Assembly: GCA_964406665.1 (NCBI GenBank)
Contig: CAYOSQ010000002.1
Span: forward strand, 118,219-182,218
DNA length: 64,000 bases
Reading direction: 5' to 3'
From: an uncultured Planctomycetia bacterium
Lineage (GTDB): Bacteria; Omnitrophota; Gorgyraeia; VGKH01; JBHPFN01
The notes under the pieces are model-generated. The model was not told where the DNA came from, searched no databases, and was given only the letters and a program-made list of their open reading frames with translations. This document shows, piece by piece, positions 1-64,000 of the stretch (its first letter is position 1; each line of letters opens with the position of its first letter). A program made the translations under genes and the position numbers.

Positions 1-574
1 CAAGAATCTCTCGTTCTCTTAAAATCTCCCTGGAGATATCGGTAACAAGTGATATGCGGTTTTTACCTTTTTCCTTAGATACATATAAAGCTTTATCTGC
101 TAAGTCAATCAATCTTAGTGTATCTTGTGCATCGTCGGGATAATTGGCTATTCCTATGCTTAGATTGATTTTTAAGCTCACCTGAGCAGATTTTAAATTA
201 AACTTATTTCCAGATATTGCTTTTGAGATTTTCTTTGCAATATTCAGTGATTCGGTTAATGAGCCTCCAGGCAAGATAACAGTGAACTCATCTCCTGCGT
301 AGCGGACAACAGTATCTTCAGATCTGACGCACTCGCTTATGATTTCAGCAACCGTCTTTAAAACTTCATCTCCAGCCAAATGGCCGTACTTATCGTTGAT
401 TAATTTAAAATCATCTATATCAATCATAAAAAACCACATGTTTCCGCCAGAGCTTTTAGTGCGAGAGATCTCTTCGGGTAGATATTGATAGAGGTATCTC
501 CGGTTAAAAACATTGGTTAACTCGTCACGGAATACTAGTTGCTCAACTCTTTTTTTTGGCTTATTTTCTGCCAT
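1..574 (-). CDS. GGDEF-domain diguanylate cyclase. The N-terminus lies at 574; the C-terminus runs past the window start.
   Basis: My translation of the minus strand from the ATG at 574 gives MAENKPKKRVEQLVFRDELTNVFNRRYLYQY...DIDDFKLINDKYGHLAGDEVL...RYAGDEFTVILPG. This is a GGDEF fold with an AGDEF active-site variant. The frame stays open to position 1. It is absent from the ORF track because it is edge-truncated. Confidence 0.7.
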   Translation of the reverse strand, partial: MAENKPKKRVEQLVFRDELTNVFNRRYLYQYLPEEISRTKSSGGNMWFFMIDIDDFKLINDKYGHLAGDEVLKTVAEIISECVRSEDTVVRYAGDEFTVILPGGSLTESLNIAKKISKAISGNKFNLKSAQVSLKINLSIGIANYPDDAQDTLRLIDLADKALYVSKEKGKNRISLVTDISREILREREIL

Positions 575-592
575 AGTTTTTTGACGTTTTAA

Positions 593-1486
593 TTATACAG
601 CTTCTTCAGAGCCGTAAATGCATGCTCTATCTTTACCGAGGCACTTTGCTTGGTAAAGTGCTCTATCAGCTTTTTCAATAAGCTCCTCTTTAGATGCTGC
701 ATCTGAAGGAAACGAAGAAATTCCCACGCTTACTGTAATTGTAAGATTTTTTCGAACAAGATTTAGTATTCTTTTTGCTGCTGCAATAGCTCCCAGTTGA
801 GGTGTTTGTGGTAGAAGAACAGCAAACTCCTCGCCTCCATATCTAAACACCATATCTACAACTCTGATGGATTCCTTAAAGAAATGTCCTAATTTTCTAA
901 GCATTTCATCACCGGCCAGATGACCATGAGAATCGTTGAACTTTTTGAACCCATCGATATCCAGCATTAACAAAGAAAACTCTTGGGGATATCTCTTGGC
1001 TCGTTCAAGTTCTCTGGGGAGCATTTCATAAAAATATCTGTAGTTATAAACCCCAGTCAGACCATCTATAATAGAAAGTTCACGGTAGTATTCTTTTTTT
1101 CCAGCTTCTTCTAAAAGCCTCTGTCTTTCTGCTGTACGTGAAAGCACTATTCTTATGTCATCAGAATTAAATGGTTCTGTAATATAGTCGTATGCTCCTC
1201 TGCGAATTGCCTCAACTGCTGATTTATCATTTGAAGAATCTGTCGTAGCGATAACGCAGATATTTGGATTTTCTGCTTTCATTCTTTCAATCATGTCAAT
1301 GCTTTTTATGCTGGGAGACCTCAAGTCGATGATTACTATTTGGAATTTATTGTTTTTTGTAAGATTTAGCCCTTCGTCTCCCGAGAGTGCATGCCAAATG
1401 CTGAAAGTTTCTTTGCAAACGCTGGCGATAGCATCCTTAACTTCTTTTGTCTTATCAATTATTAAAATATTATTTTTAATATCCAT
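593..1486 (-). CDS. Response-regulator receiver (REC) + GGDEF diguanylate cyclase, PleD/WspR-like.
   Basis: The N-terminal REC domain shows ILIIDKTKEV...IVIIDLRSP. The C-terminal part shows DGLTGVYNYRYF...RYGGEEFAVLLP, a canonical GGEEF motif. Confidence 0.85.
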   Translation of the reverse strand: MDIKNNILIIDKTKEVKDAIASVCKETFSIWHALSGDEGLNLTKNNKFQIVIIDLRSPSIKSIDMIERMKAENPNICVIATTDSSNDKSAVEAIRRGAYDYITEPFNSDDIRIVLSRTAERQRLLEEAGKKEYYRELSIIDGLTGVYNYRYFYEMLPRELERAKRYPQEFSLLMLDIDGFKKFNDSHGHLAGDEMLRKLGHFFKESIRVVDMVFRYGGEEFAVLLPQTPQLGAIAAAKRILNLVRKNLTITVSVGISSFPSDAASKEELIEKADRALYQAKCLGKDRACIYGSEEAV

Positions 1487-3192
1487 TATTCTACAGATGT
1501 CACCCTTAAAACTTCTTCGAATGTTGTTAATCCTAGGCTGAATTTCTTGATGGCGTCATCCCATAAAGTCAACATACCGTTTTCTTTTACAGCGTAATTT
1601 CTTATTTTATCTTGAGAAGCACCTTTAACTATCATTTCTCTAATGCTGTCGTTAATCATCATAACTTCTAGAAGGCCCATCCTGCCTCTATATCCAGTAT
1701 TTCTACATGATTTACAACCTTTTCCTTTAAAGAATTTTGCATCTTTTCCAGGCTTAAATCCAATATCTTCAAGAGCGGATTCTGAAATCTTTATTGGTTC
1801 TTTGCATCTTTCGCAAATTTTCCTGCATAATCTTTGAGCGCAAGCCATAATTGCAGAAGATGAAACTAGAAAAGGTTCAACTCCCATATCAATTAAACGA
1901 GTAACCGCACCTGGTGCATCGTTTGTATGGAGTGTTGAAAAAACTAAAGTTCCCGTTAGGGCAGATTTAACCGCAATATCAGCTGTTTCAGAATCTCTAA
2001 TTTCACCGATCATTATCATATCAGGGTTTTGCCTGAGTAAAGATCTTAAGCCGCTGGCAAAGGTTAAGCCAATTTCTGGTTTAACATTAAGTTGGGTAAT
2101 GCCGTCAATTTGATATTCTACCGGATCCTCTACGGTAATTATATTTCTTTCAACCTGATTAAGCTGGTTAACTATAGAGTATAGTGTTGTAGACTTACCG
2201 CTTCCGGTAGGTCCAGTAACTAAAATTAAACCGAAGGGAGAAGCTATGGCTTTTTTAAATAGTGCAGTATTCTCAGGAAAAAAACCTAAACCGTCGAGGC
2301 CGATAGACAGATTCGCTCTATCGAGTAAGCGCAGTACAATCTTTTGTCCGTGAGTAATCGGTAAGATTGATACGCGAAAATCGATCTCTTTACCACCAAA
2401 CCTAATTTTGAATCTTCCGTCTTGAGGAAGTCGTAATTCTGTAATATCTAGATTTGTCATAATCTTTAATCGTGCGATAATAGCATTTTGATTCTTTTTA
2501 GGAAGCGACATTGCGTCGATAAGAACTCCGTCTATGCGATATCTTACTCTCAGATCTTTTTCTGTAGGCTCAACGTGGATATCTGATGCTCGCTGCTTCA
2601 TAGCTTCCCTGATAATTAAGTTTACCACCTGAATAATTGGCGCTTCTCCACTCTTCATGATAGTTGAGCTAATTTCTATTTGGTCAGCATCGTCATCAAG
2701 GGTTACCATGTTATCTCTGTCGCCAAGTTCTTTGATTACATCTGAAACAGAATCTTTTTCACTTCTATAGTATTTATTAATTGATTTGATTATGTCTTGT
2801 TCTGTGGACATTGCAATATCAATATCGTATCCAGTCAAATTTTTAATATCATCAAGCGCAAAAATATTTAAGGGATCTGCTGTGGCAAGTGTGATAGTTG
2901 AACCAATTTTGGAAATTGGAACAATGCGGTATTGACGGCAAATTCTCTCAGGGATAACTTTTATAACATCAGGGTCAATTCTGTATTTAGATAAATTTAT
3001 TGGTGGGATATTAAGTTCTTTTGCTAAAATGCCAATCAGTTCTTTTTCAGTAATCAGACCTTTTTCAACCAGAATTTTTTCAAGGCTGATTCCCTTTTGT
3101 TTTTGAGCCTTGATAGCTTTATCAAAATCTTCCTTTTTGATTTTTTTGTTTTCAACAATGATTTCTACTATTCTCTCTTTTAATGTTTTCAT
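1486..3192 (-). CDS. pilB: Type IV pilus/T2SS assembly ATPase, PilB/GspE family, paralog 1, with an N-terminal GspE_N/MshEN-like domain.
   Basis: Walker A GPTGSGKSTT is present, with Asp/His boxes and a tetracysteine CRKICERC...CKSCRNTGYRGR. Length is 568 aa with an N-terminal extension. Confidence 0.9.
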   Translation of the reverse strand: MKTLKERIVEIIVENKKIKKEDFDKAIKAQKQKGISLEKILVEKGLITEKELIGILAKELNIPPINLSKYRIDPDVIKVIPERICRQYRIVPISKIGSTITLATADPLNIFALDDIKNLTGYDIDIAMSTEQDIIKSINKYYRSEKDSVSDVIKELGDRDNMVTLDDDADQIEISSTIMKSGEAPIIQVVNLIIREAMKQRASDIHVEPTEKDLRVRYRIDGVLIDAMSLPKKNQNAIIARLKIMTNLDITELRLPQDGRFKIRFGGKEIDFRVSILPITHGQKIVLRLLDRANLSIGLDGLGFFPENTALFKKAIASPFGLILVTGPTGSGKSTTLYSIVNQLNQVERNIITVEDPVEYQIDGITQLNVKPEIGLTFASGLRSLLRQNPDMIMIGEIRDSETADIAVKSALTGTLVFSTLHTNDAPGAVTRLIDMGVEPFLVSSSAIMACAQRLCRKICERCKEPIKISESALEDIGFKPGKDAKFFKGKGCKSCRNTGYRGRMGLLEVMMINDSIREMIVKGASQDKIRNYAVKENGMLTLWDDAIKKFSLGLTTFEEVLRVTSVE

Positions 3193-3193
3193 T

Positions 3194-4927
3194 TTATTCT
3201 AACGGTTCATCAGGAGTAGTTACTTTTAGTACCTCCTCTAAAGACGTAAGGCCGGCTGCAACTTTTTTTATTCCATCTTCTCTTAAGGTAACCATTCCTT
3301 CTTTCCTACTTTGTTGTTTTAAAACATTATCAGCTGCTCTGGATAAAATTAATTCTCTAATTTTTGGAGAAAGAGGCATAATTTCGGAAATACAAACTCT
3401 TCCCTTGTAACCAGTTTGAAGACAAGTTTTACACCCTTTACCTTTATAGAATTCTATAGAACTTTCCGCATTAGTGGTAATCCCTAACCGCTTAGACATC
3501 TCTGGACTAATATTAAATGGTTCTTTACACTTCTCGCAAATTTTTCTAATGAGTCTTTGAGCTACGATAGCTATAACTGAAGAAGAAATTAAAAAAGGCT
3601 CAACTCCCATGTTCACCAATCTAATTATAGACCCGGGAGCAGTTGTTGTATGAAGAGTGCTTAGAACGAGATGTCCTGTTAAGGCAGATTTGATTGCTAT
3701 GTCAACAGTCTCAAAATCTCTAATTTCTCCGATCATTATAGTGTCAGGGTCTTGTCGCAATATGGATCGTAGGCTTGAAGCAAAGGTAAGCCCAATGTCT
3801 GGTTTAGCTGTTACTTGATTAATTCCTCGTAACTGATATTCCACAGGGTCTTCAACAGTAATTGCATTTTTCTCAGGAGAATCAATGTATTTAAGTATCG
3901 AATAAAGCGTGGTAGTTTTTCCAGAACCCGTAGGACCACAAACAAGTATCATACCATGTGGTTTTAAAGAACACTCTTTTAAAACTTCTAATGGTTTTCC
4001 TTCAAACCCTAGTTTATCAATATCTAAAATTGCATTAGCTTTATCTAAAATTCTAAGTGCAACTTTTTCTCCCCAGCCAGTAGGTAAAATAGAAACACGA
4101 AAATCCACTTGTCTATTTTCAATCATCGTCTTGAATCTTCCATCCTGAGGAAGACGGTGCTCCGCGATATCCAGAGAAGACATAACCTTAATACGTGAAA
4201 CAATTGACGGATGCAGCGTTTTCGGAGGAGAATCAAGAGCCCTTAAAGTACCATCAATTCTAAAACGGATCCTTAATTGCTTTTCCATAGGTTCAATTAA
4301 AATGTCGCTAGCCTTAGATTCAATCCCTTGCCTTAAGATTGCCTCAGTTAATTTAATTACAGGAGCTTCCTGTGTTAAGCGCGTTAGCTCATCTATAGAC
4401 ATAGACTCTTCATCAGCTCCTTTTATTAATTCTAGTTTCTCCAACTTGCTTTTTTCCATAGAATCCATTATTTCTTCTAGTACCTGGTGAGAGTCTTCTG
4501 AATAATAGTTTTCAATTGCTTCTAATATTTCTTTTGGACGAGCAACCACGGTATTTATTTCAAATCCAGTTAATGTTTTTGCATTGTCTATAGCAAAAAT
4601 ATTTAAAGGGTCACCAATAGCAAGGGTTAGAGAATTTCCAATTTTGGAGACAGGAATGATTTGGTGGAATATAGCAACATCTTTGGGAATAACTTTGATT
4701 ACTTCTGGAGGAATTTTGATGCGTGCAAGCTCTATATTGGGGAGCCCCAAGCTTTCGCTTAAAGCAATTGCAAGGTCGTTTTCATTAACAAGTTCTAGCT
4801 TAACTAGTATTTCGCTTAATCTCCCGCCTTTTTTCTTTTGTTCAGCTAAGGCTTTGTCTAGGTCTTCCTTTGTGATGAGCTTATTCTTTAATAAAAGCTC
4901 CATTAAGCGTTCTTTAAGCGAAATCAT
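3194..4927 (-). CDS. pilB: Type IV pilus/T2SS assembly ATPase, PilB/GspE family, paralog 2.
   Basis: Walker A GPTGSGKTTT and a tetracysteine CEKCKEP...CKTCLQTGYKGR are present. Length is 577 aa with a GspE_N-like N-terminus. Confidence 0.9.
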   Translation of the reverse strand: MISLKERLMELLLKNKLITKEDLDKALAEQKKKGGRLSEILVKLELVNENDLAIALSESLGLPNIELARIKIPPEVIKVIPKDVAIFHQIIPVSKIGNSLTLAIGDPLNIFAIDNAKTLTGFEINTVVARPKEILEAIENYYSEDSHQVLEEIMDSMEKSKLEKLELIKGADEESMSIDELTRLTQEAPVIKLTEAILRQGIESKASDILIEPMEKQLRIRFRIDGTLRALDSPPKTLHPSIVSRIKVMSSLDIAEHRLPQDGRFKTMIENRQVDFRVSILPTGWGEKVALRILDKANAILDIDKLGFEGKPLEVLKECSLKPHGMILVCGPTGSGKTTTLYSILKYIDSPEKNAITVEDPVEYQLRGINQVTAKPDIGLTFASSLRSILRQDPDTIMIGEIRDFETVDIAIKSALTGHLVLSTLHTTTAPGSIIRLVNMGVEPFLISSSVIAIVAQRLIRKICEKCKEPFNISPEMSKRLGITTNAESSIEFYKGKGCKTCLQTGYKGRVCISEIMPLSPKIRELILSRAADNVLKQQSRKEGMVTLREDGIKKVAAGLTSLEEVLKVTTPDEPLE

Positions 4928-5382
4928 TCTTTATTTCCTTCTCCATAATATTTATCTATTGAATGTTTAATGTCAGTAGATGTGCTTACAAAAGTTTGTA
5001 TTGTGCATTCAGTTATCATTTCCACATCCTCAATTGCATGTGTATTTAGAGGATTTGACATTGCTAGAGTTAAGCTTTTTCCAATTTTATCAACCGGGAT
5101 AAGGCAGTATTGCCTGCAGACATTTTCTGGAATAACAGAAATAACCTTGGGATCAATTTCGTAGCAAACAAGCGGTAGAAACGGAAAGCCATACTGATCA
5201 GTTAGGGCTTGAACAATATCTTCTTCTTTTGCATATTCAAGAGAAACCAACACCTCTCCAATTAAGCCACCCTTTTTCTTTTGAACTTCAAGAGCCTCAG
5301 AAAGCTGCTCTGGTGTTATAATACCGTTTTCTATAAGGAGTTGACCTAATTGTTTTTTTGTTAATCTATTAAGTTGAGTCAT
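4924..5382 (-). CDS. Standalone GspE_N/MshEN-type domain protein, a putative c-di-GMP receptor.
   Basis: The 152-aa protein carries two tandem 24-residue motifs, LGQLLIENGIITPEQLSEALEVQ and LIGEVLVSLEYAKEEDIVQALTDQ. These match the MshEN c-di-GMP-binding consensus RLGxxLxxxGxIxxxxLxxALxxQ. There is no ATPase domain. Its stop overlaps the pilB2 start by 4 nt. Confidence 0.65.
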   Translation of the reverse strand: MTQLNRLTKKQLGQLLIENGIITPEQLSEALEVQKKKGGLIGEVLVSLEYAKEEDIVQALTDQYGFPFLPLVCYEIDPKVISVIPENVCRQYCLIPVDKIGKSLTLAMSNPLNTHAIEDVEMITECTIQTFVSTSTDIKHSIDKYYGEGNKE

Positions 5383-5391
5383 AAAGTCACC

Positions 5392-6237
5392 TTATGACAA
5401 AATTTGGTTGCTTTCTTCCGGATTAGTTTCTGTTAAAATTCTTTGGGCCTTTTCAATCAATTCTTCTGAGGTCATACCATCAACTGGGTTTTCTGTGACA
5501 ACTCCTGTTATGGTAAGATTTAGAGTTTTTTCTGTTGAAGAAAAAATACTTTCAACTTTTTTTCTGATATCTTCAGCTAGTACAATAGCCTGTTTTTTGT
5601 TTCTTTCTGGAACCACTACGGCAAATTTTTCGTCAGAAAATCTTGCAACTTTATCTATTTCGCTGGTGCAATCTTTAATAATATTAGAGATAGTCTTCAA
5701 TGATTTTTCAGCAGAGCTAAAACCAGATGATGACACAATATTTTTGAAGCGGTCAACTTTTATCAACATGAAAGCGCATGGTCTTTGAAAGCTAATGGCT
5801 CTTTTTATCTCTTCTTCCAGCTTCTCTTTTAAAAAGGAGGGCTTGTATAGTCCCGTAAGGGAGTCCTCGACTTCTAAACTTTTAACCTTTTCTGATAAAG
5901 CACTTAAAGAATTGTTTAGGCTTCCGATTTCGTCGGACCCGCCGATAGTTTTTTTAGCACTTTCATAACCTGCGGCAATACCACGAGCAGATGAACTTAC
6001 ATTAATAATTGAATCAATGACTCCCTTTAGAATAAAGAAGCCCAGCAAGGCAAAAAAGAAAGCCAATGTTAACACAAGACCTAAGTTGTCAGCAATAAAT
6101 GATTTAGAAGCAGAATTGGGAAATATGTAGTTTAGAAGAAGTAAAATCGGAATTATGGTGGTAAGGCAAAAGGCTATTAAAATCTTAGATTTTAAACCAC
6201 TTGAGTTTATAGATATATTTTTTGAAAAACGACCCAT
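5392..6237 (-). CDS. Membrane protein (2 TM) with a degenerate GGDEF domain.
   Basis: N-terminal TM helices are followed by DSLTGLYKPSFL...RFSDEKFAVVVP. This has the GGDEF fold, but the GGEEF motif is replaced by SDEKF, so the protein is probably catalytically inactive. Confidence 0.6.
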   Translation of the reverse strand: MGRFSKNISINSSGLKSKILIAFCLTTIIPILLLLNYIFPNSASKSFIADNLGLVLTLAFFFALLGFFILKGVIDSIINVSSSARGIAAGYESAKKTIGGSDEIGSLNNSLSALSEKVKSLEVEDSLTGLYKPSFLKEKLEEEIKRAISFQRPCAFMLIKVDRFKNIVSSSGFSSAEKSLKTISNIIKDCTSEIDKVARFSDEKFAVVVPERNKKQAIVLAEDIRKKVESIFSSTEKTLNLTITGVVTENPVDGMTSEELIEKAQRILTETNPEESNQILS

Positions 6238-6377
6238 TTTTCGCCTCCCCGTTTATTCTAAGTTATTACTATACATAACATTTGCATTAATGTCAATGAA
6301 TTTTGAATGTTTATCAGCGGGATTTTTTGATTTTATTTATTTAATTGCAGATAGTTGTGGCTTTACTTGATGTAAAA

Positions 6378-7490
6378 TCAGAAGATTTTTCTTTTTTCGT
6401 TGATATTCAGAATGATGCCGATTAAAACTGCAAAAATAACCAATGTAGAGCCTCCATAGCTAATAAATGGAAGTGACAGGCCAACAACTGGACAAAGGCC
6501 TAAGGTCATAGATAGGTTAACCACTACCTGAAAGGCAAATAATCCAATAATGCCAACGATAAGGTATGTGGCAAACTTATCCCTGGTTTGAAAGGCAATC
6601 TTAAAGGCAGATAAAATCAAGATTAAATATAGAGAAACAAGAATTGATGCTCCCAAAAACCCCCACTCCTCACCAATTACAGAGAATACAAAATCTGTAT
6701 GGCGTTCTGGTAGAAAGTTTAGCTGATTCTGAGTTCCGGAAAGCCACCCTTTACCTAGAAGCCTTCCTGAGCCAATAGCGATCTTCGATTGGATCATTGT
6801 GTATCCAGCGCCCAAAGGATCAATGTTGGGATTCATAAAAACCAATAAGCGTTCTTTTTGATATCCTTTAAGAAAATGCCAAAGAACAGGAAAAGAAAGT
6901 AGACCTGTGGCAATCAAGCCAAATAAATATTTTGGTCTTGTTTCTGCGATAAGTAAAATTGATAAAAATATCGGAATTAGCGTTAAGGCGGTTCCTAAGT
7001 CTGGCTGCATAAAAATCAATCCCATAGGAATAAGAATGAGCGAAAAAGGAATTATTAATTCTCTAACCATCGACATGGAATTAGCTATAAATCCTGACTT
7101 AACGCTATAGGATCTCGTTTGACTGAAATATTTACTAAGAATAATGATTACGGAAAGCTTCATCAATTCCGAAGGCTGGAAGTTAAAAAAACCGAGTTCA
7201 AACCAACGTTGAGCACCTAAAATTTCTCGTCCGAAAATCAAAACTAATATAAGAAGAAAAGCGCTTATCCCGTAAAGATAATTAGCAAAGTCGTAAAAAC
7301 GTCTATAGTTAATCCTGCTTATTGCAATTATCACAAGAAAAGAAAATAATAATTTTACCAAATGTTTTATAAAGATATTTTTATAAAGAGGATTTGCTGC
7401 TTGATAAGTTGAGCTGTATACGGCAAGTAATCCAAATACCATTATTGCTGCTGTTAAATATAGAATTTTTAAACTACGCTTGCTATACAT
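6378..7490 (-). CDS. rodA: SEDS-family peptidoglycan polymerase RodA (FtsW/RodA/SpoVE).
   Basis: A 370-aa polytopic membrane protein sits directly downstream of PBP2 and mreBCD. Confidence 0.8.
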   Translation of the reverse strand: MYSKRSLKILYLTAAIMVFGLLAVYSSTYQAANPLYKNIFIKHLVKLLFSFLVIIAISRINYRRFYDFANYLYGISAFLLILVLIFGREILGAQRWFELGFFNFQPSELMKLSVIIILSKYFSQTRSYSVKSGFIANSMSMVRELIIPFSLILIPMGLIFMQPDLGTALTLIPIFLSILLIAETRPKYLFGLIATGLLSFPVLWHFLKGYQKERLLVFMNPNIDPLGAGYTMIQSKIAIGSGRLLGKGWLSGTQNQLNFLPERHTDFVFSVIGEEWGFLGASILVSLYLILILSAFKIAFQTRDKFATYLIVGIIGLFAFQVVVNLSMTLGLCPVVGLSLPFISYGGSTLVIFAVLIGIILNINEKRKIF

Positions 7491-7494
7491 TCTA

Positions 7495-9210
7495 TTAGTT
7501 TTTTAAATCCAACTTCTTTACTTCTTCTAAGATCTTCTTAGCTAAAACGCAGGCATTATAAGACGATCCGCCGTGTTCTAAGAATACACAAAAAGCTATT
7601 TCAGGCTTTTTTGTAGGGCCGTAACCTGCAAACCAAGAATGAGATTTTCCTCTGGAAGCTTGAGCCGTACCAGTTTTTCCCGCAACTGGAAATCCAGATA
7701 TATTAACAATATGTGCTGTTCCACTTGGATCTGAAACAACATTTCTTAAAGCGCTCCTGATGGTTTCTAAAGTTTCGTTTTTAACCGCAATCTTCTTTGC
7801 AGAGTCTTTTCTTACAACTTGAGCGCCATTAATTGAAAGCAGTAAAAATGGTTCAATTAGCCATCCGCCATTAGCGATTGCTGCCATAAGTCGTGCAGCT
7901 TGCAGAGGTGTAGCTAGAAATTCTCCCTGGCCAATGGAAAAATTAATCGTGTTGCCCTTATACCATCTTTCATTTTTGAAAAGTCTTTTTTTGATTTTGC
8001 TTGGAACGTTCCCCTTCTGTTCAAATGGTAAATCTATTCCTGTTAGCTTTCCAAAACCCCAATCAAGTGCATATTTTTCTATTAATTCAGGACCTAAAAT
8101 TAATCCCAGGTTATAAAAATATGTATTACAAGAATGCGTAATAGCATCCCTTAATTCCTGAATGCCGTGATTTCTTGAACATCGAAATGATGCATTTCCG
8201 ATTCTGAAATTACCATTACAAGTAAAGCTTGTATATGGACTAGTTTTATCTTCTTCTAGAGATGCAGTTGCGATAACGATTTTAAATATCGAACCCGGAG
8301 GATAAAGTCCGCTAATACAGCGATTAAGCATAGGACTTCTTTTATCTTTAAAAAGGTTCTTAATTCTATTTTCAGAATTTGCGGCAGTAAAAATATTAGG
8401 ATCGTAACTAGGAGAACTTACCATGGCTAAGATTTCTCCCGAATAGGGTTGTATAATGACAATTGCACCTTTCTTGTTACCTAATGTTTTGGCAGCGATT
8501 TTTTGAATTCTAAGATCGATGGTGATAGCAACATCCTTTCCTTTTTCAGGAGAGCGCATTGCTAAAACCTCTACTTGACGACCTCGGTTATCCGCCTTAA
8601 TTTGAGTTCCTCCGTCTTTTCCTTTTAAAAAACGATCAAAAAATTCTTCAACACCAGTATGTCCTACCAGATCCTTTACGCTATAGCCATATTCTTTTAA
8701 TTTTGATATTTTGGATTTGCTCACTAATCCAAGATATCCTAAGATATGAGAACAAATTTTACCGTGAAGATATGAACGTTCAGGAAAAGTTTCAATGATG
8801 ATTCCCGGTAAGGCTGTCTTTTTTTGTTCAATCATCATTGCTTGTTTTTTCGTAATGTTCTTTTTTATTAAGATCGGAGCAAAAGGGGCATAATAGTTTT
8901 TCTTAAAGTTTTTGTTAAGAGTTTCTTCTTCAACGTCAAGCAGCTTGCTTAAGATATTAAAAGTTGAATCTTTTTCCTTGAATTCTTGTGGAATTATAGC
9001 AATATTATAAGCCAGACGATTTTTTACAAGTATTTCACCATTTCGATCTGTAATAATTCCTCGCGGAGATTTTTGTTCGATTAGCCGGATATAGTTTTTT
9101 CTGCTTAGATTGTAGTAAGAGTTTCCTCTGACGACCTGCAATTTGATAAGACCAAAAAGAGGGAATAAAAATAAGCAAATTAGTATTAAAAGGAATACTT
9201 TGGAGCGCAT
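7495..9210 (-). CDS. mrdA: Penicillin-binding protein 2 (class B transpeptidase).
   Basis: It has an N-terminal anchor, a PBP dimerisation domain and a transpeptidase domain with the SxxK motif (GSIFK) and KTG (AGKTGTA). Confidence 0.85.
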   Translation of the reverse strand: MRSKVFLLILICLFLFPLFGLIKLQVVRGNSYYNLSRKNYIRLIEQKSPRGIITDRNGEILVKNRLAYNIAIIPQEFKEKDSTFNILSKLLDVEEETLNKNFKKNYYAPFAPILIKKNITKKQAMMIEQKKTALPGIIIETFPERSYLHGKICSHILGYLGLVSKSKISKLKEYGYSVKDLVGHTGVEEFFDRFLKGKDGGTQIKADNRGRQVEVLAMRSPEKGKDVAITIDLRIQKIAAKTLGNKKGAIVIIQPYSGEILAMVSSPSYDPNIFTAANSENRIKNLFKDKRSPMLNRCISGLYPPGSIFKIVIATASLEEDKTSPYTSFTCNGNFRIGNASFRCSRNHGIQELRDAITHSCNTYFYNLGLILGPELIEKYALDWGFGKLTGIDLPFEQKGNVPSKIKKRLFKNERWYKGNTINFSIGQGEFLATPLQAARLMAAIANGGWLIEPFLLLSINGAQVVRKDSAKKIAVKNETLETIRSALRNVVSDPSGTAHIVNISGFPVAGKTGTAQASRGKSHSWFAGYGPTKKPEIAFCVFLEHGGSSYNACVLAKKILEEVKKLDLKN

Positions 9211-9671
9211 TTTTTTATTAAATTGATTATTATGGGTGAGACTAGAGAAGTAAACAGGCTCTCGGCCGTTCCTTTTAGAAGTATCTGTGGCACAGCTTCC
9301 AATCTAGCAGAAAACAAAGAAAGCAAGCAAATGATTAGAATGTTCGCAAACGAAATGATAAATACAAATAACGCTTGTTCAAAAAATCTTTCCCTATAAA
9401 TAAAACTTTTTAATCTACGAGCAATATATCCGCAAATAGTAAAACTTATCAAATATGAACCAAAAGCACCAAAGCTAAAGATATCTTTTAAAAGCCCACT
9501 ACAAGAAGCAACTATCTTACCTTCTTTTTTGGAGAAATAAATATTTGCTACAATAGCAATTATCAAAAGAAAATCAGGCTTAACATGGAACAGCCTTAGA
9601 TTTTCAGGATAATTAATTGAAAACAATATTGCTGCAATTGATAAAATAGAAAAAACTACCGGTCTTTTCAT
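9186..9671 (-). CDS. mreD: Rod shape-determining protein MreD.
   Basis: A small 161-aa polytopic membrane protein sits between mreC and mrdA. Confidence 0.55.
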   Translation of the reverse strand: MKRPVVFSILSIAAILFSINYPENLRLFHVKPDFLLIIAIVANIYFSKKEGKIVASCSGLLKDIFSFGAFGSYLISFTICGYIARRLKSFIYRERFFEQALFVFIISFANILIICLLSLFSARLEAVPQILLKGTAESLFTSLVSPIIINLIKKCAPKYSF

Positions 9672-9679
9672 TTGAATAG

Positions 9680-10459
9680 TTACTTGATGACGACTAGGAC
9701 ATCTTCGAGTTTAGATAAATCTGCAGTGGGCTTAATTAAGCAAAAGCGCATGAGACCGTTGGGGTCTTCGAAAATTTCCTCTACTTCTCCAATGAGGATA
9801 CTCTTAGGTAGTAAGCCTCCTAAGCCGGATGTAATTACTTTATCTGAAATACTTATGTCAGAAGATAAAGATAAATAGCTCATGCGGCAGCGACCATCCA
9901 AGGTACCTGCGACTATTCCTTCTTCTCTGTTGCGCTGGACCAAAGAGGCAATTCCGATATTGATATCGTTTATTAAAAGCACTCTGCTTGATAAGCTTCC
10001 GACTTCTACAACTTTTCCAATGAGACCACCATCTGCAATAACTGCAGCGTCAGTTGAAATTCCGAGTTTTTTTCCGCCTCCAATAATTATGTTCGATTTC
10101 CAGTTTGAGGGATCTCTGCCAATTACAGGCACGGTGATTAATTTTAAATTGGAACGCTTTTTGTAAGAAAGTAATTTTTTTAGTCTTTCGTTTTCTTTTA
10201 ATGTTTCTTCGAGTTTAAGAATATCGGATTTTATGCTTCCAAGGTCTTTCCTAAGAGATTCATTTTCTTTTAGACAAGAACCGCAGGAAAAAAGTGACTT
10301 TACTGAGTTTGATATTTTAGATGTTAGTTTTAAGGGGAATTTAAAAATATCAACAACTAAAAGTTTAAATGGTGCTATGAAGAATGGTTGCGCTAGGAAA
10401 ATAAGCGAAAGGATTACAGCAGATATTAAAAAAATAGTTCGTTTTTTGAGCCTGATCAC
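9680..10459 (-). CDS. mreC: Rod shape-determining protein MreC.
   Basis: N-terminal TM, a coiled-coil, then a beta-rich periplasmic domain. It sits downstream of mreB. Confidence 0.75.
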   Translation of the reverse strand: MIRLKKRTIFLISAVILSLIFLAQPFFIAPFKLLVVDIFKFPLKLTSKISNSVKSLFSCGSCLKENESLRKDLGSIKSDILKLEETLKENERLKKLLSYKKRSNLKLITVPVIGRDPSNWKSNIIIGGGKKLGISTDAAVIADGGLIGKVVEVGSLSSRVLLINDINIGIASLVQRNREEGIVAGTLDGRCRMSYLSLSSDISISDKVITSGLGGLLPKSILIGEVEEIFEDPNGLMRFCLIKPTADLSKLEDVLVVIK

Positions 10460-10474
10460 ATGAATTCAGTAAAA

Positions 10475-11548
10475 CTAAAATTCTAATTTGGTGGAAACTA
10501 CAACTCGTTTTAAATATTTAATTTCGTCTAAGACTTTTCCCGTACCAATAGCAACTGCGGTAAGTGGGTCGTCAGCTATGTGAACTGGAAGGCCAGTATG
10601 TTCTGAAATCAATTGGTCAATGCCTCGTAAAAGTGAGCCGCCACCAGCAAGAATGATTCCACGTTCAATTAAATCTGCGGCTAGCTCAGGAGGTGTTCTC
10701 TCGAGTGTAACTTTAGCAGCTTCTAAAATTTCTTGAATTGGTTCAGCTAGGGCTTCTCTAACTTCGCTAGATGATACTTCGACCATTTTAGGTAGTCCGG
10801 CTACCAGGTCTCTTCCTTTGACCTCCATGGTAAGCTCTTCATCTAAAGGATAAGCTGAGCCAATGCGGATTTTAATTTCTTCAGAAGTTCTTTCACCAAC
10901 CATAAGATTATATGACTTTTTCATATATTCGATTATAGCCTGGTCCATTTCATCGCCACCGATGCGTATTGATCTAGAAAACACTATGCCTGCAAGTGAA
11001 ATAATAGCCATCTCTGTTGTTCCCCCGCCAATATCAATAATCATGCTTCCCTGGGGTTCAACAATGGGTAAGCCAACACCTATTGAAGCAGCCATAGGTT
11101 CTTCTACCAAGAACACTGCTCTTGCTCCTGCGCGCTCGGCTGAATCTCGCACAGCTCTTTTTTCAACTTCTGTAATACCTGATGGAATAGCAATTACCAT
11201 TCTCGGGCGTACAAGAACTGTCCTTTTATGGACCTTTTTAATAAAATACCGAAGCATAGCCTCGGTAATTTCAAAATCAGCAATAACACCATCTTTCATC
11301 GGGCGAATAGCAACAATACTTCCAGGGGTTCTTCCTAGCATCCTCTTGGCTTCTTCACCTACTGCTAAAACATGGTTGGTATCTTTCTGTATAGCCACTA
11401 CAGATGGCTCACAAAGAACAACTCCCTCGCCCTTTACGTAAACTAGGGTGGTAGCGGTACCAAGGTCTATTCCCATATCATTAGAAAAAAGACCTAAAGC
11501 GTAGTTTAATATTTTTTTTGCTATTTTGATTAGTTTTTGGAGATTCAT
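10475..11548 (-). CDS. mreB: Actin-like rod shape-determining protein MreB.
   Basis: The N-terminus reads [19 protein letters not shown]. It has the full actin/Hsp70 fold signatures. Length is 357 aa. Confidence 0.95.
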
Positions 11549-11606
11549 TTTTAGCTCCTGTAGATTTAATAATAATATCGTAAAACCTGTTGTCTGTCAA
11601 TAGTTT

Positions 11607-12896
11607 TTAAGCCTGATTAAATTCTGCTCCGAGCTTGGATAAGTCCATGAGGAAGTCGGGATAGGATTTATTGATGCATTTAATGTTGCTTACCGTAACA
11701 CCAATTTTTAGCCCCAGTATGCAAAATGCCATAGCTAGCCTATGGTCATTGTGCGGATTTAAGGTTTTACCAGTGATTAGTTTACAATTAGGATAAATAA
11801 TCAGACTACCTCTCGTCTCTTTAATTCTTGCGCCGACTTTTTCGAGCTCTACTCTTAAGTCGCTTATTCTATTTGACTCTTTTGTTCTAGTGTGCTCTAT
11901 GCCGTAAATTTCAGTTTTGCTATTGGCGAAAAGGGCCAAAACTGACAATATGGGCACTAAATCTGGACAATCTCTACAAAATAGCTTGGCACCTTTTATT
12001 TTTGAAGACTTTAATATGGTTAAGCCGCTTTTGCTAATTTTATATTTAACTCCCATGCTTTTAAGCATAGGCAATATTTTCATATCAGCTTGGACAAAAT
12101 CATCTTTCTTTAAATTGTTGAAATAAATTTTAAAGTTATTTATGGCAGAAGCCACCATAAAAAAAGCACCTAGACCGTAATCGCCAGGAATATTAAAGTT
12201 TTTCAAAGCTTTGTATTTCTGATTTCCCCTAACTTTAAATTCTCGAGAATTACTTTTTTTTACATGAATCCCAGCTTTTTTTAAAGATAAGATAGTCATA
12301 TCGATGTAAGGGTTGGAAACCAAGCAGCTCCCTTTGATTTTTACAATCGAGTCTTTGGATAAAAAAGGACCAAGAATTAAAAGCGAAGAAATAAATTGAG
12401 AGCTGAGCCTTCCGTCAATTACAATGCGACCACCTTTCAGACTTCCTTTTTTTACATTAATAGGAGTGCAGTGATTTTTTCCTGTTCCAGATATTTTAGC
12501 ACCTTGTTTTTTTAAAACATCAATCAGTGGTTTATTTGGTCTAGAATTTAAAGTACCGGAACCTAATATTTTGGTGTTGTTTTTTGTCAGGGATGCTATG
12601 GAAAGCAGAAAGCGTAACGTAGTACCAGATTCTTTTACATTAAACGTTTTTGGAAATTTAATTTTCCCTTCAACGCCAGAAATCATACAAGAAGATTTAT
12701 TCAGAAATTTGATTTTTGCACCAAGTTGTCTACAGACATTAATTGATGCTTCTACATCGTCACATAAAGAAAGGTTTTTGATTGTTGATTTTTTTCCCAG
12801 AGAAGCTATGAATACAGCTCTGATGCTGTATGATTTTGAAGCTGGAGCAGAAATTTTTCCACTTAAGGAAAGATTCGGTTTTAAAACAAGGTTCAT
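11607..12896 (-). CDS. aroA: 3-phosphoshikimate 1-carboxyvinyltransferase (EPSP synthase).
   Basis: It has the EPSPS fold. GKISAPASKSYSIRAVFIA and HNDHRLAMAFCILGL match the AroA DHRMAMAF motif rather than MurA. It lies within an aromatic amino-acid gene neighbourhood. Confidence 0.75.
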   Translation of the reverse strand: MNLVLKPNLSLSGKISAPASKSYSIRAVFIASLGKKSTIKNLSLCDDVEASINVCRQLGAKIKFLNKSSCMISGVEGKIKFPKTFNVKESGTTLRFLLSIASLTKNNTKILGSGTLNSRPNKPLIDVLKKQGAKISGTGKNHCTPINVKKGSLKGGRIVIDGRLSSQFISSLLILGPFLSKDSIVKIKGSCLVSNPYIDMTILSLKKAGIHVKKSNSREFKVRGNQKYKALKNFNIPGDYGLGAFFMVASAINNFKIYFNNLKKDDFVQADMKILPMLKSMGVKYKISKSGLTILKSSKIKGAKLFCRDCPDLVPILSVLALFANSKTEIYGIEHTRTKESNRISDLRVELEKVGARIKETRGSLIIYPNCKLITGKTLNPHNDHRLAMAFCILGLKIGVTVSNIKCINKSYPDFLMDLSKLGAEFNQA

Positions 12897-13666
12897 TTTT
12901 TTACTTTTACGATGTCGCCTTCTTTTACCTTGTTTTTTACCGCGTCATCTAAAAAGCTAGCGACAGACATTGATTCTTCAACTTTTTCTATAACAATATC
13001 TCCGATAGGTTTATCTTTTTGAAAAACGGTAAAAACCAAACCTTGCATTATGTTGTCGCGGGAACCAAGGCTTATGACAATGAAATTATATGGCTTGTTA
13101 ACAACGATTACGCTACCATCTGAGAGATCAGCAGGAACGTCTTCAGGGCTAATAACAATTTTCTCAAGATCAACATCTTTTTGTAGATTAACCTGAGTAG
13201 ACTCAAGCTCTTTAACCTGTTTTTCCAGTTCTACTTTTAGCTCTTCACTTTTTTTGAGCTGCTCCTGAACTTTAGATAAATTTGCATTTAGATCGGATAA
13301 ATTCTTTAGCGCACTGTCCTTTGAGGCGACTTCATTTTTTAATGATGCTTTTAAATCGGAATTTTCATTAAACAGCCTATCAAAACCTTCTTTTGTAGTA
13401 TTTAGTTCTTTGGCGATTGCTACATTTTTGAGGTTTGATTCTTTCAGTTTATCATTATATTGATTGATGCTTTTTTGCAAACCATCCATATTCTTCTCAA
13501 GTCTGGCTTTTGCAAGTTCAGTTTTTTCAAGGGCTTGTTCAACAAGTACTCTCTTATCCATTTCTAACTTTAGGAAATACAATGAAGCTCCAGAAACCAA
13601 AAAGAAAAGAATTGCGATAATGGAAATTAAAACAGTAGCCGCCCCTAAGGATTTTCTTATGTTCAT
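12893..13666 (-). CDS. Hypothetical membrane-anchored coiled-coil protein with a C-terminal beta-rich domain.
   Basis: An N-terminal TM is followed by a long heptad-rich segment and a C-terminal segment VIVVNKPYNFIVISLG...GDIVKVKK. I do not recognise a confident family. Confidence 0.35.
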   Translation of the reverse strand: MNIRKSLGAATVLISIIAILFFLVSGASLYFLKLEMDKRVLVEQALEKTELAKARLEKNMDGLQKSINQYNDKLKESNLKNVAIAKELNTTKEGFDRLFNENSDLKASLKNEVASKDSALKNLSDLNANLSKVQEQLKKSEELKVELEKQVKELESTQVNLQKDVDLEKIVISPEDVPADLSDGSVIVVNKPYNFIVISLGSRDNIMQGLVFTVFQKDKPIGDIVIEKVEESMSVASFLDDAVKNKVKEGDIVKVKK

Positions 13667-13737
13667 CCTTCCTCCTTTTTAATTTACTTAATTTTGAATT
13701 ATTATATATTATTTACATGGGTAAAACAAGAGTATTC

Positions 13738-14628
13738 TTACAATTCTTCCAGATTAAAAGGAACTTGAGAATCAAACTTCATTAGCTCTTTCTTTTTTGG
13801 ATGAAGAAAAGCAATGCTTTTTGCGTGAAGGCACATCCTTCCTGATTTTCCTCCGCCGTACTTCAGGTCACCTAAAATTGGATGTCCTAAATGAGCGAGA
13901 TGGACTCTTAGTTGATGAGTTCTACCAGTAAAAGGCGTTAATTCTAATAATGTTGCATTCTCGAATCTTTTTATCACTTTGTATTTTGTTTTCGCATCTC
14001 TGGCGTTAAAAAACTTTACAGCAATTTTTTCTCTATTACGAGAATCTCTGCCTAAAGGTAATTCGATTATATCCTCGTTAAATTGTACAACACCCTTTAC
14101 AATAGCAATATATTTACGTTCTATTGTATGTTTTTGAAACTGTTTTGCTAATCCTATATGAGTGTAATTATTTTTTGCTACAACCAAAAGTCCTGAGGTA
14201 TCTTTATCTAATCTGTGGACGATTCCCGGCCTTAAGGGATGATTTACGTCTGAAAGGTTTTCGTAATGAAAAAGCAAAGCATTTACTAACGTACCCGAGT
14301 AATTTCCCGGAGCAGGATGAACTACCATGTTAATGGGTTTGTTAATAACTAGCAGGTCTTCATCTTCAAATACTATATCTAATGGTATATTTTCAGGCAA
14401 AACATTTGTGTCGTATTTCTGAGGAGTTACTTCTATGCTGATTTCATCTCCTGGCTTAACTTTATGGTGAGGTTTGATTATTTGATTATTGTTTATGCAG
14501 ACTTTTCCTGAAATAATTAATTTTTGAATAAAGCTACGAGAGCCGATATCCTGCAAGTATTTAAACAAAAAAACATCTAGTCTAGCTGAGCTATCTTGTT
14601 CAGTAGCTTTTAGGGTATAGTTTTCCAT
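13738..14628 (-). CDS. rluD: 23S rRNA pseudouridine synthase, RluA family (RluD-like), with an S4 domain.
   Basis: The catalytic motif HRLDKDTSGLLVVAKN is present, and the N-terminus is S4-like. Confidence 0.9.
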   Translation of the reverse strand: MENYTLKATEQDSSARLDVFLFKYLQDIGSRSFIQKLIISGKVCINNNQIIKPHHKVKPGDEISIEVTPQKYDTNVLPENIPLDIVFEDEDLLVINKPINMVVHPAPGNYSGTLVNALLFHYENLSDVNHPLRPGIVHRLDKDTSGLLVVAKNNYTHIGLAKQFQKHTIERKYIAIVKGVVQFNEDIIELPLGRDSRNREKIAVKFFNARDAKTKYKVIKRFENATLLELTPFTGRTHQLRVHLAHLGHPILGDLKYGGGKSGRMCLHAKSIAFLHPKKKELMKFDSQVPFNLEEL

Positions 14629-15071
14629 TTTGGAGTTAGTCTTAAGTACTGAATTATGATTATTAAAATACCGACAGTTATTGCAGAGTCAGCTACGTTG
14701 AAGACAGGCCAAATCCTAAAATCAAGAAAGTCAATCACATATCCAAATCTTAAGCGATCTATTAAATTGCCAATTGCACCAGCTAAAATTAAAAAAAGTG
14801 CAAACTTTTCCCACTTGTGAATTTTTTCTTTCTCTCTTCTGTTTATCACGCAATGGATAATAAAAGATATTGTTATAATTGATAAGAAGGCAAAAAGATG
14901 CGCTTGGTTCTTAAACATTCCAAAAGCTATTCCAGTATTGTGAACCAAGGTTAGATGGAAGACCCCTTTAATCACGGGGATAGTTTCACCGTAAGCAAGG
15001 AATATTGTTACGATGTGTTTGGAAGCTTGGTCAAGTGCAACAATTATTATTAAGGCGATTATCTCGAACAT
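14610..15071 (-). CDS. lspA: Lipoprotein signal peptidase II.
   Basis: Motifs NTGIAFG and FNVADSAITVG in a 4-TM protein. Confidence 0.9.
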   Translation of the reverse strand: MFEIIALIIIVALDQASKHIVTIFLAYGETIPVIKGVFHLTLVHNTGIAFGMFKNQAHLFAFLSIITISFIIHCVINRREKEKIHKWEKFALFLILAGAIGNLIDRLRFGYVIDFLDFRIWPVFNVADSAITVGILIIIIQYLRLTPKWKTIP

Positions 15072-15100
15072 TTATGATAATCGAACTGCCAAAAAGCAGT

Positions 15101-15484
15101 CTATTTGCTTTCCTGGAGCTTTTGACATTTTAAGCAATTCCTAGTATAGGGGATTGCCTTAAGGCGAGACTTTGATATATTTTTTTTGCAACTTTCACAG
15201 GTACCATAACTACCATCCTCGATCTTTTTAAATGCTTCAACAATCTCATAGAGAAGCTCCCTATCGTTAGAGGCAAGGCCCACCGAAAATTCTCTATCAA
15301 AAGTATCGGTGGCAGCATCTGCCATATGAAAAGAGTATCCCGAGATATCTCCTGCGGCTTCACGTTGAGATTGGTTCATAGCCGAAGCAGATATGCTTTT
15401 TATCTGATCCAAAAGATCTTCATTTTTTTTCTGAAGTAGTTTTTTGAATACTTGTAGATCCTTTTTTAACATTCTCTTTTTCAT
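15101..15484 (-). CDS. DksA/TraR-family C4 zinc-finger protein.
   Basis: The C-terminus reads CESCKKNISKSRLKAIPYTRNCLKCQ. The likely start is the ATG at 15484, which overlaps the ileS TGA stop as ATGA. The ORF track's longer call (start 15523) runs 43 nt into ileS. Confidence 0.7.
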   Translation of the reverse strand: MKKRMLKKDLQVFKKLLQKKNEDLLDQIKSISASAMNQSQREAAGDISGYSFHMADAATDTFDREFSVGLASNDRELLYEIVEAFKKIEDGSYGTCESCKKNISKSRLKAIPYTRNCLKCQKLQESK

Positions 15485-18285
15485 TGGTCCTCTCCTTTTA
15501 TTACATCTGCGCATCTCTTGCATATGGTTGTATGATCTTTTTCTTTACCTACAGTTTCGCTATAATTCCAACATCTTTGGCACTTTTCTCCACAAGCTTT
15601 TTCAATTTTTATTTTTGTCTCTTCTTTTTCTTTATTTTTATCAATTGCAACTTGAGAAACAATGAAAAGACCAGCTAGTTGTTCTTCAAGATTTTTAAAA
15701 TATACAAAATCGTTGTTGCTTACTAAAAAAACGACTTTGGCTTCCAGAGAACTACCAATTAACCCTTTGGCTCTTTCGTCTTCCAAAGCCTTCAAAACTT
15801 GAGGTCGAATTTTAATTATTTTATCAAGCTTTTCGTTAACAAGCTCTATGTCTTTAATTATTTTATTGCCATCCAAAATTTTGTCAAACGAAGGCCAATC
15901 TAAAACATGAACACTGTTGACTTCTTCAGTTTTCGGAATATGCTTATAGATTTCTTCAGCTGTAAACGGCATGATCGGAGTAACAATTTTAACTAAGGAC
16001 AATAAAATTTCATACATTACTGTTTGAGCTGCCCTGCGATTCAAAGAGCTTTTTCCGGCTGTGTAGAGCCTGTCTTTCAAAATGTCTAAATACACAGAGG
16101 ATAAATCTTCGTTACAAAAACTATATATCGTTTTATATACTTTGTAAAATTCAAAATTATCATAGGCTTCGGTTGTAGAATCAAGGGCAAGTTTTAATTT
16201 GTGCAGCGCCCATTTATCAATATCCAATAATTTTGAATAAGTAATTTTATCATTTTTCGGATTAAAGTCAAATAAATTCCCAATTAAGAAACGAACGGTG
16301 TTTCTTATTTTCCTATAGGCCTCTGTTAAGCGAGACAATATCTCATTGGAAATTCTTATGTCTTCCCTGTAATCACAGGATGAAACCCAAAGTCGTAAGA
16401 TGTCGGCGCCATATTTCTTTATGATTTCTTGCGGAGAAATAACATTACCTAAGGATTTCGACATTTTTCTACCATCTCCATCGACGACAAAACCATGAGT
16501 TAAAACAGATTCAAAGCATGGCTTGTTATCAATTGCCATCGAAGGAATTATTGATGCTTGAAACCATCCGCGATGTTGATCTGAGCCCTCAAGATAAAGT
16601 GAAGCCGGGAGGTCTCTTTTTTCTTTTAGTACGGCTTGATGACTTACTCCTGAGTCGAACCAAACATCAAGAATTTCATCTCCTTTTTCGAATTCATTCC
16701 CGCTACAGCTTGGACAAGTAAAATTGTTTGGTAATAGTTCTGAAATATCTCTTGAGAACCAAGCATCTGTTCCTTCTTTTGCAACCAGATCAGCAAAATG
16801 CTCAACGACTTCAGGAAATAAATCAAAATCGGAATCACATTTTCTACAGGAAATCGCAGGGATGGGTACTCCCCAGTATCTCTGCCTAGAAAGACACCAA
16901 TGAGGTCTATTTTCGACCATTGTGGCAATGCGGTTTTTTCCGATTGCGGGGATCCATTTAACGTTATTGCTGACAACTTTTAGTATGTTATTTCTGAGTT
17001 TATCATGATCAATATTTAAGAACCACTGTTTTGTTGCCCTGAAAATAATAGGAGTTTTGCATCTCCAGCAATGTGGATAGGAATGATTCATCTTAGAGCT
17101 AGACAACAAAATACCTTTTTTGCTTAGCTTATCAAGAATAATATCATTAGCCTTGAATACATGGATTCCACTAAGATCTCCGGCATAATCAGTAAACTTT
17201 CCTTTATTATCAACTGGCATAACTATATCTAGATTGTATTTTAAGCCAGTTTGATGATCTTCTTGTCCATGACCTGGAGCAGTATGAACTAAACCTGTAC
17301 CCTCATCCTTTGAGACATAATCAGCCATTACTACTTTGCAATCATCTTTTAAATTAAACGGGTGTGAATAAGCAATATTATTTAGCTGCTCTCCAGAAAC
17401 TTCTTTAATAATTTTGTAGTTTTGTATATTAGATTGTTCTAGCATACATGAAGCAAGGTTTTTCTCTGCAATTATGATTTCATCAGAACAATCAATCGCA
17501 ACATAGTTAAAGTTTGGATGTGCTGCAACAGCAACATTCGCAAGAAGAGTCCAGGGAGTAGTTGTCCAGATAACTAAAAAAACATCTTTTCTCTTAAAGG
17601 AATCATCTATGTTTCCTGGGTTTTTAATTTTAAATTTAACATATATTGATGGAGACGTATGGTCTTCATACTCTACCTCCGCCTCAGCAAGAGCTGTTTC
17701 ACAAACAGAACACCAGTTCACTGGTTTTAAACCACGGTAGATGTATCCTTTTTTTACCAGCTCGGATAAAGATTTAACGATCCAGTATTCGTAGTTATGA
17801 TTTAGCGTAAGATAGGGATTTTCCCAATCACCAAATATGCCAAGTCTTTTAAATTGTTCTTTTTGTTTGTTAACATATTTTAAGGCATAATTATGTGCTT
17901 TTTTTCGAAACTCAACTTGAGAAATTTGGTTTTTATTTTTTCCGAGTTCTTTAAAAAGCTGATGCTCTACAGGCAAACCGTGGCAGTCCCATCCTGGAAT
18001 ATAAGGAGCATCAAATCCACGCATAGTTTTATATTTAATAATTATGTCCTTTAAAGTTTTATTTAAAGCATGTCCAATATGAATATCGCCATTTGCATAA
18101 GGAGGTCCATCATGTAGGATAAACTTTTTTTTCCCTTTGTGGCTATCTCTGAGAATTTTGTAGATGTCCTGATTCTTCCACTCAGTGAGAATAGTTGGTT
18201 CCCTCTGGGGTAAATTTGCCTTCATGGGGAAGCTGATTTTTGGCAAATTCAAAGTATCTTTATAATTGATTTTATTTTCTGACAT
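15481..18285 (-). CDS. ileS: Isoleucyl-tRNA synthetase.
   Basis: HIGH motif (GDIHIGHALNK), KMSKS, a C-terminal zinc-binding CxxC...CxxC, and 934 aa. Confidence 0.95.
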   Translation of the reverse strand: MSENKINYKDTLNLPKISFPMKANLPQREPTILTEWKNQDIYKILRDSHKGKKKFILHDGPPYANGDIHIGHALNKTLKDIIIKYKTMRGFDAPYIPGWDCHGLPVEHQLFKELGKNKNQISQVEFRKKAHNYALKYVNKQKEQFKRLGIFGDWENPYLTLNHNYEYWIVKSLSELVKKGYIYRGLKPVNWCSVCETALAEAEVEYEDHTSPSIYVKFKIKNPGNIDDSFKRKDVFLVIWTTTPWTLLANVAVAAHPNFNYVAIDCSDEIIIAEKNLASCMLEQSNIQNYKIIKEVSGEQLNNIAYSHPFNLKDDCKVVMADYVSKDEGTGLVHTAPGHGQEDHQTGLKYNLDIVMPVDNKGKFTDYAGDLSGIHVFKANDIILDKLSKKGILLSSSKMNHSYPHCWRCKTPIIFRATKQWFLNIDHDKLRNNILKVVSNNVKWIPAIGKNRIATMVENRPHWCLSRQRYWGVPIPAISCRKCDSDFDLFPEVVEHFADLVAKEGTDAWFSRDISELLPNNFTCPSCSGNEFEKGDEILDVWFDSGVSHQAVLKEKRDLPASLYLEGSDQHRGWFQASIIPSMAIDNKPCFESVLTHGFVVDGDGRKMSKSLGNVISPQEIIKKYGADILRLWVSSCDYREDIRISNEILSRLTEAYRKIRNTVRFLIGNLFDFNPKNDKITYSKLLDIDKWALHKLKLALDSTTEAYDNFEFYKVYKTIYSFCNEDLSSVYLDILKDRLYTAGKSSLNRRAAQTVMYEILLSLVKIVTPIMPFTAEEIYKHIPKTEEVNSVHVLDWPSFDKILDGNKIIKDIELVNEKLDKIIKIRPQVLKALEDERAKGLIGSSLEAKVVFLVSNNDFVYFKNLEEQLAGLFIVSQVAIDKNKEKEETKIKIEKACGEKCQRCWNYSETVGKEKDHTTICKRCADVIKGEDQ

Positions 18286-19135
18286 ATTTTCCTATTAGGA
18301 TGTTTAAGTCTTTTTTGATTTTTTTAGGTATAAAATCTTTATTAGTTATAATGCCATATTTTAAAGCTGACGAGCACTCACAATTCTTTTTATTATCCAC
18401 ATATCTTAAAGTATTTTTAATTATTCTTTTGGAATTCTCAACGTTTTTTAGCAAGTTTTGAATTACCATGTCTACAGTTACATCTTCGCTGGATTCTCGC
18501 CAACAGTCATAATCTGTTATGGCAGCAAGTGTGGCATAACATATCTCTGCTTCCCTGGCAAGCCTGGCTTCTGTCATATTGGTCATACCAATAATATCCA
18601 TTCCCCAGGAACGATATAATTCAGATTCGGCTTTTGTAGAAAAAGCAGGTCCTTCCATGTTTATATATGTACCTCTTTTGTGAACGTTTAAATCCAAGCT
18701 TTTGGTAGCCTCATAAACAACTTTGGCTAACTCAAGGCAAATAGGTTGAGCAAAAGCAATATGGACAACGATACCGCCTGAGAAAAAAGTAGTTGGTCGG
18801 GCTTGATTGGTTCTATCAACGAACTGGTCCGGGATTACAAAATCCAAAGGCTTGAGTTCTTCCTTTAAGCTTCCACACGCTGTAACAGAAATTAATTTAT
18901 CAACACCAAGTTTTTTCATCCCAAAAACATTAGCGCGGAAATTTATCTCAGATGGAGGAATTCTATGGCCCTTTCCATGACGAGGAAGGAAAACAACTTC
19001 TTTGTCCTCCAAGACTCCAGTTATATATTTATCAGAAGGATATCCAAAAGGAGTCTTAACAGCAATTTCTTTGATGTTCTTGAGTCCTTCAATTTTGTAA
19101 AGGCCACTTCCTCCAATAATTCCGATTTTTGACAT
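18272..19135 (-). CDS. mtnP: S-methyl-5'-thioadenosine phosphorylase (PNP/MTAP family).
   Basis: KIGIIGGSGLY and TACGSL resemble the MTAP signature. Confidence 0.8.
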   Translation of the reverse strand: MSKIGIIGGSGLYKIEGLKNIKEIAVKTPFGYPSDKYITGVLEDKEVVFLPRHGKGHRIPPSEINFRANVFGMKKLGVDKLISVTACGSLKEELKPLDFVIPDQFVDRTNQARPTTFFSGGIVVHIAFAQPICLELAKVVYEATKSLDLNVHKRGTYINMEGPAFSTKAESELYRSWGMDIIGMTNMTEARLAREAEICYATLAAITDYDCWRESSEDVTVDMVIQNLLKNVENSKRIIKNTLRYVDNKKNCECSSALKYGIITNKDFIPKKIKKDLNILIGKYVRK

Positions 19136-19137
19136 TT

Positions 19138-19992
19138 TTATCTCCCTGATAATTCTTTTGCCCTGTTTACTGCGGCAACAACAGCTTCTTTTAAACTTCC
19201 CCCGCTTTTAAGAGTATTTATAGCTGCTTCAGTTGTTCCTCCTTTTGAAGAAACTTGTTTTTTTAGTTCTTCAGGAGTTAAGCCATCTTCCAATAAAGCT
19301 ATCGCACCATCAGCAGTTTGCTTTACCAATAAATTAGCTTGTCCTTGACTAAATCCAATATTTTCTGCAGCATTTATTAGCTCAGGGATAAATACTTTAG
19401 TATATTTTTTATAATCTTCTATTTTAGTAAGATTATTAATTTCCAAAAGTTGGCAAAAGTAACCCGAGCCACTTCCAGAAATTGCAGTTGCTTCATCCAT
19501 CATCGCTTCTTTTAAGACCAGGGTTTCTCCTAGGTGCTCGAAAAGGTCTTTTGTGAATTTCAAATCTTCATCAGTTGCCTTTTGACCTTTGCTTAAGCAC
19601 GACATCCCTTTTCTTACTTTTGCAGCTATATTGGGCATAACACGTATTACGCGGACATCATTTAATATGCTTTCGATATCTCTTGTTTTTATTCCTGCAG
19701 CGATAGAAACGACTAGCTTAGAATTTATGCCTGGAACTTCTTTTATTTCGTCTAATAACTCTCTAAAATCTTGCGGTTTGATGGCAAGAATAACTACTTC
19801 GGAATCATTGACTAATTTTTCAATCGATTCTGCCACATCTATCTTTAAAGCTTTTGCGCTGGCAGTCTTTGATTTATCTTTGTCAAAAGCCACGACGCTA
19901 AAATCTTTTTTTATGCTTTCGCAAATAGTAAAACCCATATTTCCAAAACCAATAATTCCAATTCTATTCATGTTTAAAGATAGCCCTTCCAA
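19138..19992 (-). CDS. proC: Pyrroline-5-carboxylate reductase.
   Basis: Rossmann motif RIGIIGFGNMG with a ProC C-terminal domain. Confidence 0.85.
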   Translation of the reverse strand: MEGLSLNMNRIGIIGFGNMGFTICESIKKDFSVVAFDKDKSKTASAKALKIDVAESIEKLVNDSEVVILAIKPQDFRELLDEIKEVPGINSKLVVSIAAGIKTRDIESILNDVRVIRVMPNIAAKVRKGMSCLSKGQKATDEDLKFTKDLFEHLGETLVLKEAMMDEATAISGSGSGYFCQLLEINNLTKIEDYKKYTKVFIPELINAAENIGFSQGQANLLVKQTADGAIALLEDGLTPEELKKQVSSKGGTTEAAINTLKSGGSLKEAVVAAVNRAKELSGR

Positions 19993-20707
19993 TGCGGATT
20001 ATATCAGCACCTTCTTCTATTGCAACTTCAAAATCATTAGACATGCCCATGGAAAGATGTCTTAATTCAATATTTTTTCCGAAAATTCCCTGCTTAGCTC
20101 TATCTCTTAAAACTCTTAGATTCCTAAAGCAATCTCTCGTTTCTTCAGGATTTTCAACAAACGGTGCCATAGTCATGAAGCCTAAAACATGAAGATTGTT
20201 CATTGATGATACATTATCCAAGAAATCAAATACATTTTTTGGGTCAATGCCAAATTTTTGTCTCTCTTCTGAGGTGTTTATTTGAATTAAAACATCAACT
20301 TTTTTTTTTCTCAAGATGGCTTCGCTGTTAATTTTTTCAGCAAGTCCCAGGCTATCTACACTGTGAATAAGGTTGAAAATTTTAACTGCTTCTTTTACCT
20401 TATTAGTTTGGAGATGGCCGATCATATGCCATGTCAATTTAGGCAGTTTTGCTTTTTCAGAGAACTTTTCCAGATAGGTAAACTTAGCTTTAGCATCCTG
20501 GATACGATTTTCACCAATATCAAAAATACCAAGCTTAGCTGCCTCTATAACATCATCTGCGCCTACTTCTTTAGTAACGCAAACTAGTTTAATATCGCAT
20601 AAGCTTCTTCTGCTTCTGGCGCAGGCTTCTGCAATCTTCGAATTCAATTTTTGCAGATTACCTTTAATCATTTGAAATAACTTAACATAAAAGCACTGCA
20701 ATGTCAA
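19964..20707 (-). CDS. yggS: YggS-family pyridoxal-phosphate homeostasis protein (alanine-racemase N-domain fold).
   Basis: A 247-aa single TIM-barrel PLP-binding domain with YggS-like conservation. Confidence 0.8.
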   Translation of the reverse strand: MTLQCFYVKLFQMIKGNLQKLNSKIAEACARSRRSLCDIKLVCVTKEVGADDVIEAAKLGIFDIGENRIQDAKAKFTYLEKFSEKAKLPKLTWHMIGHLQTNKVKEAVKIFNLIHSVDSLGLAEKINSEAILRKKKVDVLIQINTSEERQKFGIDPKNVFDFLDNVSSMNNLHVLGFMTMAPFVENPEETRDCFRNLRVLRDRAKQGIFGKNIELRHLSMGMSNDFEVAIEEGADIIRIGRAIFKHE

Positions 20708-20753
20708 TAAATAAGCCTGTGTGTTTGGAGGTTATTGCTTTAGGGCGGGTTTT

Positions 20754-21083
20754 TTACTTCTGGCTTTTTTTACTTGGGCAGATGTTGATTTTTAAAGAGT
20801 GACAGAAGGCAATTTTAAAGAATTTATCATCATTGACAGTGTAAAGGTTTCCCTTTATTTTGATGAATATTTCTTCTTCTTTTTTTGCAGTATCCTGCTG
20901 TCTAAAAATATAGAACTGCGGCGGATTGATTCTTTTTCTTATGTTTGAAGTTTCCTTTACCTGGAAGATGAATCTTCTTTGTACATGAGAAAATATACCA
21001 TTTTGAGAAAACTCTTCCGTTAAGGAAAGAATCTTCCTTCCTTTTTCAAGTGAAGTTATATTCTTAAAAAGCAGCTCTCTCAT
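20754..21083 (-). CDS. Hypothetical protein (109 aa).
   Basis: The ORF is preceded by an SD-like AGGGGA. I recognise no family. Confidence 0.3.
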   Translation of the reverse strand: MRELLFKNITSLEKGRKILSLTEEFSQNGIFSHVQRRFIFQVKETSNIRKRINPPQFYIFRQQDTAKKEEEIFIKIKGNLYTVNDDKFFKIAFCHSLKINICPSKKSQK

Positions 21084-21098
21084 TTTATCCCCTGTTTT

Positions 21099-21332
21099 AA
21101 AAAAGAAGGCCGAGTTACCAGGAATGCTTTATTGTAGTGTTGTCTCCTTTCAGTAACCCGGCCACCCTCACCCATGGCTGGTGGGATATTTCAAAATGGT
21201 TTACATTTTAGTTTAAATACTTTTTTAAAGAGTTTATTAATACCTGAAAAAAAAGAATTTGCACTAAAAGTATACCCTGAAAAAGAACAAATTCAAGACT
21301 GTTTTGGGCCTTCAGAGAAAGCGCTTTCTTCT
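21099..21332 (-). promoter_or_regulatory. Candidate cis-regulatory leader or attenuator. It is a terminator-like hairpin plus U-tract that abuts the RBS of the 109-aa ORF.
   Basis: On the minus-strand RNA, GGCCGGGUUACUG...(~40 nt)...CUGGUAACUCGGCC forms a ~13-bp stem. UUCUUUUUU, AGGGGA and AUG follow it. Upstream there is a GAGGGUGGCCGGG segment that weakly resembles a T-box motif. Confidence 0.3.
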
Positions 21333-21956
21333 TTATTTAAATATTTTTACTCGAGGTTCCTCCTTCTTTAACATGCGTTTTATATTTTTAGTATGGCGCA
21401 GGTAAATAAAAACACACAAAATTGCACTTAAAATGATTAGTTCAAGTTCTTGACCAAAAAGAACCATTGAAATAGGAAGAGAAAGCGCCGCAATCAAAGA
21501 TGACAATGAAACTATCCCAGTTATAAGGAAAGCAAGTATCCAAGAACCTATGGAAATTAAGACAGCAGGTCTTAGTCCAGCGATTTTAACCGAAAGACCA
21601 ATGAGCGCCCCTACGCTAGTGGCAACACCTTTTCCTCCCTTGAATTTTAAAAATACTGTCCATACATGACCAGAGACAACAGCTAAGCTAAAGACAACTC
21701 TCCAGAGAGAATCAGGTAGATTTACAAGGTCAGCTACAAGAATCGGCGCAAGCATCCCTTTGAATATGTCAAAAATTAAAACAACAATTCCTGGGATTTT
21801 CCCCATGGCTCGGAAAGTATTGGTTGCACCAACGTTTCCTGAGCCAATTGTGCGGATATCTATTTTTCCCCAAAACTTTCCTATGAGATATGCTGTTGGG
21901 ATAGAACCTATTAAATAGCTTATGAGTATTCCGCTACTAATTCTCAGTATCAGCAT
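21333..21956 (-). CDS. plsY: Glycerol-3-phosphate acyltransferase PlsY (acyl-phosphate dependent).
   Basis: GSGNVGATN motif in a polytopic membrane protein. Confidence 0.9.
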   Translation of the reverse strand: MLILRISSGILISYLIGSIPTAYLIGKFWGKIDIRTIGSGNVGATNTFRAMGKIPGIVVLIFDIFKGMLAPILVADLVNLPDSLWRVVFSLAVVSGHVWTVFLKFKGGKGVATSVGALIGLSVKIAGLRPAVLISIGSWILAFLITGIVSLSSLIAALSLPISMVLFGQELELIILSAILCVFIYLRHTKNIKRMLKKEEPRVKIFK

Positions 21957-22500
21957 TTAATATCTTGACTCCTCTTCTGATATATCCCAGGCCAGAAATA
22001 ATTGTAAAGAATAGTGCAATATACCAGATATAATGAGAAAACTGTAATTGTAAAAGAAGACCTATCACACACATTGCTTGAAAAAAAGTAGTAGTCTTCC
22101 CCCATCTGGTGGGTAATACATCTAAATTACCCTGAACCATATAAATAATTCCAGAACCTAAAAGTATAATAGCGTCCCGACTAGCTACAGCAATTACAAG
22201 CCAGAGTGGAAATCTAATTCCAGCAGGAAAATTATCAACCAAATAAAGACAAATAAATGAACTAATCAAAAGCAGCTTATCTGCTAATGGATCTAAAATC
22301 GCGCCAGCTTTTGTTTTTTGTTTCCTAGTCCTGGCTATGTAGCCATCAACAACATCAGAAATAATAGCCATCAGAAAAATTCCCAAAGAAACCAATCTAA
22401 GATAATCATTTTCCGGGGAATAATAAAGCACAGAAGCAATGAATAAAGGAACCGAAACAATTCTAAATATTGAAATTTTGTTAGCAAAAGTTAAAGCCAT
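21937..22500 (-). CDS. pgsA: CDP-alcohol phosphatidyltransferase (PgsA-like).
   Basis: DxxDGxxAR...GxxxDxxxD motif: DVVDGYIARTRKQKTKAGAILDPLADK. Confidence 0.8.
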   Translation of the reverse strand: MALTFANKISIFRIVSVPLFIASVLYYSPENDYLRLVSLGIFLMAIISDVVDGYIARTRKQKTKAGAILDPLADKLLLISSFICLYLVDNFPAGIRFPLWLVIAVASRDAIILLGSGIIYMVQGNLDVLPTRWGKTTTFFQAMCVIGLLLQLQFSHYIWYIALFFTIISGLGYIRRGVKILNADTEN

Positions 22501-22501
22501 T

Positions 22502-23077
22502 TTATTTAGTGATCCTTATCCTATTTAGCGGCCAATAAATAACTAAAGATTTTCCTATTAAAAGATCTTCCGGGACAAAACCCCAATAACGACTATCTCT
22601 GCTAGAAGCAGAATTATCCCCTAATACAAAAAATGAATCTTCAGGAACTTCGAACGTTTGATTTTCCTTTCCAAACTTTCCCCTGTTGTAATAGTGGATA
22701 TGGCGTATAGCCGGATCATCAATAATTTCACCATTAATATATATCTTTCCGTTTTTTATCTCTACGGTTTCACCCTCGAAAGCAATGAGCCGTTTAATAA
22801 AATCTCTGCTTTTATCCTCCGGATAAACAAAAACAATTATATCCAGTCTTTCTGGATCCTTAAATTTTGGAAGTCTTATTGTGGTAAAAGGAATTTTGGC
22901 ACCATAGATAAATTTGTTTACAAGAATGCGGTCACCCTCAATTAAAGTTTGCTTCATCGAACCCGTGGGGATTTTAAATGCCTGGATAATAAAAGTGCGT
23001 ATTACCATAGCAAGAATTAAAGCTACTACAATTGATTCTACCCATTCTCTAAATAAGGATTTTTTTAAATTTTTCAT
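22502..23077 (-). CDS. lepB: Signal peptidase I.
   Basis: S26 boxes PTGSMKQTL, GDRILVNK and GDNSASSRDSRYWGFV. Confidence 0.9.
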   Translation of the reverse strand: MKNLKKSLFREWVESIVVALILAMVIRTFIIQAFKIPTGSMKQTLIEGDRILVNKFIYGAKIPFTTIRLPKFKDPERLDIIVFVYPEDKSRDFIKRLIAFEGETVEIKNGKIYINGEIIDDPAIRHIHYYNRGKFGKENQTFEVPEDSFFVLGDNSASSRDSRYWGFVPEDLLIGKSLVIYWPLNRIRITK

Positions 23078-23082
23078 AATAT

Positions 23083-24873
23083 TTAAATCTTAAGAGCAGC
23101 CAAAAACGCTTCTTGAGGAATTTGTACGTTTCCAACCTGTTTAAGACGCTTTTTCCCTTTCTTTTGATTTTCCCAAAGTTTCCTTTTTCTTGTGATATCT
23201 CCACCATAGCACTTGGCGGTTACATTCTTTCCATAAGCTTTTACTTTAGCGGAGGCGATAATCTTGTTATCAGCTGAAGCTTGAACCGCAACTTCAAAAG
23301 CCTGTCTAGGTATTAACTCTTTAAGTTTGCTAACTAAAGCTCTAGCTTTTTCATAGGCCTTATCTTTATGTACTAAACAAGAAAAGGCGTCACACAGTTT
23401 GCTATTTAGCAAAATATCAAGTTTAACTACTTTCGCAGGTAGATATCCAGTAAATTCGTAATCAAGAGAACCATAACCCCTGGAGATAGATTTTATCTTA
23501 TCGTTAAAATCAACAATTACTTCTGAAAGCGGCAGATCAAAAATAAGGACAAGTTTATCATAAAGATAATCTGTTTTTTTGTATACGCCTCTTCTCTGTT
23601 TTACAAATTCAATTGTTGCATCCATCGATTCTATAGGAACCATTATTTTTACCTCGATGTAGGGTTCTTCGAAAGAAGCGATATCAGAAGAATCCGGAAG
23701 ATCTACAGGATTGTCTATTTCGATAACTTCACCGGTTTTTTTCTTGACTTTAAAAACAACGCTGGGAGTTGTAAGGATTAAATTTAAATTATATTCTCTC
23801 TCTAGGCGCTCTTGAGCAATTTCCATATGCAACAAACCCAAAAATCCGCATCTAAACCCATAACCAAAAGACTGAGACGTCTCAGGTTCATAGACAAAGG
23901 AGGAATCATTCAGTCGAAGTTTTTCCATTGCTTCTCTAAGATTGGGAAAATCTTTAGAGTTGACAGGGTATATGCCGCAAAAGACTAGAGGTTTCATCTC
24001 TCTATATCCAGGCAACGGTTCTTTGGCAGGATTTTTTACACCGGTAATAGTGTCGCCAACCATTACTTCTCGAGGATCTCGTACATTACAGGTAAAGTAT
24101 CCTACAGAACCGCAGGATAATTCTTCGATTTTTTCAGCCTGAGGTTTGAATATCCCAAGTTCCTCAATTTTGTGTTCGCGGTCACCTTGCATCATTTTTA
24201 TGGAACTTTTAGAAGGAAGTTTACCATCAATTACTCTGACATAGATGATAACGCCTTTGAATGTATCATAAGTAGAATCAAAGATGAGCGCTCTAAGCGG
24301 CTCTAATTCGCTTCCCTGCGGAGGAGGTACAAGCTTAATCACATGTTCAAGAATCTCATCGATCCCTCTTCCTTCCTTTGCTGATACTAAAACGATTTCA
24401 TCTTCATTAAATCCGAAAGTTTCTTTGAGTTGATTTTTAACCTCTTCTATATCTATGGAGGGTAAGTCTATTTTGTTTATTACTGGGATAATAGTCAAGT
24501 TTTGTTCAAGAGCCATAAAATAATTTGCGACAGTTTGAGCTTCTATGCCTTGAGAAGCATCTACAACTAATAATGCGCCTTCACAGGCTGTTAAAGATTT
24601 TGCAACTTCATAAGTAAAATCTACATGACCAGGTGTATCAATTAAATTTAGGGAATATTTATTTCCATCTTTTGAGGTATAATCCAAGCATACTGCTGAA
24701 GCCTTGATAGTTATTCCGCGCTCTCTTTCTAACTCCATATCATCGAGAAGCTGATTTTTAAGATTTCTTTTGTCCACCGCACCGGTGAATTCAAGAAGCC
24801 TATCAGCAAGAGTAGACTTTCCGTGGTCGATATGCGCAATTATGGAAAAATTCCTAATATTCTCTTTATTCAT
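23083..24873 (-). CDS. lepA: Elongation factor 4 (LepA).
   Basis: G-domain IRNFSIIAHIDHGKSTLADRLL with the LepA C-terminal domain; 596 aa. Confidence 0.95.
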   Translation of the reverse strand: MNKENIRNFSIIAHIDHGKSTLADRLLEFTGAVDKRNLKNQLLDDMELERERGITIKASAVCLDYTSKDGNKYSLNLIDTPGHVDFTYEVAKSLTACEGALLVVDASQGIEAQTVANYFMALEQNLTIIPVINKIDLPSIDIEEVKNQLKETFGFNEDEIVLVSAKEGRGIDEILEHVIKLVPPPQGSELEPLRALIFDSTYDTFKGVIIYVRVIDGKLPSKSSIKMMQGDREHKIEELGIFKPQAEKIEELSCGSVGYFTCNVRDPREVMVGDTITGVKNPAKEPLPGYREMKPLVFCGIYPVNSKDFPNLREAMEKLRLNDSSFVYEPETSQSFGYGFRCGFLGLLHMEIAQERLEREYNLNLILTTPSVVFKVKKKTGEVIEIDNPVDLPDSSDIASFEEPYIEVKIMVPIESMDATIEFVKQRRGVYKKTDYLYDKLVLIFDLPLSEVIVDFNDKIKSISRGYGSLDYEFTGYLPAKVVKLDILLNSKLCDAFSCLVHKDKAYEKARALVSKLKELIPRQAFEVAVQASADNKIIASAKVKAYGKNVTAKCYGGDITRKRKLWENQKKGKKRLKQVGNVQIPQEAFLAALKI

Positions 24874-24874
24874 A

Positions 24875-25582
24875 TTATTTTCTAAAACCTGATTTGCTAA
24901 TTATTTCTTCAACAACTTCATCTATGGTCATATTGGTAGAATCAATATAGATGGCATCGTCAGCTTTTTTCAACGGGCCAACGCTGCGAGTTAAATCAGA
25001 CATATCTCTTTTTTCTACGTCCTTTTCTATCTGCTTTAAAGAAATATCTTCTTTTTTATCTTTCAATTCTTTAAATCTGCGAGATGCCCTTATTTTTGAA
25101 TCAGCATCTAAGTAAAATTTTTTATCAGCGTTAGGAAATACTACCGTACCGATATCTCTTCCTTCAACAACGACATTATTCTTTTCAGCAAATCTTCTCT
25201 GTAGTTTTACCATTTCTTCGCGAACTTCTGGTGCTCGCGCAATAAAAAATACTTTTTTCGTCACTTCAGACTGACGGATCTCTTTAGAGACGTTTTTGTC
25301 ATCTAAAAAAGTAGTTGAATTACCTTTTTCATCAGCTTTTAAAGAAATATTGGTGTCTGAAAGCAATTTTGCCAAAACTGAAGCATTTTCTATTTCAACG
25401 TTTTGCTCCATCGCTTTAAGAGTTAGAGCTCTGTACATGGCACCGGTATCTAGATAAGTGTAACCCAGGGACTCAGCTACCTTTTTTGCGACAGTGCTTT
25501 TTCCGGCACCAGCAGGCCCGTCAATAGTAATTATAGTAGGTTTATTTGTGGGGATTGAGCTTTTCTCTTTTTGACTTGGCAT
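24875..25582 (-). CDS. cmk: Cytidylate kinase.
   Basis: P-loop ITIDGPAGAGKSTVAK. Confidence 0.9.
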   Translation of the reverse strand: MPSQKEKSSIPTNKPTIITIDGPAGAGKSTVAKKVAESLGYTYLDTGAMYRALTLKAMEQNVEIENASVLAKLLSDTNISLKADEKGNSTTFLDDKNVSKEIRQSEVTKKVFFIARAPEVREEMVKLQRRFAEKNNVVVEGRDIGTVVFPNADKKFYLDADSKIRASRRFKELKDKKEDISLKQIEKDVEKRDMSDLTRSVGPLKKADDAIYIDSTNMTIDEVVEEIISKSGFRK

Positions 25583-26405
25583 TGACTAACTTTTTTGTTA
25601 ACTTTGAATTATTCCCTGAAGAAATTAAGGATTCCAGTTTGAACAATTCAGCTTTAAAAATCTTTATAGCTTTGAGTAATTCGGTTTTATTTGCTATAAA
25701 AATATCTCTCCAAATATCCGGATCAGATGCAGCTATACGAGTAGTATCGCGCATTCCTCCAGAGGCAAATTTAAGGTATTTTTCAGGCACAGCTGAAGTT
25801 AAGCTAAAAGATAAAGCGTGCGGAAGATGACTTACCAGTGCAACAACTTTGTCGTGCTCAGAAGGACTCAATGATACAACTTTTGAACCTAGTAAATTCC
25901 AGAATTTTTTAATTTTCGATAAAGCTAAGGCTGAAGTTTTTTTGCTAGGAGTAACTATACAAATGCTATTTTGAAATAATTCAGAACAAGAAAAATTAAC
26001 ACCTTTTTTTTCTGATCCAGCCAAAGGATGAGAACCGATAAAACTCAGATGCTTAGGTATCAACCTATCTAGGCTATCTACGATTTCACCTTTACAGCTT
26101 CCAACATCAGTAACGATGGTTCCTTCTTTAGCATTTTTAAATACGCTTGGTGCTAATTTGATAATTGTTTTTACAGGAGCAGCGAGAATAATTAAATCAG
26201 CGTTGGAAACAGCTTTTTTTAAATCTAGAGTGCCGATATCAATAGCTTTCTTTTTTAGAGCATTGCTTATTGTCGATCTTCTTCTGGAGAACCCGATAAC
26301 TTTTTTAGCGAACCCACGTTTTTTTATTGCCTTTCCAACGGATCCGCCAATTAGACCAACACCGATAATCGCTACTCGGTTAAACATTATTTCTTTTTTT
26401 CGCAT
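25542..26405 (-). CDS. tyrA: Prephenate dehydrogenase.
   Basis: Rossmann motif VAIIGVGLIGGS with a PDH C-terminal domain. Confidence 0.8.
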   Translation of the reverse strand: MRKKEIMFNRVAIIGVGLIGGSVGKAIKKRGFAKKVIGFSRRRSTISNALKKKAIDIGTLDLKKAVSNADLIILAAPVKTIIKLAPSVFKNAKEGTIVTDVGSCKGEIVDSLDRLIPKHLSFIGSHPLAGSEKKGVNFSCSELFQNSICIVTPSKKTSALALSKIKKFWNLLGSKVVSLSPSEHDKVVALVSHLPHALSFSLTSAVPEKYLKFASGGMRDTTRIAASDPDIWRDIFIANKTELLKAIKIFKAELFKLESLISSGNNSKLTKKLVNAKSKREKLNPHK

Positions 26406-26411
26406 CTTTTA

Positions 26412-27428
26412 CTAAACCTTTCTACCCACTGCTTTTGATATGGCGGACAATTCTTGCATCAAATCGAAAAAGTTTTCCGGAAGTAAAGACTGAGCACCGT
26501 CAGATGCAGAATCCTCCGGCTTTATATGAACTTCAATTATTAAACCATCTGCACCTGCGGCAATTGCAGCCCTTGAGGCTGCAGGAACTAATCCCCATTT
26601 TCCAGTCGCATGGCTTGGGTCGACAATTACAGGCAAGTGAGATAACATTTTAACAACAGCAACAGCATTTATATCTAAAGTATTTCTGGTTGCATCTTCG
26701 AAAGTCCTGATGCCGCGTTCACATAAAATCACATTGAAATTTCCTTCGGATAAAATGTATTCGGCCGACATTAACCACTCTTTTATCGTGGCACTTAAAC
26801 CCCTTTTTAGTAGTACAGGTTTTTTTGTTTGGCCGACTTCTTTTAAAAGGTTAAAATTCTGCATGTTGCGTGCACCAATTTGCAGAATATCAACGTATTC
26901 AGCAACTAGCTTCACATCTCTGGTATCCATAACTTCGGTGACTGTTGCCAAGCCAACTTTGTCACCGACTTCTTTCATAATTTTTAGACCCTCTTCTCCT
27001 AATCCCTGAAAACTGTAAGGAGATGTTCTCGGTTTGAAAGCCCCACCTCTTAAGATGGTTGCACCTGAAGTTTTTACTTTCTCTCCAATAGATAAAAGGT
27101 TTTTCTTGTTTTCAATTGCACAAGGACCTGCCATAACAGCAATTTTTTGCGAGCCAACTTCAATTAGCCCTTTTATTTTTATTACAGAATTATCTTTTTT
27201 GAATTCCCTGGAAACAAGCTTATAGGGAGCTAAAACTGGCATTACTTTTTCAACACCAGGGAAAACCTCAAGAGGAGTAGTCCTTAAAACATCTTCAGGG
27301 CCGATTAGACCAATAATGGTCCTTTCTTTTCCTTGGGAAACATGCGCCTCTAGACCTAATTGTGTAGTTTTCTCAATTATATGATCAATTTGCTCCTGCG
27401 TAGAACCAGGCTTTAGAACAATAATCAT
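26412..27428 (-). CDS. aroF: 3-deoxy-7-phosphoheptulonate (DAHP) synthase, type I-beta, with an N-terminal regulatory domain.
   Basis: The KDO8PS/DAHPS-I-beta core (KPRTSPYSFQGLG) follows a ~70-aa ferredoxin-like N-terminal domain. Confidence 0.8.
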   Translation of the reverse strand: MIIVLKPGSTQEQIDHIIEKTTQLGLEAHVSQGKERTIIGLIGPEDVLRTTPLEVFPGVEKVMPVLAPYKLVSREFKKDNSVIKIKGLIEVGSQKIAVMAGPCAIENKKNLLSIGEKVKTSGATILRGGAFKPRTSPYSFQGLGEEGLKIMKEVGDKVGLATVTEVMDTRDVKLVAEYVDILQIGARNMQNFNLLKEVGQTKKPVLLKRGLSATIKEWLMSAEYILSEGNFNVILCERGIRTFEDATRNTLDINAVAVVKMLSHLPVIVDPSHATGKWGLVPAASRAAIAAGADGLIIEVHIKPEDSASDGAQSLLPENFFDLMQELSAISKAVGRKV

Positions 27429-28504
27429 AAGTGTCTCCTTAAGCTATTAATGAAAGCTTTATTTTCTTTCATAGTAGATATGGTAACTCGCAGGTACGTA
27501 TTTAAGCCCCAAGCTTTCATATCTCTTACTATTATGCCATCACGTAATAAATCTTTAAATACTTTTGTGCTATCCTTGCCTATGTCAATAAGAATAAAAT
27601 TTGTGCAGCTGTCAACGAATACAAGATTTAGCTTCTTTAAATTACCATAAAGATATTTTTTGCCTTCTTTCAGAGATTTTTTTACCATTTTTAAATAGTT
27701 GCTGTCATCTAAACTTGCTAATGCTGCTGCTTGAGCAAGTGAATTTACGTTAAAAGGTTCTCGAACTTTATTTAAACAGCTGATAATTTCAGCAGAAGAA
27801 ATTCCGTATCCTATGCGTAGCCCTGCGAGACTGTAGGCTTTCGAGAAAGTTCTCGTAACAATTAGATTCTTTCTTTTCTTTAAGAGATTTATCGTATTAG
27901 GAAAATTTTCTTTATCAAAAATTTCATAATAAGCTTCATCAAAATAAACCAAGATATCCTTTCTTAATCCTCGTAAAAAGTTACTTACTTCTTTTGCAGA
28001 AACATAAGTACTGTTGGGGTTATCCGGATTAGCAATAAAAACTATCTTGGTTCTCTTTGTCACTGCTTTCTTCATAGCCCCTAAATCATAGCAGAAATCT
28101 TTCATCGGGACTTTCTTAATTTTTGCAGAACAAGTCATTCCAGCGATTTCATAAATGAGAAACGTTTTGTCCGCAATAATGATTTCATCACCAGGGTTTA
28201 AGAAAGCCCTTGCAGCCAAAACAATTATCTCATCAGATCCATTTCCAAAGATCAGTTGATTTTCTTTCACTTTTAGTTTCTTAGCAAGCTTCTTCCTAAG
28301 GGAGAAACAGTTTCCGTCTGGGTATCTATTGATATTTTGCGCTGCTTTTGAAATAGCAGAAAGAGCCTTTTTAGAAGGCGGAAAAGGAGATTCATTGGAA
28401 GCCATTTTAAAGACTTCTTTTAATCCCAGTTCTCTTTTTACCTCTTCTATAGGTTTTCCTGGTTTATAATTTTTAATTTTTAAAATTGATTTTCTTGTTT
28501 TCAT
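27425..28504 (-). CDS. hisC: Histidinol-phosphate/aromatic aminotransferase (class II PLP aminotransferase).
   Basis: SKAYSLAGLRIGY lysine motif; 359 aa. It is embedded among pheA, tyrA and aroF. Confidence 0.8.
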   Translation of the reverse strand: MKTRKSILKIKNYKPGKPIEEVKRELGLKEVFKMASNESPFPPSKKALSAISKAAQNINRYPDGNCFSLRKKLAKKLKVKENQLIFGNGSDEIIVLAARAFLNPGDEIIIADKTFLIYEIAGMTCSAKIKKVPMKDFCYDLGAMKKAVTKRTKIVFIANPDNPNSTYVSAKEVSNFLRGLRKDILVYFDEAYYEIFDKENFPNTINLLKKRKNLIVTRTFSKAYSLAGLRIGYGISSAEIISCLNKVREPFNVNSLAQAAALASLDDSNYLKMVKKSLKEGKKYLYGNLKKLNLVFVDSCTNFILIDIGKDSTKVFKDLLRDGIIVRDMKAWGLNTYLRVTISTMKENKAFINSLRRHL

Positions 28505-28508
28505 TTTT

Positions 28509-29564
28509 CTATACTGGGTATGAGCCCAAAACTTTTAAAAACTTGCATTTTTCTTCAAGTTCATTAACAGCTCTTTGAACTTTTTTATCCAATCTATGGC
28601 CGTCTAAATCAACAAAGAAATAATAATCCCAGGCTTTCTTTTTTGACGGACGAGATTCAATCTTAGTTAGATTGATCTTATTTTTCTTAAAGGGAACCAA
28701 CATATCATGCAAAGCCCCTACTCTATCTTTTATAGAGAACAGTATCGAAGTTCTATCTTTTTTGGTCATCGGACAATCAGTTTGACCAATAACAAGAAAC
28801 CTGGTTATGTTATGCGGGCTATCCTCAATACCACTAGAAAGTATTTTTAGTTTACACTGTTTTGCTGCTAAAGTAGAAGCTATAGCAGCAGCATTCTTTT
28901 GTTTAGCGCAAACTTGAGCAGCCTTAGTTGTACTGGACACTTCAACAGTATCTACTCCGGGTAAATTTTTATCTAACCAGATTCTACATTGTCCTAAAGC
29001 ATTTGCGTTCGAGTATACTTTTTTAATACTTTTTTTAGCACAATTAGCTAAAAGATTATGAGAAATTTCAGAAATAATCTGAGAACAAATCTTTAAATCT
29101 GAATCAACAAACATGTCTAATGTATGACTAACTATTCCTTCAGTTGAATTTTCAATAGGTACCACGCCGTAATCAGCATTTTGTCTTCTTACCTCTAGAA
29201 ACACATCCGTAATATTATTACAAGCGATGTATTTAACCTGTGTGCCAAAATGTCTTAAAGAAGCAAGGTGAGTATACGTTGCCTCGGGCCCGAGATACGC
29301 TATTTTTATTGGTTTCCCTAGAGCAAGTGATGCAGACATTATTTCTCGGTAAATTGCTTCCAAGGAAGCATCGTTTAGCGGACCTTTATTTATGCTAGAT
29401 AACCTTTTAATAATTTGCCTTTCTCTTTCAGGGGAATAAACAGTTTTGTTTTGTTCTTTTTTTGCCTTTCTAATAGTCAAACTTAAATTGGCTCTTTGAT
29501 TTAAAAGCTTTGTTACTTGTGAATCAATCTTGTCTATTTTCTTGCGTAGATTGTTCAGGCTCAT
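28509..29564 (-). CDS. pheA: Bifunctional chorismate mutase / prephenate dehydratase with a C-terminal ACT domain.
   Basis: An N-terminal CM-II helix region is followed by the PDT domain (IAYLGPEATYTH) and an ACT domain. Confidence 0.85.
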   Translation of the reverse strand: MSLNNLRKKIDKIDSQVTKLLNQRANLSLTIRKAKKEQNKTVYSPERERQIIKRLSSINKGPLNDASLEAIYREIMSASLALGKPIKIAYLGPEATYTHLASLRHFGTQVKYIACNNITDVFLEVRRQNADYGVVPIENSTEGIVSHTLDMFVDSDLKICSQIISEISHNLLANCAKKSIKKVYSNANALGQCRIWLDKNLPGVDTVEVSSTTKAAQVCAKQKNAAAIASTLAAKQCKLKILSSGIEDSPHNITRFLVIGQTDCPMTKKDRTSILFSIKDRVGALHDMLVPFKKNKINLTKIESRPSKKKAWDYYFFVDLDGHRLDKKVQRAVNELEEKCKFLKVLGSYPV

Positions 29565-30129
29565 TTTGCACCTCCGACTCTGTAGCTTCTTCTTTTGCTA
29601 TAGATAAATTAACAAATTCTTCTATTTTGGGCAGTTCGTCTAATGACTTTAATCCGAAATATTCTAAAAATTGCCTCGTTGTTCCATAAACGAATGGTCT
29701 ACCTACTGTTTCTTTTTTTCCTGCTATGCGAATTAATCCCTTCTCCTGGAGATTTTTGACAACAACATCAACATTTACGCCTCTGATTATTTCTATGTCC
29801 AACCTTGTAACAGGCTGTTTGTAGGCGATGATTGAAAGGGTTTCAAGTGCTGGCATGCTCAACTTTTCTTTATGTCTTACTTTGTAGAACTTTTTTAGAT
29901 ATTGAGCATATTCATTATTAGTGCACAATCTAAACCCACCAGCGACTTCGGCAACTGTTATTCCGCTTTTTTTCTGTTCATAGTCGGATTTTAATTCTTC
30001 AATTAAAGAGCGGATTTCCTTAGTATCAATTGTTCCGATTACTTCTTTTATCTGTTCTAATATAAGTGGTTTTTCGCTGGCAAATAGCAGTGCTTCAATT
30101 ATTCCTTTAATAGTATTGTTATCGCTCAT
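29524..30129 (-). CDS. scpB: Segregation and condensation protein B.
   Basis: Tandem winged-helix ScpB pattern; 201 aa. Confidence 0.8.
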   Translation of the reverse strand: MSDNNTIKGIIEALLFASEKPLILEQIKEVIGTIDTKEIRSLIEELKSDYEQKKSGITVAEVAGGFRLCTNNEYAQYLKKFYKVRHKEKLSMPALETLSIIAYKQPVTRLDIEIIRGVNVDVVVKNLQEKGLIRIAGKKETVGRPFVYGTTRQFLEYFGLKSLDELPKIEEFVNLSIAKEEATESEVQNEPEQSTQENRQD

Positions 30130-30758
30130 GGTTTTTTGTGTAGTCTTTGTTTGTATATTTCGTTTAAGAGTTCTTCGCTTGAGTTGGTTCCAGCATTTCT
30201 TTCAAGCGCCTTGGCTATCATTTCTTTAGCCTCTTGTTTCTTATACTGCAGTTGAAGTAAAAGTTGCAAAACTTCATTCTGAATATCTTCAGGAATTGCT
30301 GAAGCAGTTTTTACTTTTTTATCTTTGATTAATCCGAATTTGCCAATTTTACCCTGCAGCTTCGCAATAATTTCTCGTGCTCTTTGTTGTCCGATACCAG
30401 GTAATGATTTAAGCATGGCTACGTCTGATTCGTCAATTGCATTTACAATTTCTGAAATTGGACGATTAATTGCTTTTGCAGCAGCCCTAGGTCCAATCCC
30501 GGAAACTGTTATAAATTGTTCAAAGAACTCTTTTTCAACTTCGTTGCAAAATCCTATTAAAACAGGAGTACTTTTTGTTTGATCAGTTTGGTAATAATGA
30601 TAGGTTATGAGGTTGATGTTTCCATCTGAATCGACGTTATCATCTACTCTATTCATTACAGTCGGCGGAATCAAAACCTCATAGCAGAATCCTTGAACAT
30701 CAATATACAAGGAATTAGTGCCTTTTTTAGCAAGCTTTCCTTTTATTTTAGCGATCAT
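30126..30758 (-). CDS. ruvA: Holliday junction DNA helicase RuvA.
   Basis: OB domain, HhH pair (LPGIGQQRAREII) and a C-terminal domain III. Confidence 0.85.
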   Translation of the reverse strand: MIAKIKGKLAKKGTNSLYIDVQGFCYEVLIPPTVMNRVDDNVDSDGNINLITYHYYQTDQTKSTPVLIGFCNEVEKEFFEQFITVSGIGPRAAAKAINRPISEIVNAIDESDVAMLKSLPGIGQQRAREIIAKLQGKIGKFGLIKDKKVKTASAIPEDIQNEVLQLLLQLQYKKQEAKEMIAKALERNAGTNSSEELLNEIYKQRLHKKP

Positions 30759-31237
30759 AAGCTAACCCTTGAGATATTAACATGAGCAAGTGCTATTGCT
30801 ATTGCATCAGTAACATCATCTTTAATTTTTTGGCTTCTGAGATTAAGCGTCATTTGAACCATGTTTTGAACCTGTGATTTTGTAGCATTGCCTCTTCCGA
30901 CAATAGATTTCTTTATTCGTGTTGCACCGTATTCAATTAAATTAATCTTTTCCTGTGCAGCAAGAAGACAAATCGTTCCTCTCACGTGTCCAAGCAGACA
31001 AGCGGTAGTCGGATGTCGATAATGAGCATAAAGTTTTTCCAAGACTAAAACTTTTGGTTTGTGTGTATTTAAAATCTCTTTCAAAGAGCTGTGAATCTTA
31101 ATCAACCTTGATTCTATCGCGGTGTTACTGGAAGTGCTAATATATCCGGCTTCAATTAGTTTAACTTGATTACCTGTTTGCTCTATTAAGCCATAACCAG
31201 TGGTTATTAATCCAGGATCTATTCCTAAAATCTTCAT
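30755..31237 (-). CDS. ruvC: Holliday junction resolvase RuvC.
   Basis: MKILGIDPGLITTGYG RNase H-fold resolvase. Confidence 0.9.
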   Translation of the reverse strand: MKILGIDPGLITTGYGLIEQTGNQVKLIEAGYISTSSNTAIESRLIKIHSSLKEILNTHKPKVLVLEKLYAHYRHPTTACLLGHVRGTICLLAAQEKINLIEYGATRIKKSIVGRGNATKSQVQNMVQMTLNLRSQKIKDDVTDAIAIALAHVNISRVSL

Positions 31238-31242
31238 TCTTT

Positions 31243-31995
31243 TTAAGATCCGGCAGATTGCTCAAGAACGTCATCTGGAATATCAAAGTTAGCATGAACA
31301 GCTTGAACATCATCATGCTCTTCAAGAGCTTCAACTAAATTGAGCACTGCTTTAACATCTGACCCGGTAACTTTTATGGTAGAACTTGGAATCATTGTCA
31401 GTTCTGCAGAATCAGCCTCAATATTGTTTTGCTTCAGAGCTTCTTTTACTTTTTCGAAATCCGGAACTGGAATCGTAATTTCATAATTTTTATCTTCTGA
31501 CTTCATATCTTCAGCTCCAGCCTCAAGCACTATATCCATCAGCTTTTCTTCCTCAATCTTCGATTTATCTACTAATATATATCCTTTTTGCGTAAACATC
31601 CAACTAGTACTTCCTGCACCAGCCATGTTGCCGCTTTTCTTAGAAAAAAGATTTCTTAGTTCTGCGCTGGTTCGGTTTTTGTTATCGGTTAATGCTTCTA
31701 CAAGCAAAGCAACCCCTCCTTGGGCATATCCTTCATAAACAACAGACTCATAAGTAACGCCGGGGAGTTCACCTGTGCCTTTTTTAATTGCTCTATCAAT
31801 GTTGTCTAAAGGCATGTTGCTTTCTTTTGCCTTAGCTACAGCAGAGCGTAATCTAGCATTAGTATCAGTGCTTCCGCCGCCTTCTCTTGCGGCAACACTA
31901 ATTTCTTTAATTAATTTTGTGAACAGCTGGCCTCTTTTTGCATCAGCAGCTGATTTTTTGTGTTTGATGCTTGCCCATTTTGAATGTCCTGACAT
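31243..31995 (-). CDS. yebC: YebC/PmpR-family transcriptional regulator.
   Basis: MSGHSKWASIKHKK N-terminus. Confidence 0.9.
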   Translation of the reverse strand: MSGHSKWASIKHKKSAADAKRGQLFTKLIKEISVAAREGGGSTDTNARLRSAVAKAKESNMPLDNIDRAIKKGTGELPGVTYESVVYEGYAQGGVALLVEALTDNKNRTSAELRNLFSKKSGNMAGAGSTSWMFTQKGYILVDKSKIEEEKLMDIVLEAGAEDMKSEDKNYEITIPVPDFEKVKEALKQNNIEADSAELTMIPSSTIKVTGSDVKAVLNLVEALEEHDDVQAVHANFDIPDDVLEQSAGS

Positions 31996-32120
31996 TCTCT
32001 CCTCCTTAAATTAAAATAATAAAGAAAAAATAAATCAAATTATTTTAACCACATATAAAAAAAGGATGATGATTTTTAAATTTAATCAGATTGAATTGTT
32101 TCTTTTTCATTACTATTTTT

Positions 32121-32560
32121 GTAGGGAGCAGGTTTTTTTTTCTCGCGATTGGCAGGTAAGCCGAGTTCTGTTGTTCGTCCGATTTTTGCGGACTAGATGA
32201 TCATTTATCTCGCCTCTGTGTTGCCACAGAGATCTTGCAGCCTACCCTCGCGACGATCTTTTAAAAAGATACGAGCGGGCCACTCTTCATCCAAAATGGA
32301 TTCATCGCGACTATTTAGCCTTGCTCAGCGCAGAGATTGCCTCGTTTCACTAACCTGATAACACAGGTTACTCGTCTCTGTGGCTCTACTTCTCATGAAG
32401 AGAAGCTACTTTAAAAAGTATATCCTACCCCAGAAAAGTTAACTGGGGCGTCCCGATTTTATCAGGATGCGCCGCCCTCTTGAGCCCGGACTTTCCTGCC
32501 CGACGCGTTGTCGGACTAATCATCTTTCCTGCCCGCGCAGAAAACATAACCTGCTCCTTT
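32121..32560 (-). ncRNA. rnpB: RNase P RNA (bacterial type).
   Basis: The reverse complement contains the universal P4 strands GGAAAGUCCGGGCUC and ACAGAACUCGGCUUA, with a P3-like hairpin GUCCGACAACGCGUCGGGC. Long-range pairing between 5' GGAGCAGGUU and 3' AACCUGCUCC forms P1. Local GC is much higher than the flanks. The ends are approximate. Confidence 0.85.
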
Positions 32561-32949
32561 ACAGCCTGCGTTGCTAAAAAATCAGCGTTTTGATTCTTTT
32601 CTCTGACAATATGAGTTATTTCAAAATGCTTAAAACCAGTAATCGCATGTGTAGCTATTTCAAAAAGGAATTTTATATTTGGATTTTTGACCTTGTATTC
32701 TTTATTTATTTGCTTAGCTAAAAGCTGACTGTCTGTTTTCACGGAAACATGCTTAGCTTTAAGAATGAGCGCGGCTTGTAAAGAAAATATTAAGGCAACA
32801 TATTCAGCAACATTATTTGTCGTATATCCGATATATCTGCCAAATTCTTTGACAACTTTATTATTTTTTAAAATAACAACGCCAACCCCAGCTAGGCCTG
32901 GATTTCCCTTTGAGGCACCATCAATAAAAATTTCAAATTTTTCTTTCAC
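32425..32949 (-). CDS. rnhA: RNase H (type 1, RNase HI-like).
   Basis: IFIDGASKGNPGLAGVGVVI...NNVAEYVALI...KTDSQLL; the RNase H fold ends near residue ~133. The last ~40 codons of the ORF run into the 5' part of rnpB. Confidence 0.7.
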   Translation of the reverse strand: MKEKFEIFIDGASKGNPGLAGVGVVILKNNKVVKEFGRYIGYTTNNVAEYVALIFSLQAALILKAKHVSVKTDSQLLAKQINKEYKVKNPNIKFLFEIATHAITGFKHFEITHIVREKNQNADFLATQAVKEQVMFSARAGKMISPTTRRAGKSGLKRAAHPDKIGTPQLTFLG

Positions 32950-33671
32950 TGTTCATCCTCTATAAATAAAATCCTGGCACAAGCTTCGCAAACTACTATG
33001 CGATCTTTCATTTTAATTTCATTAACAATCTGTGGTGTTACGGTTAAGTGACAACCCATGCAAGCAAAATCTTTAACAGGGCTTAACGCATGTCCATCTC
33101 GACTAATCAATATTTTCTCATACTGAGAAAGAATGGTTCTTTCAATATCGGGTAGAATTTGAGACCTTTGAGCTTCAAATTTTTTTAGAGCTTCTCCTAT
33201 TTCTTTTATTCTGTCGTCAACTTCTTTCTTTTGTGAATTAAAAACCTGCTCTTCCTCATTAAGCCTTGTCTGCTCCGTAGTTATTTTATCACCAAGAGAG
33301 TCCACTTGGTCAAAATTATTTAGAATCTCTTCTTCAAGCACAGACTTATCAGCTTTTGCAGAATCAATCTCTGAGAGCATGGCTGAATATTCTTTATTAG
33401 TTTTTAGTGCAGATAATTGATTATTTAACTTGGCTATTCCTTCTTCTTTTGACAAAAGCTGATTTTCTTTATCTTTTCTGTTTACTAAAAGCTGTTTTTT
33501 CTGTTCTTCGAGTTCTTTCAAATGAGCTTTTTTTGCTTCAAATTGTTCTTTTAATTCAGCAATTTTAGCGGGTTTTTCTTCTTTTTCTTGATTCAAGGAA
33601 TAAATCTGAGAATCGATTTCTTGTAAATCTATTAGTTTTTCTATTTGTTCCTTGAAATTTATACTATTCAC
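32946..33671 (-). CDS. Zinc-ribbon coiled-coil protein (COG1579-like, C4 zinc ribbon).
   Basis: A long coiled coil is followed by CMGCHLTVTPQ...VCEACARIL. The ATG at 33725 in the ORF track lies inside tRNA-Val. The likely real start is the GTG at 33671, which is preceded by AGGAAA. Confidence 0.6.
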   Translation of the reverse strand: MNSINFKEQIEKLIDLQEIDSQIYSLNQEKEEKPAKIAELKEQFEAKKAHLKELEEQKKQLLVNRKDKENQLLSKEEGIAKLNNQLSALKTNKEYSAMLSEIDSAKADKSVLEEEILNNFDQVDSLGDKITTEQTRLNEEEQVFNSQKKEVDDRIKEIGEALKKFEAQRSQILPDIERTILSQYEKILISRDGHALSPVKDFACMGCHLTVTPQIVNEIKMKDRIVVCEACARILFIEDEQ

Positions 33672-33691
33672 AAATTTCCTTTTTTTCAATA

Positions 33692-33765
33692 TGGGCGATA
33701 CAGGATTTGAACCTGTGACCTCCACAATGTGAGTGTGGCGCTCTAACCAACTGAGCTAACCGCCC
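33692..33765 (-). tRNA. tRNA-Val (anticodon CAC).
   Basis: I folded the cloverleaf by hand. The acceptor pairs GGGCGGU/AUCGCCC, the anticodon stem CCACA/UGUGG, and the anticodon loop is CUCACAU. The T-loop is GGUUCAAAUCC. The 3' CCA is not encoded. Confidence 0.9.
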
Positions 33766-33781
33766 TCCTAATAGTATTCTC

Positions 33782-33855
33782 TGGGCCCAAGAGGACTCGA
33801 ACCTCTGACCAGCTGATTATGAGTCAGCTGCTCTAACCGACTGAGCTATGGGCCC
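33782..33855 (-). tRNA. tRNA with anticodon CAU. It is an elongator tRNA-Met or a tRNA-Ile2 (lysidine).
   Basis: Acceptor GGGCCCA/UGGGCCC (G1-C72, so not an initiator). The anticodon loop is CUCAUAA and the T-loop is GGUUCGAGUCC. C4-G69 and C5-G68, together with the anticodon stem GCUGA, resemble tRNA-Ile2. Confidence 0.85.
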
Positions 33856-33972
33856 TGATTATCTTAAACTGAAAAATTATTATACTTGCTTTCTGAGCCT
33901 ATGTAAAGTTTTTTATTACAATAATTTAAATAAACTTTAAGTGTAGTTTTTTGGGGAGATTTAAAGAAATTG

Positions 33973-34560
33973 TTATCTGGCAGAAACTCCGGGCAAACGT
34001 ACCGAAGTAGATATTTCAATTCGTGGATTTTCGATTGATTCTGGTTGCGAAAAATCATCCAAAGCAGCTATGGAAAAATTAATAAAGGGAGACGACGAGT
34101 CTCCAGTATCGTCAAAATTTACAGAAATGATATTGTTCGCAATAATATCATAGTTTAAGCCAGAATCATGGGAAACTCGAAACTGTCCGTTTCCAGCATT
34201 GTAATCGTAAAGTATGCTATAGGTATCAGCTGCATCAACTTTTCCATCATAGGGAAAACTATCTGGTCTAATTTGAACACCTTCACCACCTGCAACTATC
34301 ATAACCCCACGCATAGATCCGTCTCCGGGATCAAGCGCACCATAGCCAATAGCCTTGACTAAATCAGAAACAACACTTTCTGTTGCCAAGCCAACTTCAT
34401 TGGCTATTTGAGATTGTTTGCTGGCATTATGAAGCATTCGCCTGGCAACGATATCAACGCTTGTAGCAGCTCCGATTGCAAGCGCAATTAGACCAGCCGC
34501 AATTATAAGCTCTGTTAATGTAATACCTTTTTTATTAGAGAAGTGTTTAATTTGGCTCAT
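33973..34560 (-). CDS. Type IV pilin-like protein (minor pilin/pseudopilin) with a prepilin N-terminal cleavage/methylation motif.
   Basis: N-terminus KKGITLTELIIAAGLIALAIG, which is a class III signal with Ile in place of Phe. Confidence 0.6.
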   Translation of the reverse strand: MSQIKHFSNKKGITLTELIIAAGLIALAIGAATSVDIVARRMLHNASKQSQIANEVGLATESVVSDLVKAIGYGALDPGDGSMRGVMIVAGGEGVQIRPDSFPYDGKVDAADTYSILYDYNAGNGQFRVSHDSGLNYDIIANNIISVNFDDTGDSSSPFINFSIAALDDFSQPESIENPRIEISTSVRLPGVSAR

Positions 34561-34996
34561 CCCAGGAAATAATTATTTCAACTTTACGCATCGGCTCGCC
34601 AGCAAAAGGCTCGGTAACTTCATATATCACAGATAAGTTTTCAACATTAGTTTTAAGCGGGTGATCTGCCGGAACAGAACCAGCAATTTCTGTTGGAACG
34701 CCCAGCGGCCATAATGGATTTGCTGCATTCTCCCAGAGCTCTGCTCCAACGCCTCTGTTAAAATTTTCTAGAAAATCAGTTGCTAAAGTTGCAGCTTGAA
34801 GTCTACGTTGTGACCGGCTGATAAATTTATTTGCTGCAACAAAAGCACCAATAATTCCTGCTGTAACAGTTGCCAGAAGAATCATTGAGATTAGTATTTC
34901 AATTAGAGTAAACCCTGCCAAACGGTTGTTTTTCGCTAACCGCAAAGCAGGGTTTAATATTTTTTTTCTTAAATCTTTGCTTTTCAAATTACGCAA
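34547..34996 (-). CDS. Type IV pilin/pseudopilin.
   Basis: AGFTLIEILISMILLATVTAGIIG follows an unusually long basic leader of ~28 aa. Confidence 0.65.
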   Translation of the reverse strand: MRNLKSKDLRKKILNPALRLAKNNRLAGFTLIEILISMILLATVTAGIIGAFVAANKFISRSQRRLQAATLATDFLENFNRGVGAELWENAANPLWPLGVPTEIAGSVPADHPLKTNVENLSVIYEVTEPFAGEPMRKVEIIISWDEPN

Positions 34997-34999
34997 TGA

Positions 35000-35386
35000 T
35001 TAAAAAGCGTTTAGAAATGTTCCAGTACCAGAAAGAGATCCGTCTCCACACATTATAACAGTTCCTCCTGCTGCTTCTGTCCAAGTAGCAGTAAGAGTAA
35101 AGTCAGCACTAGCGCATGCTCCAGGTACGACAATTCCATAAGTGAACGCGGCTCCGCCAGCGATATCAGGATCTTCTATATCCAAATCACCTTTATTAGC
35201 AGTATAGGAATTGTTTACGGCAAAATAGCGGAATTCAGCACTTCTTAAAGCTCCAAGGTTTAAAACAGCTTCTGAAGCTGTTGCCTTTCTGGTTGTGTCA
35301 ATAAACCTAGGTAGTGCCATGCTGGCTAAGATACCAATAATAATTACAACTATAATCAACTCTAACAACGTAAAACCTTTTTTCAT
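35000..35386 (-). CDS. pilA: Type IV major pilin candidate (PilA/GspG-like).
   Basis: MKKGFTLLELIIVVIIIGILA prepilin signal on a 128-aa protein with a C-terminal Cys pair (GACASADF...IMCGDG). Confidence 0.8.
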   Translation of the reverse strand: MKKGFTLLELIIVVIIIGILASMALPRFIDTTRKATASEAVLNLGALRSAEFRYFAVNNSYTANKGDLDIEDPDIAGGAAFTYGIVVPGACASADFTLTATWTEAAGGTVIMCGDGSLSGTGTFLNAF

Positions 35387-35472
35387 CTTTCCTCCTTTTA
35401 AGTTTTTTATATATTAAAAAATATAATTATTGTCCTATTGTTTTGTTTAGCTACCACCTCCTTTTGTTTGCC

Positions 35473-36705
35473 CTATCCTCCAAAACCACGCATTGTTGCC
35501 ATGTTAATTATCGGCAAAAACATGGAAATTACAATAACACCAACAAGCAGTCCCATAATTACCAAAGCAATTGGTTCAAATAAAGTTGTCAGACGTTCAG
35601 TGAAAGTATCAACGTATTCTTCGTAAAACTGAGCGATTCTTTTAAGCATGTTGCCTAAATCGCCAGTTTCTTCTCCGATCATGATCATCTGCACAACCAT
35701 TGGTGGAAAGAATCCACTTTTAATCATAGGGTCTACAACAAGTTTCCCCTCACGAACATTATTTTTAATATCCTCAACAACTTTTCCCATGATGCCTTCA
35801 CCCATCATTCTCTGTGTTATTTCTAATGTGTAAAGTATGGGAACTCCACTTTCTATTAAAATAGACATTTGTGAAGTAAACCGTTCAATCATTGCAACTT
35901 TAAAAAAGTTTCCAAAGAGCGGAATTTTAAAAGTAATAGCTTCTATAGTTCTTCTGCCGATTGCTGTCTTGGCATATCTTTGAACAGCATAGATTATAGC
36001 ACAAAAACCTAAAATCAATAACAAAAATTTATTTCTTACAAATTCGAAAAATCCCAAGACTCCCAATGTTAAAGCAGGCAATTGCATGTTTAGCGATTCA
36101 AATATTTTATCGAACGTCGGGATAATCTTATAAGCAAAAAAGGCAACTGCGCCACAACAGAGAACAACAAGTATTACTGGGTAGAACATAGCGGATACAA
36201 CCTTGCCTTGAAAAGCAGCTTTTTTTTCAAGATATACTGCCATTCTATTTAAAACCTGAGGAAGGGTTCCCGAGGCTTCGCCGACTTCACTTAAACTAAC
36301 CCAAAATTGATCAAAAACTTTGGGATATTTTGCTAAGCCACTACTTAACGAAAGACCTCTTTCTAAATCCTTTTTTAGGCTCACCAAAGTTTCCTGCAGC
36401 TTTTTACTTTCCACCTGAAGACTTATTATGTCAATACTTCTTAATAAGGTGACTCCCGCATCAAGCATAGTAGCAAGCTGTCGAGCAAAAGTTACTAAAT
36501 CTCGAAGATTAAGGTTGCCACGTTTAGCTTTTTTTCCAATGACCGTTGTTTGTTTTTTTGGTTCCTTTGCTTCTGGCTCGATTCTGATAACAAAATAACC
36601 TTTTGATTGCAGAGATTGAGCTAGTGCTTCTTTAGTTTTAGCTTCTTCAGAAGCAGTTATTCTTTTACCTGTGTTATCTGTTATCGTGTATGAAAATCTT
36701 GGCAT
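35473..36705 (-). CDS. pilC: Type IV pilus platform protein PilC (GspF family).
   Basis: Two T2SSF repeats and 3 TM segments in a 410-aa protein. Confidence 0.9.
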   Translation of the reverse strand: MPRFSYTITDNTGKRITASEEAKTKEALAQSLQSKGYFVIRIEPEAKEPKKQTTVIGKKAKRGNLNLRDLVTFARQLATMLDAGVTLLRSIDIISLQVESKKLQETLVSLKKDLERGLSLSSGLAKYPKVFDQFWVSLSEVGEASGTLPQVLNRMAVYLEKKAAFQGKVVSAMFYPVILVVLCCGAVAFFAYKIIPTFDKIFESLNMQLPALTLGVLGFFEFVRNKFLLLILGFCAIIYAVQRYAKTAIGRRTIEAITFKIPLFGNFFKVAMIERFTSQMSILIESGVPILYTLEITQRMMGEGIMGKVVEDIKNNVREGKLVVDPMIKSGFFPPMVVQMIMIGEETGDLGNMLKRIAQFYEEYVDTFTERLTTLFEPIALVIMGLLVGVIVISMFLPIINMATMRGFGG

Positions 36706-36708
36706 TTT

Positions 36709-38421
36709 TTAAACCTCTCCGTATGTTACGCTTAAAACTTCTTCTAAGCTAGTAATTCCTGCCTCTACTTTTTTTATACCATTGTCAAAAAGAGACATCA
36801 TACCGGCTTTTCTTGCCTCAGCCTTAACTGTTTGATAATCTACTTTCTTTCGAATGAGACTCTTGATGGAATCAGTAACCGCCATAACTTCACCTAGTAA
36901 AACTCTACCCTTGTAACCAATCTGATTGCATTCCTCACAACCCTTGGCGCGATAAATCGGTCCCTGAGCATTAATTTTGATATCGCCTAAATCATCAGGC
37001 TTTGGTTCGTAGGCCTCTTTACATTTTGGACACAATCTTCTAGCAAGTCGCTGTGCAACAATACACAATAGAGAAGGCATTAAAAGATATGGCTCAACCC
37101 CGATATCTAATAGTCTTGTTACAGCAGATGGTGCATCGTTAGTATGCAAGGTGCTCAATACCATGTGTCCGGTTAAAGATGCTCTAACGCATATTTGAGC
37201 GGTTTCTAAATCTCTGATTTCGCCTACCATTATTACATCAGGATCTTGGCGCAAAAATGAACGCAATGCTGAAGCAAAAGTTAAGCCAATTTCTGGCCGA
37301 ATTTGTACCTGATTTATATCTTCGAGACGATATTCAACTGGATCTTCGATGGTGATTATATTCATTTTGGGATTAACAACTTCATTTAATCCAGCATAAA
37401 GAGTTGTTGTTTTTCCGCTTCCGGTTTGTCCAGTTAAAAGAACAAGGCCGCACATAGAATGAATTGATCTTCTAAAAACCTCAAGCTGCTTTGGTTCAAA
37501 TCCAAGAACAGATAAATCTAAAGGAGCATTCCCTTTATCTAGAATTCTTATTACAACTTTTTCTCCATATATTGTGGGAATACAAGAAACTCTTAAATCA
37601 ACAACGCGATCTTCCAGCTTTACAATAAAAGCTCCATCTTGAGGTAATCTTTTTTCTGCGATATCAAGCTTTGTTAAAATCTTTATTCTTGAGACCAAAG
37701 GCAAGTGCAAATGTTTTGCCGGAGGAGGTATTTCATAAAGAATACCATCAATCCTATATCTAAGGTTGATTTTTTCTTTAAAAGGTTCTATGTGGATATC
37801 AGAGGCTCTTTCATCAATTGCTTGTCTTATTATCAAATCAACCAATTTAACAACCGGAGCTTCTTCTGCTCTGGCAATTAATTTATCAAGGCTCAACTCT
37901 TCGTGTTCAAAAACCCTGTCTTCGATTGAGGTTTCTACCCCATATGACTCCTTGACTGCTTCTCCAAGCATATTTGTTTTAGAATAAAAATCTTCAATCG
38001 CTTTTAGAATATCGGTTCTGGGTGCAACAACGAGGTTAATTTCGCAGCCAGTAAGCTTTTTTAAATTATCAATAAGAATTACATTTAGTGGATCAAAGAT
38101 AGCGCAGGTTAAAGAATTCAAATTTCTTGATAAAGGTAAAACAAGATTTTTTTGAGCAAAATCTTTTGTTATCAATTGATCCAGTTCTTGATCTTGAGAC
38201 GGAGTTAGCAAACCAGAACTTTTTGAAGCATAGGGAATCGAAAGCTGTTTTCCTAGAGCAGCTACCATGTCTTCTTCTTTTATTATACCGAGTCTAATTA
38301 GCACTTCTCCGATACGTCCACCTTCTTGCTTTTGGGCAGACATAGCTTTTTCCAGCTGCTCTGAAGAAATGAGATTTTGCTTAATTAATATTTCGCCAAG
38401 TCTTAAATGTGTTTTTGTCAT
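36709..38421 (-). CDS. pilB: Type IV pilus assembly ATPase PilB, paralog 3, with a canonical MshEN c-di-GMP-binding N-domain.
   Basis: Walker A LTGQTGSGKTTT, a tetracysteine CPKCKEA...CEECNQIGYKGR, and N-terminal motifs RLGEILIKQNLISSEQLEKAMSAQ and RIGEVLIRLGIIKEEDMVAALGKQ. Confidence 0.9.
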   Translation of the reverse strand: MTKTHLRLGEILIKQNLISSEQLEKAMSAQKQEGGRIGEVLIRLGIIKEEDMVAALGKQLSIPYASKSSGLLTPSQDQELDQLITKDFAQKNLVLPLSRNLNSLTCAIFDPLNVILIDNLKKLTGCEINLVVAPRTDILKAIEDFYSKTNMLGEAVKESYGVETSIEDRVFEHEELSLDKLIARAEEAPVVKLVDLIIRQAIDERASDIHIEPFKEKINLRYRIDGILYEIPPPAKHLHLPLVSRIKILTKLDIAEKRLPQDGAFIVKLEDRVVDLRVSCIPTIYGEKVVIRILDKGNAPLDLSVLGFEPKQLEVFRRSIHSMCGLVLLTGQTGSGKTTTLYAGLNEVVNPKMNIITIEDPVEYRLEDINQVQIRPEIGLTFASALRSFLRQDPDVIMVGEIRDLETAQICVRASLTGHMVLSTLHTNDAPSAVTRLLDIGVEPYLLMPSLLCIVAQRLARRLCPKCKEAYEPKPDDLGDIKINAQGPIYRAKGCEECNQIGYKGRVLLGEVMAVTDSIKSLIRKKVDYQTVKAEARKAGMMSLFDNGIKKVEAGITSLEEVLSVTYGEV

Positions 38422-38424
38422 TTT

Positions 38425-39927
38425 CTATCTTCTAAAATTTTTAATAAGATCAATTTTGTCCAGTTCGCTATTTATTTCCCTATAACGCTTTACTGGTTTA
38501 TCTTGCTCCCTTTCTAAGTTATAGGTAGATATCATTGTGTTATTATTGTTCGCCGCTATACTTCTCTCGTTTATTATACGAGGTGTTATGAAAATAATCA
38601 ACTCTCTATCTTCATCTTGACTTTTATCATTATGTCTAAACAATACTCCCATTATGGGCACATCACCTAAAAAAGGAACTTTCGTAACTGTTTGATTTAG
38701 CTGCTTTCTTAAGAGTCCGCCTATGACAACAGTCTGACTATTTTTTATCCTAACAACTGACTTAGTGCCTCTTTCTTCCGGATCTTTAAACGTGGTTCCC
38801 CCGAAGGTTCCGCCCTGCCTGGCTTCACTAACTGTTGGTTCGATAAACATAGTGATTTCGCCGGTTACATAGTTAACCTGTGGGGTGACTTTTAAAGAGA
38901 CACCTGTTGTTGCCCTTTCTGCTTCAGAAGTTTGGCTAGCCGTCCCTTCCGAAGCCTGTGTTGTAGTTTTAAGCCCAATTGCTTCGTCAGTTGTAATTTT
39001 AATCTCAGCTGTTTCATTGCTAAGTGTTAAAAGGCGTGGTCTAGCTAAATATCTTGTTTTTGCATCAGACTTGAGTATATTTATGAGCCCTGTGAATCTA
39101 GATAAATCCAACGTTCCAACAGTATATGTAGTAGGGGTACCCGATTTTGCAACCGCCTCTGAATTTTCAAAAGGCCAGTATGATGTATGCGTTGGACCAC
39201 TATAGCTTATGGGTTGCTCACCAATCTTAAAGCCAATTTTATCAATAAGGTTTTTACTTACATCTAACATTTCAACCTCAATTAAAACCTGAGGAATAGA
39301 AATATCTAATTTTGATATTGTGCTTTCAATTAAAGGGAATTGACTAGCAATATCAGTTACAAGCAAACTGTTTGTACGAGAATTTTCAACCACTCTTCCA
39401 TTTTCAGTGAGCACTTCCTCAACAGCTTCTTTTATGCCGCTGCTTCCTTCTGCGTCATCCGAATCGCTGCTTCCTTCAGCAGAGAATCCTTCAGAGATTT
39501 GTTTTGTTAATCGAGAATTGGTAGTTGTAGCATATTTTAAATAAAAAATCTTAGTAATAGTTTCAATTTTAGGACGATCTATTTCTTTGACCACGAAAAT
39601 ATTTCCACCTTTTTTCATCTCGTATGTTAAATTATTAGCTGTTAAAATGCTCTCAAGCGCTTTCTCGACAGGAACTTTCTCAAGGTAAATAGTGAGGGTT
39701 TTATCTTCAATGGAACTATTGGCGATGAAGTTCATTCCTGACTGCTGAGAGAATATCTTCAGCACATCTTTTAAGTTTGCATCTTTAAAATCCATAGATA
39801 TCTGTTTTGAATATTCGGGATAAATAAAACTATCAAAAGCATCTCCTAGCTCAAGAAAAGAGCCTAAAAAAATGAGCGTAATTAAGAATATCGGTAAAAC
39901 GAAAATCTTTCTTCCTAATATTTTCAT
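38425..39927 (-). CDS. pilQ: Type IV pilus secretin PilQ.
   Basis: C-terminal secretin domain (VVIGGL...VPFLGDVPIMGVLFRH...RELIIFITPRII), an N-terminal signal/TM and secretin_N-like region. Confidence 0.85.
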   Translation of the reverse strand: MKILGRKIFVLPIFLITLIFLGSFLELGDAFDSFIYPEYSKQISMDFKDANLKDVLKIFSQQSGMNFIANSSIEDKTLTIYLEKVPVEKALESILTANNLTYEMKKGGNIFVVKEIDRPKIETITKIFYLKYATTTNSRLTKQISEGFSAEGSSDSDDAEGSSGIKEAVEEVLTENGRVVENSRTNSLLVTDIASQFPLIESTISKLDISIPQVLIEVEMLDVSKNLIDKIGFKIGEQPISYSGPTHTSYWPFENSEAVAKSGTPTTYTVGTLDLSRFTGLINILKSDAKTRYLARPRLLTLSNETAEIKITTDEAIGLKTTTQASEGTASQTSEAERATTGVSLKVTPQVNYVTGEITMFIEPTVSEARQGGTFGGTTFKDPEERGTKSVVRIKNSQTVVIGGLLRKQLNQTVTKVPFLGDVPIMGVLFRHNDKSQDEDRELIIFITPRIINERSIAANNNNTMISTYNLEREQDKPVKRYREINSELDKIDLIKNFRR

Positions 39928-40385
39928 CGTTTTTTCCTCCTGGCTTTTAATTTTGAATCGTCATTTTGATCTTCAGTTTTAACAAAGAATAGGGTATCCT
40001 GATATAAAATCTGAACACCCTCTTTACTAATATCTACGATATGAGCACCGCTAATTTTATCCCCCAGGCTAACCACGGAATCATTTATGATTGCTTGTGG
40101 GTTTTCAGTATTCCAAACAACACCTTGAATTGAAAGGATGGGCGGGATTATTTCAATCTTTTTTTCAGGCAGTTTGAAATCTATTTTAGGTATTTTTTTA
40201 TCAGGCTCAACTTTTTGAGGTTTGGGAATCCAAGATTTAAAAGGACTTCTGGAAAAGTTGAAATTAAAACCAACCGGAAAGTTATTGTCCACTTGAGCAT
40301 ATATTGAAAGCGTGGAAGAAAAAGTAAGATAAGCAATAGATAGAATAAATAATAATTTCTTTATCACTTTATTAAAACACTCCAT
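39924..40385 (-). CDS. pilP: PilP-like pilus assembly protein.
   Basis: A small secreted protein immediately upstream of pilQ with a C-terminal beta-domain (QGVVWNTENPQAIIND...VSLGDKISGAHIVDI). Confidence 0.45.
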   Translation of the reverse strand: MECFNKVIKKLLFILSIAYLTFSSTLSIYAQVDNNFPVGFNFNFSRSPFKSWIPKPQKVEPDKKIPKIDFKLPEKKIEIIPPILSIQGVVWNTENPQAIINDSVVSLGDKISGAHIVDISKEGVQILYQDTLFFVKTEDQNDDSKLKARRKKR

Positions 40386-40912
40386 ATTTTTAATTCAACA
40401 CTTAAATTTTCTTTTTCTTCAACCACGTTTTGCTCTCGAGCACTTTTGGAAACAGACAGGCTGCTAATGAAAAGTGACTTTTTGTTATTTTCCAGGCTGC
40501 TAATGAACTTGCCTAACCTAGCAAAATCAGTTTGAAAACCTAGTCTTATAGGAAATTTTGTATATAAGCCTTTATCAATGGGTACCTCTGGATTAAGTGA
40601 TTGAATTGAAATGTTATTATTTTTTAACGTCTCAGTAGCAATTTTAATTAATTCGTCAGTAGATGCTCCTTCCAGTGAATCTTTTTTGTAGCCGCTAATT
40701 TTGACATCAAGATCAACAATTTCTTTAATATGCTTTTCAAGCTTCAGCTCTTTCGAAAGAGTTTTTCTGAAAGCTGAAATTTTTTTGGATTTATTTACAA
40801 ACATTGATCTTGCGAACAGTAAAGAAACAAGAGCAATGGCAACACTAATTGCAATTGTTTTATTTTTTATGATTTGTTCAACATCAATTTTTTGTAAAGA
40901 TTGAATATCCAT
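40364..40912 (-). CDS. pilO: PilO-like inner-membrane pilus alignment protein.
   Basis: Single TM, a coiled coil and a periplasmic domain; located between pilMN and pilP. Confidence 0.5.
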   Translation of the reverse strand: MDIQSLQKIDVEQIIKNKTIAISVAIALVSLLFARSMFVNKSKKISAFRKTLSKELKLEKHIKEIVDLDVKISGYKKDSLEGASTDELIKIATETLKNNNISIQSLNPEVPIDKGLYTKFPIRLGFQTDFARLGKFISSLENNKKSLFISSLSVSKSAREQNVVEEKENLSVELKIWSVLIK

Positions 40913-40913
40913 T

Positions 40914-42422
40914 TTATTTACATTTAATTAAAAACTTTGAAACACGCCACTGTTCTATGGCAGCTTGACTAATATTGCTAAGAACAATAGATTTAAATTT
41001 TGTTTTAAATTCTGTATTATTTTTTACAAGTGATAAAAAGTTGTTGATGGCATTAAGTTGCTCAGGTTCATCTTCAAGGTAAGCATAGCCATTAATTTCA
41101 AAGGCTAAAGCTCCTGTTGATTCTCCGTAGTTCAATTCAGAAATCCACACGCCATCAGGCATAAGGTGAACAAGAGAATTAAGTATAGGGGTAATAGATC
41201 TGTCAAAATGAAGCTCCTCAAAAACTTTTAACTTTTTTTCAAATTCAGTTTTTAATCTTTCCAGCTGTTTTATATTAGCCATAGCATATTTAGGATCAAG
41301 TTGAGATTTCAAGCTTTCTATTTTTTTTAGCTTTGAACTGACAGAGAAACCCCTTACGAAATTCGACAATAAAATTAAAACAATAAAAGCAACAGCAAAA
41401 ATTCCTACGCGAATTACGATTTGATAATCAATTGGTTCGTCCTCGCTGAAATCCCTAGGTTTCTCTTCAAGGACATCTCTCTTCCTATATAAATTAATAT
41501 CTGACTGTGAACGGAATGACTGCCTTAAGGTAGAGCCGTAAGCCTTAAAGGATCCTAAATCAAAGTCATCGGTAATTTCTAAAGTATTGGTTATCAATTC
41601 AATTGGCGTATCTATTTCATTTTTTAAGTTTCCTAGCATTTCCGAAGTATCTTCTTTTGAGTGAAAGAATATCTTATTTACACTTGAGTCTGAAAACTGC
41701 CTACTGTAATAATCAAACGAAACATGAATTTCGTTTTTCAATCTTGAGATAAGGCTTACCATATCAGCTCCTCTGGGGTCTGAACCGAGATGACGGAATT
41801 TAAAATCTCTTATTAGCTGAGGAAAACCTCTTTCGATGATGCAGATACTTCCTCTTTCAGCAGACACTTCAACAATTGCGATTGTTTCATCTGGCTTTAT
41901 GACTTTCTTAAACAAGAATAATCTAAGCAGGCTAAAAGAAACAGGCTCCAAATAAAGAATTCTTAAGTTAGATTGTTCAAGTATGTATTGAAATTTGTCC
42001 AGGATGGTTTTCTTCATCCCGGCAAATGAACATTTTAGTCTAGCAGCTTTAGGGTCTTTTAGCTTTTGAGTAGCAAAATCAAAGTAGATTTCTTCAAGCT
42101 TGAAAGGAATGAATTTCCTTGATTCAAACTCTATAGCACTCTGCATCTCTGTTTTTGATACCTGTGGTATGAGAAAAGATCTCAATAAAACATCTTCTGA
42201 AGGCAAAGCAGCAATGACATCTCTCGTTTCAATGTTATTGGTTCTTATTGTTTTTTGAAGCAATGCAGTTAATTTGATTTCATCAGTCACTTCTACTATG
42301 TTGCTTTCCTGGCCTTCTGTTTCATAGGCAACACGATAATTCCTTATAATATTGCTTTTTTCTACTTCAACAATATCTAAAGCATCTACACCAAAATTTA
42401 TCCCTAAAAACTTATTGCCCAT
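40914..42422 (-). CDS. pilM: PilM-PilN fusion protein (actin-like PilM fused via a TM segment to a PilN-like periplasmic domain).
   Basis: A ~320-aa actin-like ATPase-fold region, then the TM helix IRVGIFAVAFIVLILLSNFV, then a ~150-aa coiled-coil/periplasmic region typical of PilN. Confidence 0.7.
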   Translation of the reverse strand: MGNKFLGINFGVDALDIVEVEKSNIIRNYRVAYETEGQESNIVEVTDEIKLTALLQKTIRTNNIETRDVIAALPSEDVLLRSFLIPQVSKTEMQSAIEFESRKFIPFKLEEIYFDFATQKLKDPKAARLKCSFAGMKKTILDKFQYILEQSNLRILYLEPVSFSLLRLFLFKKVIKPDETIAIVEVSAERGSICIIERGFPQLIRDFKFRHLGSDPRGADMVSLISRLKNEIHVSFDYYSRQFSDSSVNKIFFHSKEDTSEMLGNLKNEIDTPIELITNTLEITDDFDLGSFKAYGSTLRQSFRSQSDINLYRKRDVLEEKPRDFSEDEPIDYQIVIRVGIFAVAFIVLILLSNFVRGFSVSSKLKKIESLKSQLDPKYAMANIKQLERLKTEFEKKLKVFEELHFDRSITPILNSLVHLMPDGVWISELNYGESTGALAFEINGYAYLEDEPEQLNAINNFLSLVKNNTEFKTKFKSIVLSNISQAAIEQWRVSKFLIKCK

Positions 42423-42597
42423 ACTCTGCCTTTCGTGCCTGAGATCTTAACCACTTATCAATTTCTTTTTTATCAAATCTCCAAACACCGCCAATTTTTA
42501 TCCCGGAAAGCTTCCTTAAATGAAGCCAGTTATAGATAGTCTGCTTCTGTAGTCTTAGGTAGCGAGCTAATTCATCAACGTCCATTAATCGAGTCAT
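42412..42597 (-). CDS. Small helix-turn-helix DNA-binding protein of the excisionase/MerR-like (Xis/AlpA) family.
   Basis: A 61-aa protein: LMDVDELARYLRLQKQTIYNWLHLRKLSGIKIGGVWRFDKKEI. It overlaps the pilMN start by 11 nt. Confidence 0.6.
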   Translation of the reverse strand: MTRLMDVDELARYLRLQKQTIYNWLHLRKLSGIKIGGVWRFDKKEIDKWLRSQARKAEYGQ

Positions 42598-42639
42598 ATT
42601 CTATCCTATCTAGTGTTTTTTATAATAATACACTATAGG

Positions 42640-42675
42640 TATAATTAAACAATAAAATTCTTACCTTGTCAAGTG
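42640..42675 (-). promoter_or_regulatory. Candidate sigma70-type promoter for the HTH-pilMNOPQ-pilB-pilC operon.
   Basis: On the minus strand: TTGACA, a 17-nt spacer, then TTTAAT, about 45 nt upstream of the HTH start. Confidence 0.3.
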
Positions 42676-42778
42676 TTTTTTTACTTATATTTACCTAAAC
42701 TTACTCCTCGTCGATAAAAAGAATCAATTTGCATTGATTTTTGCCCATATTTAGTTAATATTGCAAAAAAGAGAGGTA

Positions 42779-43093
42779 TTAATACTGGGTGTCAATTGTC
42801 CATTCGTCTGTGCCGTCGGGGCCAGCACCTACGTTTTCTGAAAATGTAACAATAATATTGTCAGCAGCGCCTTCTGGAAAAGGATCCACAAGTGGAGCAT
42901 CTCCTTGGATAGCCAGCATTAAATTTCGATTTATAGAGGCTTGTGAGGCAAAGTATGCCTTAAGGCGTTTTATATGCCCTTCGGTGAGGCGTGCCTGGCT
43001 AGTCATTAGAATTAAAGCTCCGGCAGCAACAATAGATACTACTAGGGTAAAAATTATAACAATAGCTAAAACAACACCACGATTATTTTTCAT
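42779..43093 (-). CDS. PilX-like minor pilin candidate.
   Basis: N-terminus MKNNRGVVLAIVIIFTLVVSIVAAGALIL resembles the PilX_N hydrophobic segment. Confidence 0.4.
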   Translation of the reverse strand: MKNNRGVVLAIVIIFTLVVSIVAAGALILMTSQARLTEGHIKRLKAYFASQASINRNLMLAIQGDAPLVDPFPEGAADNIIVTFSENVGAGPDGTDEWTIDTQY

Positions 43094-43304
43094 TGTCCTT
43101 CCTTTGTTTTCTTAGTTCAATTGTGTAATCTTCCCCTTCTTTTTTTGAGACCACGTGACCTTCTCTGGAAAGCCATCCTACGCTCATTAGAATAGCATCG
43201 CGCGACTTATCAAGCTTTTCAGCTAATACAGAAAGCTTTTCTTTACCATGTTCATCTAAATAATGCCAAATTTCTCCGGCTATAATACCAATCTTTGTAA
43301 TCAT
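43083..43304 (-). CDS. DUF2582-like small winged-helix protein.
   Basis: A 73-aa protein: IGIIAGEIWHYLDEHGKEKLSVLAEKLDKSRDAILMSVGWLSREGHV, which matches the DUF2582 wHTH pattern. Confidence 0.45.
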   Translation of the reverse strand: MITKIGIIAGEIWHYLDEHGKEKLSVLAEKLDKSRDAILMSVGWLSREGHVVSKKEGEDYTIELRKQRKDNEK

Positions 43305-43534
43305 ATTTTAACTTCCTCCCTTCGATTATAACTTCTGCATCTTGGACAAACAGAAACACGATCATGTGATGAATAGTCAAAGTATAGATATGTACAGATT
43401 GGACATTGCCATAATTCTTCCATCTCTATAGCTCTTCCTCTATCTTGTCTAGATGTAATCCAGCTTACCAGAATAATAAGTAAGAATAATCCTGTATAAA
43501 TAGTTACTGCAAAAGAAAAATTAATTGTTATCAC
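43301..43534 (-). CDS. Small membrane-anchored zinc-ribbon protein.
   Basis: An N-terminal TM plus CPICTY...CPRCRS. Confidence 0.35.
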   Translation of the reverse strand: MITINFSFAVTIYTGLFLLIILVSWITSRQDRGRAIEMEELWQCPICTYLYFDYSSHDRVSVCPRCRSYNRREEVKI

Positions 43535-43929
43535 GGTTCTTCAATCTCTAATTTCAGCTCTTCTTGATTCCAATCAGGTATGTTTTGTATGTGTTCTTCT
43601 TTTCCCAAGATACTCATACTTTTTCTAGTTGGAATATAGCCAGAAGAAATTTTATCTTCGGCCTTCGCTGAATAAAGTGGCTTAAGAATCTTATTATTGT
43701 CTATAAAATTCACCTTCGGTTTATGTATGTATAGCTGCTCCAAATACTGATTAAGCATTTTTTCCGAAGAAGTATTTCTTAACGAAGCAGAGATGTCAGA
43801 TTCTTTTAAGAAGGATCCCAGGAAGTCTAAGGCTGTCAGAGGATTTTCCTTTAGTTTATCAATAGTTATGTCAAAGAACGACATGCAGAAAATATGACAA
43901 ATTATCGAAATCAATAATGCCGCTTTCAT
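43531..43929 (-). CDS. Hypothetical membrane-anchored protein in the TonB/TolA position.
   Basis: An N-terminal TM, located directly downstream of exbD/tolR. It has no Pro-rich or TonB C-terminal signature. Confidence 0.3.
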   Translation of the reverse strand: MKAALLISIICHIFCMSFFDITIDKLKENPLTALDFLGSFLKESDISASLRNTSSEKMLNQYLEQLYIHKPKVNFIDNNKILKPLYSAKAEDKISSGYIPTRKSMSILGKEEHIQNIPDWNQEELKLEIEEP

Positions 43930-43954
43930 ATTTTTATTTTTGAAGCTAGCTAAG

Positions 43955-44359
43955 CTACCTGCCTTCGTTAGTTGCTATGTTTACTCTGTTAATACCTAGC
44001 TCTCTACAAAGATCCCAAATTTCAACCACGCGTCCTAAAGAAGCTCTTCTATCTGATTTTATCAACAAAGGTTTACTTCTTTTAGCAATTCTCTTTAGCG
44101 CTGTTTGAAGCTCTTTCATTGTGACAACACTCTCGTTAAGATAAATAACGTTTTCCCGCGAGACTGTAATAATTGCACTTTCTTCCTGAATAACTTCGCT
44201 GGTTACGGCCCTGGGAAGATGTACTTTAATCCCTGGATGAAACATAAAAGATGAAGTAAGCATAAAAAATATCAAGAGTTGAAATACAACATCGATTAAC
44301 GGAGCAATATCAATTTGGGTTAAGCCGTGTTCTAATTTTGAGTGGCGTTTAAATTTCAT
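43955..44359 (-). CDS. exbD: Biopolymer transport protein ExbD/TolR.
   Basis: IDIAPLIDVVFQLLIFFML N-terminal TM and an ExbD periplasmic domain; 134 aa. Confidence 0.85.
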   Translation of the reverse strand: MKFKRHSKLEHGLTQIDIAPLIDVVFQLLIFFMLTSSFMFHPGIKVHLPRAVTSEVIQEESAIITVSRENVIYLNESVVTMKELQTALKRIAKRSKPLLIKSDRRASLGRVVEIWDLCRELGINRVNIATNEGR

Positions 44360-44365
44360 CTATTC

Positions 44366-45037
44366 CTATTTTCTCCTACTCTCTTTATATTGAGTAACAA
44401 AATTAGTAAGTTCCGTGGCTGAGCGCTCCATATCCAAAACGTGACTATTTACTCTACTTACAAAGTAGTTATAGGCTAAAAATGTAACGATAGCTACCGA
44501 TAAACCAAATACTGTTGTAATTAAAGCCTCCCAAATTCCACCAGCAAGGTCTCCGGGGTTAACTGGATTAATTGAAGTTGCTTTAATTTGAATTGTATGA
44601 AAACACTTAACCATCCCCGTAACAGTTCCCAGTAACCCCAGTAGCGGAGAAATATGGCCGATTGTCGCCAATATGCTAAGATGGTTTTCCAATCTAGGAA
44701 TTTCGTAAAGACTCGCATCTTCCATCGATTCTTTGATTTCATCACGGGAAGATTCCAAATTAAGCACACCTGCCCTCAAAATATTGGCGACAGGAATACG
44801 GGCATTCGTACATATACCTATGGCAGCTTTAATTTTATTGTGTTTAATTTGATCAACCACAGAATTCAGGAGCTCTCTGGCATTACCCTTAAACTGAATA
44901 TTCAGCTGCCAGAATTTTTCTCCAATTATGGCTAAAGCAACTATTGAACATGATAATATTAACCACATTAATGGCCCACCTGCTAAAAATATTTTCCAGG
45001 CGCTTGAATTCCAAAAACCCATTACTACCTCCTTCAA
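44366..45037 (-). CDS. exbB: MotA/TolQ/ExbB proton-channel protein.
   Basis: A 3-TM ExbB/TolQ core with the ATIGHISPLLGLLGTVTGM conserved region. Confidence 0.85.
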   Translation of the reverse strand: MKEVVMGFWNSSAWKIFLAGGPLMWLILSCSIVALAIIGEKFWQLNIQFKGNARELLNSVVDQIKHNKIKAAIGICTNARIPVANILRAGVLNLESSRDEIKESMEDASLYEIPRLENHLSILATIGHISPLLGLLGTVTGMVKCFHTIQIKATSINPVNPGDLAGGIWEALITTVFGLSVAIVTFLAYNYFVSRVNSHVLDMERSATELTNFVTQYKESRRK

Positions 45038-45047
45038 TTCTTAATAA

Positions 45048-47537
45048 TTAGTTATTTACGTTGTTGTTAATCCATTCAAGGCGTTCTAAAGCGAACTTTG
45101 ATTCTTCGGAATCAACTTGAGAAATCTTCTCATATATTTTTCGTGCTTCAGACCAATCTTCTTTGTCTTCAAAAATCCTAGCAACTCTTAAGTAAGAGCG
45201 AATCATTAATGATTTATTATCAGGATAAAGGTAAGCAATTTTAAAATACGTATCAACTGCTTCTTCCTTTCTTCCGGCCTCTTCTAAAGTTTCTGCAATA
45301 TAAAATTTGATTTGAACATCTTTTATTGTAGAACTTTTTTTTGGGGCATTGATCGCATCTTCGTAAATTTTTAAAGCCTCTTTGGACTTACCCATAATTC
45401 TAAGAATCTTCCCCTTTTTTATATAGCCATCTCTTTTAAAATCAGGGTAATCGTTTACGACACTATCAGCAGCCGCAATAGCTTCTTCATAATTTTTATC
45501 ATTGTTAAGTTTTAAATCAGCGATTTCCAAAATAGCAAAAGCAGTAAATTCACCTTCTGGCCGAGAAGCAACTATTTCTTCCATAGCAATTTTTGCTTTT
45601 TCATTATCGCCCTGTTCAAGAAGCAACTTTGCAATTCTATATTGAGCCTCTTCTACTCTATCGCTATAAGGAAATTCTTCTACAATGCGTTGAAAATGCC
45701 TTATAGAAGTTTCAAAATTCATCGCTTTCGAATAGTAGTCTCCTAAAAACATCAGCGTATCTAAGCCGGCTTGAGACTCCGGGAATTTATAAACAAGAAT
45801 TTTAAGAATTTTTAGCGCTTCTGTATCATTACCCATTCCAAAATAGCACATGGCAATTTCATAATCACATTTTTGAAGAGTAGAGCTTAAGCTAGGATAA
45901 AGTTTCTTGATGTTTATGAAAACATTGATTGCTTTTTTATATTCTTCCAGATTTTTTAAAGTCGAACCTAAAAGAAGCATGGAATCTGGCTTAATTGAGC
46001 TTTCTGATGAAAGGGATTCTACAAAATCTTTTAAGTGTTCTTTTGCAGATGTAAAATTTCCTTTGTTAAAATAAGTTAGTCCAAGATAATATTTTGATTC
46101 ATCGTAAAATTTACTTTCAGGGAAATTCTTCTGAAAAGCCAGGAAAGCAAGTATAGCGTTTTCGAATCTTTCCATTTTCAAGAGGGTCAAAGCTTCTTGA
46201 AGCTGCACGTAGTCACCATAAAAGCTCTCCGGATAATTCTTAAGTATATTATCGTAAACTGTTAAGGCTTTTTCAAAATGTAGCGCTTCTTGGTAAGCGT
46301 CTCCAATTTGGGAGAGCGCACCCACTTTCACAAGATTATCTTCTGCTTCTGTGGCAACATTCTCAAGTACTTCCATTGCCTGGTCTAAATCATCAAGTTT
46401 TAAATATGCCCAAGCTAAACCAAATCCTATTTTTTCATGGTACTTTTCAAATTCTTTTCCCTGTGAAAGCTTCTTGGACACTTCTTTGTAAGTATCAACA
46501 GCATCATCAAACTTCCCAATTTCATATAAAACATTTGCTTTTCCCAAATATGCTTCAATGATCCACTTACTATCAGAAAAATTAGTAATTAAGAATTCAT
46601 AAGAAGCAATAGCTTCTTCGTATTTTGAGTATTCTGAAAATAATGTGGCTTTACCAAGAATAACGGTATCCATATCTGCGCCAATGGAACGAGCCAATTC
46701 TTCTGCCTCATCAAAATACAATTGAGCTTCGGCAAGATTCTTTAACTTTAGATGCGACCAACCCAAGCTTGTTTTTGATAAAATTGCTAATTCACTATCA
46801 GGCGAAAGTTCAATTACCTTCAAATAATCGCTTAACGCATCTGAAAAATTCTCTAAATAATAGCTGGATTCTGCCTTGTAAAAGTAAGCATTTACAATGC
46901 TTTTTGAATCAGTAAATTTGTTAATGAACTCAGTAAAGAGATCCTTCGCCTCCTGATATTTTTGCAGACTATAATTACATTCTGCAATTTTAAAATAAGA
47001 ATCCTCAATCAATTGGCTTTCAGGATAATCAGCGATAATTTTTTTAAAGCCTTTTTTTGCCTCAGACCAATTAGATTCTTCGTAGTAACACCAAGCTAAT
47101 GAATAATATGCATGTTCCAGAAACTCTGAATCGGGAAAATCATCAATGATTATCTTGCAAAATTTCTTAGCTTGGGAGAAATTCTTTCCTTTAAAATGAA
47201 CCTCAGCAATCCAGTAAAGCAAAGAATCTTTGATTCTTTCGCTCTCAGGAAATTCCAAAGCTTGCTGAAGTTTTTCAAGAGCATTTAAGTACTCTGCTTG
47301 CTTAAGGAAACATTGAGCTATCATTAGAAAGGCTTCGGGGCGTTTTTCTGTTTCAGGGAATTCTTTGAGAAATCGCTCAAAATATCCCAAAGAAACATCG
47401 TAGAACCCATCTTCAAATGATTTTTGGGCGATAAAAAACAGCTCTTCTTCCTTATCCGAATCAGCGAAGATTGGAAAAGATAATAAGCAAATAAAACCAA
47501 TTACTAAAAGTAGAAAAGTGAGATTTTTAGTGTTCAT
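45048..47537 (-). CDS. Large secreted tetratricopeptide-repeat protein (829 aa).
   Basis: A signal peptide followed by more than 15 TPR-like repeats (recurring W/Y-x-x-A-x-x-Y/F spacing). Confidence 0.8.
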   Translation of the reverse strand: MNTKNLTFLLLVIGFICLLSFPIFADSDKEEELFFIAQKSFEDGFYDVSLGYFERFLKEFPETEKRPEAFLMIAQCFLKQAEYLNALEKLQQALEFPESERIKDSLLYWIAEVHFKGKNFSQAKKFCKIIIDDFPDSEFLEHAYYSLAWCYYEESNWSEAKKGFKKIIADYPESQLIEDSYFKIAECNYSLQKYQEAKDLFTEFINKFTDSKSIVNAYFYKAESSYYLENFSDALSDYLKVIELSPDSELAILSKTSLGWSHLKLKNLAEAQLYFDEAEELARSIGADMDTVILGKATLFSEYSKYEEAIASYEFLITNFSDSKWIIEAYLGKANVLYEIGKFDDAVDTYKEVSKKLSQGKEFEKYHEKIGFGLAWAYLKLDDLDQAMEVLENVATEAEDNLVKVGALSQIGDAYQEALHFEKALTVYDNILKNYPESFYGDYVQLQEALTLLKMERFENAILAFLAFQKNFPESKFYDESKYYLGLTYFNKGNFTSAKEHLKDFVESLSSESSIKPDSMLLLGSTLKNLEEYKKAINVFINIKKLYPSLSSTLQKCDYEIAMCYFGMGNDTEALKILKILVYKFPESQAGLDTLMFLGDYYSKAMNFETSIRHFQRIVEEFPYSDRVEEAQYRIAKLLLEQGDNEKAKIAMEEIVASRPEGEFTAFAILEIADLKLNNDKNYEEAIAAADSVVNDYPDFKRDGYIKKGKILRIMGKSKEALKIYEDAINAPKKSSTIKDVQIKFYIAETLEEAGRKEEAVDTYFKIAYLYPDNKSLMIRSYLRVARIFEDKEDWSEARKIYEKISQVDSEESKFALERLEWINNNVNN

Positions 47538-47597
47538 CAGACAATTTATTATAACAAGTTTGGTACATTTTTCAATAAGAAAAGCTGTTTTTGAGAT

Positions 47598-50396
47598 TTA
47601 TTTGAACATTGATTTTAAGTAGTGCCCGGTATAAGAATTGGTTTTATTGATAATCTCTTCAGGACTGCCAGCGGCAACCAAGCGTCCCCCTCTATCACCG
47701 CCTTCAGGGCCAAGGTCTATTATGTAATCAGCGCATTTAACAACCTCTAGATTATGTTCGATAACCAAAACAGAATTACCCTTATCAGTCAATCTTTGCA
47801 AAACGTCAATTAGTTTTTCTATGTCTGCGAAGTGTAAGCCAGTTGTTGGCTCATCTAAAAGGTATAGGGTTCTACCTGTTGACCTTTTACTAAGCTCAGA
47901 AGCGAGCTTTACTCTTTGGGCTTCGCCTCCAGATAAAGTAGTCGCAGATTGTCCAAGCTGTATATAGCTTAACCCAACATCATTTAAGGTTGTTAAAATT
48001 TGTTTAATTTTGGGGATATTCTCGAATATCTCTAGGGCTTGCTCAACAGACATTGCTAAGACGTCTGCGATTGAATAACCCTTAAACCTTACTTCTAGAG
48101 TCTGCTCGTTAAAACGCAAGCCTTTGCAAACCTCGCAAGGGACATATACATCTGGAAGAAAATGCATCTCGATTTTTTTAATACCGTCTCCTGTGCAAGC
48201 TTCACATCTACCACCTTTAACATTAAAGCTAAACCTTCCTGGTTTATACCCACGAACTTTTGCATCAGGAAGTCTACTAAAAATTTCTCTTACATGGCTA
48301 AAAACTCCTGTGTAAGTTGCAGGATTTGAACGAGGAGTTCTCCCAATAGGTGACTGATCAACAACAATAACTTTATCAATGTTTTCCCATCCGGTAATGT
48401 TTTTATGCTTGCCAGGATGTTCTTTAGAAGAATAGAGTTTTTGCACCAAAGCTCGAAAAAGGGTTTCGTTGATCAAGGTTGATTTACCTGAGCCGGATAC
48501 ACCTGTTACGCATGTGAAAACCCCCAAAGGAACCTTAACATTGATATTTTTTAAGTTGTGTTCACTAGCACCAGTAATTTCAATAAATTTATTACCTTTA
48601 TATTTTCTTTTCGCAGATATATCTATTTTTAATTCTCCACGAAGATACTTAGCAGTTAAGGACTGTTTAGATTTCAATAATTGTTTAGAGTTGCCGTCAA
48701 AAATTATCCTTCCTCCATGACGTCCTGCCCCTAGGCCTAAATCAATTATCTGATCTGCACTTCTTATTGTTGTTTCATCATGCTCAACAACAATCAAAGT
48801 ATTTCCAATATCTCTTAGTCTTTTTAAGGTGCCCAGTAGTTTCTCATTATCACGTTGATGCAAACCTATGCTGGGTTCATCTAGGATGTATACTACGCCA
48901 ACTAAACCTGTTCCTACCTGAGTTGCCAGTCTTATCCTTTCAGATTCTCCCCCGGATAAAGTGCTGCTTTTTCTATCCAAGGTTAAATAATCTAATCCTA
49001 CGTCTATGCAAAAGGTAAGCCTGCGGATGATCTCTTTTATCACCTCGCGAGCTATAATAGTTTTTTCTTTTGAAAATTTAATGCTACTGAAAAAGCTACG
49101 AGCATCTTTTATGGACATCTGAACAACATCATATATTGATTTACCAGCAATTTTTATTGACAGACTTTCTTTTTTTAGACGGGCTCCCTGACATTCAGGA
49201 CATGGTAGAACAGACATAAATCTAGTGATTTCGTGTTTAAGATAGTCACTATCTGTTTGTTTAAAAAGTCTTTCCAGGTGTGGGATGATGCCTTCAAATT
49301 GTTTTCCCCAAATCCACTCATCTGAACCAAATATAATTGATTTCTGTATTTTCTTGCTAAGCTTATTAAATGGTGTGTTGATATCAAATCTTAATACATG
49401 TGCTAATTCTCTTAACATCCCTCTGTAATACATTATGTAACCGCGACCCCCTCTTTTCCAGGGAAGTATTGACTCCAGGACAGGTTTGCTTTTGTCAGGC
49501 ATTACAAGATCGGGATCAAATTCCATTTTAGTCCCTAAGCCATTGCATGCAGGACAAGCGCCAAATGGTGAATTGAAGGAAAAAACTCTGGGTTCGATTT
49601 CCAAAATACTCGTTCCGCAATTTGAACATGAATACTGTTCGCTGAAAACGTAATCTTTATTTGTGTTTTGATTATGTGCAATGACTAAACCTTTTCCGAC
49701 TTTAATAGCAGTCTCAACAGAATCTGTAAGCCTATTCTTAATGCTCGATTTAATAATCAGCCTATCAACAACAACTTCGATATTGTGAGTTCGGTATCTT
49801 TTTAAATCAATCTTTTCTCCTACCTCAAAGATTTTTCCATCTATTCGAACTCTGACAAATCCAGCTTTCTGGACCTGATTAAGTATATCCCTGTATTCCC
49901 CTTTTCTTCCTTTAACCAAAGGAGCAAGAATATCAATTTTAGTTTTGTCAGGAATTCTTAAAAGCTGATTTACTATTTCCTGTGAGGATTGTTTTTGGAT
50001 TCTTTCCCCGCAGCTAGAACAAAAAGGCGTACCAACGCGAGCAAATAGCAATCGTAAATAGTCATAAATTTCTGTTTGAGTGGCGACTGTTGATCGAGGA
50101 TTTTTGCTAGTAGTTTTCTGCTCAATGGCAATAGCTGGAGACATCCCCTCAATGTGCTCAACGTTTGGTTTCTGCAATTGTCCTAAGAATTGACGCGCAT
50201 ATGCAGAGAGACTCTCTACATATCTACGTTGTCCTTCTGCGTAAATAGTATCAAATGCAAGACTAGATTTTCCTGAGCCGCTTAATCCTGTTATCACAAC
50301 AAGCTTATTCCTGGGAATCTCTAGGCTGATATTCTTAAGATTGTGTTCTTTCGCACCTCGAACGACGATGCTTTCTTTTTTTGTGTTTTTTTTCAT
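47598..50396 (-). CDS. uvrA: Excinuclease ABC subunit A.
   Basis: Two ABC ATPase modules ([12 protein letters not shown] and [12 protein letters not shown]) and zinc fingers; 932 aa. Confidence 0.95.
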
Positions 50397-50404
50397 TTAA
50401 ATGA

Positions 50405-51496
50405 TTATTTTTTAATGCAGCTTATAATATAGTCTTGTTCTTTTTTGGTTAAATACGGATGCATAGGTAAGGCAAGAATATCTTGAGCCATCATTTCAGA
50501 AATTGGAAAATCACCCTTTTTATAATTCAAATATTTGAAGGCAATTTGAAGATGAAGTGGCTTAGGATAATAAATACCGGTTGGAATATTTGCTTTTTTT
50601 AGACGGCTTATAAGTTTTGAACGGTTATTAACCCTGATGCAATATTGTGCAAATACAGATTTATTATGCCCTAGAATTATTGGTGTTTTGACAATATTGC
50701 TAAGTGCAGCGTTGTAGCGCTGAGCCACCTTCTGCCTTAATTTAAGCTCCTGATTAAAATAAGAAAATTTAGCAAGTAAAACTGCAGCCTGCATAGAGTC
50801 TAGCCTAGAATTGGTTCCTACTAAAATGTTGTCGTATTTATTTTTCCCTTGTCCGTGCACCCTAAGCGAAAAAAGTTCTTTGGCAATTTTTGAGCTATTG
50901 GTGAATATCATTCCACCGTCCCCATAGCATCCTAATGGTTTAGCCGGAAAAAACGATGTGCATCCAATATCTGCCAAAGAGCCAGCACGTCTTTTTTTAT
51001 ATGTTGCGCCAAAGGATTGCGCAGCATCTTCAGCAACAAAAAGCTTATGTTTCCTTGCAATTTTATTAATCGTATCATAATCAGCACATTGACCAAAAAG
51101 ATCAACAGCAATTATGCCTTTTGTTCTTTTGTTTATTTTTGATTCTATTTTTTCTGGATCAATATTGAATGTATCTTCTTTTGTATCTATGAAAACAGGC
51201 TTTGCTCCCAGCAAGGCAATTGCTTCAGCGGTTGCGACAAAAGTAAATGGAGTTGTAATTATCTCATCTTTAGGTTTTATTTTTAGTGTCCTAAGAGCCA
51301 AAATGAGTGCATCAGTTCCAGAGGCACAGCTTATTGCGTATTTAGTGCCAACAAATTCAGTCAGTTTTTTCTCAAGTTTGCCAACTTTAGAACTCAGTAC
51401 ATAAGTTGACGTATCTAGAACATCATGAAGTTCTCTATCGATTGAGATTTTGTACTTTTTATACTGTCTTTGAAGGTCTATAAAATTAATTTTCAT
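50405..51496 (-). CDS. DegT/DnrJ/EryC1/StrS-family PLP-dependent sugar aminotransferase.
   Basis: SCASGTDAL and the lysine region; 363 aa. Confidence 0.85.
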   Translation of the reverse strand: MKINFIDLQRQYKKYKISIDRELHDVLDTSTYVLSSKVGKLEKKLTEFVGTKYAISCASGTDALILALRTLKIKPKDEIITTPFTFVATAEAIALLGAKPVFIDTKEDTFNIDPEKIESKINKRTKGIIAVDLFGQCADYDTINKIARKHKLFVAEDAAQSFGATYKKRRAGSLADIGCTSFFPAKPLGCYGDGGMIFTNSSKIAKELFSLRVHGQGKNKYDNILVGTNSRLDSMQAAVLLAKFSYFNQELKLRQKVAQRYNAALSNIVKTPIILGHNKSVFAQYCIRVNNRSKLISRLKKANIPTGIYYPKPLHLQIAFKYLNYKKGDFPISEMMAQDILALPMHPYLTKKEQDYIISCIKK

Positions 51497-51549
51497 TTTG
51501 TCTTAAATTATTTAATTGGCTATTTATTGACTGACATTCTATCATTTTC

Positions 51550-52338
51550 TTAGGTTTTTTCAGCAAAAATTACCGCGAACTTGGTGGCTAACTCTTCATC
51601 TCTATATCTTTCAAAATCATTGTGAATTTTGTTTTTGGACTTAAATTTTAGAAAGTCGTTCATTGCTACATCCCGATCAAGAATTCTTGATTTAAATCCA
51701 GCTTCTTCTAGAATGTTTAAATGATCAATAACCCTAAGTCTAGAAAGTCCCGTGCCTATTCTTCCCCATGTTTTTTTGTTAAACTTATAAAAATGAAACG
51801 GGTATTTAAAAAAATGATCTCGGTAATCAATTCTATGAATCATGCAAGCCCCGGAATTCATAACTTCCTTTAATTGATGGCATAATTCTGAAAAATTTTC
51901 TACATATTCTAGGACACCATTTGATAAAATTATATCTATTTTTTGTAGTTTTAGCGTTTTTAGGTCGGTTATCCTTTTTACTTTATTTAGAATAGATGCA
52001 TATTCAGGAGTTTTTTTAATAATGCTATCATCAAACTTTTTGTTAAATTTAACATAGGGTTCGAATGCATAGCATTCTTTTGCACCTAAATAGGCAAGTT
52101 TATAACAAGTACTACTTGTAACACCGACTCCTAGCTCTAGAATAGTCTTATCTTTTATGTCGCGACCAATTGATTTTATGAATTTTAGGTACCTATCAAT
52201 TATGGTATCGGGTGAAAATTGTGCTGAGGTGATAGTATAGCCGGGAATAAAATTTCCATATTTTACTAAAAATTGATAAGAAAACAAATATTTTCTTACC
52301 AGTCTCAAAAAAATATATTCAATATCGTTCAATAACAT
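51550..52338 (-). CDS. Putative class I SAM-dependent methyltransferase.
   Basis: ILELGVGVTSS glycine-rich motif I and a downstream acidic motif. Confidence 0.5.
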   Translation of the reverse strand: MLLNDIEYIFLRLVRKYLFSYQFLVKYGNFIPGYTITSAQFSPDTIIDRYLKFIKSIGRDIKDKTILELGVGVTSSTCYKLAYLGAKECYAFEPYVKFNKKFDDSIIKKTPEYASILNKVKRITDLKTLKLQKIDIILSNGVLEYVENFSELCHQLKEVMNSGACMIHRIDYRDHFFKYPFHFYKFNKKTWGRIGTGLSRLRVIDHLNILEEAGFKSRILDRDVAMNDFLKFKSKNKIHNDFERYRDEELATKFAVIFAEKT

Positions 52339-52357
52339 CTTTCTCTAATAAAAAAGT

Positions 52358-53746
52358 TTAAAATGGTAACAAAATCAAAGCTTGGTTCCTTAATGCATGT
52401 TCAACACCAATGGGTACTGACCACATTGCACAAAAAAGCAGAATTGAAACTATTATAAATCCACCCAATTTAGTTTTAAAGTGTTTATTAATAAAATCTC
52501 CAATGTTGTGAAGCACAACAGCTGATAAAATTGCAATAGCCGGATATGCAGGAAGCATATAGCGATTCTCTCTCGTATTAAAAATAAAAGATAATAAACA
52601 AAAATATGTCAATATCCAAATAATCAAAAAAGACTTTTTTTCATCAATAAAGCCTTTTATAAATGGTCCAAGTAAAATTACAAAATAACTTAAAAGAAAC
52701 ACAGGTACTAAATATGGAATTGCTATAAGATATAAATAAGCTGGTCTTTGTGAAATAGTCATAAACCAACCCTCTTGCTCCATTGCGCTGTGTTCTGGCT
52801 TAGGGCCAAAAAGAGGATCCCCATAAATATTGTAAACTGAAGCGAACCAATGAAGCGTAATAACGAAAATTCCCAATAAAATCAAAAAATTATTTTTATT
52901 GAGAATTCTTTTGAAAAATTGGCTCAAATTTAAAGAAACTTTTTTTTCGTAAAACAGCGAAAAAATTAAAATAGCAATTACTATAAATCCACCAGTTTGC
53001 TTCACTAGAATAGAACATCCAATAATTAAACCAGTAGCGAAGTAAACAAAGCTATTTAGTTTTTTTCTAGATATAAAATATGTCAAAACAGACAAAGTAA
53101 CTAAAAAAGAAAGCATTGTATCCGCCCAAATTTTTTGTGAAGATAGAATATCAATAGGAGAAATGGCAATTAAAAAAGCTGAAATAAGGGCAATCTTTTT
53201 AGTGTAAAATTCCTTTGCGAGTAAAAAAGTAGTAAAAATGAATAACAAGCTGAACAAAAAAGGTATGAACGCAGCATAAAGCTGCAAATACCAAATTGTT
53301 TGCGCATTAAAAGTTTTTGCATGAGTTTGATTGTTGTAGTATGTAGTTTTTAATGTAAAAAATGGATTATTTCTTGAAAAAATCCTATGAGACAGCATTA
53401 AGCTGTAAGGAAAGAAATAAGGTCTGTGAAATAAAGGTTGGTCGTAATAATGCACTCCTGCTGATTCAAGATTTTTTAGCATGCTCCCTTTTTGCGTTTC
53501 TGAAAGGAAAAAGCCTAGAATTTGGTTATTGAATTTTTCGTCAACATTTCTTAATGAATATCCACTGAATCCCAATTGGTCAAGCTTCATAGCAAGCGAT
53601 AGATAAAAGACTTGATCGCCGTTATCGTGAGGCAATGTAAATGTAGAAAATCTAATGGAGGCTGCGAAAATCAGAATAAGCAAAATAATCGTTGTAGTTG
53701 ATAACAAGCCTTTTTTCATCCTATCCAACCTTTTCCTTTTCTTCAT
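52358..53746 (-). CDS. GT-C fold membrane glycosyltransferase (PMT/ArnT-like, GT39/GT83-type).
   Basis: A polytopic ~11-TM protein (462 aa) whose first periplasmic loop carries acidic residues (HDNGDQ). Confidence 0.5.
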   Translation of the reverse strand: MKKRKRLDRMKKGLLSTTTIILLILIFAASIRFSTFTLPHDNGDQVFYLSLAMKLDQLGFSGYSLRNVDEKFNNQILGFFLSETQKGSMLKNLESAGVHYYDQPLFHRPYFFPYSLMLSHRIFSRNNPFFTLKTTYYNNQTHAKTFNAQTIWYLQLYAAFIPFLFSLLFIFTTFLLAKEFYTKKIALISAFLIAISPIDILSSQKIWADTMLSFLVTLSVLTYFISRKKLNSFVYFATGLIIGCSILVKQTGGFIVIAILIFSLFYEKKVSLNLSQFFKRILNKNNFLILLGIFVITLHWFASVYNIYGDPLFGPKPEHSAMEQEGWFMTISQRPAYLYLIAIPYLVPVFLLSYFVILLGPFIKGFIDEKKSFLIIWILTYFCLLSFIFNTRENRYMLPAYPAIAILSAVVLHNIGDFINKHFKTKLGGFIIVSILLFCAMWSVPIGVEHALRNQALILLPF

Positions 53747-54764
53747 TTTTTAAAAGAAATTCTTTGAGTTCAAAAAGACCACCAAAGCTTGCCATAAAGA
53801 GTGTTATGGAGAAAATAATTAAAGATGTAGCAAGTGCATAAGAAGGCGCGATTTCATATCTTCCTAATAAAACTACAAAAGCACCCTCCCTTACCCCTAA
53901 TCCAGATATGGACACTGGAAGCATCTGGACAAAAACAACCGCAGCTCTAATCCAAACAATTGGTAGTATGGATATTTTAATACCTAGTGACTGTATTATA
54001 AGATAAATAGAGGTAATTCCAAATAAGTGAAACAATAAAGACAGAAACAAAGTAAAATTCAAAGTACACAATGGTAACGAGTGAAACCTCCTAATTGAAC
54101 TCCAAAGATTATCCGATTTTTGTTTCAAAAAGCTTAACAAGTTTAATGAAAATAATTTTGCTGATAAATTCTCTAAGAAATTTGAAATAGGCTCATTTAT
54201 TATGCTTAAGTAAGTCAGAGTTGAAATAAGTAATCCTGTTAATAAGCATAAACCAATTGCTAGAGAACCCAACGGAAGTTCAATCCAGAAAAAAATTATT
54301 CCTAAAACAGCAAGACATAAAACGTTAATGATCCTAGATAATGCGATGCTGATAAATGTTTGAGACCGCATATTATTATCTCTTGAAAGCTTATGCCATT
54401 TCACTAAGCCTCCGGAAAGCTCACTTGGCAAAAATAAACTGTAAAATTGAACAACAAAATTTATTTTTACTAGCTCAAGAATTGTAAAATTAATATTTTG
54501 ATGTTTTAAAAGTAGTCTTAGCTGAATCGCGCTAAAAAAACGCATAGAAAACTGTAGTAATAGAGCTACTGAAACATATGCTATTTTTGCCTGAGATAAA
54601 GCTGAGAAAACTTCACTTATGGGAATTTTTTTAAACAGATAAATAAGTATACCAATGGCAATTGAAATCTTAATAAGGAAAACTAATGTGTTTTTTGTTT
54701 TGTTTTTTTTGCTCATGGATTTTTTTATAATATTTCTACCACTTAACTCGTTCAAACTTACCAA
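53721..54764 (-). CDS. Flippase-like membrane protein (LPG_synthase_TM / UPF0104 family).
   Basis: 8-TM pattern with LRLLLKHQNINFTILELVKINFVVQFYSLFLPSELSGG. Confidence 0.5.
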   Translation of the reverse strand: MVSLNELSGRNIIKKSMSKKNKTKNTLVFLIKISIAIGILIYLFKKIPISEVFSALSQAKIAYVSVALLLQFSMRFFSAIQLRLLLKHQNINFTILELVKINFVVQFYSLFLPSELSGGLVKWHKLSRDNNMRSQTFISIALSRIINVLCLAVLGIIFFWIELPLGSLAIGLCLLTGLLISTLTYLSIINEPISNFLENLSAKLFSLNLLSFLKQKSDNLWSSIRRFHSLPLCTLNFTLFLSLLFHLFGITSIYLIIQSLGIKISILPIVWIRAAVVFVQMLPVSISGLGVREGAFVVLLGRYEIAPSYALATSLIIFSITLFMASFGGLFELKEFLLKNEEKEKVG

Positions 54765-56190
54765 ATATTCTTTTTAACACATAAGGACTAATTTTGATAA
54801 AATTCCAAATTGTTCCATCTTTTATCATTAAAATCAATAAACGGGCAATGTGAGCTGGTCTCAGATAAAATCTTTTATATGCTAAGTTGGTCAAGCGTAA
54901 AACTTCCTCTTTTGGCAATTCTTTACTTTCGCAAAAATTTTCTCTTTCACTTTCTCCTGTAAGAAAATCCATTTTCCGGGGTGTGAAGTAGCCCTCTTTT
55001 ACTGCCAAATCATATAATTCAGTTCCGCGAATAATAGAAACAGGATTAAAGCTAGCCCAATCAGCAATTTCCAGAGTAAGTTTCATAGTTTTTTCAATGG
55101 TTTCTTTGGTTTCTCTAGGATAACCAATCATGATAAAAGCATGTGTTTGCATACCTATTTTCCTACAAATTGCAAAAGTCTCTCTAATTTTTTCAATCGT
55201 TATCCCTTTTTTCATAAAGTTCAAGATTTCTTGATCTCCACACTCCACGCCGAAATCAATTTTATAGCAACCTGCTTTTTTTAGAATTTCTATCATTTCT
55301 TCGTCCACAGTATCAACGCGAGTAAAAATCGTCCAGCGAATCTTCAAGTTCTTCTCTATTATTAAATTGCAAAATTCTAAAACATCTCTTTTCCTAGATG
55401 TAAATGTATCATCTCTAAACCATATTTCTTTAATCTTAAATTTTTCAATGCAATTTTCTAACTCTTCAAAAATCCTTTTACCGCTATTGAATGTAGCATG
55501 AGAACCCCAGACAGCCTGCGTGCAAAAAGCACATTTAAAAGGACAACCACGAGAAACAGTCATGTATGTCCAAGGTTTTAATGCAAGATAGGGCCCGTAT
55601 AGATTATTTTCAAGAAAATGCCTGTCAGGAAAAGGAATAACATCTAAATCCTTTATTCTCGGCCTTTCAGAATTTTTGATAATCTTCCCATCAACTTTTA
55701 CGATTGTTCCAGCAATTTTAGTAGGAATTTTTTTATTCACCCTATATTGATTAACAACTTCTAATAAGGTAGCCTCCCCCTCTCCAATTACACCAATTTG
55801 AAATACATCAAGATTCATAATTTCTTCTGGGTCTACGGACATATGTGGACCACCGATTATCCTAAGTTTTTCAGGAAATAATTCCTTGCACAACACTCCA
55901 ATTTCAATTGCCCCAGGAATAGTTTCAGTCATAGTTGTTATACAAATTATATCAGGATTGAATTTTATGATTCTTTCTTTAGTTTGTTCAAGGCTAAGAT
56001 TTAATGCTTGAGAATCCAGAATTTGAATTAAATCACTTTTTTCATCATTTTTTAATACAGTTGCTAGATAAACTAATCCTAGGGGCGGATAAGAATTAAC
56101 AGCTAAAGGATATCTGCCTGTACCTTTCGAATGCCTTGAATGATGTTTGATAAAGAGTATATTCATATGTTTAATGACTACACCTTTCAT
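54736..56190 (-). CDS. B12-binding domain radical SAM enzyme (class B).
   Basis: An N-terminal cobalamin-binding Rossmann domain is followed by the CxxxCxxC site in VSRGCPFKCAFCTQ. Confidence 0.85.
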   Translation of the reverse strand: MKGVVIKHMNILFIKHHSRHSKGTGRYPLAVNSYPPLGLVYLATVLKNDEKSDLIQILDSQALNLSLEQTKERIIKFNPDIICITTMTETIPGAIEIGVLCKELFPEKLRIIGGPHMSVDPEEIMNLDVFQIGVIGEGEATLLEVVNQYRVNKKIPTKIAGTIVKVDGKIIKNSERPRIKDLDVIPFPDRHFLENNLYGPYLALKPWTYMTVSRGCPFKCAFCTQAVWGSHATFNSGKRIFEELENCIEKFKIKEIWFRDDTFTSRKRDVLEFCNLIIEKNLKIRWTIFTRVDTVDEEMIEILKKAGCYKIDFGVECGDQEILNFMKKGITIEKIRETFAICRKIGMQTHAFIMIGYPRETKETIEKTMKLTLEIADWASFNPVSIIRGTELYDLAVKEGYFTPRKMDFLTGESERENFCESKELPKEEVLRLTNLAYKRFYLRPAHIARLLILMIKDGTIWNFIKISPYVLKRIFGKFERVKW

Positions 56191-57094
56191 TTAGCAATTT
56201 AGTATTGAGTAAATTTGAATGCCCTCCCAAAGCCTCTACTAAAAAAGACCCAAAAGCATTACCAGTGGCAACAGATTTGACTAGATCTTTTTTTTCTAAA
56301 TAAGTTGCTAAAAAGGCAGCAGCAAATCCGTCACCAGAACCAGTTTTATCAACAAAAATGTTGCAAGGATAGGCAGGAAATCTTAAGATCACTTTTCTTC
56401 CCACTATTTTACAGCCTTTATCGCTAAGCGTAGTGATAATGTAATCTATGTTAAAATCAACTAAGATTTTTTTTACTGTTTTTCCAAGTTTTTTTTCTAG
56501 TATTGTGCATTCTAGTTTATTTAAAAAGAGCATATCTGTAATTTTTAAAATTTCCATTAATTCAGTCTTCTTATATGAGCTCATTTCATGTCCTGGGCCA
56601 AATGCTTTTAACGCATTAGGAAAATATTTCATAAATTGCAAATTTAAAGCTGGGCTTCCCGAAGTAGCAAAAACAATCTTGGCATCAACTTTCTTAATAT
56701 GATTAGCTAAAAAACGTTTAATTTCTTCGAGTTTTTCAAACCATAAGCCCGGATAAAAATTGATGATACTTGACCTACGATTTAGAGAAATCAACGCTTT
56801 TGGTAAAGTTGAAGATTTTATTTTTAAAATAGCCGAATCATTAATTCCATTTTTTTTAAGATGATCTTTCAAGCCAGAAGAAACATAGTCAAAACCTACT
56901 GCGCTAACCATCAAAGTGTTTTTTGTAAATAGTCTTGAAGCTGCAATAAAATTGAGCCCTCTCCCGCCAAACAAAATATTGCAATCTTTAATCCTTGAAA
57001 GACTATTCTTTCTTCTATTTTTGTCTGTCTTGCAGAAATTGTCAATTACGCATTCACCAAAACATGCTATATCAAATATTCTTTTTTTGCTCAT
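56171..57094 (-). CDS. PfkB-family carbohydrate/ribokinase-like kinase.
   Basis: An N-terminal GG motif and a C-terminal DKTGSGDGFAAAFL anion hole. Confidence 0.8.
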   Translation of the reverse strand: MSKKRIFDIACFGECVIDNFCKTDKNRRKNSLSRIKDCNILFGGRGLNFIAASRLFTKNTLMVSAVGFDYVSSGLKDHLKKNGINDSAILKIKSSTLPKALISLNRRSSIINFYPGLWFEKLEEIKRFLANHIKKVDAKIVFATSGSPALNLQFMKYFPNALKAFGPGHEMSSYKKTELMEILKITDMLFLNKLECTILEKKLGKTVKKILVDFNIDYIITTLSDKGCKIVGRKVILRFPAYPCNIFVDKTGSGDGFAAAFLATYLEKKDLVKSVATGNAFGSFLVEALGGHSNLLNTKLLNERCSH

Positions 57095-57111
57095 TTTGTA
57101 AACAATTAAAA

Positions 57112-58266
57112 CTAGAAAGCACCCATTTTATTCAATTTGATAATTTCATTTGTTAAGCTGATCCATAAATCCTTAACCTGAGTTTTTTTAATAGCAGAGG
57201 TGCCAATTTTAGAAAAATACTCCATAGCTTTACTTGTATAAATTTTTTCTTTATCTTTATCGATCGCCAAATAAAGCATTAAACTAACCATCCTAAAATA
57301 AACAATTGGTTGAAAATTCCAAAAAAGTTTTAAAAAATTATACTTTTTCAATAAAATGTAACTAATTTTTAACTTTTTATAAAAAAAACAGATTTTGTCA
57401 AAAAAAGGTAAATACGAATTACTCCAAGTCTCATAATACAATATTCCCTCAGCCTCATTTTCTTTGTCCATCGCAAATAAAAAAGTATCTATTAAGTGCT
57501 GTCTTGTTCTTAACCAATATTCGTAGGTTTGTTCAATTGCAATTTTGTCCGTATGTTCAAAAGTAAATTTGTATGCAGCGTTGAGATCACCTAGGAAGTT
57601 TTCTTTGTTAACCACAAATGCACGCAGCTTCCCATTCATTAATTTTATTCTCTCACTTATAAATGAACTATAGCAGTGATTATAAATCGTAATAATATCT
57701 GCACAGGTAAACATCGTTTTTGCAGCTGCGTAACTCAACGATAATAAAGCATCTCTGGAAGATGAATATAAATCATCCGGCGAGCACTTACTGATATTGA
57801 GCATTGTTCTGTTAAAAAAAATTGCTTCAATAGCACCCTTGTCTAAATCTTTTTGACTTACCTTAGGTAAAGTGTTAAGTAGGTTCTTTCCATAAATGAC
57901 CTTAGCAGTTTGGCAAAGATCAAATGAATGCGTATCTTTTGGATAAAGCTTTACTTTTAAAAGAGACTTTATTTTTAAATCAATATTTACTTTTAATCTA
58001 TTCCCGATCTGATTAATTTCGTTAATTAGATTATTTGGAACTTTTCGAAGTGTTTTAGAAATCAGCAATATATCTAGATCCGAGAGAATGTCTACGTCTC
58101 CATTTTTCTCTTTCCAGATACCTTCTCCTCTAGAAAAACTCCCGACTAGCATTATAGAACGAATATTATTGCCAATGTGTTTTTCCGCGGCTTTAGCAGT
58201 CAAATCTATAGCTTCATCGATACGCTGTTGAGCTTCAGGATTATCCTTCCAAAACATTTTCATCAT
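57112..58266 (-). CDS. Nucleotidyltransferase-fold (pol-beta superfamily) protein of uncertain subfamily.
   Basis: LVGSFSRGEGIWKEKNGDVDILSDLDILLIS, a minimal GS...DxD NTase motif, followed by a ~250-aa helical C-terminal region. Confidence 0.45.
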   Translation of the reverse strand: MMKMFWKDNPEAQQRIDEAIDLTAKAAEKHIGNNIRSIMLVGSFSRGEGIWKEKNGDVDILSDLDILLISKTLRKVPNNLINEINQIGNRLKVNIDLKIKSLLKVKLYPKDTHSFDLCQTAKVIYGKNLLNTLPKVSQKDLDKGAIEAIFFNRTMLNISKCSPDDLYSSSRDALLSLSYAAAKTMFTCADIITIYNHCYSSFISERIKLMNGKLRAFVVNKENFLGDLNAAYKFTFEHTDKIAIEQTYEYWLRTRQHLIDTFLFAMDKENEAEGILYYETWSNSYLPFFDKICFFYKKLKISYILLKKYNFLKLFWNFQPIVYFRMVSLMLYLAIDKDKEKIYTSKAMEYFSKIGTSAIKKTQVKDLWISLTNEIIKLNKMGAF

Positions 58267-58270
58267 AATT

Positions 58271-59506
58271 TTAATTGCTGATAATCAAACTTTCTCCATC
58301 CATCTCTGAATAATTAACTGATAACAGATTCAAAATTGTTGGCGTTACATCTTGCATTTTACATCTACTTTTTGAAAACTTCAGTTCTTTCTTGCTCCAA
58401 ATAAGCAATGGGGTAACTGAGGAATCATCAAAATAGCCGTGCATACCTTTAACTTTCGAAGAATGATAGAAGTCCGGAGAAAAATTTATACCTTTATTAG
58501 CCCAAAATATTAATTCTCCGTATTTGTCATTAACTGGTAATCTTTTTTGCCGCAGTTCATCCTTGGAAACCTCTCTGCCATATTTACCCAAAGACCTTAG
58601 TAAAGACCTTACTTCTTTTCGAGCCTCTTCTTTTTCAAACCAAAATCTAGCCATGGGGGAACTCAAAAAAACGAGATAGTCTTTAGCTAGCTTTGCATCT
58701 AATTGCTGCAATTCTTGCCATAAGTCAACATTATCCACAACCTCAACCATATTATGATCACCCATTACAACTAAAAACTCTAATTTAGATTCAACTAATT
58801 CATATATATATTTGATCGATTTATCGATCGAACCAATAACCTCTTTAACCTCAGGTGAATTAGGGCCATATTTGTGTCCAAAGCAATCAGTTTCTCCGTA
58901 ATGAAGAACAATAACTTGATCATCTCTAAGAGCGCACCTGGACATCTTTTTATTTATATGTTCTGCTGTGCCATAGATAGATTCTACCTTAAAGCCATTT
59001 TTTTTCAAAATACCCATAAGGTTGTCTGAAGCTCCAAGCTTCTCTGTTTTTTTTCTTTTTTGAACCGACTCACTTATAGAAAAATAAGGCAATAAAGATA
59101 TAGGGATTTTGGCGAAATCTATCCAAATTCCTGTAAATGCGAAATAGATACCAGTTAAAATCGAAATATCTTTCTGCTCTACCCAAGTCCTGTGTTTGAG
59201 ATAATATAGAAACCTCCAGAGTGGCTTTAAGTTTATTGAATTCTTATGCCGAAATAAATTCTTTGGCAGAGGAAAAATCTTAAGAAGCCGAAAAGGTAAA
59301 ATAGGCTGTCCAAAACAAAAATCAGTAAAAGTGTCTGTTGTTTGGGGTGATCTACCGCTTAATAATTCTATTCGCGTAGCAAAACTAGGAGTGATTTCCA
59401 TGGACAAATATTTTGATTTTTGTTTTACGCTAAAGAGAAAAGGCATAGACCTTTCATTTATATAATCTTCATTGCAGCCATCGATAATAATCAAAATACT
59501 TAACAT
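58271..59506 (-). CDS. Alkaline-phosphatase-superfamily enzyme (type I phosphodiesterase / nucleotide pyrophosphatase-like).
   Basis: LSILIIIDGCNEDYI N-terminal metal-site region plus VVMGDHNM and HYGETDCFGHKYGP. Confidence 0.45.
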   Translation of the reverse strand: MLSILIIIDGCNEDYINERSMPFLFSVKQKSKYLSMEITPSFATRIELLSGRSPQTTDTFTDFCFGQPILPFRLLKIFPLPKNLFRHKNSINLKPLWRFLYYLKHRTWVEQKDISILTGIYFAFTGIWIDFAKIPISLLPYFSISESVQKRKKTEKLGASDNLMGILKKNGFKVESIYGTAEHINKKMSRCALRDDQVIVLHYGETDCFGHKYGPNSPEVKEVIGSIDKSIKYIYELVESKLEFLVVMGDHNMVEVVDNVDLWQELQQLDAKLAKDYLVFLSSPMARFWFEKEEARKEVRSLLRSLGKYGREVSKDELRQKRLPVNDKYGELIFWANKGINFSPDFYHSSKVKGMHGYFDDSSVTPLLIWSKKELKFSKSRCKMQDVTPTILNLLSVNYSEMDGESLIISN

Positions 59507-59532
59507 GATACTACTTTATCACCTCTTGAAAT

Positions 59533-60246
59533 CTATTTATATGCAATGCAGCGTAGATGTTTTGCAAAAAAAAGTAAAGAATTCTTAATGCGTTCAGACA
59601 AAGAAACCTTATTAGAATATTTTATTTTAGGAAACAGCTTAATACGAAAGTTGTGCTGTTTTAATAAGCGCCATAGTTTAATGGGGTTTAGTACATTAAT
59701 ATGATATGGATCTTCTCTTGACATCCATTTAATCCTTATACCTACCATGTTTAATAGCCTGACTCCAAAAAGCATTATTATGTTCCATGAATTAGGTGTA
59801 GTGAGCACTAAATAGCCACCCCTTTTTAAGACTCTCCAAATTTCTTGTAGACAAGCTCCGCCATCATCACTATCTAAGTGCTCAATTACTTCCATTAATA
59901 ATACTTTATCGAAGCTTTCGCTAGCAAAAGGTAATCTAGTGGCCTCTGCTCTAATGACGTATTTATTTCCACCTTGGCTTGCAATCTGGACAGCTTCCTG
60001 AGAATAATCCATGCCTATGGCATGCGCACCATTATTATTGCAGATTTTTACTATTTCCCCTCTCCCGCAGCCGATATCTAGGATTCTATCATCTTTTTTT
60101 GGAGCTAACATATTCGGAACAAATTCATATCCACTAAATACTCCTTCTTTAAGAAAATCGTCTGGGGTCCGGCAAAATTCTGAATAATATTTTTTGTCAT
60201 AAAGTTGTGAGGCGTAAGTTTTCTTATTTCGTTTTTTAATTTTCAT
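59533..60246 (-). CDS. Class I SAM-dependent methyltransferase (Methyltransf_11/25-like).
   Basis: ILDIGCGRGE motif I and LLMEVIEHL. Confidence 0.75.
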   Translation of the reverse strand: MKIKKRNKKTYASQLYDKKYYSEFCRTPDDFLKEGVFSGYEFVPNMLAPKKDDRILDIGCGRGEIVKICNNNGAHAIGMDYSQEAVQIASQGGNKYVIRAEATRLPFASESFDKVLLMEVIEHLDSDDGGACLQEIWRVLKRGGYLVLTTPNSWNIIMLFGVRLLNMVGIRIKWMSREDPYHINVLNPIKLWRLLKQHNFRIKLFPKIKYSNKVSLSERIKNSLLFFAKHLRCIAYK

Positions 60247-60248
60247 TT

Positions 60249-61346
60249 TTATGAAAGTAGCTTTTCATATATAGATATATGATTATCTATTACAGAATTT
60301 AATTCGTGGGTCTTTTTTACATATTCATAGCCAGTTTCTCCAAGATTTTTCCAGCGATTATTCTCTAACAAAAATTCTAGCCCTTTAGCATAGTCATCAT
60401 TTTTTACGTAACATCCGAAACTTTTAGCAAAATCGTCAGGGTCTTGCTCAGTGCCACTTAAAATAGCGCACTTGTGCGCGGCGGCTTCAAGAAAACACAT
60501 GGGTAAGCATTCTCTAACAGACGTATTAATTAAAATCCAACTTTTCTCAAGAATATTTGAAAATTTTTCGTATGAAGAAAACTTATCTACAAAACCAACC
60601 ATTTCTAGATTGGGAATTCGGCCAAATTTTTCTTTCAAGTAATTATCATATTTTTCATCATGGCTCTTACCCAATAGTAAGAATTTCACATTCGGGAATT
60701 GTTTTGCAAGCAGACAGAATAGTTCCGGACGTTTAATAATATCAAGTCTTCCTACGAAACTAACTGTTGGGTTGACAGATTTGCTTAATTGCCTTTCAGG
60801 AATTGATATAGGATTTGGTAAAAATTCTGGGTCTTTTGACAATTTGTAAATTTTCTTAGCCTTTGGTATTACGAACTTAGCTTGACAGAAAACTGCATCA
60901 GCCATTCTAACACTTTGATTATTAAAGTAATTGTGTTCATAGATATATGATAAAGGAAAGGTTATTTTTTTTGAAGAAGTCCAATATTTATGAAAAATTT
61001 CCCAATCATGTTTATCTCTTGGATCCTGACAAGTTATTATGTGTTTTCTGCTCGGCATGCTTTTCATTGCTAGATATGTTCCGAAGGAAGGTTCTTGAGA
61101 ATGATAAATATCGGAATTTGTAAGTTTGTATAGTTTTTTTACAAACAAACAGTGACTGGGCTTAAAACCATATATGGTCATCCCGTCAAGCTTTTCGATA
61201 GGTTTCTGATTTTTCCGCAGAGGGACCACAACGGAGACATCGATGCCTTTTTTAACAAGCTCCTTTCCTATTGTGCGAGCTAAACTACCAAAACCACCAT
61301 ATTTACCATAAGCAAAAATTTGACTAACAACAAAACAAATCTTCAT
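60249..61346 (-). CDS. GT4-family glycosyltransferase.
   Basis: N-terminal ICFVVSQIFAYGKYGGFGSLARTIGKELVKKG and a C-terminal E-x7-E-like region (ECLPMCFLEAAAHKCAIL). Confidence 0.7.
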   Translation of the reverse strand: MKICFVVSQIFAYGKYGGFGSLARTIGKELVKKGIDVSVVVPLRKNQKPIEKLDGMTIYGFKPSHCLFVKKLYKLTNSDIYHSQEPSFGTYLAMKSMPSRKHIITCQDPRDKHDWEIFHKYWTSSKKITFPLSYIYEHNYFNNQSVRMADAVFCQAKFVIPKAKKIYKLSKDPEFLPNPISIPERQLSKSVNPTVSFVGRLDIIKRPELFCLLAKQFPNVKFLLLGKSHDEKYDNYLKEKFGRIPNLEMVGFVDKFSSYEKFSNILEKSWILINTSVRECLPMCFLEAAAHKCAILSGTEQDPDDFAKSFGCYVKNDDYAKGLEFLLENNRWKNLGETGYEYVKKTHELNSVIDNHISIYEKLLS

Positions 61347-61348
61347 TT

Positions 61349-62284
61349 TTATTTATTCTCTTTCATAATAGAATGAAATTCTGACAAAGTAGTAAATTTT
61401 GCTCCCAAACAATTAAAAAAATTCAAAATAGCTTCAATCCTTTTTAAAATTTTTCTAGAGTCTTTTTCTCTTTTAGAATAGGGGCTTACCCCAGGAATAA
61501 TCTCAACACTATGAAACATCATGCAGAAAAATATATTTTGATTGCTGTTAAATTTTTTTAAGAACCTTCTTATCAAAAGTTTTTGTTCTAAAACAGTCAT
61601 CAGGCTTGGTCTTAACCATGAATAATAGAACCACTTGCTAGGTAAAAAGGGAAATCTTTTCCCAGAGATGCTAACCGGAACCTCTAAAATCTCTTTCTCT
61701 ACTCCTTTTTTACCAAAATCTTTTGAATCCACGAAATAAGGTTGTTCTGGGAAATCTCTAAAATTTGGTCCGTTTTTTCTTCGCCAATCTACATGAGGAG
61801 TAACGCTGCTATCAACTAGATATCCAAGCTTAGTCAATGAATTAACAGAACTTAAATCAGCACCAAATCTGCCAGCTCGGTACGACGTTGGGTTAAAGCC
61901 AATTCTTTTTTTAAAAGAGCTTGTTATGTTTTTTAATTTCTCAAATTCTATATCGTCAGAATAATCCAGGCAAGCAAACTTCTCTGCTTTTTTCCCACTT
62001 GATTCTTCAAAATCTTTTTCAGGTTCAACAAATTCAGGATGTAGATGCACGCCGAACTCTTTTTTACCTTTTAGCGATAATAAAGCAGGAATACAGTTAT
62101 CATTCTTGATAATTTCTGGGCTCAAAAAATACGTTGGCGCAACTCCAGCCTTACTGAAAATTGGTTGGAGAAGATTAGGTATCCCATCCGTAACTGATTT
62201 AAAAGTTAACGGGGAGGATCGACTCCAATCAGCGGAACAATCTGGCTCAACGTCTATTGTGACAGCAACATAAATATTACTCAT
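61349..62284 (-). CDS. Putative polysaccharide deacetylase (CE4-like).
   Basis: VAVTIDVEPD metal-site-like motif and FGVHLHPEF. Confidence 0.4.
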   Translation of the reverse strand: MSNIYVAVTIDVEPDCSADWSRSSPLTFKSVTDGIPNLLQPIFSKAGVAPTYFLSPEIIKNDNCIPALLSLKGKKEFGVHLHPEFVEPEKDFEESSGKKAEKFACLDYSDDIEFEKLKNITSSFKKRIGFNPTSYRAGRFGADLSSVNSLTKLGYLVDSSVTPHVDWRRKNGPNFRDFPEQPYFVDSKDFGKKGVEKEILEVPVSISGKRFPFLPSKWFYYSWLRPSLMTVLEQKLLIRRFLKKFNSNQNIFFCMMFHSVEIIPGVSPYSKREKDSRKILKRIEAILNFFNCLGAKFTTLSEFHSIMKENK

Positions 62285-62299
62285 AAAACTTAGCTTTCT

Positions 62300-63421
62300 T
62301 CAAGATAAAGATTCGATGATTTCCTTGTAACTTCTTGATATTTTTGACCAGTTAAATTCTTTTTCAATTCTTGCTTTTGCTTTTTCACCTAACGCTCTTT
62401 GCAAAGATTCATCGTTTATCAACATAAGCAAAGATTTCCTAATAGCAACTTGATTCCTCGGTTCGACCAGAATCGCAGCATCCCCAACAACTTCCCTGCA
62501 TCCTCCTGCGTCGGAACTAATTATAGCCATTCCAGCTGACATAGCTTCAAGTAAAACTTCTGGAAAATTTTCTTTCTCAGAAAGAAAAACAAATATTGAT
62601 GACGTATTAAATAAATCATGAAACTCTTGAGATTCTTTTTCAACTCTACCTTTAAAATTAACTTTTAAATCCAGTCTTTGAGATATTTTAATTAATTCAC
62701 TTAAGTAAGGACCATCACCAACTATATTTATTTCGTAATCGAGGCTTAAATCTTTTATTGCTTCCAAGAAATATTGGAAACCTTTAAATTTAAAGATTCG
62801 AGAAAGCAGCAGTATCTTTTTTTCTTTTTTGCTTTGAAATTTAAATTCATTTATATCAATTCCATTTGGGATAACAGTTAGCTGCGGCACCACATTATTG
62901 GCTAACCCATCATTAATTAAATTACTTAGATATCCCGAAGCACAAGTAACTCTTTCCGAGTTTCTTAAAACAGCTTTCCATAAAGGTAAAAATAGTTTGT
63001 GTTCTAGCTTAAATCTTTCTGTATTATGTCCCGGGACATCCGAACCGTGTGCTGTAATGAAATACCGCAAGCCGGTAAGTTTCTTTATGATTAAGGCTAA
63101 AACTCCGGTTGGGAAGATAAAATGGGTGTGATTAATTAAATATTGATTTTTTTTTACTAATGAATAAACTTGAGGAACGGCAAGAACAATAAAAACTAAC
63201 ATCTCGATAATATTGCTCGAGTGTTTTTTTGATCTAATGCCTGGCATTCTAAAAATATTTATGTCACCAACTTGTTCTTTTCTGGGAAGATTTTTGTATC
63301 CCATGGTTACAACATCAATTTCGTAACCTAGGTCTACTAGTTTTTTGGCTAATTTATAAGATGCATAAGAGCCTCCACCTCCGATCGGAGGAAACTCGTA
63401 ATTAATCAGTAAAATTCTCAT
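62300..63421 (-). CDS. GT4-family glycosyltransferase.
   Basis: YEFPPIGGGGSYASY N-terminal glycine motif and a C-terminal FPEVLLEAMSAGMAIISSDAGG (E-x7-E). Confidence 0.8.
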   Translation of the reverse strand: MRILLINYEFPPIGGGGSYASYKLAKKLVDLGYEIDVVTMGYKNLPRKEQVGDINIFRMPGIRSKKHSSNIIEMLVFIVLAVPQVYSLVKKNQYLINHTHFIFPTGVLALIIKKLTGLRYFITAHGSDVPGHNTERFKLEHKLFLPLWKAVLRNSERVTCASGYLSNLINDGLANNVVPQLTVIPNGIDINEFKFQSKKEKKILLLSRIFKFKGFQYFLEAIKDLSLDYEINIVGDGPYLSELIKISQRLDLKVNFKGRVEKESQEFHDLFNTSSIFVFLSEKENFPEVLLEAMSAGMAIISSDAGGCREVVGDAAILVEPRNQVAIRKSLLMLINDESLQRALGEKAKARIEKEFNWSKISRSYKEIIESLS

Positions 63422-63429
63422 ATTTAGAA

Positions 63430-64000
63430 TTAAAGACTATCCTTCACCAGATAAGTTGGATGATTGCGACTTTCATGATAAATACGAGCCATCATTTCTC
63501 CCAGAAGTCCCATCATTATAATTTGGATTCCCAAAACAGAAAACAAGATTGCTAAATATAGCAAAGGATTTCCAGTCATGTCTTTACCCTGAACCAATTT
63601 TAAAATAATTAGCATTATTCCACATGCGCCACTTAAAAACAGGGATAATATACCCCAGGTTCCAAAAAGCTGTATGGGCTTAGTCGAAAAACTTAAGAGA
63701 AATTTTACAGTGATTAAATCCAGCACTTCACGGAAAGTTCTTGATAATCCATATTTTGTTTTTCCGAACTTTCTTGGGTGATGCTGAACTTGAATCTCAG
63801 CTATGTTAACACCGTTCCAGCTTGCAAGAGCTGGTATAAATCGATGCATCTCACCGTAAAGATTTATATTCTTTACTACATCTTTTTTATAGGCTTTTAA
63901 GGTACAGCCATAATCATGTAAGTGAACGCCAGTAATGATGGATATTAAAAAATTAGCTATTTTTGAAGGAATGCGCTTGGATAGAGGATCATTTCTTTTC
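63430..64000 (-). CDS. GT2-family polyprenyl-phosphate sugar synthase-like glycosyltransferase (ArnC/DPM-synthase-like). The C-terminal part is in the window; the N-terminus lies beyond 64000.
   Basis: My translation upstream of the annotated Met continues in-frame to the window edge: ...IANFLISIITGVHLHDYGCTLKAYKKDVVKNINLYGEMHRFIPALA...KFGKTKYGL. Two C-terminal TM helices follow. Confidence 0.8.
   Translation of the reverse strand, partial: KRNDPLSKRIPSKIANFLISIITGVHLHDYGCTLKAYKKDVVKNINLYGEMHRFIPALASWNGVNIAEIQVQHHPRKFGKTKYGLSRTFREVLDLITVKFLLSFSTKPIQLFGTWGILSLFLSGACGIMLIILKLVQGKDMTGNPLLYLAILFSVLGIQIIMMGLLGEMMARIYHESRNHPTYLVKDSL

Follow-up and report, generated by a model that had tools for sequence, protein, structure and literature searches.

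The gene for RNase P RNA, rnpB, is free-standing in E. coli and B. subtilis, and the mature 5' end of the ribozyme is the transcription start in both. The rnpB gene described here, which lies in a 64,000-nucleotide stretch of DNA (the window), resembles other type-A RNase P RNAs (RF00010) in its full-length match to the family model, both strands of P4, the long-range P1 helix, P2, and P3. It differs from them in an elongated P1 of about 27 bp, extended by paired insertions, and in that the 5' part of the gene falls inside a protein-coding frame; in contrast to the free-standing genes of E. coli and B. subtilis, it is also flanked by protein genes and shows no obvious promoter or terminator of its own. 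The protein frame that runs into it belongs to the RVT_3/Rv2228c-N-terminal/archaeal type-1 class of RNase HI, with which it shares the domain over aa 3-138 and the four acidic positions, and it differs by a 41-residue C-terminal extension that is missing from most family members.

Two further classes of described systems offer a comparison. In dual-function RNAs such as tmRNA, SgrS/SgrT, and RNAIII/hld, the peptide is conserved and functional. The window is similar to these in that a structured, functional RNA region lies inside an open reading frame (ORF), but its peptide part differs in being unconserved in frame, length, and sequence. Noncoding RNAs processed from the 3' regions of mRNAs likely share their biogenesis with the present case, in which a coding transcript carries a stable, structured RNA at its 3' end, although here the RNA is an essential ribozyme rather than a regulator and begins upstream of the RNase H stop codon.

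The neighborhood itself, dnaG/rpoD/tRNA-Met/DUF164 (flgZ)/rnhA, has already been described (Pereira et al. 2011, PMC3372290), and a figure of that study places an RNase P RNA gene downstream of the flgZ homolog only in Borrelia burgdorferi, where it is called 'unique'. The order tRNA-Met, Zn-ribbon gene, RNase H gene is the same in our set, with rpoD upstream in locus L085 and in the P0040 contig, and pilin-like genes, not rpoD, before the tRNAs in the window. Whereas that study treats rnpB as a gene unique to Borrelia, it follows the RNase H gene in 57 of the 80 loci examined here and overlaps it in about 43%. A study of DUF34/NIF3 lists COG1579 and COG0328 among the neighbors of NIF3 and does not mention rnpB (PMC8469502). 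Among the papers covered, which are an incomplete sample and no proof of novelty, none on an RNase H/rnpB overlap was found, and only Pereira et al. 2011 touches the neighborhood in which the synteny occurs. In Omnitrophota, a phylum of uncultivated bacteria, and in some other lineages, the RNase P ribozyme gene is fused to, and often overlaps, an RNase H gene in a probable tRNA-led operon, an arrangement that is apparently undescribed. Neither gene is unusual within its well-known family, and the tail probably has no meaning; of more use is the context, in which rnpB is not free-standing but lies head-to-tail with RNase H and often shares bases with it.

Identity and boundaries of the two genes

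The ORF that ends inside rnpB (Table 1) encodes a protein of the RNase HI family, as recognized by Pfam RVT_3 (PF13456; aa 9-129, E=1e-22, 80.8 bits versus a cut-off of 21.6) and RNase_H (PF00075; aa 3-130, E=1e-13, 52.1 bits versus a cut-off of 25.8). In an alignment of 24 sequences (the ORF and 23 homologs), D10, E49, D73, and D123 occupy invariant columns, and we take them to be the catalytic DEDD set of RNase HI. Since the scores against PRK07238, NF041306, and NF041175 (111, 107, and 92 bits) fall below the NCBIfam equivalog cut-offs (326, 300, and 140 bits, respectively), the assignment to RNase HI is made at family level only. The identical 174-aa protein (P0001) was found on 6 contigs.

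Table 1. Features of the RNase H-rnpB locus, with positions numbered along the window
Feature	Position	Strand	Details
Sigma-70-like promoter match TTTACA-17-TATAAT	33879..33907	minus	best such match in the region (11/12 consensus), upstream of tRNA-Met; a consensus match only, such sites being no more numerous in the region than in shuffles
tRNA-Met	33855-33782	minus	heads the block
tRNA-Val	33765-33692	minus	after tRNA-Met, before the Zn-ribbon gene
Zn-ribbon/coiled-coil protein (DUF164, CT398/CdsZ/FlgZ family)	32946..33689	minus	Pfam Zn_ribbon_9, CT398_CC; NCBIfam CdsZ
RNase HI-family ORF, 174 aa	32425..32949	minus	GTG start, GAGGA Shine-Dalgarno-like sequence upstream
RNase H catalytic domain, aa 3-130	32560..32943	minus	Pfam envelope; homologs align through residue ~133
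C-terminal extension V134-G174, 41 codons	32428..32550	minus	inner P1, P2, P3, P4, and downstream rnpB sequence
Elongated P1, 5' strand	32528..32558	minus	outer GGAGCAGG 32557-32550, inner GGGCAGG 32534-32528
rnpB, bacterial type-A RNase P RNA	32145..32535	minus	RF00010 covariance-model core
P4 5' strand GGAAAGTCCGGGCTC	32496-32482	minus	RF00010 alignment; read G-K-S-G-L by the RNase H ORF
P4 3' strand ACAGAACTCGGCTTA	32171-32157	minus	RF00010 alignment
Elongated P1, 3' strand	32125..32156	minus	CCTGCC 32156-32151, CGCGAG 32147-32142, A9 32141-32133, CCTGCTCC 32132-32125
yebC (TACO1/YebC family)	31243..31995	minus	next gene after rnpB; then ruvC, ruvA, scpB

By covariance model, 32145..32535 is a type-A RNase P RNA gene, with a predicted activity in the 5' processing of pre-tRNAs. 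A preliminary description of this locus had called rnpB unambiguous from its P4 strands and long-range P1 pairing, and this is borne out by an RF00010 (RNaseP_bact_a) match over 32535..32145 that reaches 137.1 bits against a gathering threshold of 100 (E=6e-42) and covers positions 1-367 of 367 of the model without truncation; the P4 strands (GGAAAGUCCGG... and ACAGAA.CCGGCUUA) and the long-range P1 that mark type A are both present. The same description had allowed that rnpB might start later than it was drawn, in which case its true start would lie downstream of the RNase H stop and there would be no overlap. The covariance model places the 5' end at 32535, upstream of the RNase H stop codon (32427-32425), and homology to relatives moves it further upstream still, to about 32558. 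As the full-length alignment has P1, P2, P3, and the 5' strand of P4 all upstream of that stop, with the P4 strand lying within the RNase H ORF, a wrongly delimited rnpB has a practically negligible probability.

The RNase H frame is open to 32425, as had been reported, and its stop, a TAG, lies 111 nt inside the model match. Measured against the covariance-model boundary, the overlap is therefore 111 nt (32425-32535); measured against the P1 strand that is homologous to that of relatives, which puts the rnpB 5' end at about 32558, it grows to 134 nt (32425-32558), in agreement with the roughly 135 nt first described. Within the species set, the 111 nt of the window was the longest overlap.

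A sequencing or assembly frameshift, with the true RNase H ending about 40 codons earlier, had also been raised as an explanation and would fit the length of most RNase H homologs (133-141 aa). Three observations oppose it. Contigs from four separate JGI metagenome samples (3300009374, 3300009405, 3300007511, 3300009373) agree at 100% identity over the 1001 nt of 32000-33000; the two alternative frames would themselves stop 16 and 20 nt inside rnpB; and read-through into rnpB of the same kind occurs in many homologs from independent assemblies of related species. We consider such an error exceedingly improbable.

The junction in related species and the elongated P1 helix

The arrangement was examined in a scan of one genome per GTDB species, with patterns taken from the catalytic domain only, which returned 80 RNase H loci. 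A full-length RF00010 match lies directly downstream and on the same strand in the 57 loci mentioned above, and the P4 motif was found downstream of RNase H in about 60 of the 80. Loci with the junction belong mostly to Omnitrophota, the other labels of the metagenome-assembled genomes being Latescibacterota, Dadabacteria, Ratteibacteria, Chloroflexi, Deltaproteobacteria, and a Thermoanaerobacterium. Across 56 species loci, the RNase H stop lies at a median of 3.5 nt before the 5' end of the rnpB model, the overlapping loci (43%) share 1-80 nt, and in five species 2-7 nt separate domain residue 130 from the start of rnpB. The clade nearest to the window, named here for its KEQAK codons, has overlaps of 64-70 nt, with the covariance model beginning at those codons, and nearly every related locus has one or two tRNAs some 1.2 kb upstream. 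The RNase H/rnpB arrangement dates back to the ancestor of the lineage and recurs in most of the Omnitrophota species examined and in a few other phyla. Not every RNase H locus shows the synteny: rnpB was found downstream in only 3 of 62 RNase H loci from soil metagenomes (about 40% identity, at least 300 nt of downstream sequence). A scan of metagenome contigs with the RNase H domain of the window gave a best match of only 52% identity, and no relatives above about 60% protein identity were found apart from the same population.

RNase H and rnpB abut so tightly that the 5' strand of P1 consists of the last codons of the domain. In the nearest relatives this strand, AAGAGCAGGC(C/G)A, equals the K-E-Q-A-K codons of RNase H, and RF00010 starts exactly at the K-E-Q codons, AGAGCAGG. 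In the window, the outer P1 strand GGAGCAGG is homologous to the P1 strand of these relatives and doubles as RNase H codons K131-E132-Q133. It pairs with CCTGCTCC, within a pairing that joins 32557-32528 to 32156-32125 and continues inward through UUAUGUUUU/A9 and CU(G)CGCG/CGCGAG to GGCAGG/CCUGCC; on the 3' side, the outer CCTGCTCCC matches the P1 3' strand of a relative (locus L087, TCGCCTGCTCCC). Compared with five relatives, the window carries an insertion of about 21 nt directly after GGAGCAGG, and another of about 24 nt stands directly before CCTGCTCCC; the two are mutually complementary. The P1 of the window measures about 27 bp, versus only about 12 bp in the nearest relatives. From the P1 of the relatives and the paired insertions, it follows that the outer helix is the homologous P1 and that the Rfam model latched onto its inner, inserted part.

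Folding calculations gave the same helix. The long closing helix is kept in both the minimum free energy and the centroid folds of 32575..32110 (z=-6.5), and the flank-flank duplex outside the model match reaches -27.8 kcal/mol, the strongest among 57 loci, against a mean of -12.1 kcal/mol (sd 5) in a mismatched-partner control. A general 'processing stem' formed by the flanks was rejected, the 57 loci averaging -12.0 kcal/mol versus -12.1 kcal/mol in that control; in the window, the homology of the outer helix to the P1 of relatives makes an elongated P1 the better explanation.

Length of the open frame and nature of the tail

How far a frame would stay open by chance was estimated from 168 frames, three for each of 56 other species, all begun at the rnpB 5' end. 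From there, the first stop codon was complete after a median of 66 nt; 16% of the frames remained open over 111 nt or more, and 12.5% over 134 nt or more; mononucleotide shuffles of the 5' part of the window's rnpB stayed open for at least 134 nt in 7.5% of cases. Stop codons are scarce in rnpB because the gene has 49% G+C in a genome of 35% G+C. The length of the open frame is thus within chance (7-16% of cases), and the non-random part is the juxtaposition itself. Most members of the window's clade end at a UAG within GCGUAGCGG, 29 nt after the start of P4; the window is without it and runs to the next UAG. Its unusually long overlap of 111-134 nt results from the missing clade stop together with the lengthening of P1 by the paired insertions, and the elongated P1 and lost stop make the window the most extreme case seen.

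The tail that results, VMFSARAGKMISPTTRRAGKSGLKRAAHPDKIGTPQLTFLG, is identical to the sequence first quoted, and the approximately 40 codons then counted past the catalytic domain are 41 residues after Q133. Eight of the 41 residues are basic, and the tail contains the peptides AGKSGLK and AAHPDKIGTPQLTFLG. It had been attributed to the P1-P3 region of the ribozyme; inner P1, P2, and P3 do encode part of it, and P4 and the sequence beyond encode the rest. The eight basic residues, and a same-frame tail of the GKS[GE]L...QRAA type in 13 of the 120 listed homolog clusters, would be in keeping with a tail selected as an Arg/Lys-rich, RNA-binding extension of RNase H that is read from P1-P4, the genuine dual coding that the preliminary description had raised as one possibility. 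The comparison with homologs makes this functional reading very unlikely. The stop comes before P4 in 100 of the 120 listed clusters, and P4 is read in all three frames among them, as GKS(G/E)L in 13, RKVRA in 4, and E(E/S)P(S/G) (e.g. ESPS) in 3. Even the KEQAK clade is heterogeneous, with tails that stop 14-16, 25-28, 30, or 40 residues from ADKLA, and homolog P0049 shows a double frameshift relative to P0011, going out of frame and then back.

Similarity among the tails is confined to invariant ribozyme motifs (P4), and the hairpin of P3 covaries as RNA while varying as protein: five compensatory pairs were found among seven clade sequences, and the residues encoded by P3 differ (PTTRR, PTHCR, PVSRR, CPPRLVA, and ASKG). 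Long read-through is also rarer in the real frame than in the two alternatives, an overlap of 60 nt or more being seen in 12.5% versus 29-32% (Wilcoxon p=0.02, a weak test on species that are phylogenetically non-independent), which weakly suggests selection against long read-through rather than for it. Of two properties expected of dual-function genes, neither conservation of the frame across the RNA nor conservation of the peptide beyond the RNA constraint was seen, and the alignment of homologs shows frame, length, and sequence of the tail all to be unconserved. What stands of the dual-coding proposal is that the same bases belong to both ORF and ribozyme; its functional peptide does not, the tail being unconserved and the RNA pairing conserved.

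The basic composition of the tail is explained by purine-rich RNA motifs such as AGGAAAG. On these comparisons, the tail seems to be a by-product of the tight packing of two genes that are probably co-transcribed; it is unconserved and does not look like a second function. The conserved feature is the junction and not the tail. Annotators of these lineages should read the tails of RNase H proteins of 148-188 aa as translated rnpB, not as new domains. A GKSGL...QRAA frame is common to at least 12 cluster representatives in the window's closest clade, chosen partly for long, query-like tails, and a lineage-specific use of a short basic tail could conceivably exist there.

Transcription, processing, and the motif before P1

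Between 27.4 and 38.4 kb of the window, every ORF that reaches 100 aa is on the minus strand, and the spacers are tiny or negative. The start of the RNase H ORF overlaps the end of the Zn-ribbon ORF by 4 nt; the start of the latter is uncertain, being either TTG 33689 (the JGI call, and the gene calls in locus L081) or GTG 33672, with AGGA resembling a Shine-Dalgarno sequence. The distance from rnpB to yebC, which has a Shine-Dalgarno sequence, is 25-45 nt in many relatives. A crude consensus scan found no promoter-like site before rnpB and no terminator after it. By eye, -10-like matches were seen in the ADKLA codons and beside P1, with inconsistent spacing; an rnpB promoter inside the RNase H ORF is possible.

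The explanation that we favor, and regard as probable, is that rnpB is embedded in a polycistronic unit and that read-through is a neutral or mildly deleterious accident, with the tail as its passenger. Most likely, a single transcription unit would lead from the promoter through tRNA-Met, tRNA-Val, the Zn-ribbon gene, and RNase H to rnpB, and probably on to yebC and ruvC, the ribozyme being either cut out of the polycistronic transcript or made from a promoter buried in the RNase H gene. In these organisms, the ribozyme 5' end must be made differently from the textbook cases of E. coli and B. subtilis. Nothing forces a stop at the junction, and therefore the RNase H frame ends at the first chance in-frame stop in rnpB; the tail sequence would be dictated by the constraints of RNA structure, with long read-through seemingly under weak counter-selection. 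Ribosomes that reach the tail would transiently unfold P1-P4 of that copy of the transcript, and cleavage of a copy at P1 would leave RNase H with a stop-less message, which would make the locus a natural case of competition between translation and ribozyme folding on one transcript. Co-transcription, the mature rnpB 5' end, and a processing enzyme are all inferred here from sequence.

A related explanation, in which the tail is never made, differs in its account of the message. A cut at about 32558 would free the ribozyme, and RNase H would come from the stop-less message with trans-translation or from a minor uncut fraction. P1 does begin inside the ORF in the window and its clade, most species lack room for an intergenic promoter, and a conserved element, GTTCTTTGA, lies just 5' of P1 in many relatives, where it could be a cleavage signal. 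However, the arrangement would be costly if every processed message were without a stop, the weak depletion of long overlaps suggests that ribosomes do get there, and GTTCTTTGA is absent from the window, so that we think this explanation unlikely. A built-in switch is a still more speculative possibility, and one to which we give little credence. Translation to the stop, with P1-P4 unfolded, would alternate with folding and P1 cleavage, which would leave a stop-less message to trans-translation; RNase H and RNase P RNA would thereby be reciprocally coupled, RNase P would act on the tRNAs of its own precursor, and GTTCTTTGA would serve in relatives as a cleavage or stop signal.

Several other roles for GTTCTTTGA were considered and rejected. 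Only 10 of 19 loci have it in frame, which speaks against C-terminal codons of RNase H; a spacing to P1 that varies from 0 to 20 nt speaks against a -10 or -35 box; and a prfB-like CUU-UGA +1 frameshift site would require a frame that is not kept. The element may be a cleavage signal.

Elongated P1 helix and the RNase H tail

Comparison of the window rnpB with five relatives revealed an elongated P1, the closing helix of the RNA, of ~27 bp versus ~12 bp in this reference set. The gain arises from two mutually complementary insertions, one of ~21 nt in the 5' strand and another of ~24 nt in the 3' strand, and because P1 is lengthened by these paired insertions, the Rfam model under-calls the 5' end of the window rnpB by ~23 nt.

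The tail that the RNase H ORF encodes within rnpB was examined in two homologues, P0049 (tail KEQAKVVALAAKPERKVRAQGESVAVNSRQLDLFSG) and P0011 (tail KEQAKVVAPTLSRRGKSELKRESVAANSRQPDLFSG). These are separated by a double frameshift inside rnpB, and since the ORF nevertheless stays open, this comparison directly shows a tail that is not under protein constraint.

Locations of the features

Feature	Position	Strand	Loci or basis
Elongated P1 of rnpB	window 32528-32558 + 32125-32156	minus	comparison with five relatives
GTTCTTTGA motif	0-20 nt 5' of rnpB 5' end		L001, L004, L008, L011, L012, L015, L017, L030, L044, L062 and others
CCTGCC/GGCAGG hairpin	~3405-3430 (L008); ~3400-3425 (L012)		directly 5' of GTTCTTTGA motif
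Promoter-like site, tRNA-Met, tRNA-Val, Zn-ribbon ORF starts	window 33655-33910	minus	
Three small ORFs	window 33973-35386	minus	directly upstream of tRNAs

A recurrent motif 5' of P1

Immediately 5' of P1, the related loci are strongly enriched in the GTTCTTTGA motif and its variants CTCTTTTAG and TTCTTTTAA, the 3' end of the motif being a stop triplet in every case. TCTTTG is present just 5' of P1 in 12 of the 56 species loci, against 0.5 expected (p ~1e-13), while at window 32543-32534 the motif is absent or degenerate. The RNase H frame is kept at the motif in only 10/19 loci, which argues against a simply coding role; the motif may instead mark a cleavage site or serve as a stop barrier across several frames. 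Two of the loci carry a hairpin, CCTGCC-(0-4 nt)-GGCAGG, in which the P1 5' strand sequence is duplicated and which could compete with P1 formation.

Gene neighborhood and its distribution

Same-strand adjacency of RNase H to a downstream rnpB extends beyond Omnitrophota to eight listed MAGs or genomes, assigned to Latescibacterota (L057, with an 80-nt overlap, and L064), Dadabacteria (L071), Ratteibacteria (L052), Chloroflexi (L056), 'Deltaproteobacteria' (L072, L078) and Thermoanaerobacterium (L061). Among soil-metagenome homologues of ~40% identity it is nearly absent: where 300 nt or more of downstream sequence is available (62 loci), 3 show it.

Upstream, a strong sigma-70-like promoter match is followed by tRNA-Met and tRNA-Val, 16 nt apart. 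The listed start of the Zn-ribbon (DUF164/CT398) ORF, GTG 33725, overlaps a tRNA, and the ORF taken from it is probably too long; possible starts are TTG 33689 (the JGI call), 2 nt past tRNA-Val, and GTG 33672, with an AGGA Shine-Dalgarno-like sequence. In relatives, rpoD rather than pilin-like ORFs occupies the position upstream of the tRNAs, where JGI gene calls on the identical contig L081 give the three small ORFs weak N_methyl Pfam hits (type IV pilin-like prepilin).

Follow-up and report, generated by a model that had tools for sequence, protein, structure and literature searches.

A 13-gene glycan cluster with a conserved five-gene core, a candidate two-compartment assembly line for an envelope glycoconjugate, in an uncultured Planctomycetia bacterium

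For annotation of the glycan-related genes at the end of a 64-kb stretch of DNA from an uncultured Planctomycetia bacterium (the window, 64,000 nucleotides in full), Pfam and NCBIfam searches were applied, and the two ORFs without a Pfam match were resolved by AlphaFold2 (AF2) and Foldseek. Positions 50405-64000 are filled by 13 ORFs, all located on the minus strand and back-to-back, with gaps of -29 to +53 nt. A family or fold identity was established for all 13 products. This confirms the glycan-gene cluster that a sequence-only reading had described here, and nearly every one of its domain calls holds, either by Pfam/NCBIfam or by structure prediction. The extent of 13.5 kb given there is indeed filled with ORFs, but the whole cluster of 13 genes measures about 14.5 kb; the window holds its larger part, with only the C-terminal portion of GT2 inside. 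The genes, from first to last, are:

63430..64000, minus strand: GT2, with which the cluster begins, of the ArnC/GtrB/DPM1 type (C-terminal 189 of 316 aa); core
62300..63421, minus strand: GT4a, cytoplasmic GT-B (GT4) glycosyltransferase, BshA/MshA-like (Pfam, NCBIfam and PDB sequence matches); core
61349..62284, minus strand: u311, soluble CE4-fold (NodB/ArnD-like) putative sugar N-deacetylase, 311 aa (AF2 and Foldseek); accessory
60249..61346, minus strand: GT4b, divergent GT4 glycosyltransferase (Glycos_transf_1 38.7 bits, Glyco_transf_4 28.5 bits); core
59533..60246, minus strand: MT11, class I SAM-dependent methyltransferase (Methyltransf_11 82.1 bits); variable accessory
58271..59506, minus strand: AlkP, soluble alkaline-phosphatase superfamily enzyme of the NPP/Phosphodiest type (Phosphodiest 64.6 bits, Metalloenzyme 28.8 bits)
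57112..58266, minus strand: NT384, 384-aa Pol-beta-fold nucleotidyltransferase with C-terminal helical domain, ANT/AadA-like (motif, AF2 and Foldseek)
56171..57094, minus strand: PfkB-family (ribokinase-like) sugar or nucleoside kinase (PfkB 115.9 bits); accessory
54736..56190, minus strand: B12-binding-domain radical SAM enzyme (B12-rSAM), class B architecture (B12-binding 60.3 bits, Radical_SAM 83.5 bits); near-core
53721..54764, minus strand: LPGTM, polytopic membrane protein of the MprF-flippase/YbhN/AglD2 family, PF03706 (LPG_synthase_TM 129.9 bits); core
52358..53746, minus strand: GT-C, polytopic membrane glycosyltransferase candidate (PMT_2/PMT in Pfam); core
51550..52338, minus strand: MT23, 262-aa probable class I methyltransferase-fold protein (Methyltransf_23 26.0 bits, below the cut-off of 27); accessory
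50405..51496, minus strand: DegT/DnrJ/EryC1 PLP-dependent sugar aminotransferase (PF01041 373.7 bits); last gene, strain-specific

Upstream, the cluster borders on genes for aspartate dehydrogenase, PanC, HPPK and the DAP pathway, all of them housekeeping functions, and downstream on UvrA, 8 bp beyond DegT. The co-directionality noted earlier for the locus is uninformative, because the entire 64-kb window lies on the minus strand with short gaps. Horizontal transfer, as implied by the word "island", is unsupported as well, the GC content of the locus (0.30-0.35) being only slightly lower than that of the first 50 kb (0.357). Promoter and terminator scans of the locus gave results at chance level. 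Among the cluster genes, Pfam and NCBIfam searches revealed no match to the Wzx, Wzy or Wzz families, whose absence had already been noted, and genes for a priming phosphoglycosyltransferase, an acyltransferase or lipid synthesis are absent from the cluster. Every cluster gene scores far under the cut-off of the NCBIfam models for characterised enzymes. GT2, GT-C and LPGTM are membrane proteins and the GT4s, u311, AlkP, NT384 and B12-rSAM are without TM segments, a distribution which fits building in the cytoplasm and then transfer at the outer face. Two N_methyl prepilins belong to a type IV pilus/T2SS-like locus at 33973-42422, 8-16 kb from the cluster.

The GT2 gene extends about 380 nt past the window end, and the full 316-aa protein was read on a contig of 100% identity (L001, 9042-9992). 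The fragment (frame 2 translation) scores 117 bits with the ArnC model NF007986, the full protein 234 bits, aligned over its full length (cut-off 529). ArnC is its best model, followed by PgfS with 182 bits. With two C-terminal TM helices (238-265 and 270-298), GT2 is a putative polyprenyl-phosphate sugar synthase. GT4a matches Glycos_transf_1 (107.5 bits) and Glyco_transf_4 (72.9 bits). Its top NCBIfam match is BshA (97.5 bits, cut-off 273.7), and its best PDB sequence matches are BshA (2jjm, 3mbo, 5d00), then PglA/PglH, MshA, PimB and PimA. BshA and MshA are UDP-GlcNAc transferases, and a deacetylase comes next in both pathways. GT4a is probably a HexNAc transferase. The polytopic GT-C candidate, with a probable start at about 53719 (453 aa), has about 9-11 hydrophobic segments and a first loop of about 110 residues carrying an invariant GDQ; D44, D102, W207-A208-D209 and K249-Q250 are invariant. 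Its PMT_2 (33.9 bits, cut-off 26.1) and PMT (PF02366, 29.8 bits, cut-off 22.7) matches are above the gathering cut-offs but weak, its orthologues in the related loci L007, L008 and L097 show unmarked PMT and PMT_2 matches, and no PDB match was found by sequence profile. A reassignment to a transporter family, which the sequence-only reading had named as a refuting outcome, did not occur. LPGTM, with a probable true start at about 54716 (the JGI call has 331 aa), exceeds the cut-off of the "flippase-like" model TIGR00374 (56 bits, cut-off 43) and stays below that of HpnL (40 bits, cut-off 196). We know of no PF03706 protein other than MprF with proven flippase activity. The flippase role of GpgF is a prediction only (PMC12713373).

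Among the tailoring genes, u311 has no match in any Pfam or NCBIfam model, and Polysacc_deac_1 is weakly touched by only 3 of 41 family members. Its AF2 model (pLDDT 94.4) has 3rxz, HP0310 (3qbu) and Salmonella ArnD (8t0j) as top Foldseek matches in the PDB (E 1e-9 to 1e-10); E13, D15, H80, H82 and H258 are invariant, and 444 homologues were found. Of the two SAM methyltransferases proposed earlier, MT11 stands, whereas MT23 falls just below threshold though motif I (LELGVGV) is present. The best PDB matches of AlkP are ENPP7, ENPP5, ENPP6 and iPGM; D9, D207, H211, D250, H251 and H356 are invariant, but the site of the usual nucleophile lacks conservation. NT384 is without a Pfam family but carries the Pol-beta motif GSFSRGEG...LSDLDIL (GSxxRGE...SDLD). 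Its AF2 model (pLDDT 84) resembles AAD(9), ANT(4') and AadA in Foldseek (E 1e-5 to 1e-3, TM 0.35-0.40). A word-index search gave 8 homologues of NT384, an exhaustive profile search 44 representatives at E<=1e-30 and 1363 at E<=1e-10. The top NCBIfam match of the PfkB kinase is ribokinase (78 bits, cut-off 300). The B12-rSAM enzyme carries the cluster motif RGCPFKCAFC and matches the NCBIfam models HpnJ (204 bits, cut-off 577.6), BchE (183), PhpK (152) and AprD4 (119), and in the PDB AprD4 (6fd2, 104 bits) and TokK (42 bits). For DegT, the best NCBIfam models are PseC (227 bits), WecE-type (209), LegC (191) and ArnB (179), all far under the cut-offs.

The cluster was compared with six loci that are related to it but diverged; among named organisms, these loci come closest to Candidatus Omnitrophica MAGs. 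Five genes form a core: the ArnC-like GT2, GT4a, GT4b, the PF03706 flippase-like protein and the PMT_2 GT-C. They are kept together at 36-66% identity in L007, L008, L090, L097 and partly L098, in two gene orders (GT2-GT4a-GT4b...LPGTM-GT-C and GT2-GT-C-GT4a-GT4b...LPGTM) and in differing flanking contexts. The most conserved gene is GT4b (50-66% identity in 6 of 6 loci, 72% across the L091 fragment). Identities are 49-65% for GT2 (L007, L008, L090, L097), 40-47% for GT4a (five loci), 38-50% for LPGTM (L007, L008, L090, L097, L098) and 36-51% for GT-C (five loci). The GT4s, earlier regarded as decorating enzymes, therefore belong to the best-conserved part of the core. Co-conservation, a check proposed for the cluster as a whole, holds for GT2, the PF03706 protein and GT-C, which stay together in four or five diverged loci despite rearranged order, but not for DegT, u311, PfkB and the methyltransferases. 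Because the GT-C candidate was not reassigned, this trio is co-conserved and Wzx/Wzy/Wzz are absent, the polyprenyl-phosphate relay suggested earlier is the best reading of these three genes.

The tailoring genes come and go as cassettes around the fixed core. u311 is present in one of the six loci (L007, 54% identity), the PfkB kinase in one, DegT in none and methyltransferases in some, with a 60% identical MT23 orthologue after LPGTM in L007 and only distant relatives at the position of MT11 in L008 and L098. The B12-rSAM gene occurs in most sister loci (57-67% identity in L007, L008 and L097) and is absent from L090 and L098. AlkP lies directly upstream of an NT384 homologue in L097, L098 and L099; this adjacency holds for 4 of 4 occurrences, always within such clusters, and the kinase accompanies the pair here and in L097 (44% identity). 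L090 and L097 are syntenic, with PlsX-FabH-FabD upstream and a TPR membrane protein, a response regulator and HD-GYP downstream, and differ by a cassette swap: AlkP-NT384-PfkB-B12-rSAM in L097 versus a SPASM rSAM and a pyruvyl transferase in L090. Their conserved TPR protein, right after GT-C, is polytopic in its N-terminal domain and carries the motif FVWDDE; the TPR protein of the window is unrelated to it. L008 has sulfotransferase-like genes. Since DegT, the deacetylase, PfkB and the methyltransferases are variable, the amino sugar with methyl and phospho substituents that had been predicted as the product describes at most the variant of this strain.

The product of the cluster is most likely an envelope molecule that bears sugar. 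With middling confidence, we propose that the genes form an assembly line spread over two compartments, which makes an envelope glycoconjugate anchored in the membrane. On the cytoplasmic side, GT4a and GT4b would assemble a short glycan on an acceptor in the membrane, for which we favour a lipid, by analogy with HexS/GpgS or PimA/PimB. In this strain, the CE4-fold enzyme would then N-deacetylate the glycan, and the SAM methyltransferases and B12-rSAM may tailor it further, the latter by C-methylation or by a rearrangement or dehydration of the HpnJ/AprD4 type. DegT may be the source of an amino-sugar donor. The kinase, the ANT-like nucleotidyltransferase and the AlkP-type enzyme plausibly form a module that installs a phosphodiester-linked substituent; this part is speculative, because enzymes that activate sugar-1-phosphates usually have another fold than the ANT-like nucleotidyltransferases. 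The PF03706 protein would translocate the lipid-linked intermediate, and at the outer face GT-C would add sugar from the polyprenyl-phosphate-sugar made by GT2. A finished glycolipid is at least as likely a cargo of the PF03706 protein as a polyprenyl-phosphate-sugar, since its experimentally studied counterparts GpgF and HexF sit in GT4/deacetylase aminoglycolipid operons. Against the assembly line count the weak Pfam scores (34 and 30 bits) and missing PDB sequence match of GT-C, the restriction of proven flippase activity to MprF among PF03706 proteins, the low NCBIfam scores of all genes, the absence of priming and lipid-synthesis genes from the cluster, the AlkP nucleophile position, the abutting UvrA and the promoter and terminator scans.

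As an alternative, and in line with the sequence-only reading, the genes may encode a decoration of the Arn/Gtr type, in which GT2 charges polyprenyl-phosphate with a sugar, perhaps a modified amino sugar, the PF03706 protein flips the carrier and GT-C hands the single sugar on to an acceptor already present in the periplasm, for example lipid A/LPS or some other glycan of the envelope. The GT4s and tailoring genes would then serve donor synthesis or belong to that other glycan. The full-length ArnC match of GT2, the 179 bits of DegT to ArnB-type models, ArnD among the top structural neighbours of u311 and the co-conserved trio all point in this direction, and so does the placement of GT-C in PMT_2, the Pfam family to which ArnT belongs. 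We nevertheless consider it possible but unlikely: a formyltransferase or decarboxylase domain of the ArnA kind was not found in the cluster, nor was a flippase of the ArnE/F or GtrA families, all scores are far below equivalog cut-offs, flipping of polyprenyl-phosphate-sugars is no demonstrated role of PF03706 proteins, and most sister loci are without DegT and u311, yet both GT4s are always present. As both GT4s are among the best-conserved core genes, something seems to be built in the cytoplasm rather than merely one sugar moved outward.

Protein O-glycosylation, with GT-C using the polyprenyl-phosphate-sugar of GT2 to modify secreted or surface proteins such as pilins, on the model of actinobacterial Ppm1/PMT or streptococcal PgfS/PgfM, appears improbable. 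It would agree with the PF02366 match, with PgfS as second-best GT2 model and with the TPR protein of L090 and L097, which recalls the TMTC/PMT_2-TPR protein mannosyltransferases. However, the window's TPR protein is of a different kind, a MIR domain is absent, and the two core GT4s and the PF03706 protein would be left unexplained. The pilin acceptor proposed earlier has its only basis in the pilus locus of the window, which lies in a region where all genes run in one direction, and no such neighbourhood is conserved in L007, L008, L090 and L097. It is very improbable that the locus holds no single system, only 13 unrelated sugar-metabolism genes adjoining in a densely packed region. This would account for the uniform strand and short gaps over 64 kb, the 8 bp between UvrA and DegT, the uninformative scans and the poor conservation of DegT, u311, PfkB and the methyltransferases, but not for five core genes staying together in at least two orders with differing flanks, nor for an AlkP-NT384 pair always inside such clusters.

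Tests of membership in Arn, Gtr/YfhO, HexSDF/GpgSDF, HpnIJKL and PIM/LM systems place the cluster in none of them, whereas its logic is alike. The Arn pathway (ArnB/C/A/D/E/F/T) accounts for the L-Ara4N modification of lipid A. Its relay from an ArnC-type GT2 via flipping to a PMT_2-type GT-C is found here, in this strain together with an aminotransferase and an ArnD-like enzyme. In contrast, the cluster is without ArnA and ArnE/F, a PF03706 protein replaces the SMR-type flippase, two GT4s belong to the core, the conservation of DegT and the deacetylase does not extend to the sister loci, and the scores are below equivalog level. With three-component periplasmic glycosylation (GtrA/GtrB/GtrC, CsbB/GtcA/YfhO, PgfS/PgfM) it shares a GtrB/CsbB-like GT2 with C-terminal TM helices and a GT-C-fold transferase that uses a lipid-phosphate-sugar outside the cytoplasm, but it has no GtrA-family flippase, greatly exceeds these systems in size and includes a GT4 assembly arm in the cytoplasm.

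The aminoglycolipid operons HexSDF of C. difficile and GpgSDF of P. aeruginosa combine a GT4, a cytoplasmic deacetylase and a PF03706/COG0392 flippase-like protein (PMC12713373; PMC10128005). The same trio occurs here, with the deacetylase directly after GT4a. However, GT4a reaches only 50 bits with the GpgS model (cut-off 480), u311 is not assignable to the GpgD family (COG3233) because it matches no Pfam or NCBIfam model, most sister loci are without the deacetylase, and the cluster adds the GT2/GT-C relay, a second GT4, the B12-rSAM and other genes. Hopanoid side-chain genes also bring four such protein types together, HpnI (GT2), HpnK (deacetylase), HpnJ (B12-type radical SAM) and HpnL (PF03706-like), with HpnJ responsible for ring contraction to the cyclitol ether (PMC13459092). 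HpnJ is the top NCBIfam model of B12-rSAM and HpnL a weak one of LPGTM, but both stay far below their cut-offs, BchE scores nearly as high as HpnJ, no hopanoid genes are present in the window, and the B12-rSAM gene is missing from L090 and L098. The overall plan of GT4s inside, a flip and GT-Cs outside is shared with the mycobacterial PIM/LM/LAM and the eukaryotic GPI and N-glycan pathways. There, GT4s (PimA/PimB'; PIG-A; ALG2/ALG11) make the lipid-linked glycan on the inner side, and after the flip GT-Cs (PimE/MptA; PIG-M; ALG3/9/12) extend it with polyprenyl-phosphate-mannose from a GT2 (Ppm1/DPM1); in the GPI pathway, a deacetylase and phosphoethanolamine transferases of the AlkP superfamily take part as well. 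The relation to these pathways is at family level only (PimA and PimB 37-38 bits), with no inositol or phosphatidylinositol genes, and the AlkP of the cluster is soluble instead of membrane-bound. With its fixed core and swappable tailoring genes, the cluster would therefore represent a pathway of a familiar kind in an unusual variant and not an altogether new type.

The region from 50405 to 64000 consists of 13 back-to-back open reading frames (ORF calling on the window), all located on the minus strand with gaps of -29 to +53 nt and read from 64000 down to 50405. In this order they are:

up to 64000, minus strand: ArnC/GtrB-type GT2 glycosyltransferase; the window holds its last 189 residues only
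62300-63421, minus strand: GT4 glycosyltransferase GT4a (domain search)
61349-62284, minus strand: u311, a protein of 311 aa without Pfam match
60249-61346, minus strand: GT4 glycosyltransferase GT4b (domain search)
59533-60246, minus strand: MT11, Methyltransf_11 methyltransferase
58271-59506, minus strand: AlkP, Phosphodiest/AlkP superfamily
57112-58266, minus strand: NT384, a protein of 384 aa without Pfam match
56171-57094, minus strand: PfkB kinase (domain search)
54736-56190, minus strand: B12-binding radical SAM enzyme, B12-rSAM (domain search)
53721-54764, minus strand: LPGTM, LPG_synthase_TM protein
52358-53746, minus strand: GT-C candidate (PMT_2/PMT)
51550-52338, minus strand: MT23, methyltransferase-like (sub-threshold match)
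50405-51496, minus strand: DegT aminotransferase (domain search)

The domain labels of the sequence-only reading were verified, with the caveats that the GT2 is truncated by the window end and that the match of MT23 lies below threshold. On a metagenome contig of 100% identity the cluster opens with the full GT2, of 316 aa, which is preceded by an ORF of 85 aa and by housekeeping genes (aspartate dehydrogenase, PanC, HPPK, DAP pathway). Past the other end, UvrA lies 8 bp downstream of DegT, and next come a periplasmic TPR protein and ExbBD. In a population variant of the locus (L006, 3916-4625) MT11 is called as two ORFs. A frameshift was considered here and rejected, since the split comes from a stretch of Ns in that assembly.

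Co-direction and tight spacing are uninformative on whether these genes form a single system, since the whole window is encoded on the minus strand: all ORFs of at least 150 aa, unless overlapped by a longer minus-strand ORF, are located there. The window (1-64000) is an unusually long co-directional stretch with short gaps and negative GC skew throughout, in which pilus and glycan genes stand among others of housekeeping type (IleRS, MreBCD, PBP2, RodA, aromatic amino-acid genes, RuvABC). A promoter and terminator scan of a region including the cluster scored no better than chance. It gave a single strong sigma-70-like site (47575-47548; 11 of 12 matches and an extended TG), outside the cluster and just upstream of a TPR gene of 829 aa. 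The product of this gene is a periplasmic protein with a signal-peptide-like N-terminus and repeats of the YfiO/TPR_21 type; together with ExbB and ExbD, which follow it, the gene takes up 43955-47537 on the minus strand.

Comparison with other genomes does answer this question. Six diverged related loci (L007, L008, L090, L097, L098 and L099) were recovered and compared with the window.

Conservation of the cluster genes in the six sister loci; identities are to the window protein
GT4b: 6/6 loci, 50-66%
GT4a: 5/6 loci, 40-47%
GT2: 4/4 loci with enough flank, 49-65%
LPGTM: 5 loci, 38-50%
GT-C: 5 loci, 36-51%
B12-rSAM: L007, L008 and L097, 57-67%
AlkP and NT384: L097, L098 and L099, AlkP 41-53%, NT384 35-44%
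PfkB: L097 only, 44%
u311: L007 only (1/6), 54%
MT23: L007 only, 60%
DegT: 0/6 loci

The gene order is GT2-GT4a-GT4b...LPGTM-GT-C in the window, L090 and L097, and GT2-GT-C-GT4a-GT4b...LPGTM in L007 and L008. L090 and L097 share synteny on either side of the cluster; in the same slot L097 carries AlkP-NT384-PfkB-B12-rSAM and L090 a SPASM radical SAM enzyme and a polysaccharide pyruvyl transferase. L008 holds sulfotransferase-like genes; additional GT2/PMT_2 genes and a pyruvyl transferase occur in L007. AlkP and NT384 are strictly adjacent and in the same order at every occurrence. To judge from these sequences, five genes form a conserved core and the tailoring genes are exchanged as cassettes, as one would expect where a surface glycoconjugate diversifies. 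Co-conservation thus applies to the five core genes and fails for DegT, u311, PfkB and MT23, each found in none or one of the six loci. The two GT4s, which had been counted among the decorating enzymes, belong to the core instead (GT4b in 6/6, GT4a in 5/6 sister loci). Likewise, the proposed methylated and phosphorylated amino-sugar product describes only the accessory set of the window strain and not the shared system.

In L007 and L008, both Omnitrophica MAGs, the cluster is flanked by DUF218 and EamA-transporter genes, which the window does not have. The closest homologues of B12-rSAM and u311 were also found in Candidatus Omnitrophica MAGs, and the assignment to Omnitrophota is based on these nearest named homologues. 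Directly after GT-C, L090 (16280-18286) and L097 (15895-17895) share a conserved gene (47% protein identity between the two). Its product has some 667 aa, of which the N-terminal 400 or so form a polytopic domain with an FVWDDE motif, and ends in C-terminal TPRs. It presumably resembles a second GT-C of the TMTC/PMT_2-TPR type, and no counterpart was found in the window. Since a TPR protein follows GT-C in these two loci, the 829-aa TPR protein of the window was considered as a member of the system; it was rejected because the likeness is at the level of TPR repeats only.

Wider searches added few loci. A scan of metagenome contigs with the single GT4b protein gave no match, and an alignment-based repeat gave five loci only, one of them useful. 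The scan of genome contigs with the rSAM alignment returned 80 distant loci (identity ≤38%), with a GT2 nearby in only 19 and the five-gene core in none of them. It says little about the cluster because matches to the generic RGCPxxCxxC motif swamped it.

The earlier proposal of a relay between GT2, flippase-like protein and GT-C stands, based on the co-conserved core and on family matches. The GT2 consists of a GT-A domain and two C-terminal TM helices and aligns end-to-end with ArnC and PgfS. The GT-C candidate is polytopic; its first loop of about 110 residues carries an invariant GDQ, and further acidic and basic residues are invariant. It matches PMT_2 with 33.9 bits, above the cut-off, and PMT (PF02366), the domain of the protein O-mannosyltransferases (GT39), with 29.8 bits (cut-off 22.7), has no MIR domain and found no match in a profile search of the PDB. 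LPGTM belongs to the MprF-flippase/YbhN family (LPG_synthase_TM 129.9 bits; TIGR00374 56 bits, cut-off 43). The nearest relatives of GT4a are the UDP-GlcNAc transferases BshA and MshA. Both GT4s, u311, AlkP, NT384, PfkB, the rSAM enzyme and the methyltransferases are soluble products.

In B12-rSAM, which has a class B (cobalamin-dependent) architecture, the N-terminal B12-binding domain, the radical SAM domain and the CxxxCxxC cluster motif are all present. The nearest characterised enzymes are the non-methylating HpnJ (204 bits), BchE (183 bits) and AprD4 (NCBIfam 119 bits; PDB 6fd2 104 bits), all scores being far below the family cut-offs. HpnJ and BchE rank ahead of the methylase PhpK in NCBIfam, and AprD4 ahead of the methylase TokK in the PDB. 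The enzyme could therefore catalyze C-methylation or a rearrangement or dehydration of the HpnJ/AprD4 type (for background see PMC13459092). At another locus (L009, 6139-8418) a B12-rSAM of 41% identity is again located beside an LPG_synthase_TM gene, in an archaeal- or CPR-like context (family B DNA polymerase, UbiA, PAP2, GT2, UDP-sugar dehydrogenase, epimerase); this pairing suggests that the association of rSAM and PF03706 proteins reaches beyond Omnitrophota. The MAG bacterium E14_metabat.bin.161 (L012, 1-19135) carries eight B12-rSAM paralogues in tandem, which share 26-35% identity with the enzyme of the window and adjoin an ArnC-like GT2 with 49% identity to that of the cluster.

For u311, an AlphaFold2 model (pLDDT 94, built from a 41-sequence alignment) has CE4-type deacetylases as best PDB neighbours (M. 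smegmatis 3rxz, H. pylori HP0310 and Salmonella ArnD 8t0j; E 1e-9 to 1e-10), followed by GH57-type barrels. E13, D15, H80, H82 and H258 are invariant in the family, which would fit a metal-dependent deacetylase. The family counts 444 homologues and has no Pfam model. The neighbourhoods of these homologues are mixed and follow no general rule: one in a Chitinophagaceae genome lies amid genes for peptidase and other non-glycan functions, another (L101) within a large glycan cluster (GT2/GT4/three PMT_2).

NT384 contains a Pol-beta motif (GSFSRGEG...LSDLDIL). The structural matches of its model (pLDDT 84) are aminoglycoside O-nucleotidyltransferases, namely AAD(9), ANT(4') and AadA (E 1e-5, TM 0.35-0.40). 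A word-index search found 8 relatives, an exhaustive profile search 44 representatives at E≤1e-30 and 1363 at E≤1e-10, which places it in a sizeable but unannotated superfamily. In AlkP the metal ligands D9, D207/H211, D250/H251 and H356 are invariant, while the usual nucleophile position is not conserved. The ANT-like fold normally nucleotidylates hydroxyl groups. Speculatively, AlkP and NT384, possibly with PfkB, might form a route from kinase through nucleotidyl activation to AlkP-type phosphotransfer, by which a phosphodiester-linked substituent would be installed. A role of the NTase, AlkP and rSAM genes in defence was also considered; a PADLOC scan gave generic weak matches only and no defence-system signal, and this reading was rejected.

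We propose a cytoplasmic site of action for the soluble enzymes: there, a short glycan would be assembled by GT4a and GT4b on an acceptor bound to the membrane. A lipid-linked species would then be flipped, and GT-C would add a sugar from the polyprenyl-phosphate-sugar of the GT2. A pilin had been named as a possible acceptor, and a type IV pilus/T2SS-like locus is indeed present in the window:

33973-42422, minus strand: type IV pilus/T2SS-like locus, consisting of
40914-42422, minus strand: PilM-PilN fusion
40364-40912, minus strand: PilO-like protein
38425-39927, minus strand: secretin
36709-38421, minus strand: T2SSE/MshEN ATPase
35473-36705, minus strand: T2SSF
about 34547-35386, minus strand: two small N_methyl prepilins

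This gives a weak positional argument for a pilin, against which stands that the pilus locus is not conserved beside the cluster elsewhere. A more far-reaching reading, which we consider quite improbable, is that the locus makes a membrane-anchored aminoglycolipid or lipoglycan of a previously undescribed class. The two GT4s would build the head group, B12-rSAM would remodel it, AlkP and NT384 would phospho-decorate it, the PF03706 protein would flip it and GT-C extend it. The rSAM enzyme would then be HpnJ/calditol-synthase-like and might, for example, contract a hexosamine ring to give a carbocyclic cyclitol, and the ANT-like nucleotidyltransferase with the soluble AlkP-superfamily transferase would be a new phospho-decoration unit. 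If true, bacteria would have a parallel to the GPI/PIM logic in which the head group undergoes radical chemistry.

Omnitrophota have not been cultured; they are often ultra-small, and in part they depend on a host. To our knowledge, next to nothing is known of their envelope chemistry. For a major, diversifying surface molecule one would expect just such a stable core of five genes with tailoring cassettes that vary between strains, and the core is small enough for heterologous expression and lipidomics, as done for GpgSDF. The locus ties a PF03706 protein to a GT2/GT-C relay, which bears on the cargo of these widespread proteins. It also gives functional context to three families without a Pfam model of their own, namely GT4b, which is specific to the cluster, u311 with its CE4 fold (444 homologues) and NT384 (>1000 representative clusters at E≤1e-10).

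Wzx, Wzy, Wzz/PCP and an initiating (priming) phosphoglycosyltransferase are all absent from the cluster and its flanks, in agreement with the earlier view that this is not a standard O-antigen locus. The cluster shares its logic with the Arn, GtrABC/CsbB-GtcA-YfhO, Pgf, HexSDF/GpgSDF and HpnIJKL systems. However, ArnA is absent, with no Formyl_trans, epimerase or dehydrogenase domain in the 13 products, and small SMR-like ORFs as for ArnE/ArnF are missing; the sole other membrane protein is the PF03706 one. The GT2 reaches 234 bits against the ArnC equivalog cut-off of 529, and DegT 179 bits against 631 for ArnB, with a higher score for the PseC model. A GtrB-like GT2 with two C-terminal TM segments and a GT-C transferase candidate are both present, whereas no cluster product matches GtrA (PF04138). 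Compared with HpnIJKL, B12-rSAM scores 204 bits (HpnJ cut-off 577.6) and LPGTM 40 (HpnL cut-off 196), and no hopanoid (shc/hpn) genes are among the annotated genes of the window. The overall logic is also common to the cluster and the PIM/LM and GPI pathways. Since it is familiar from known glycoconjugate pathways, the locus alone overturns no concept. We found no paper on the locus in a literature search. Experimental precedents for aminoglycolipid synthesis by a GT4, a deacetylase and a PF03706 protein are HexSDF and GpgSDF (PMC12713373, PMC10128005). The cluster likewise contains a PF03706/COG0392 flippase-like membrane protein (LPGTM). In the window u311, with its CE4-type fold, directly follows GT4a; it belongs to an unannotated family and is present in 1/6 sister loci. 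GT4a scores 50 bits with the GpgS model NF053787 (GlcNAc-PG synthase; cut-off 480), a likeness at the GT4 family level only. These precedents favour a glycolipid as the acceptor, and a PF03706 protein that would handle a glycolipid instead of or besides the polyprenyl carrier.
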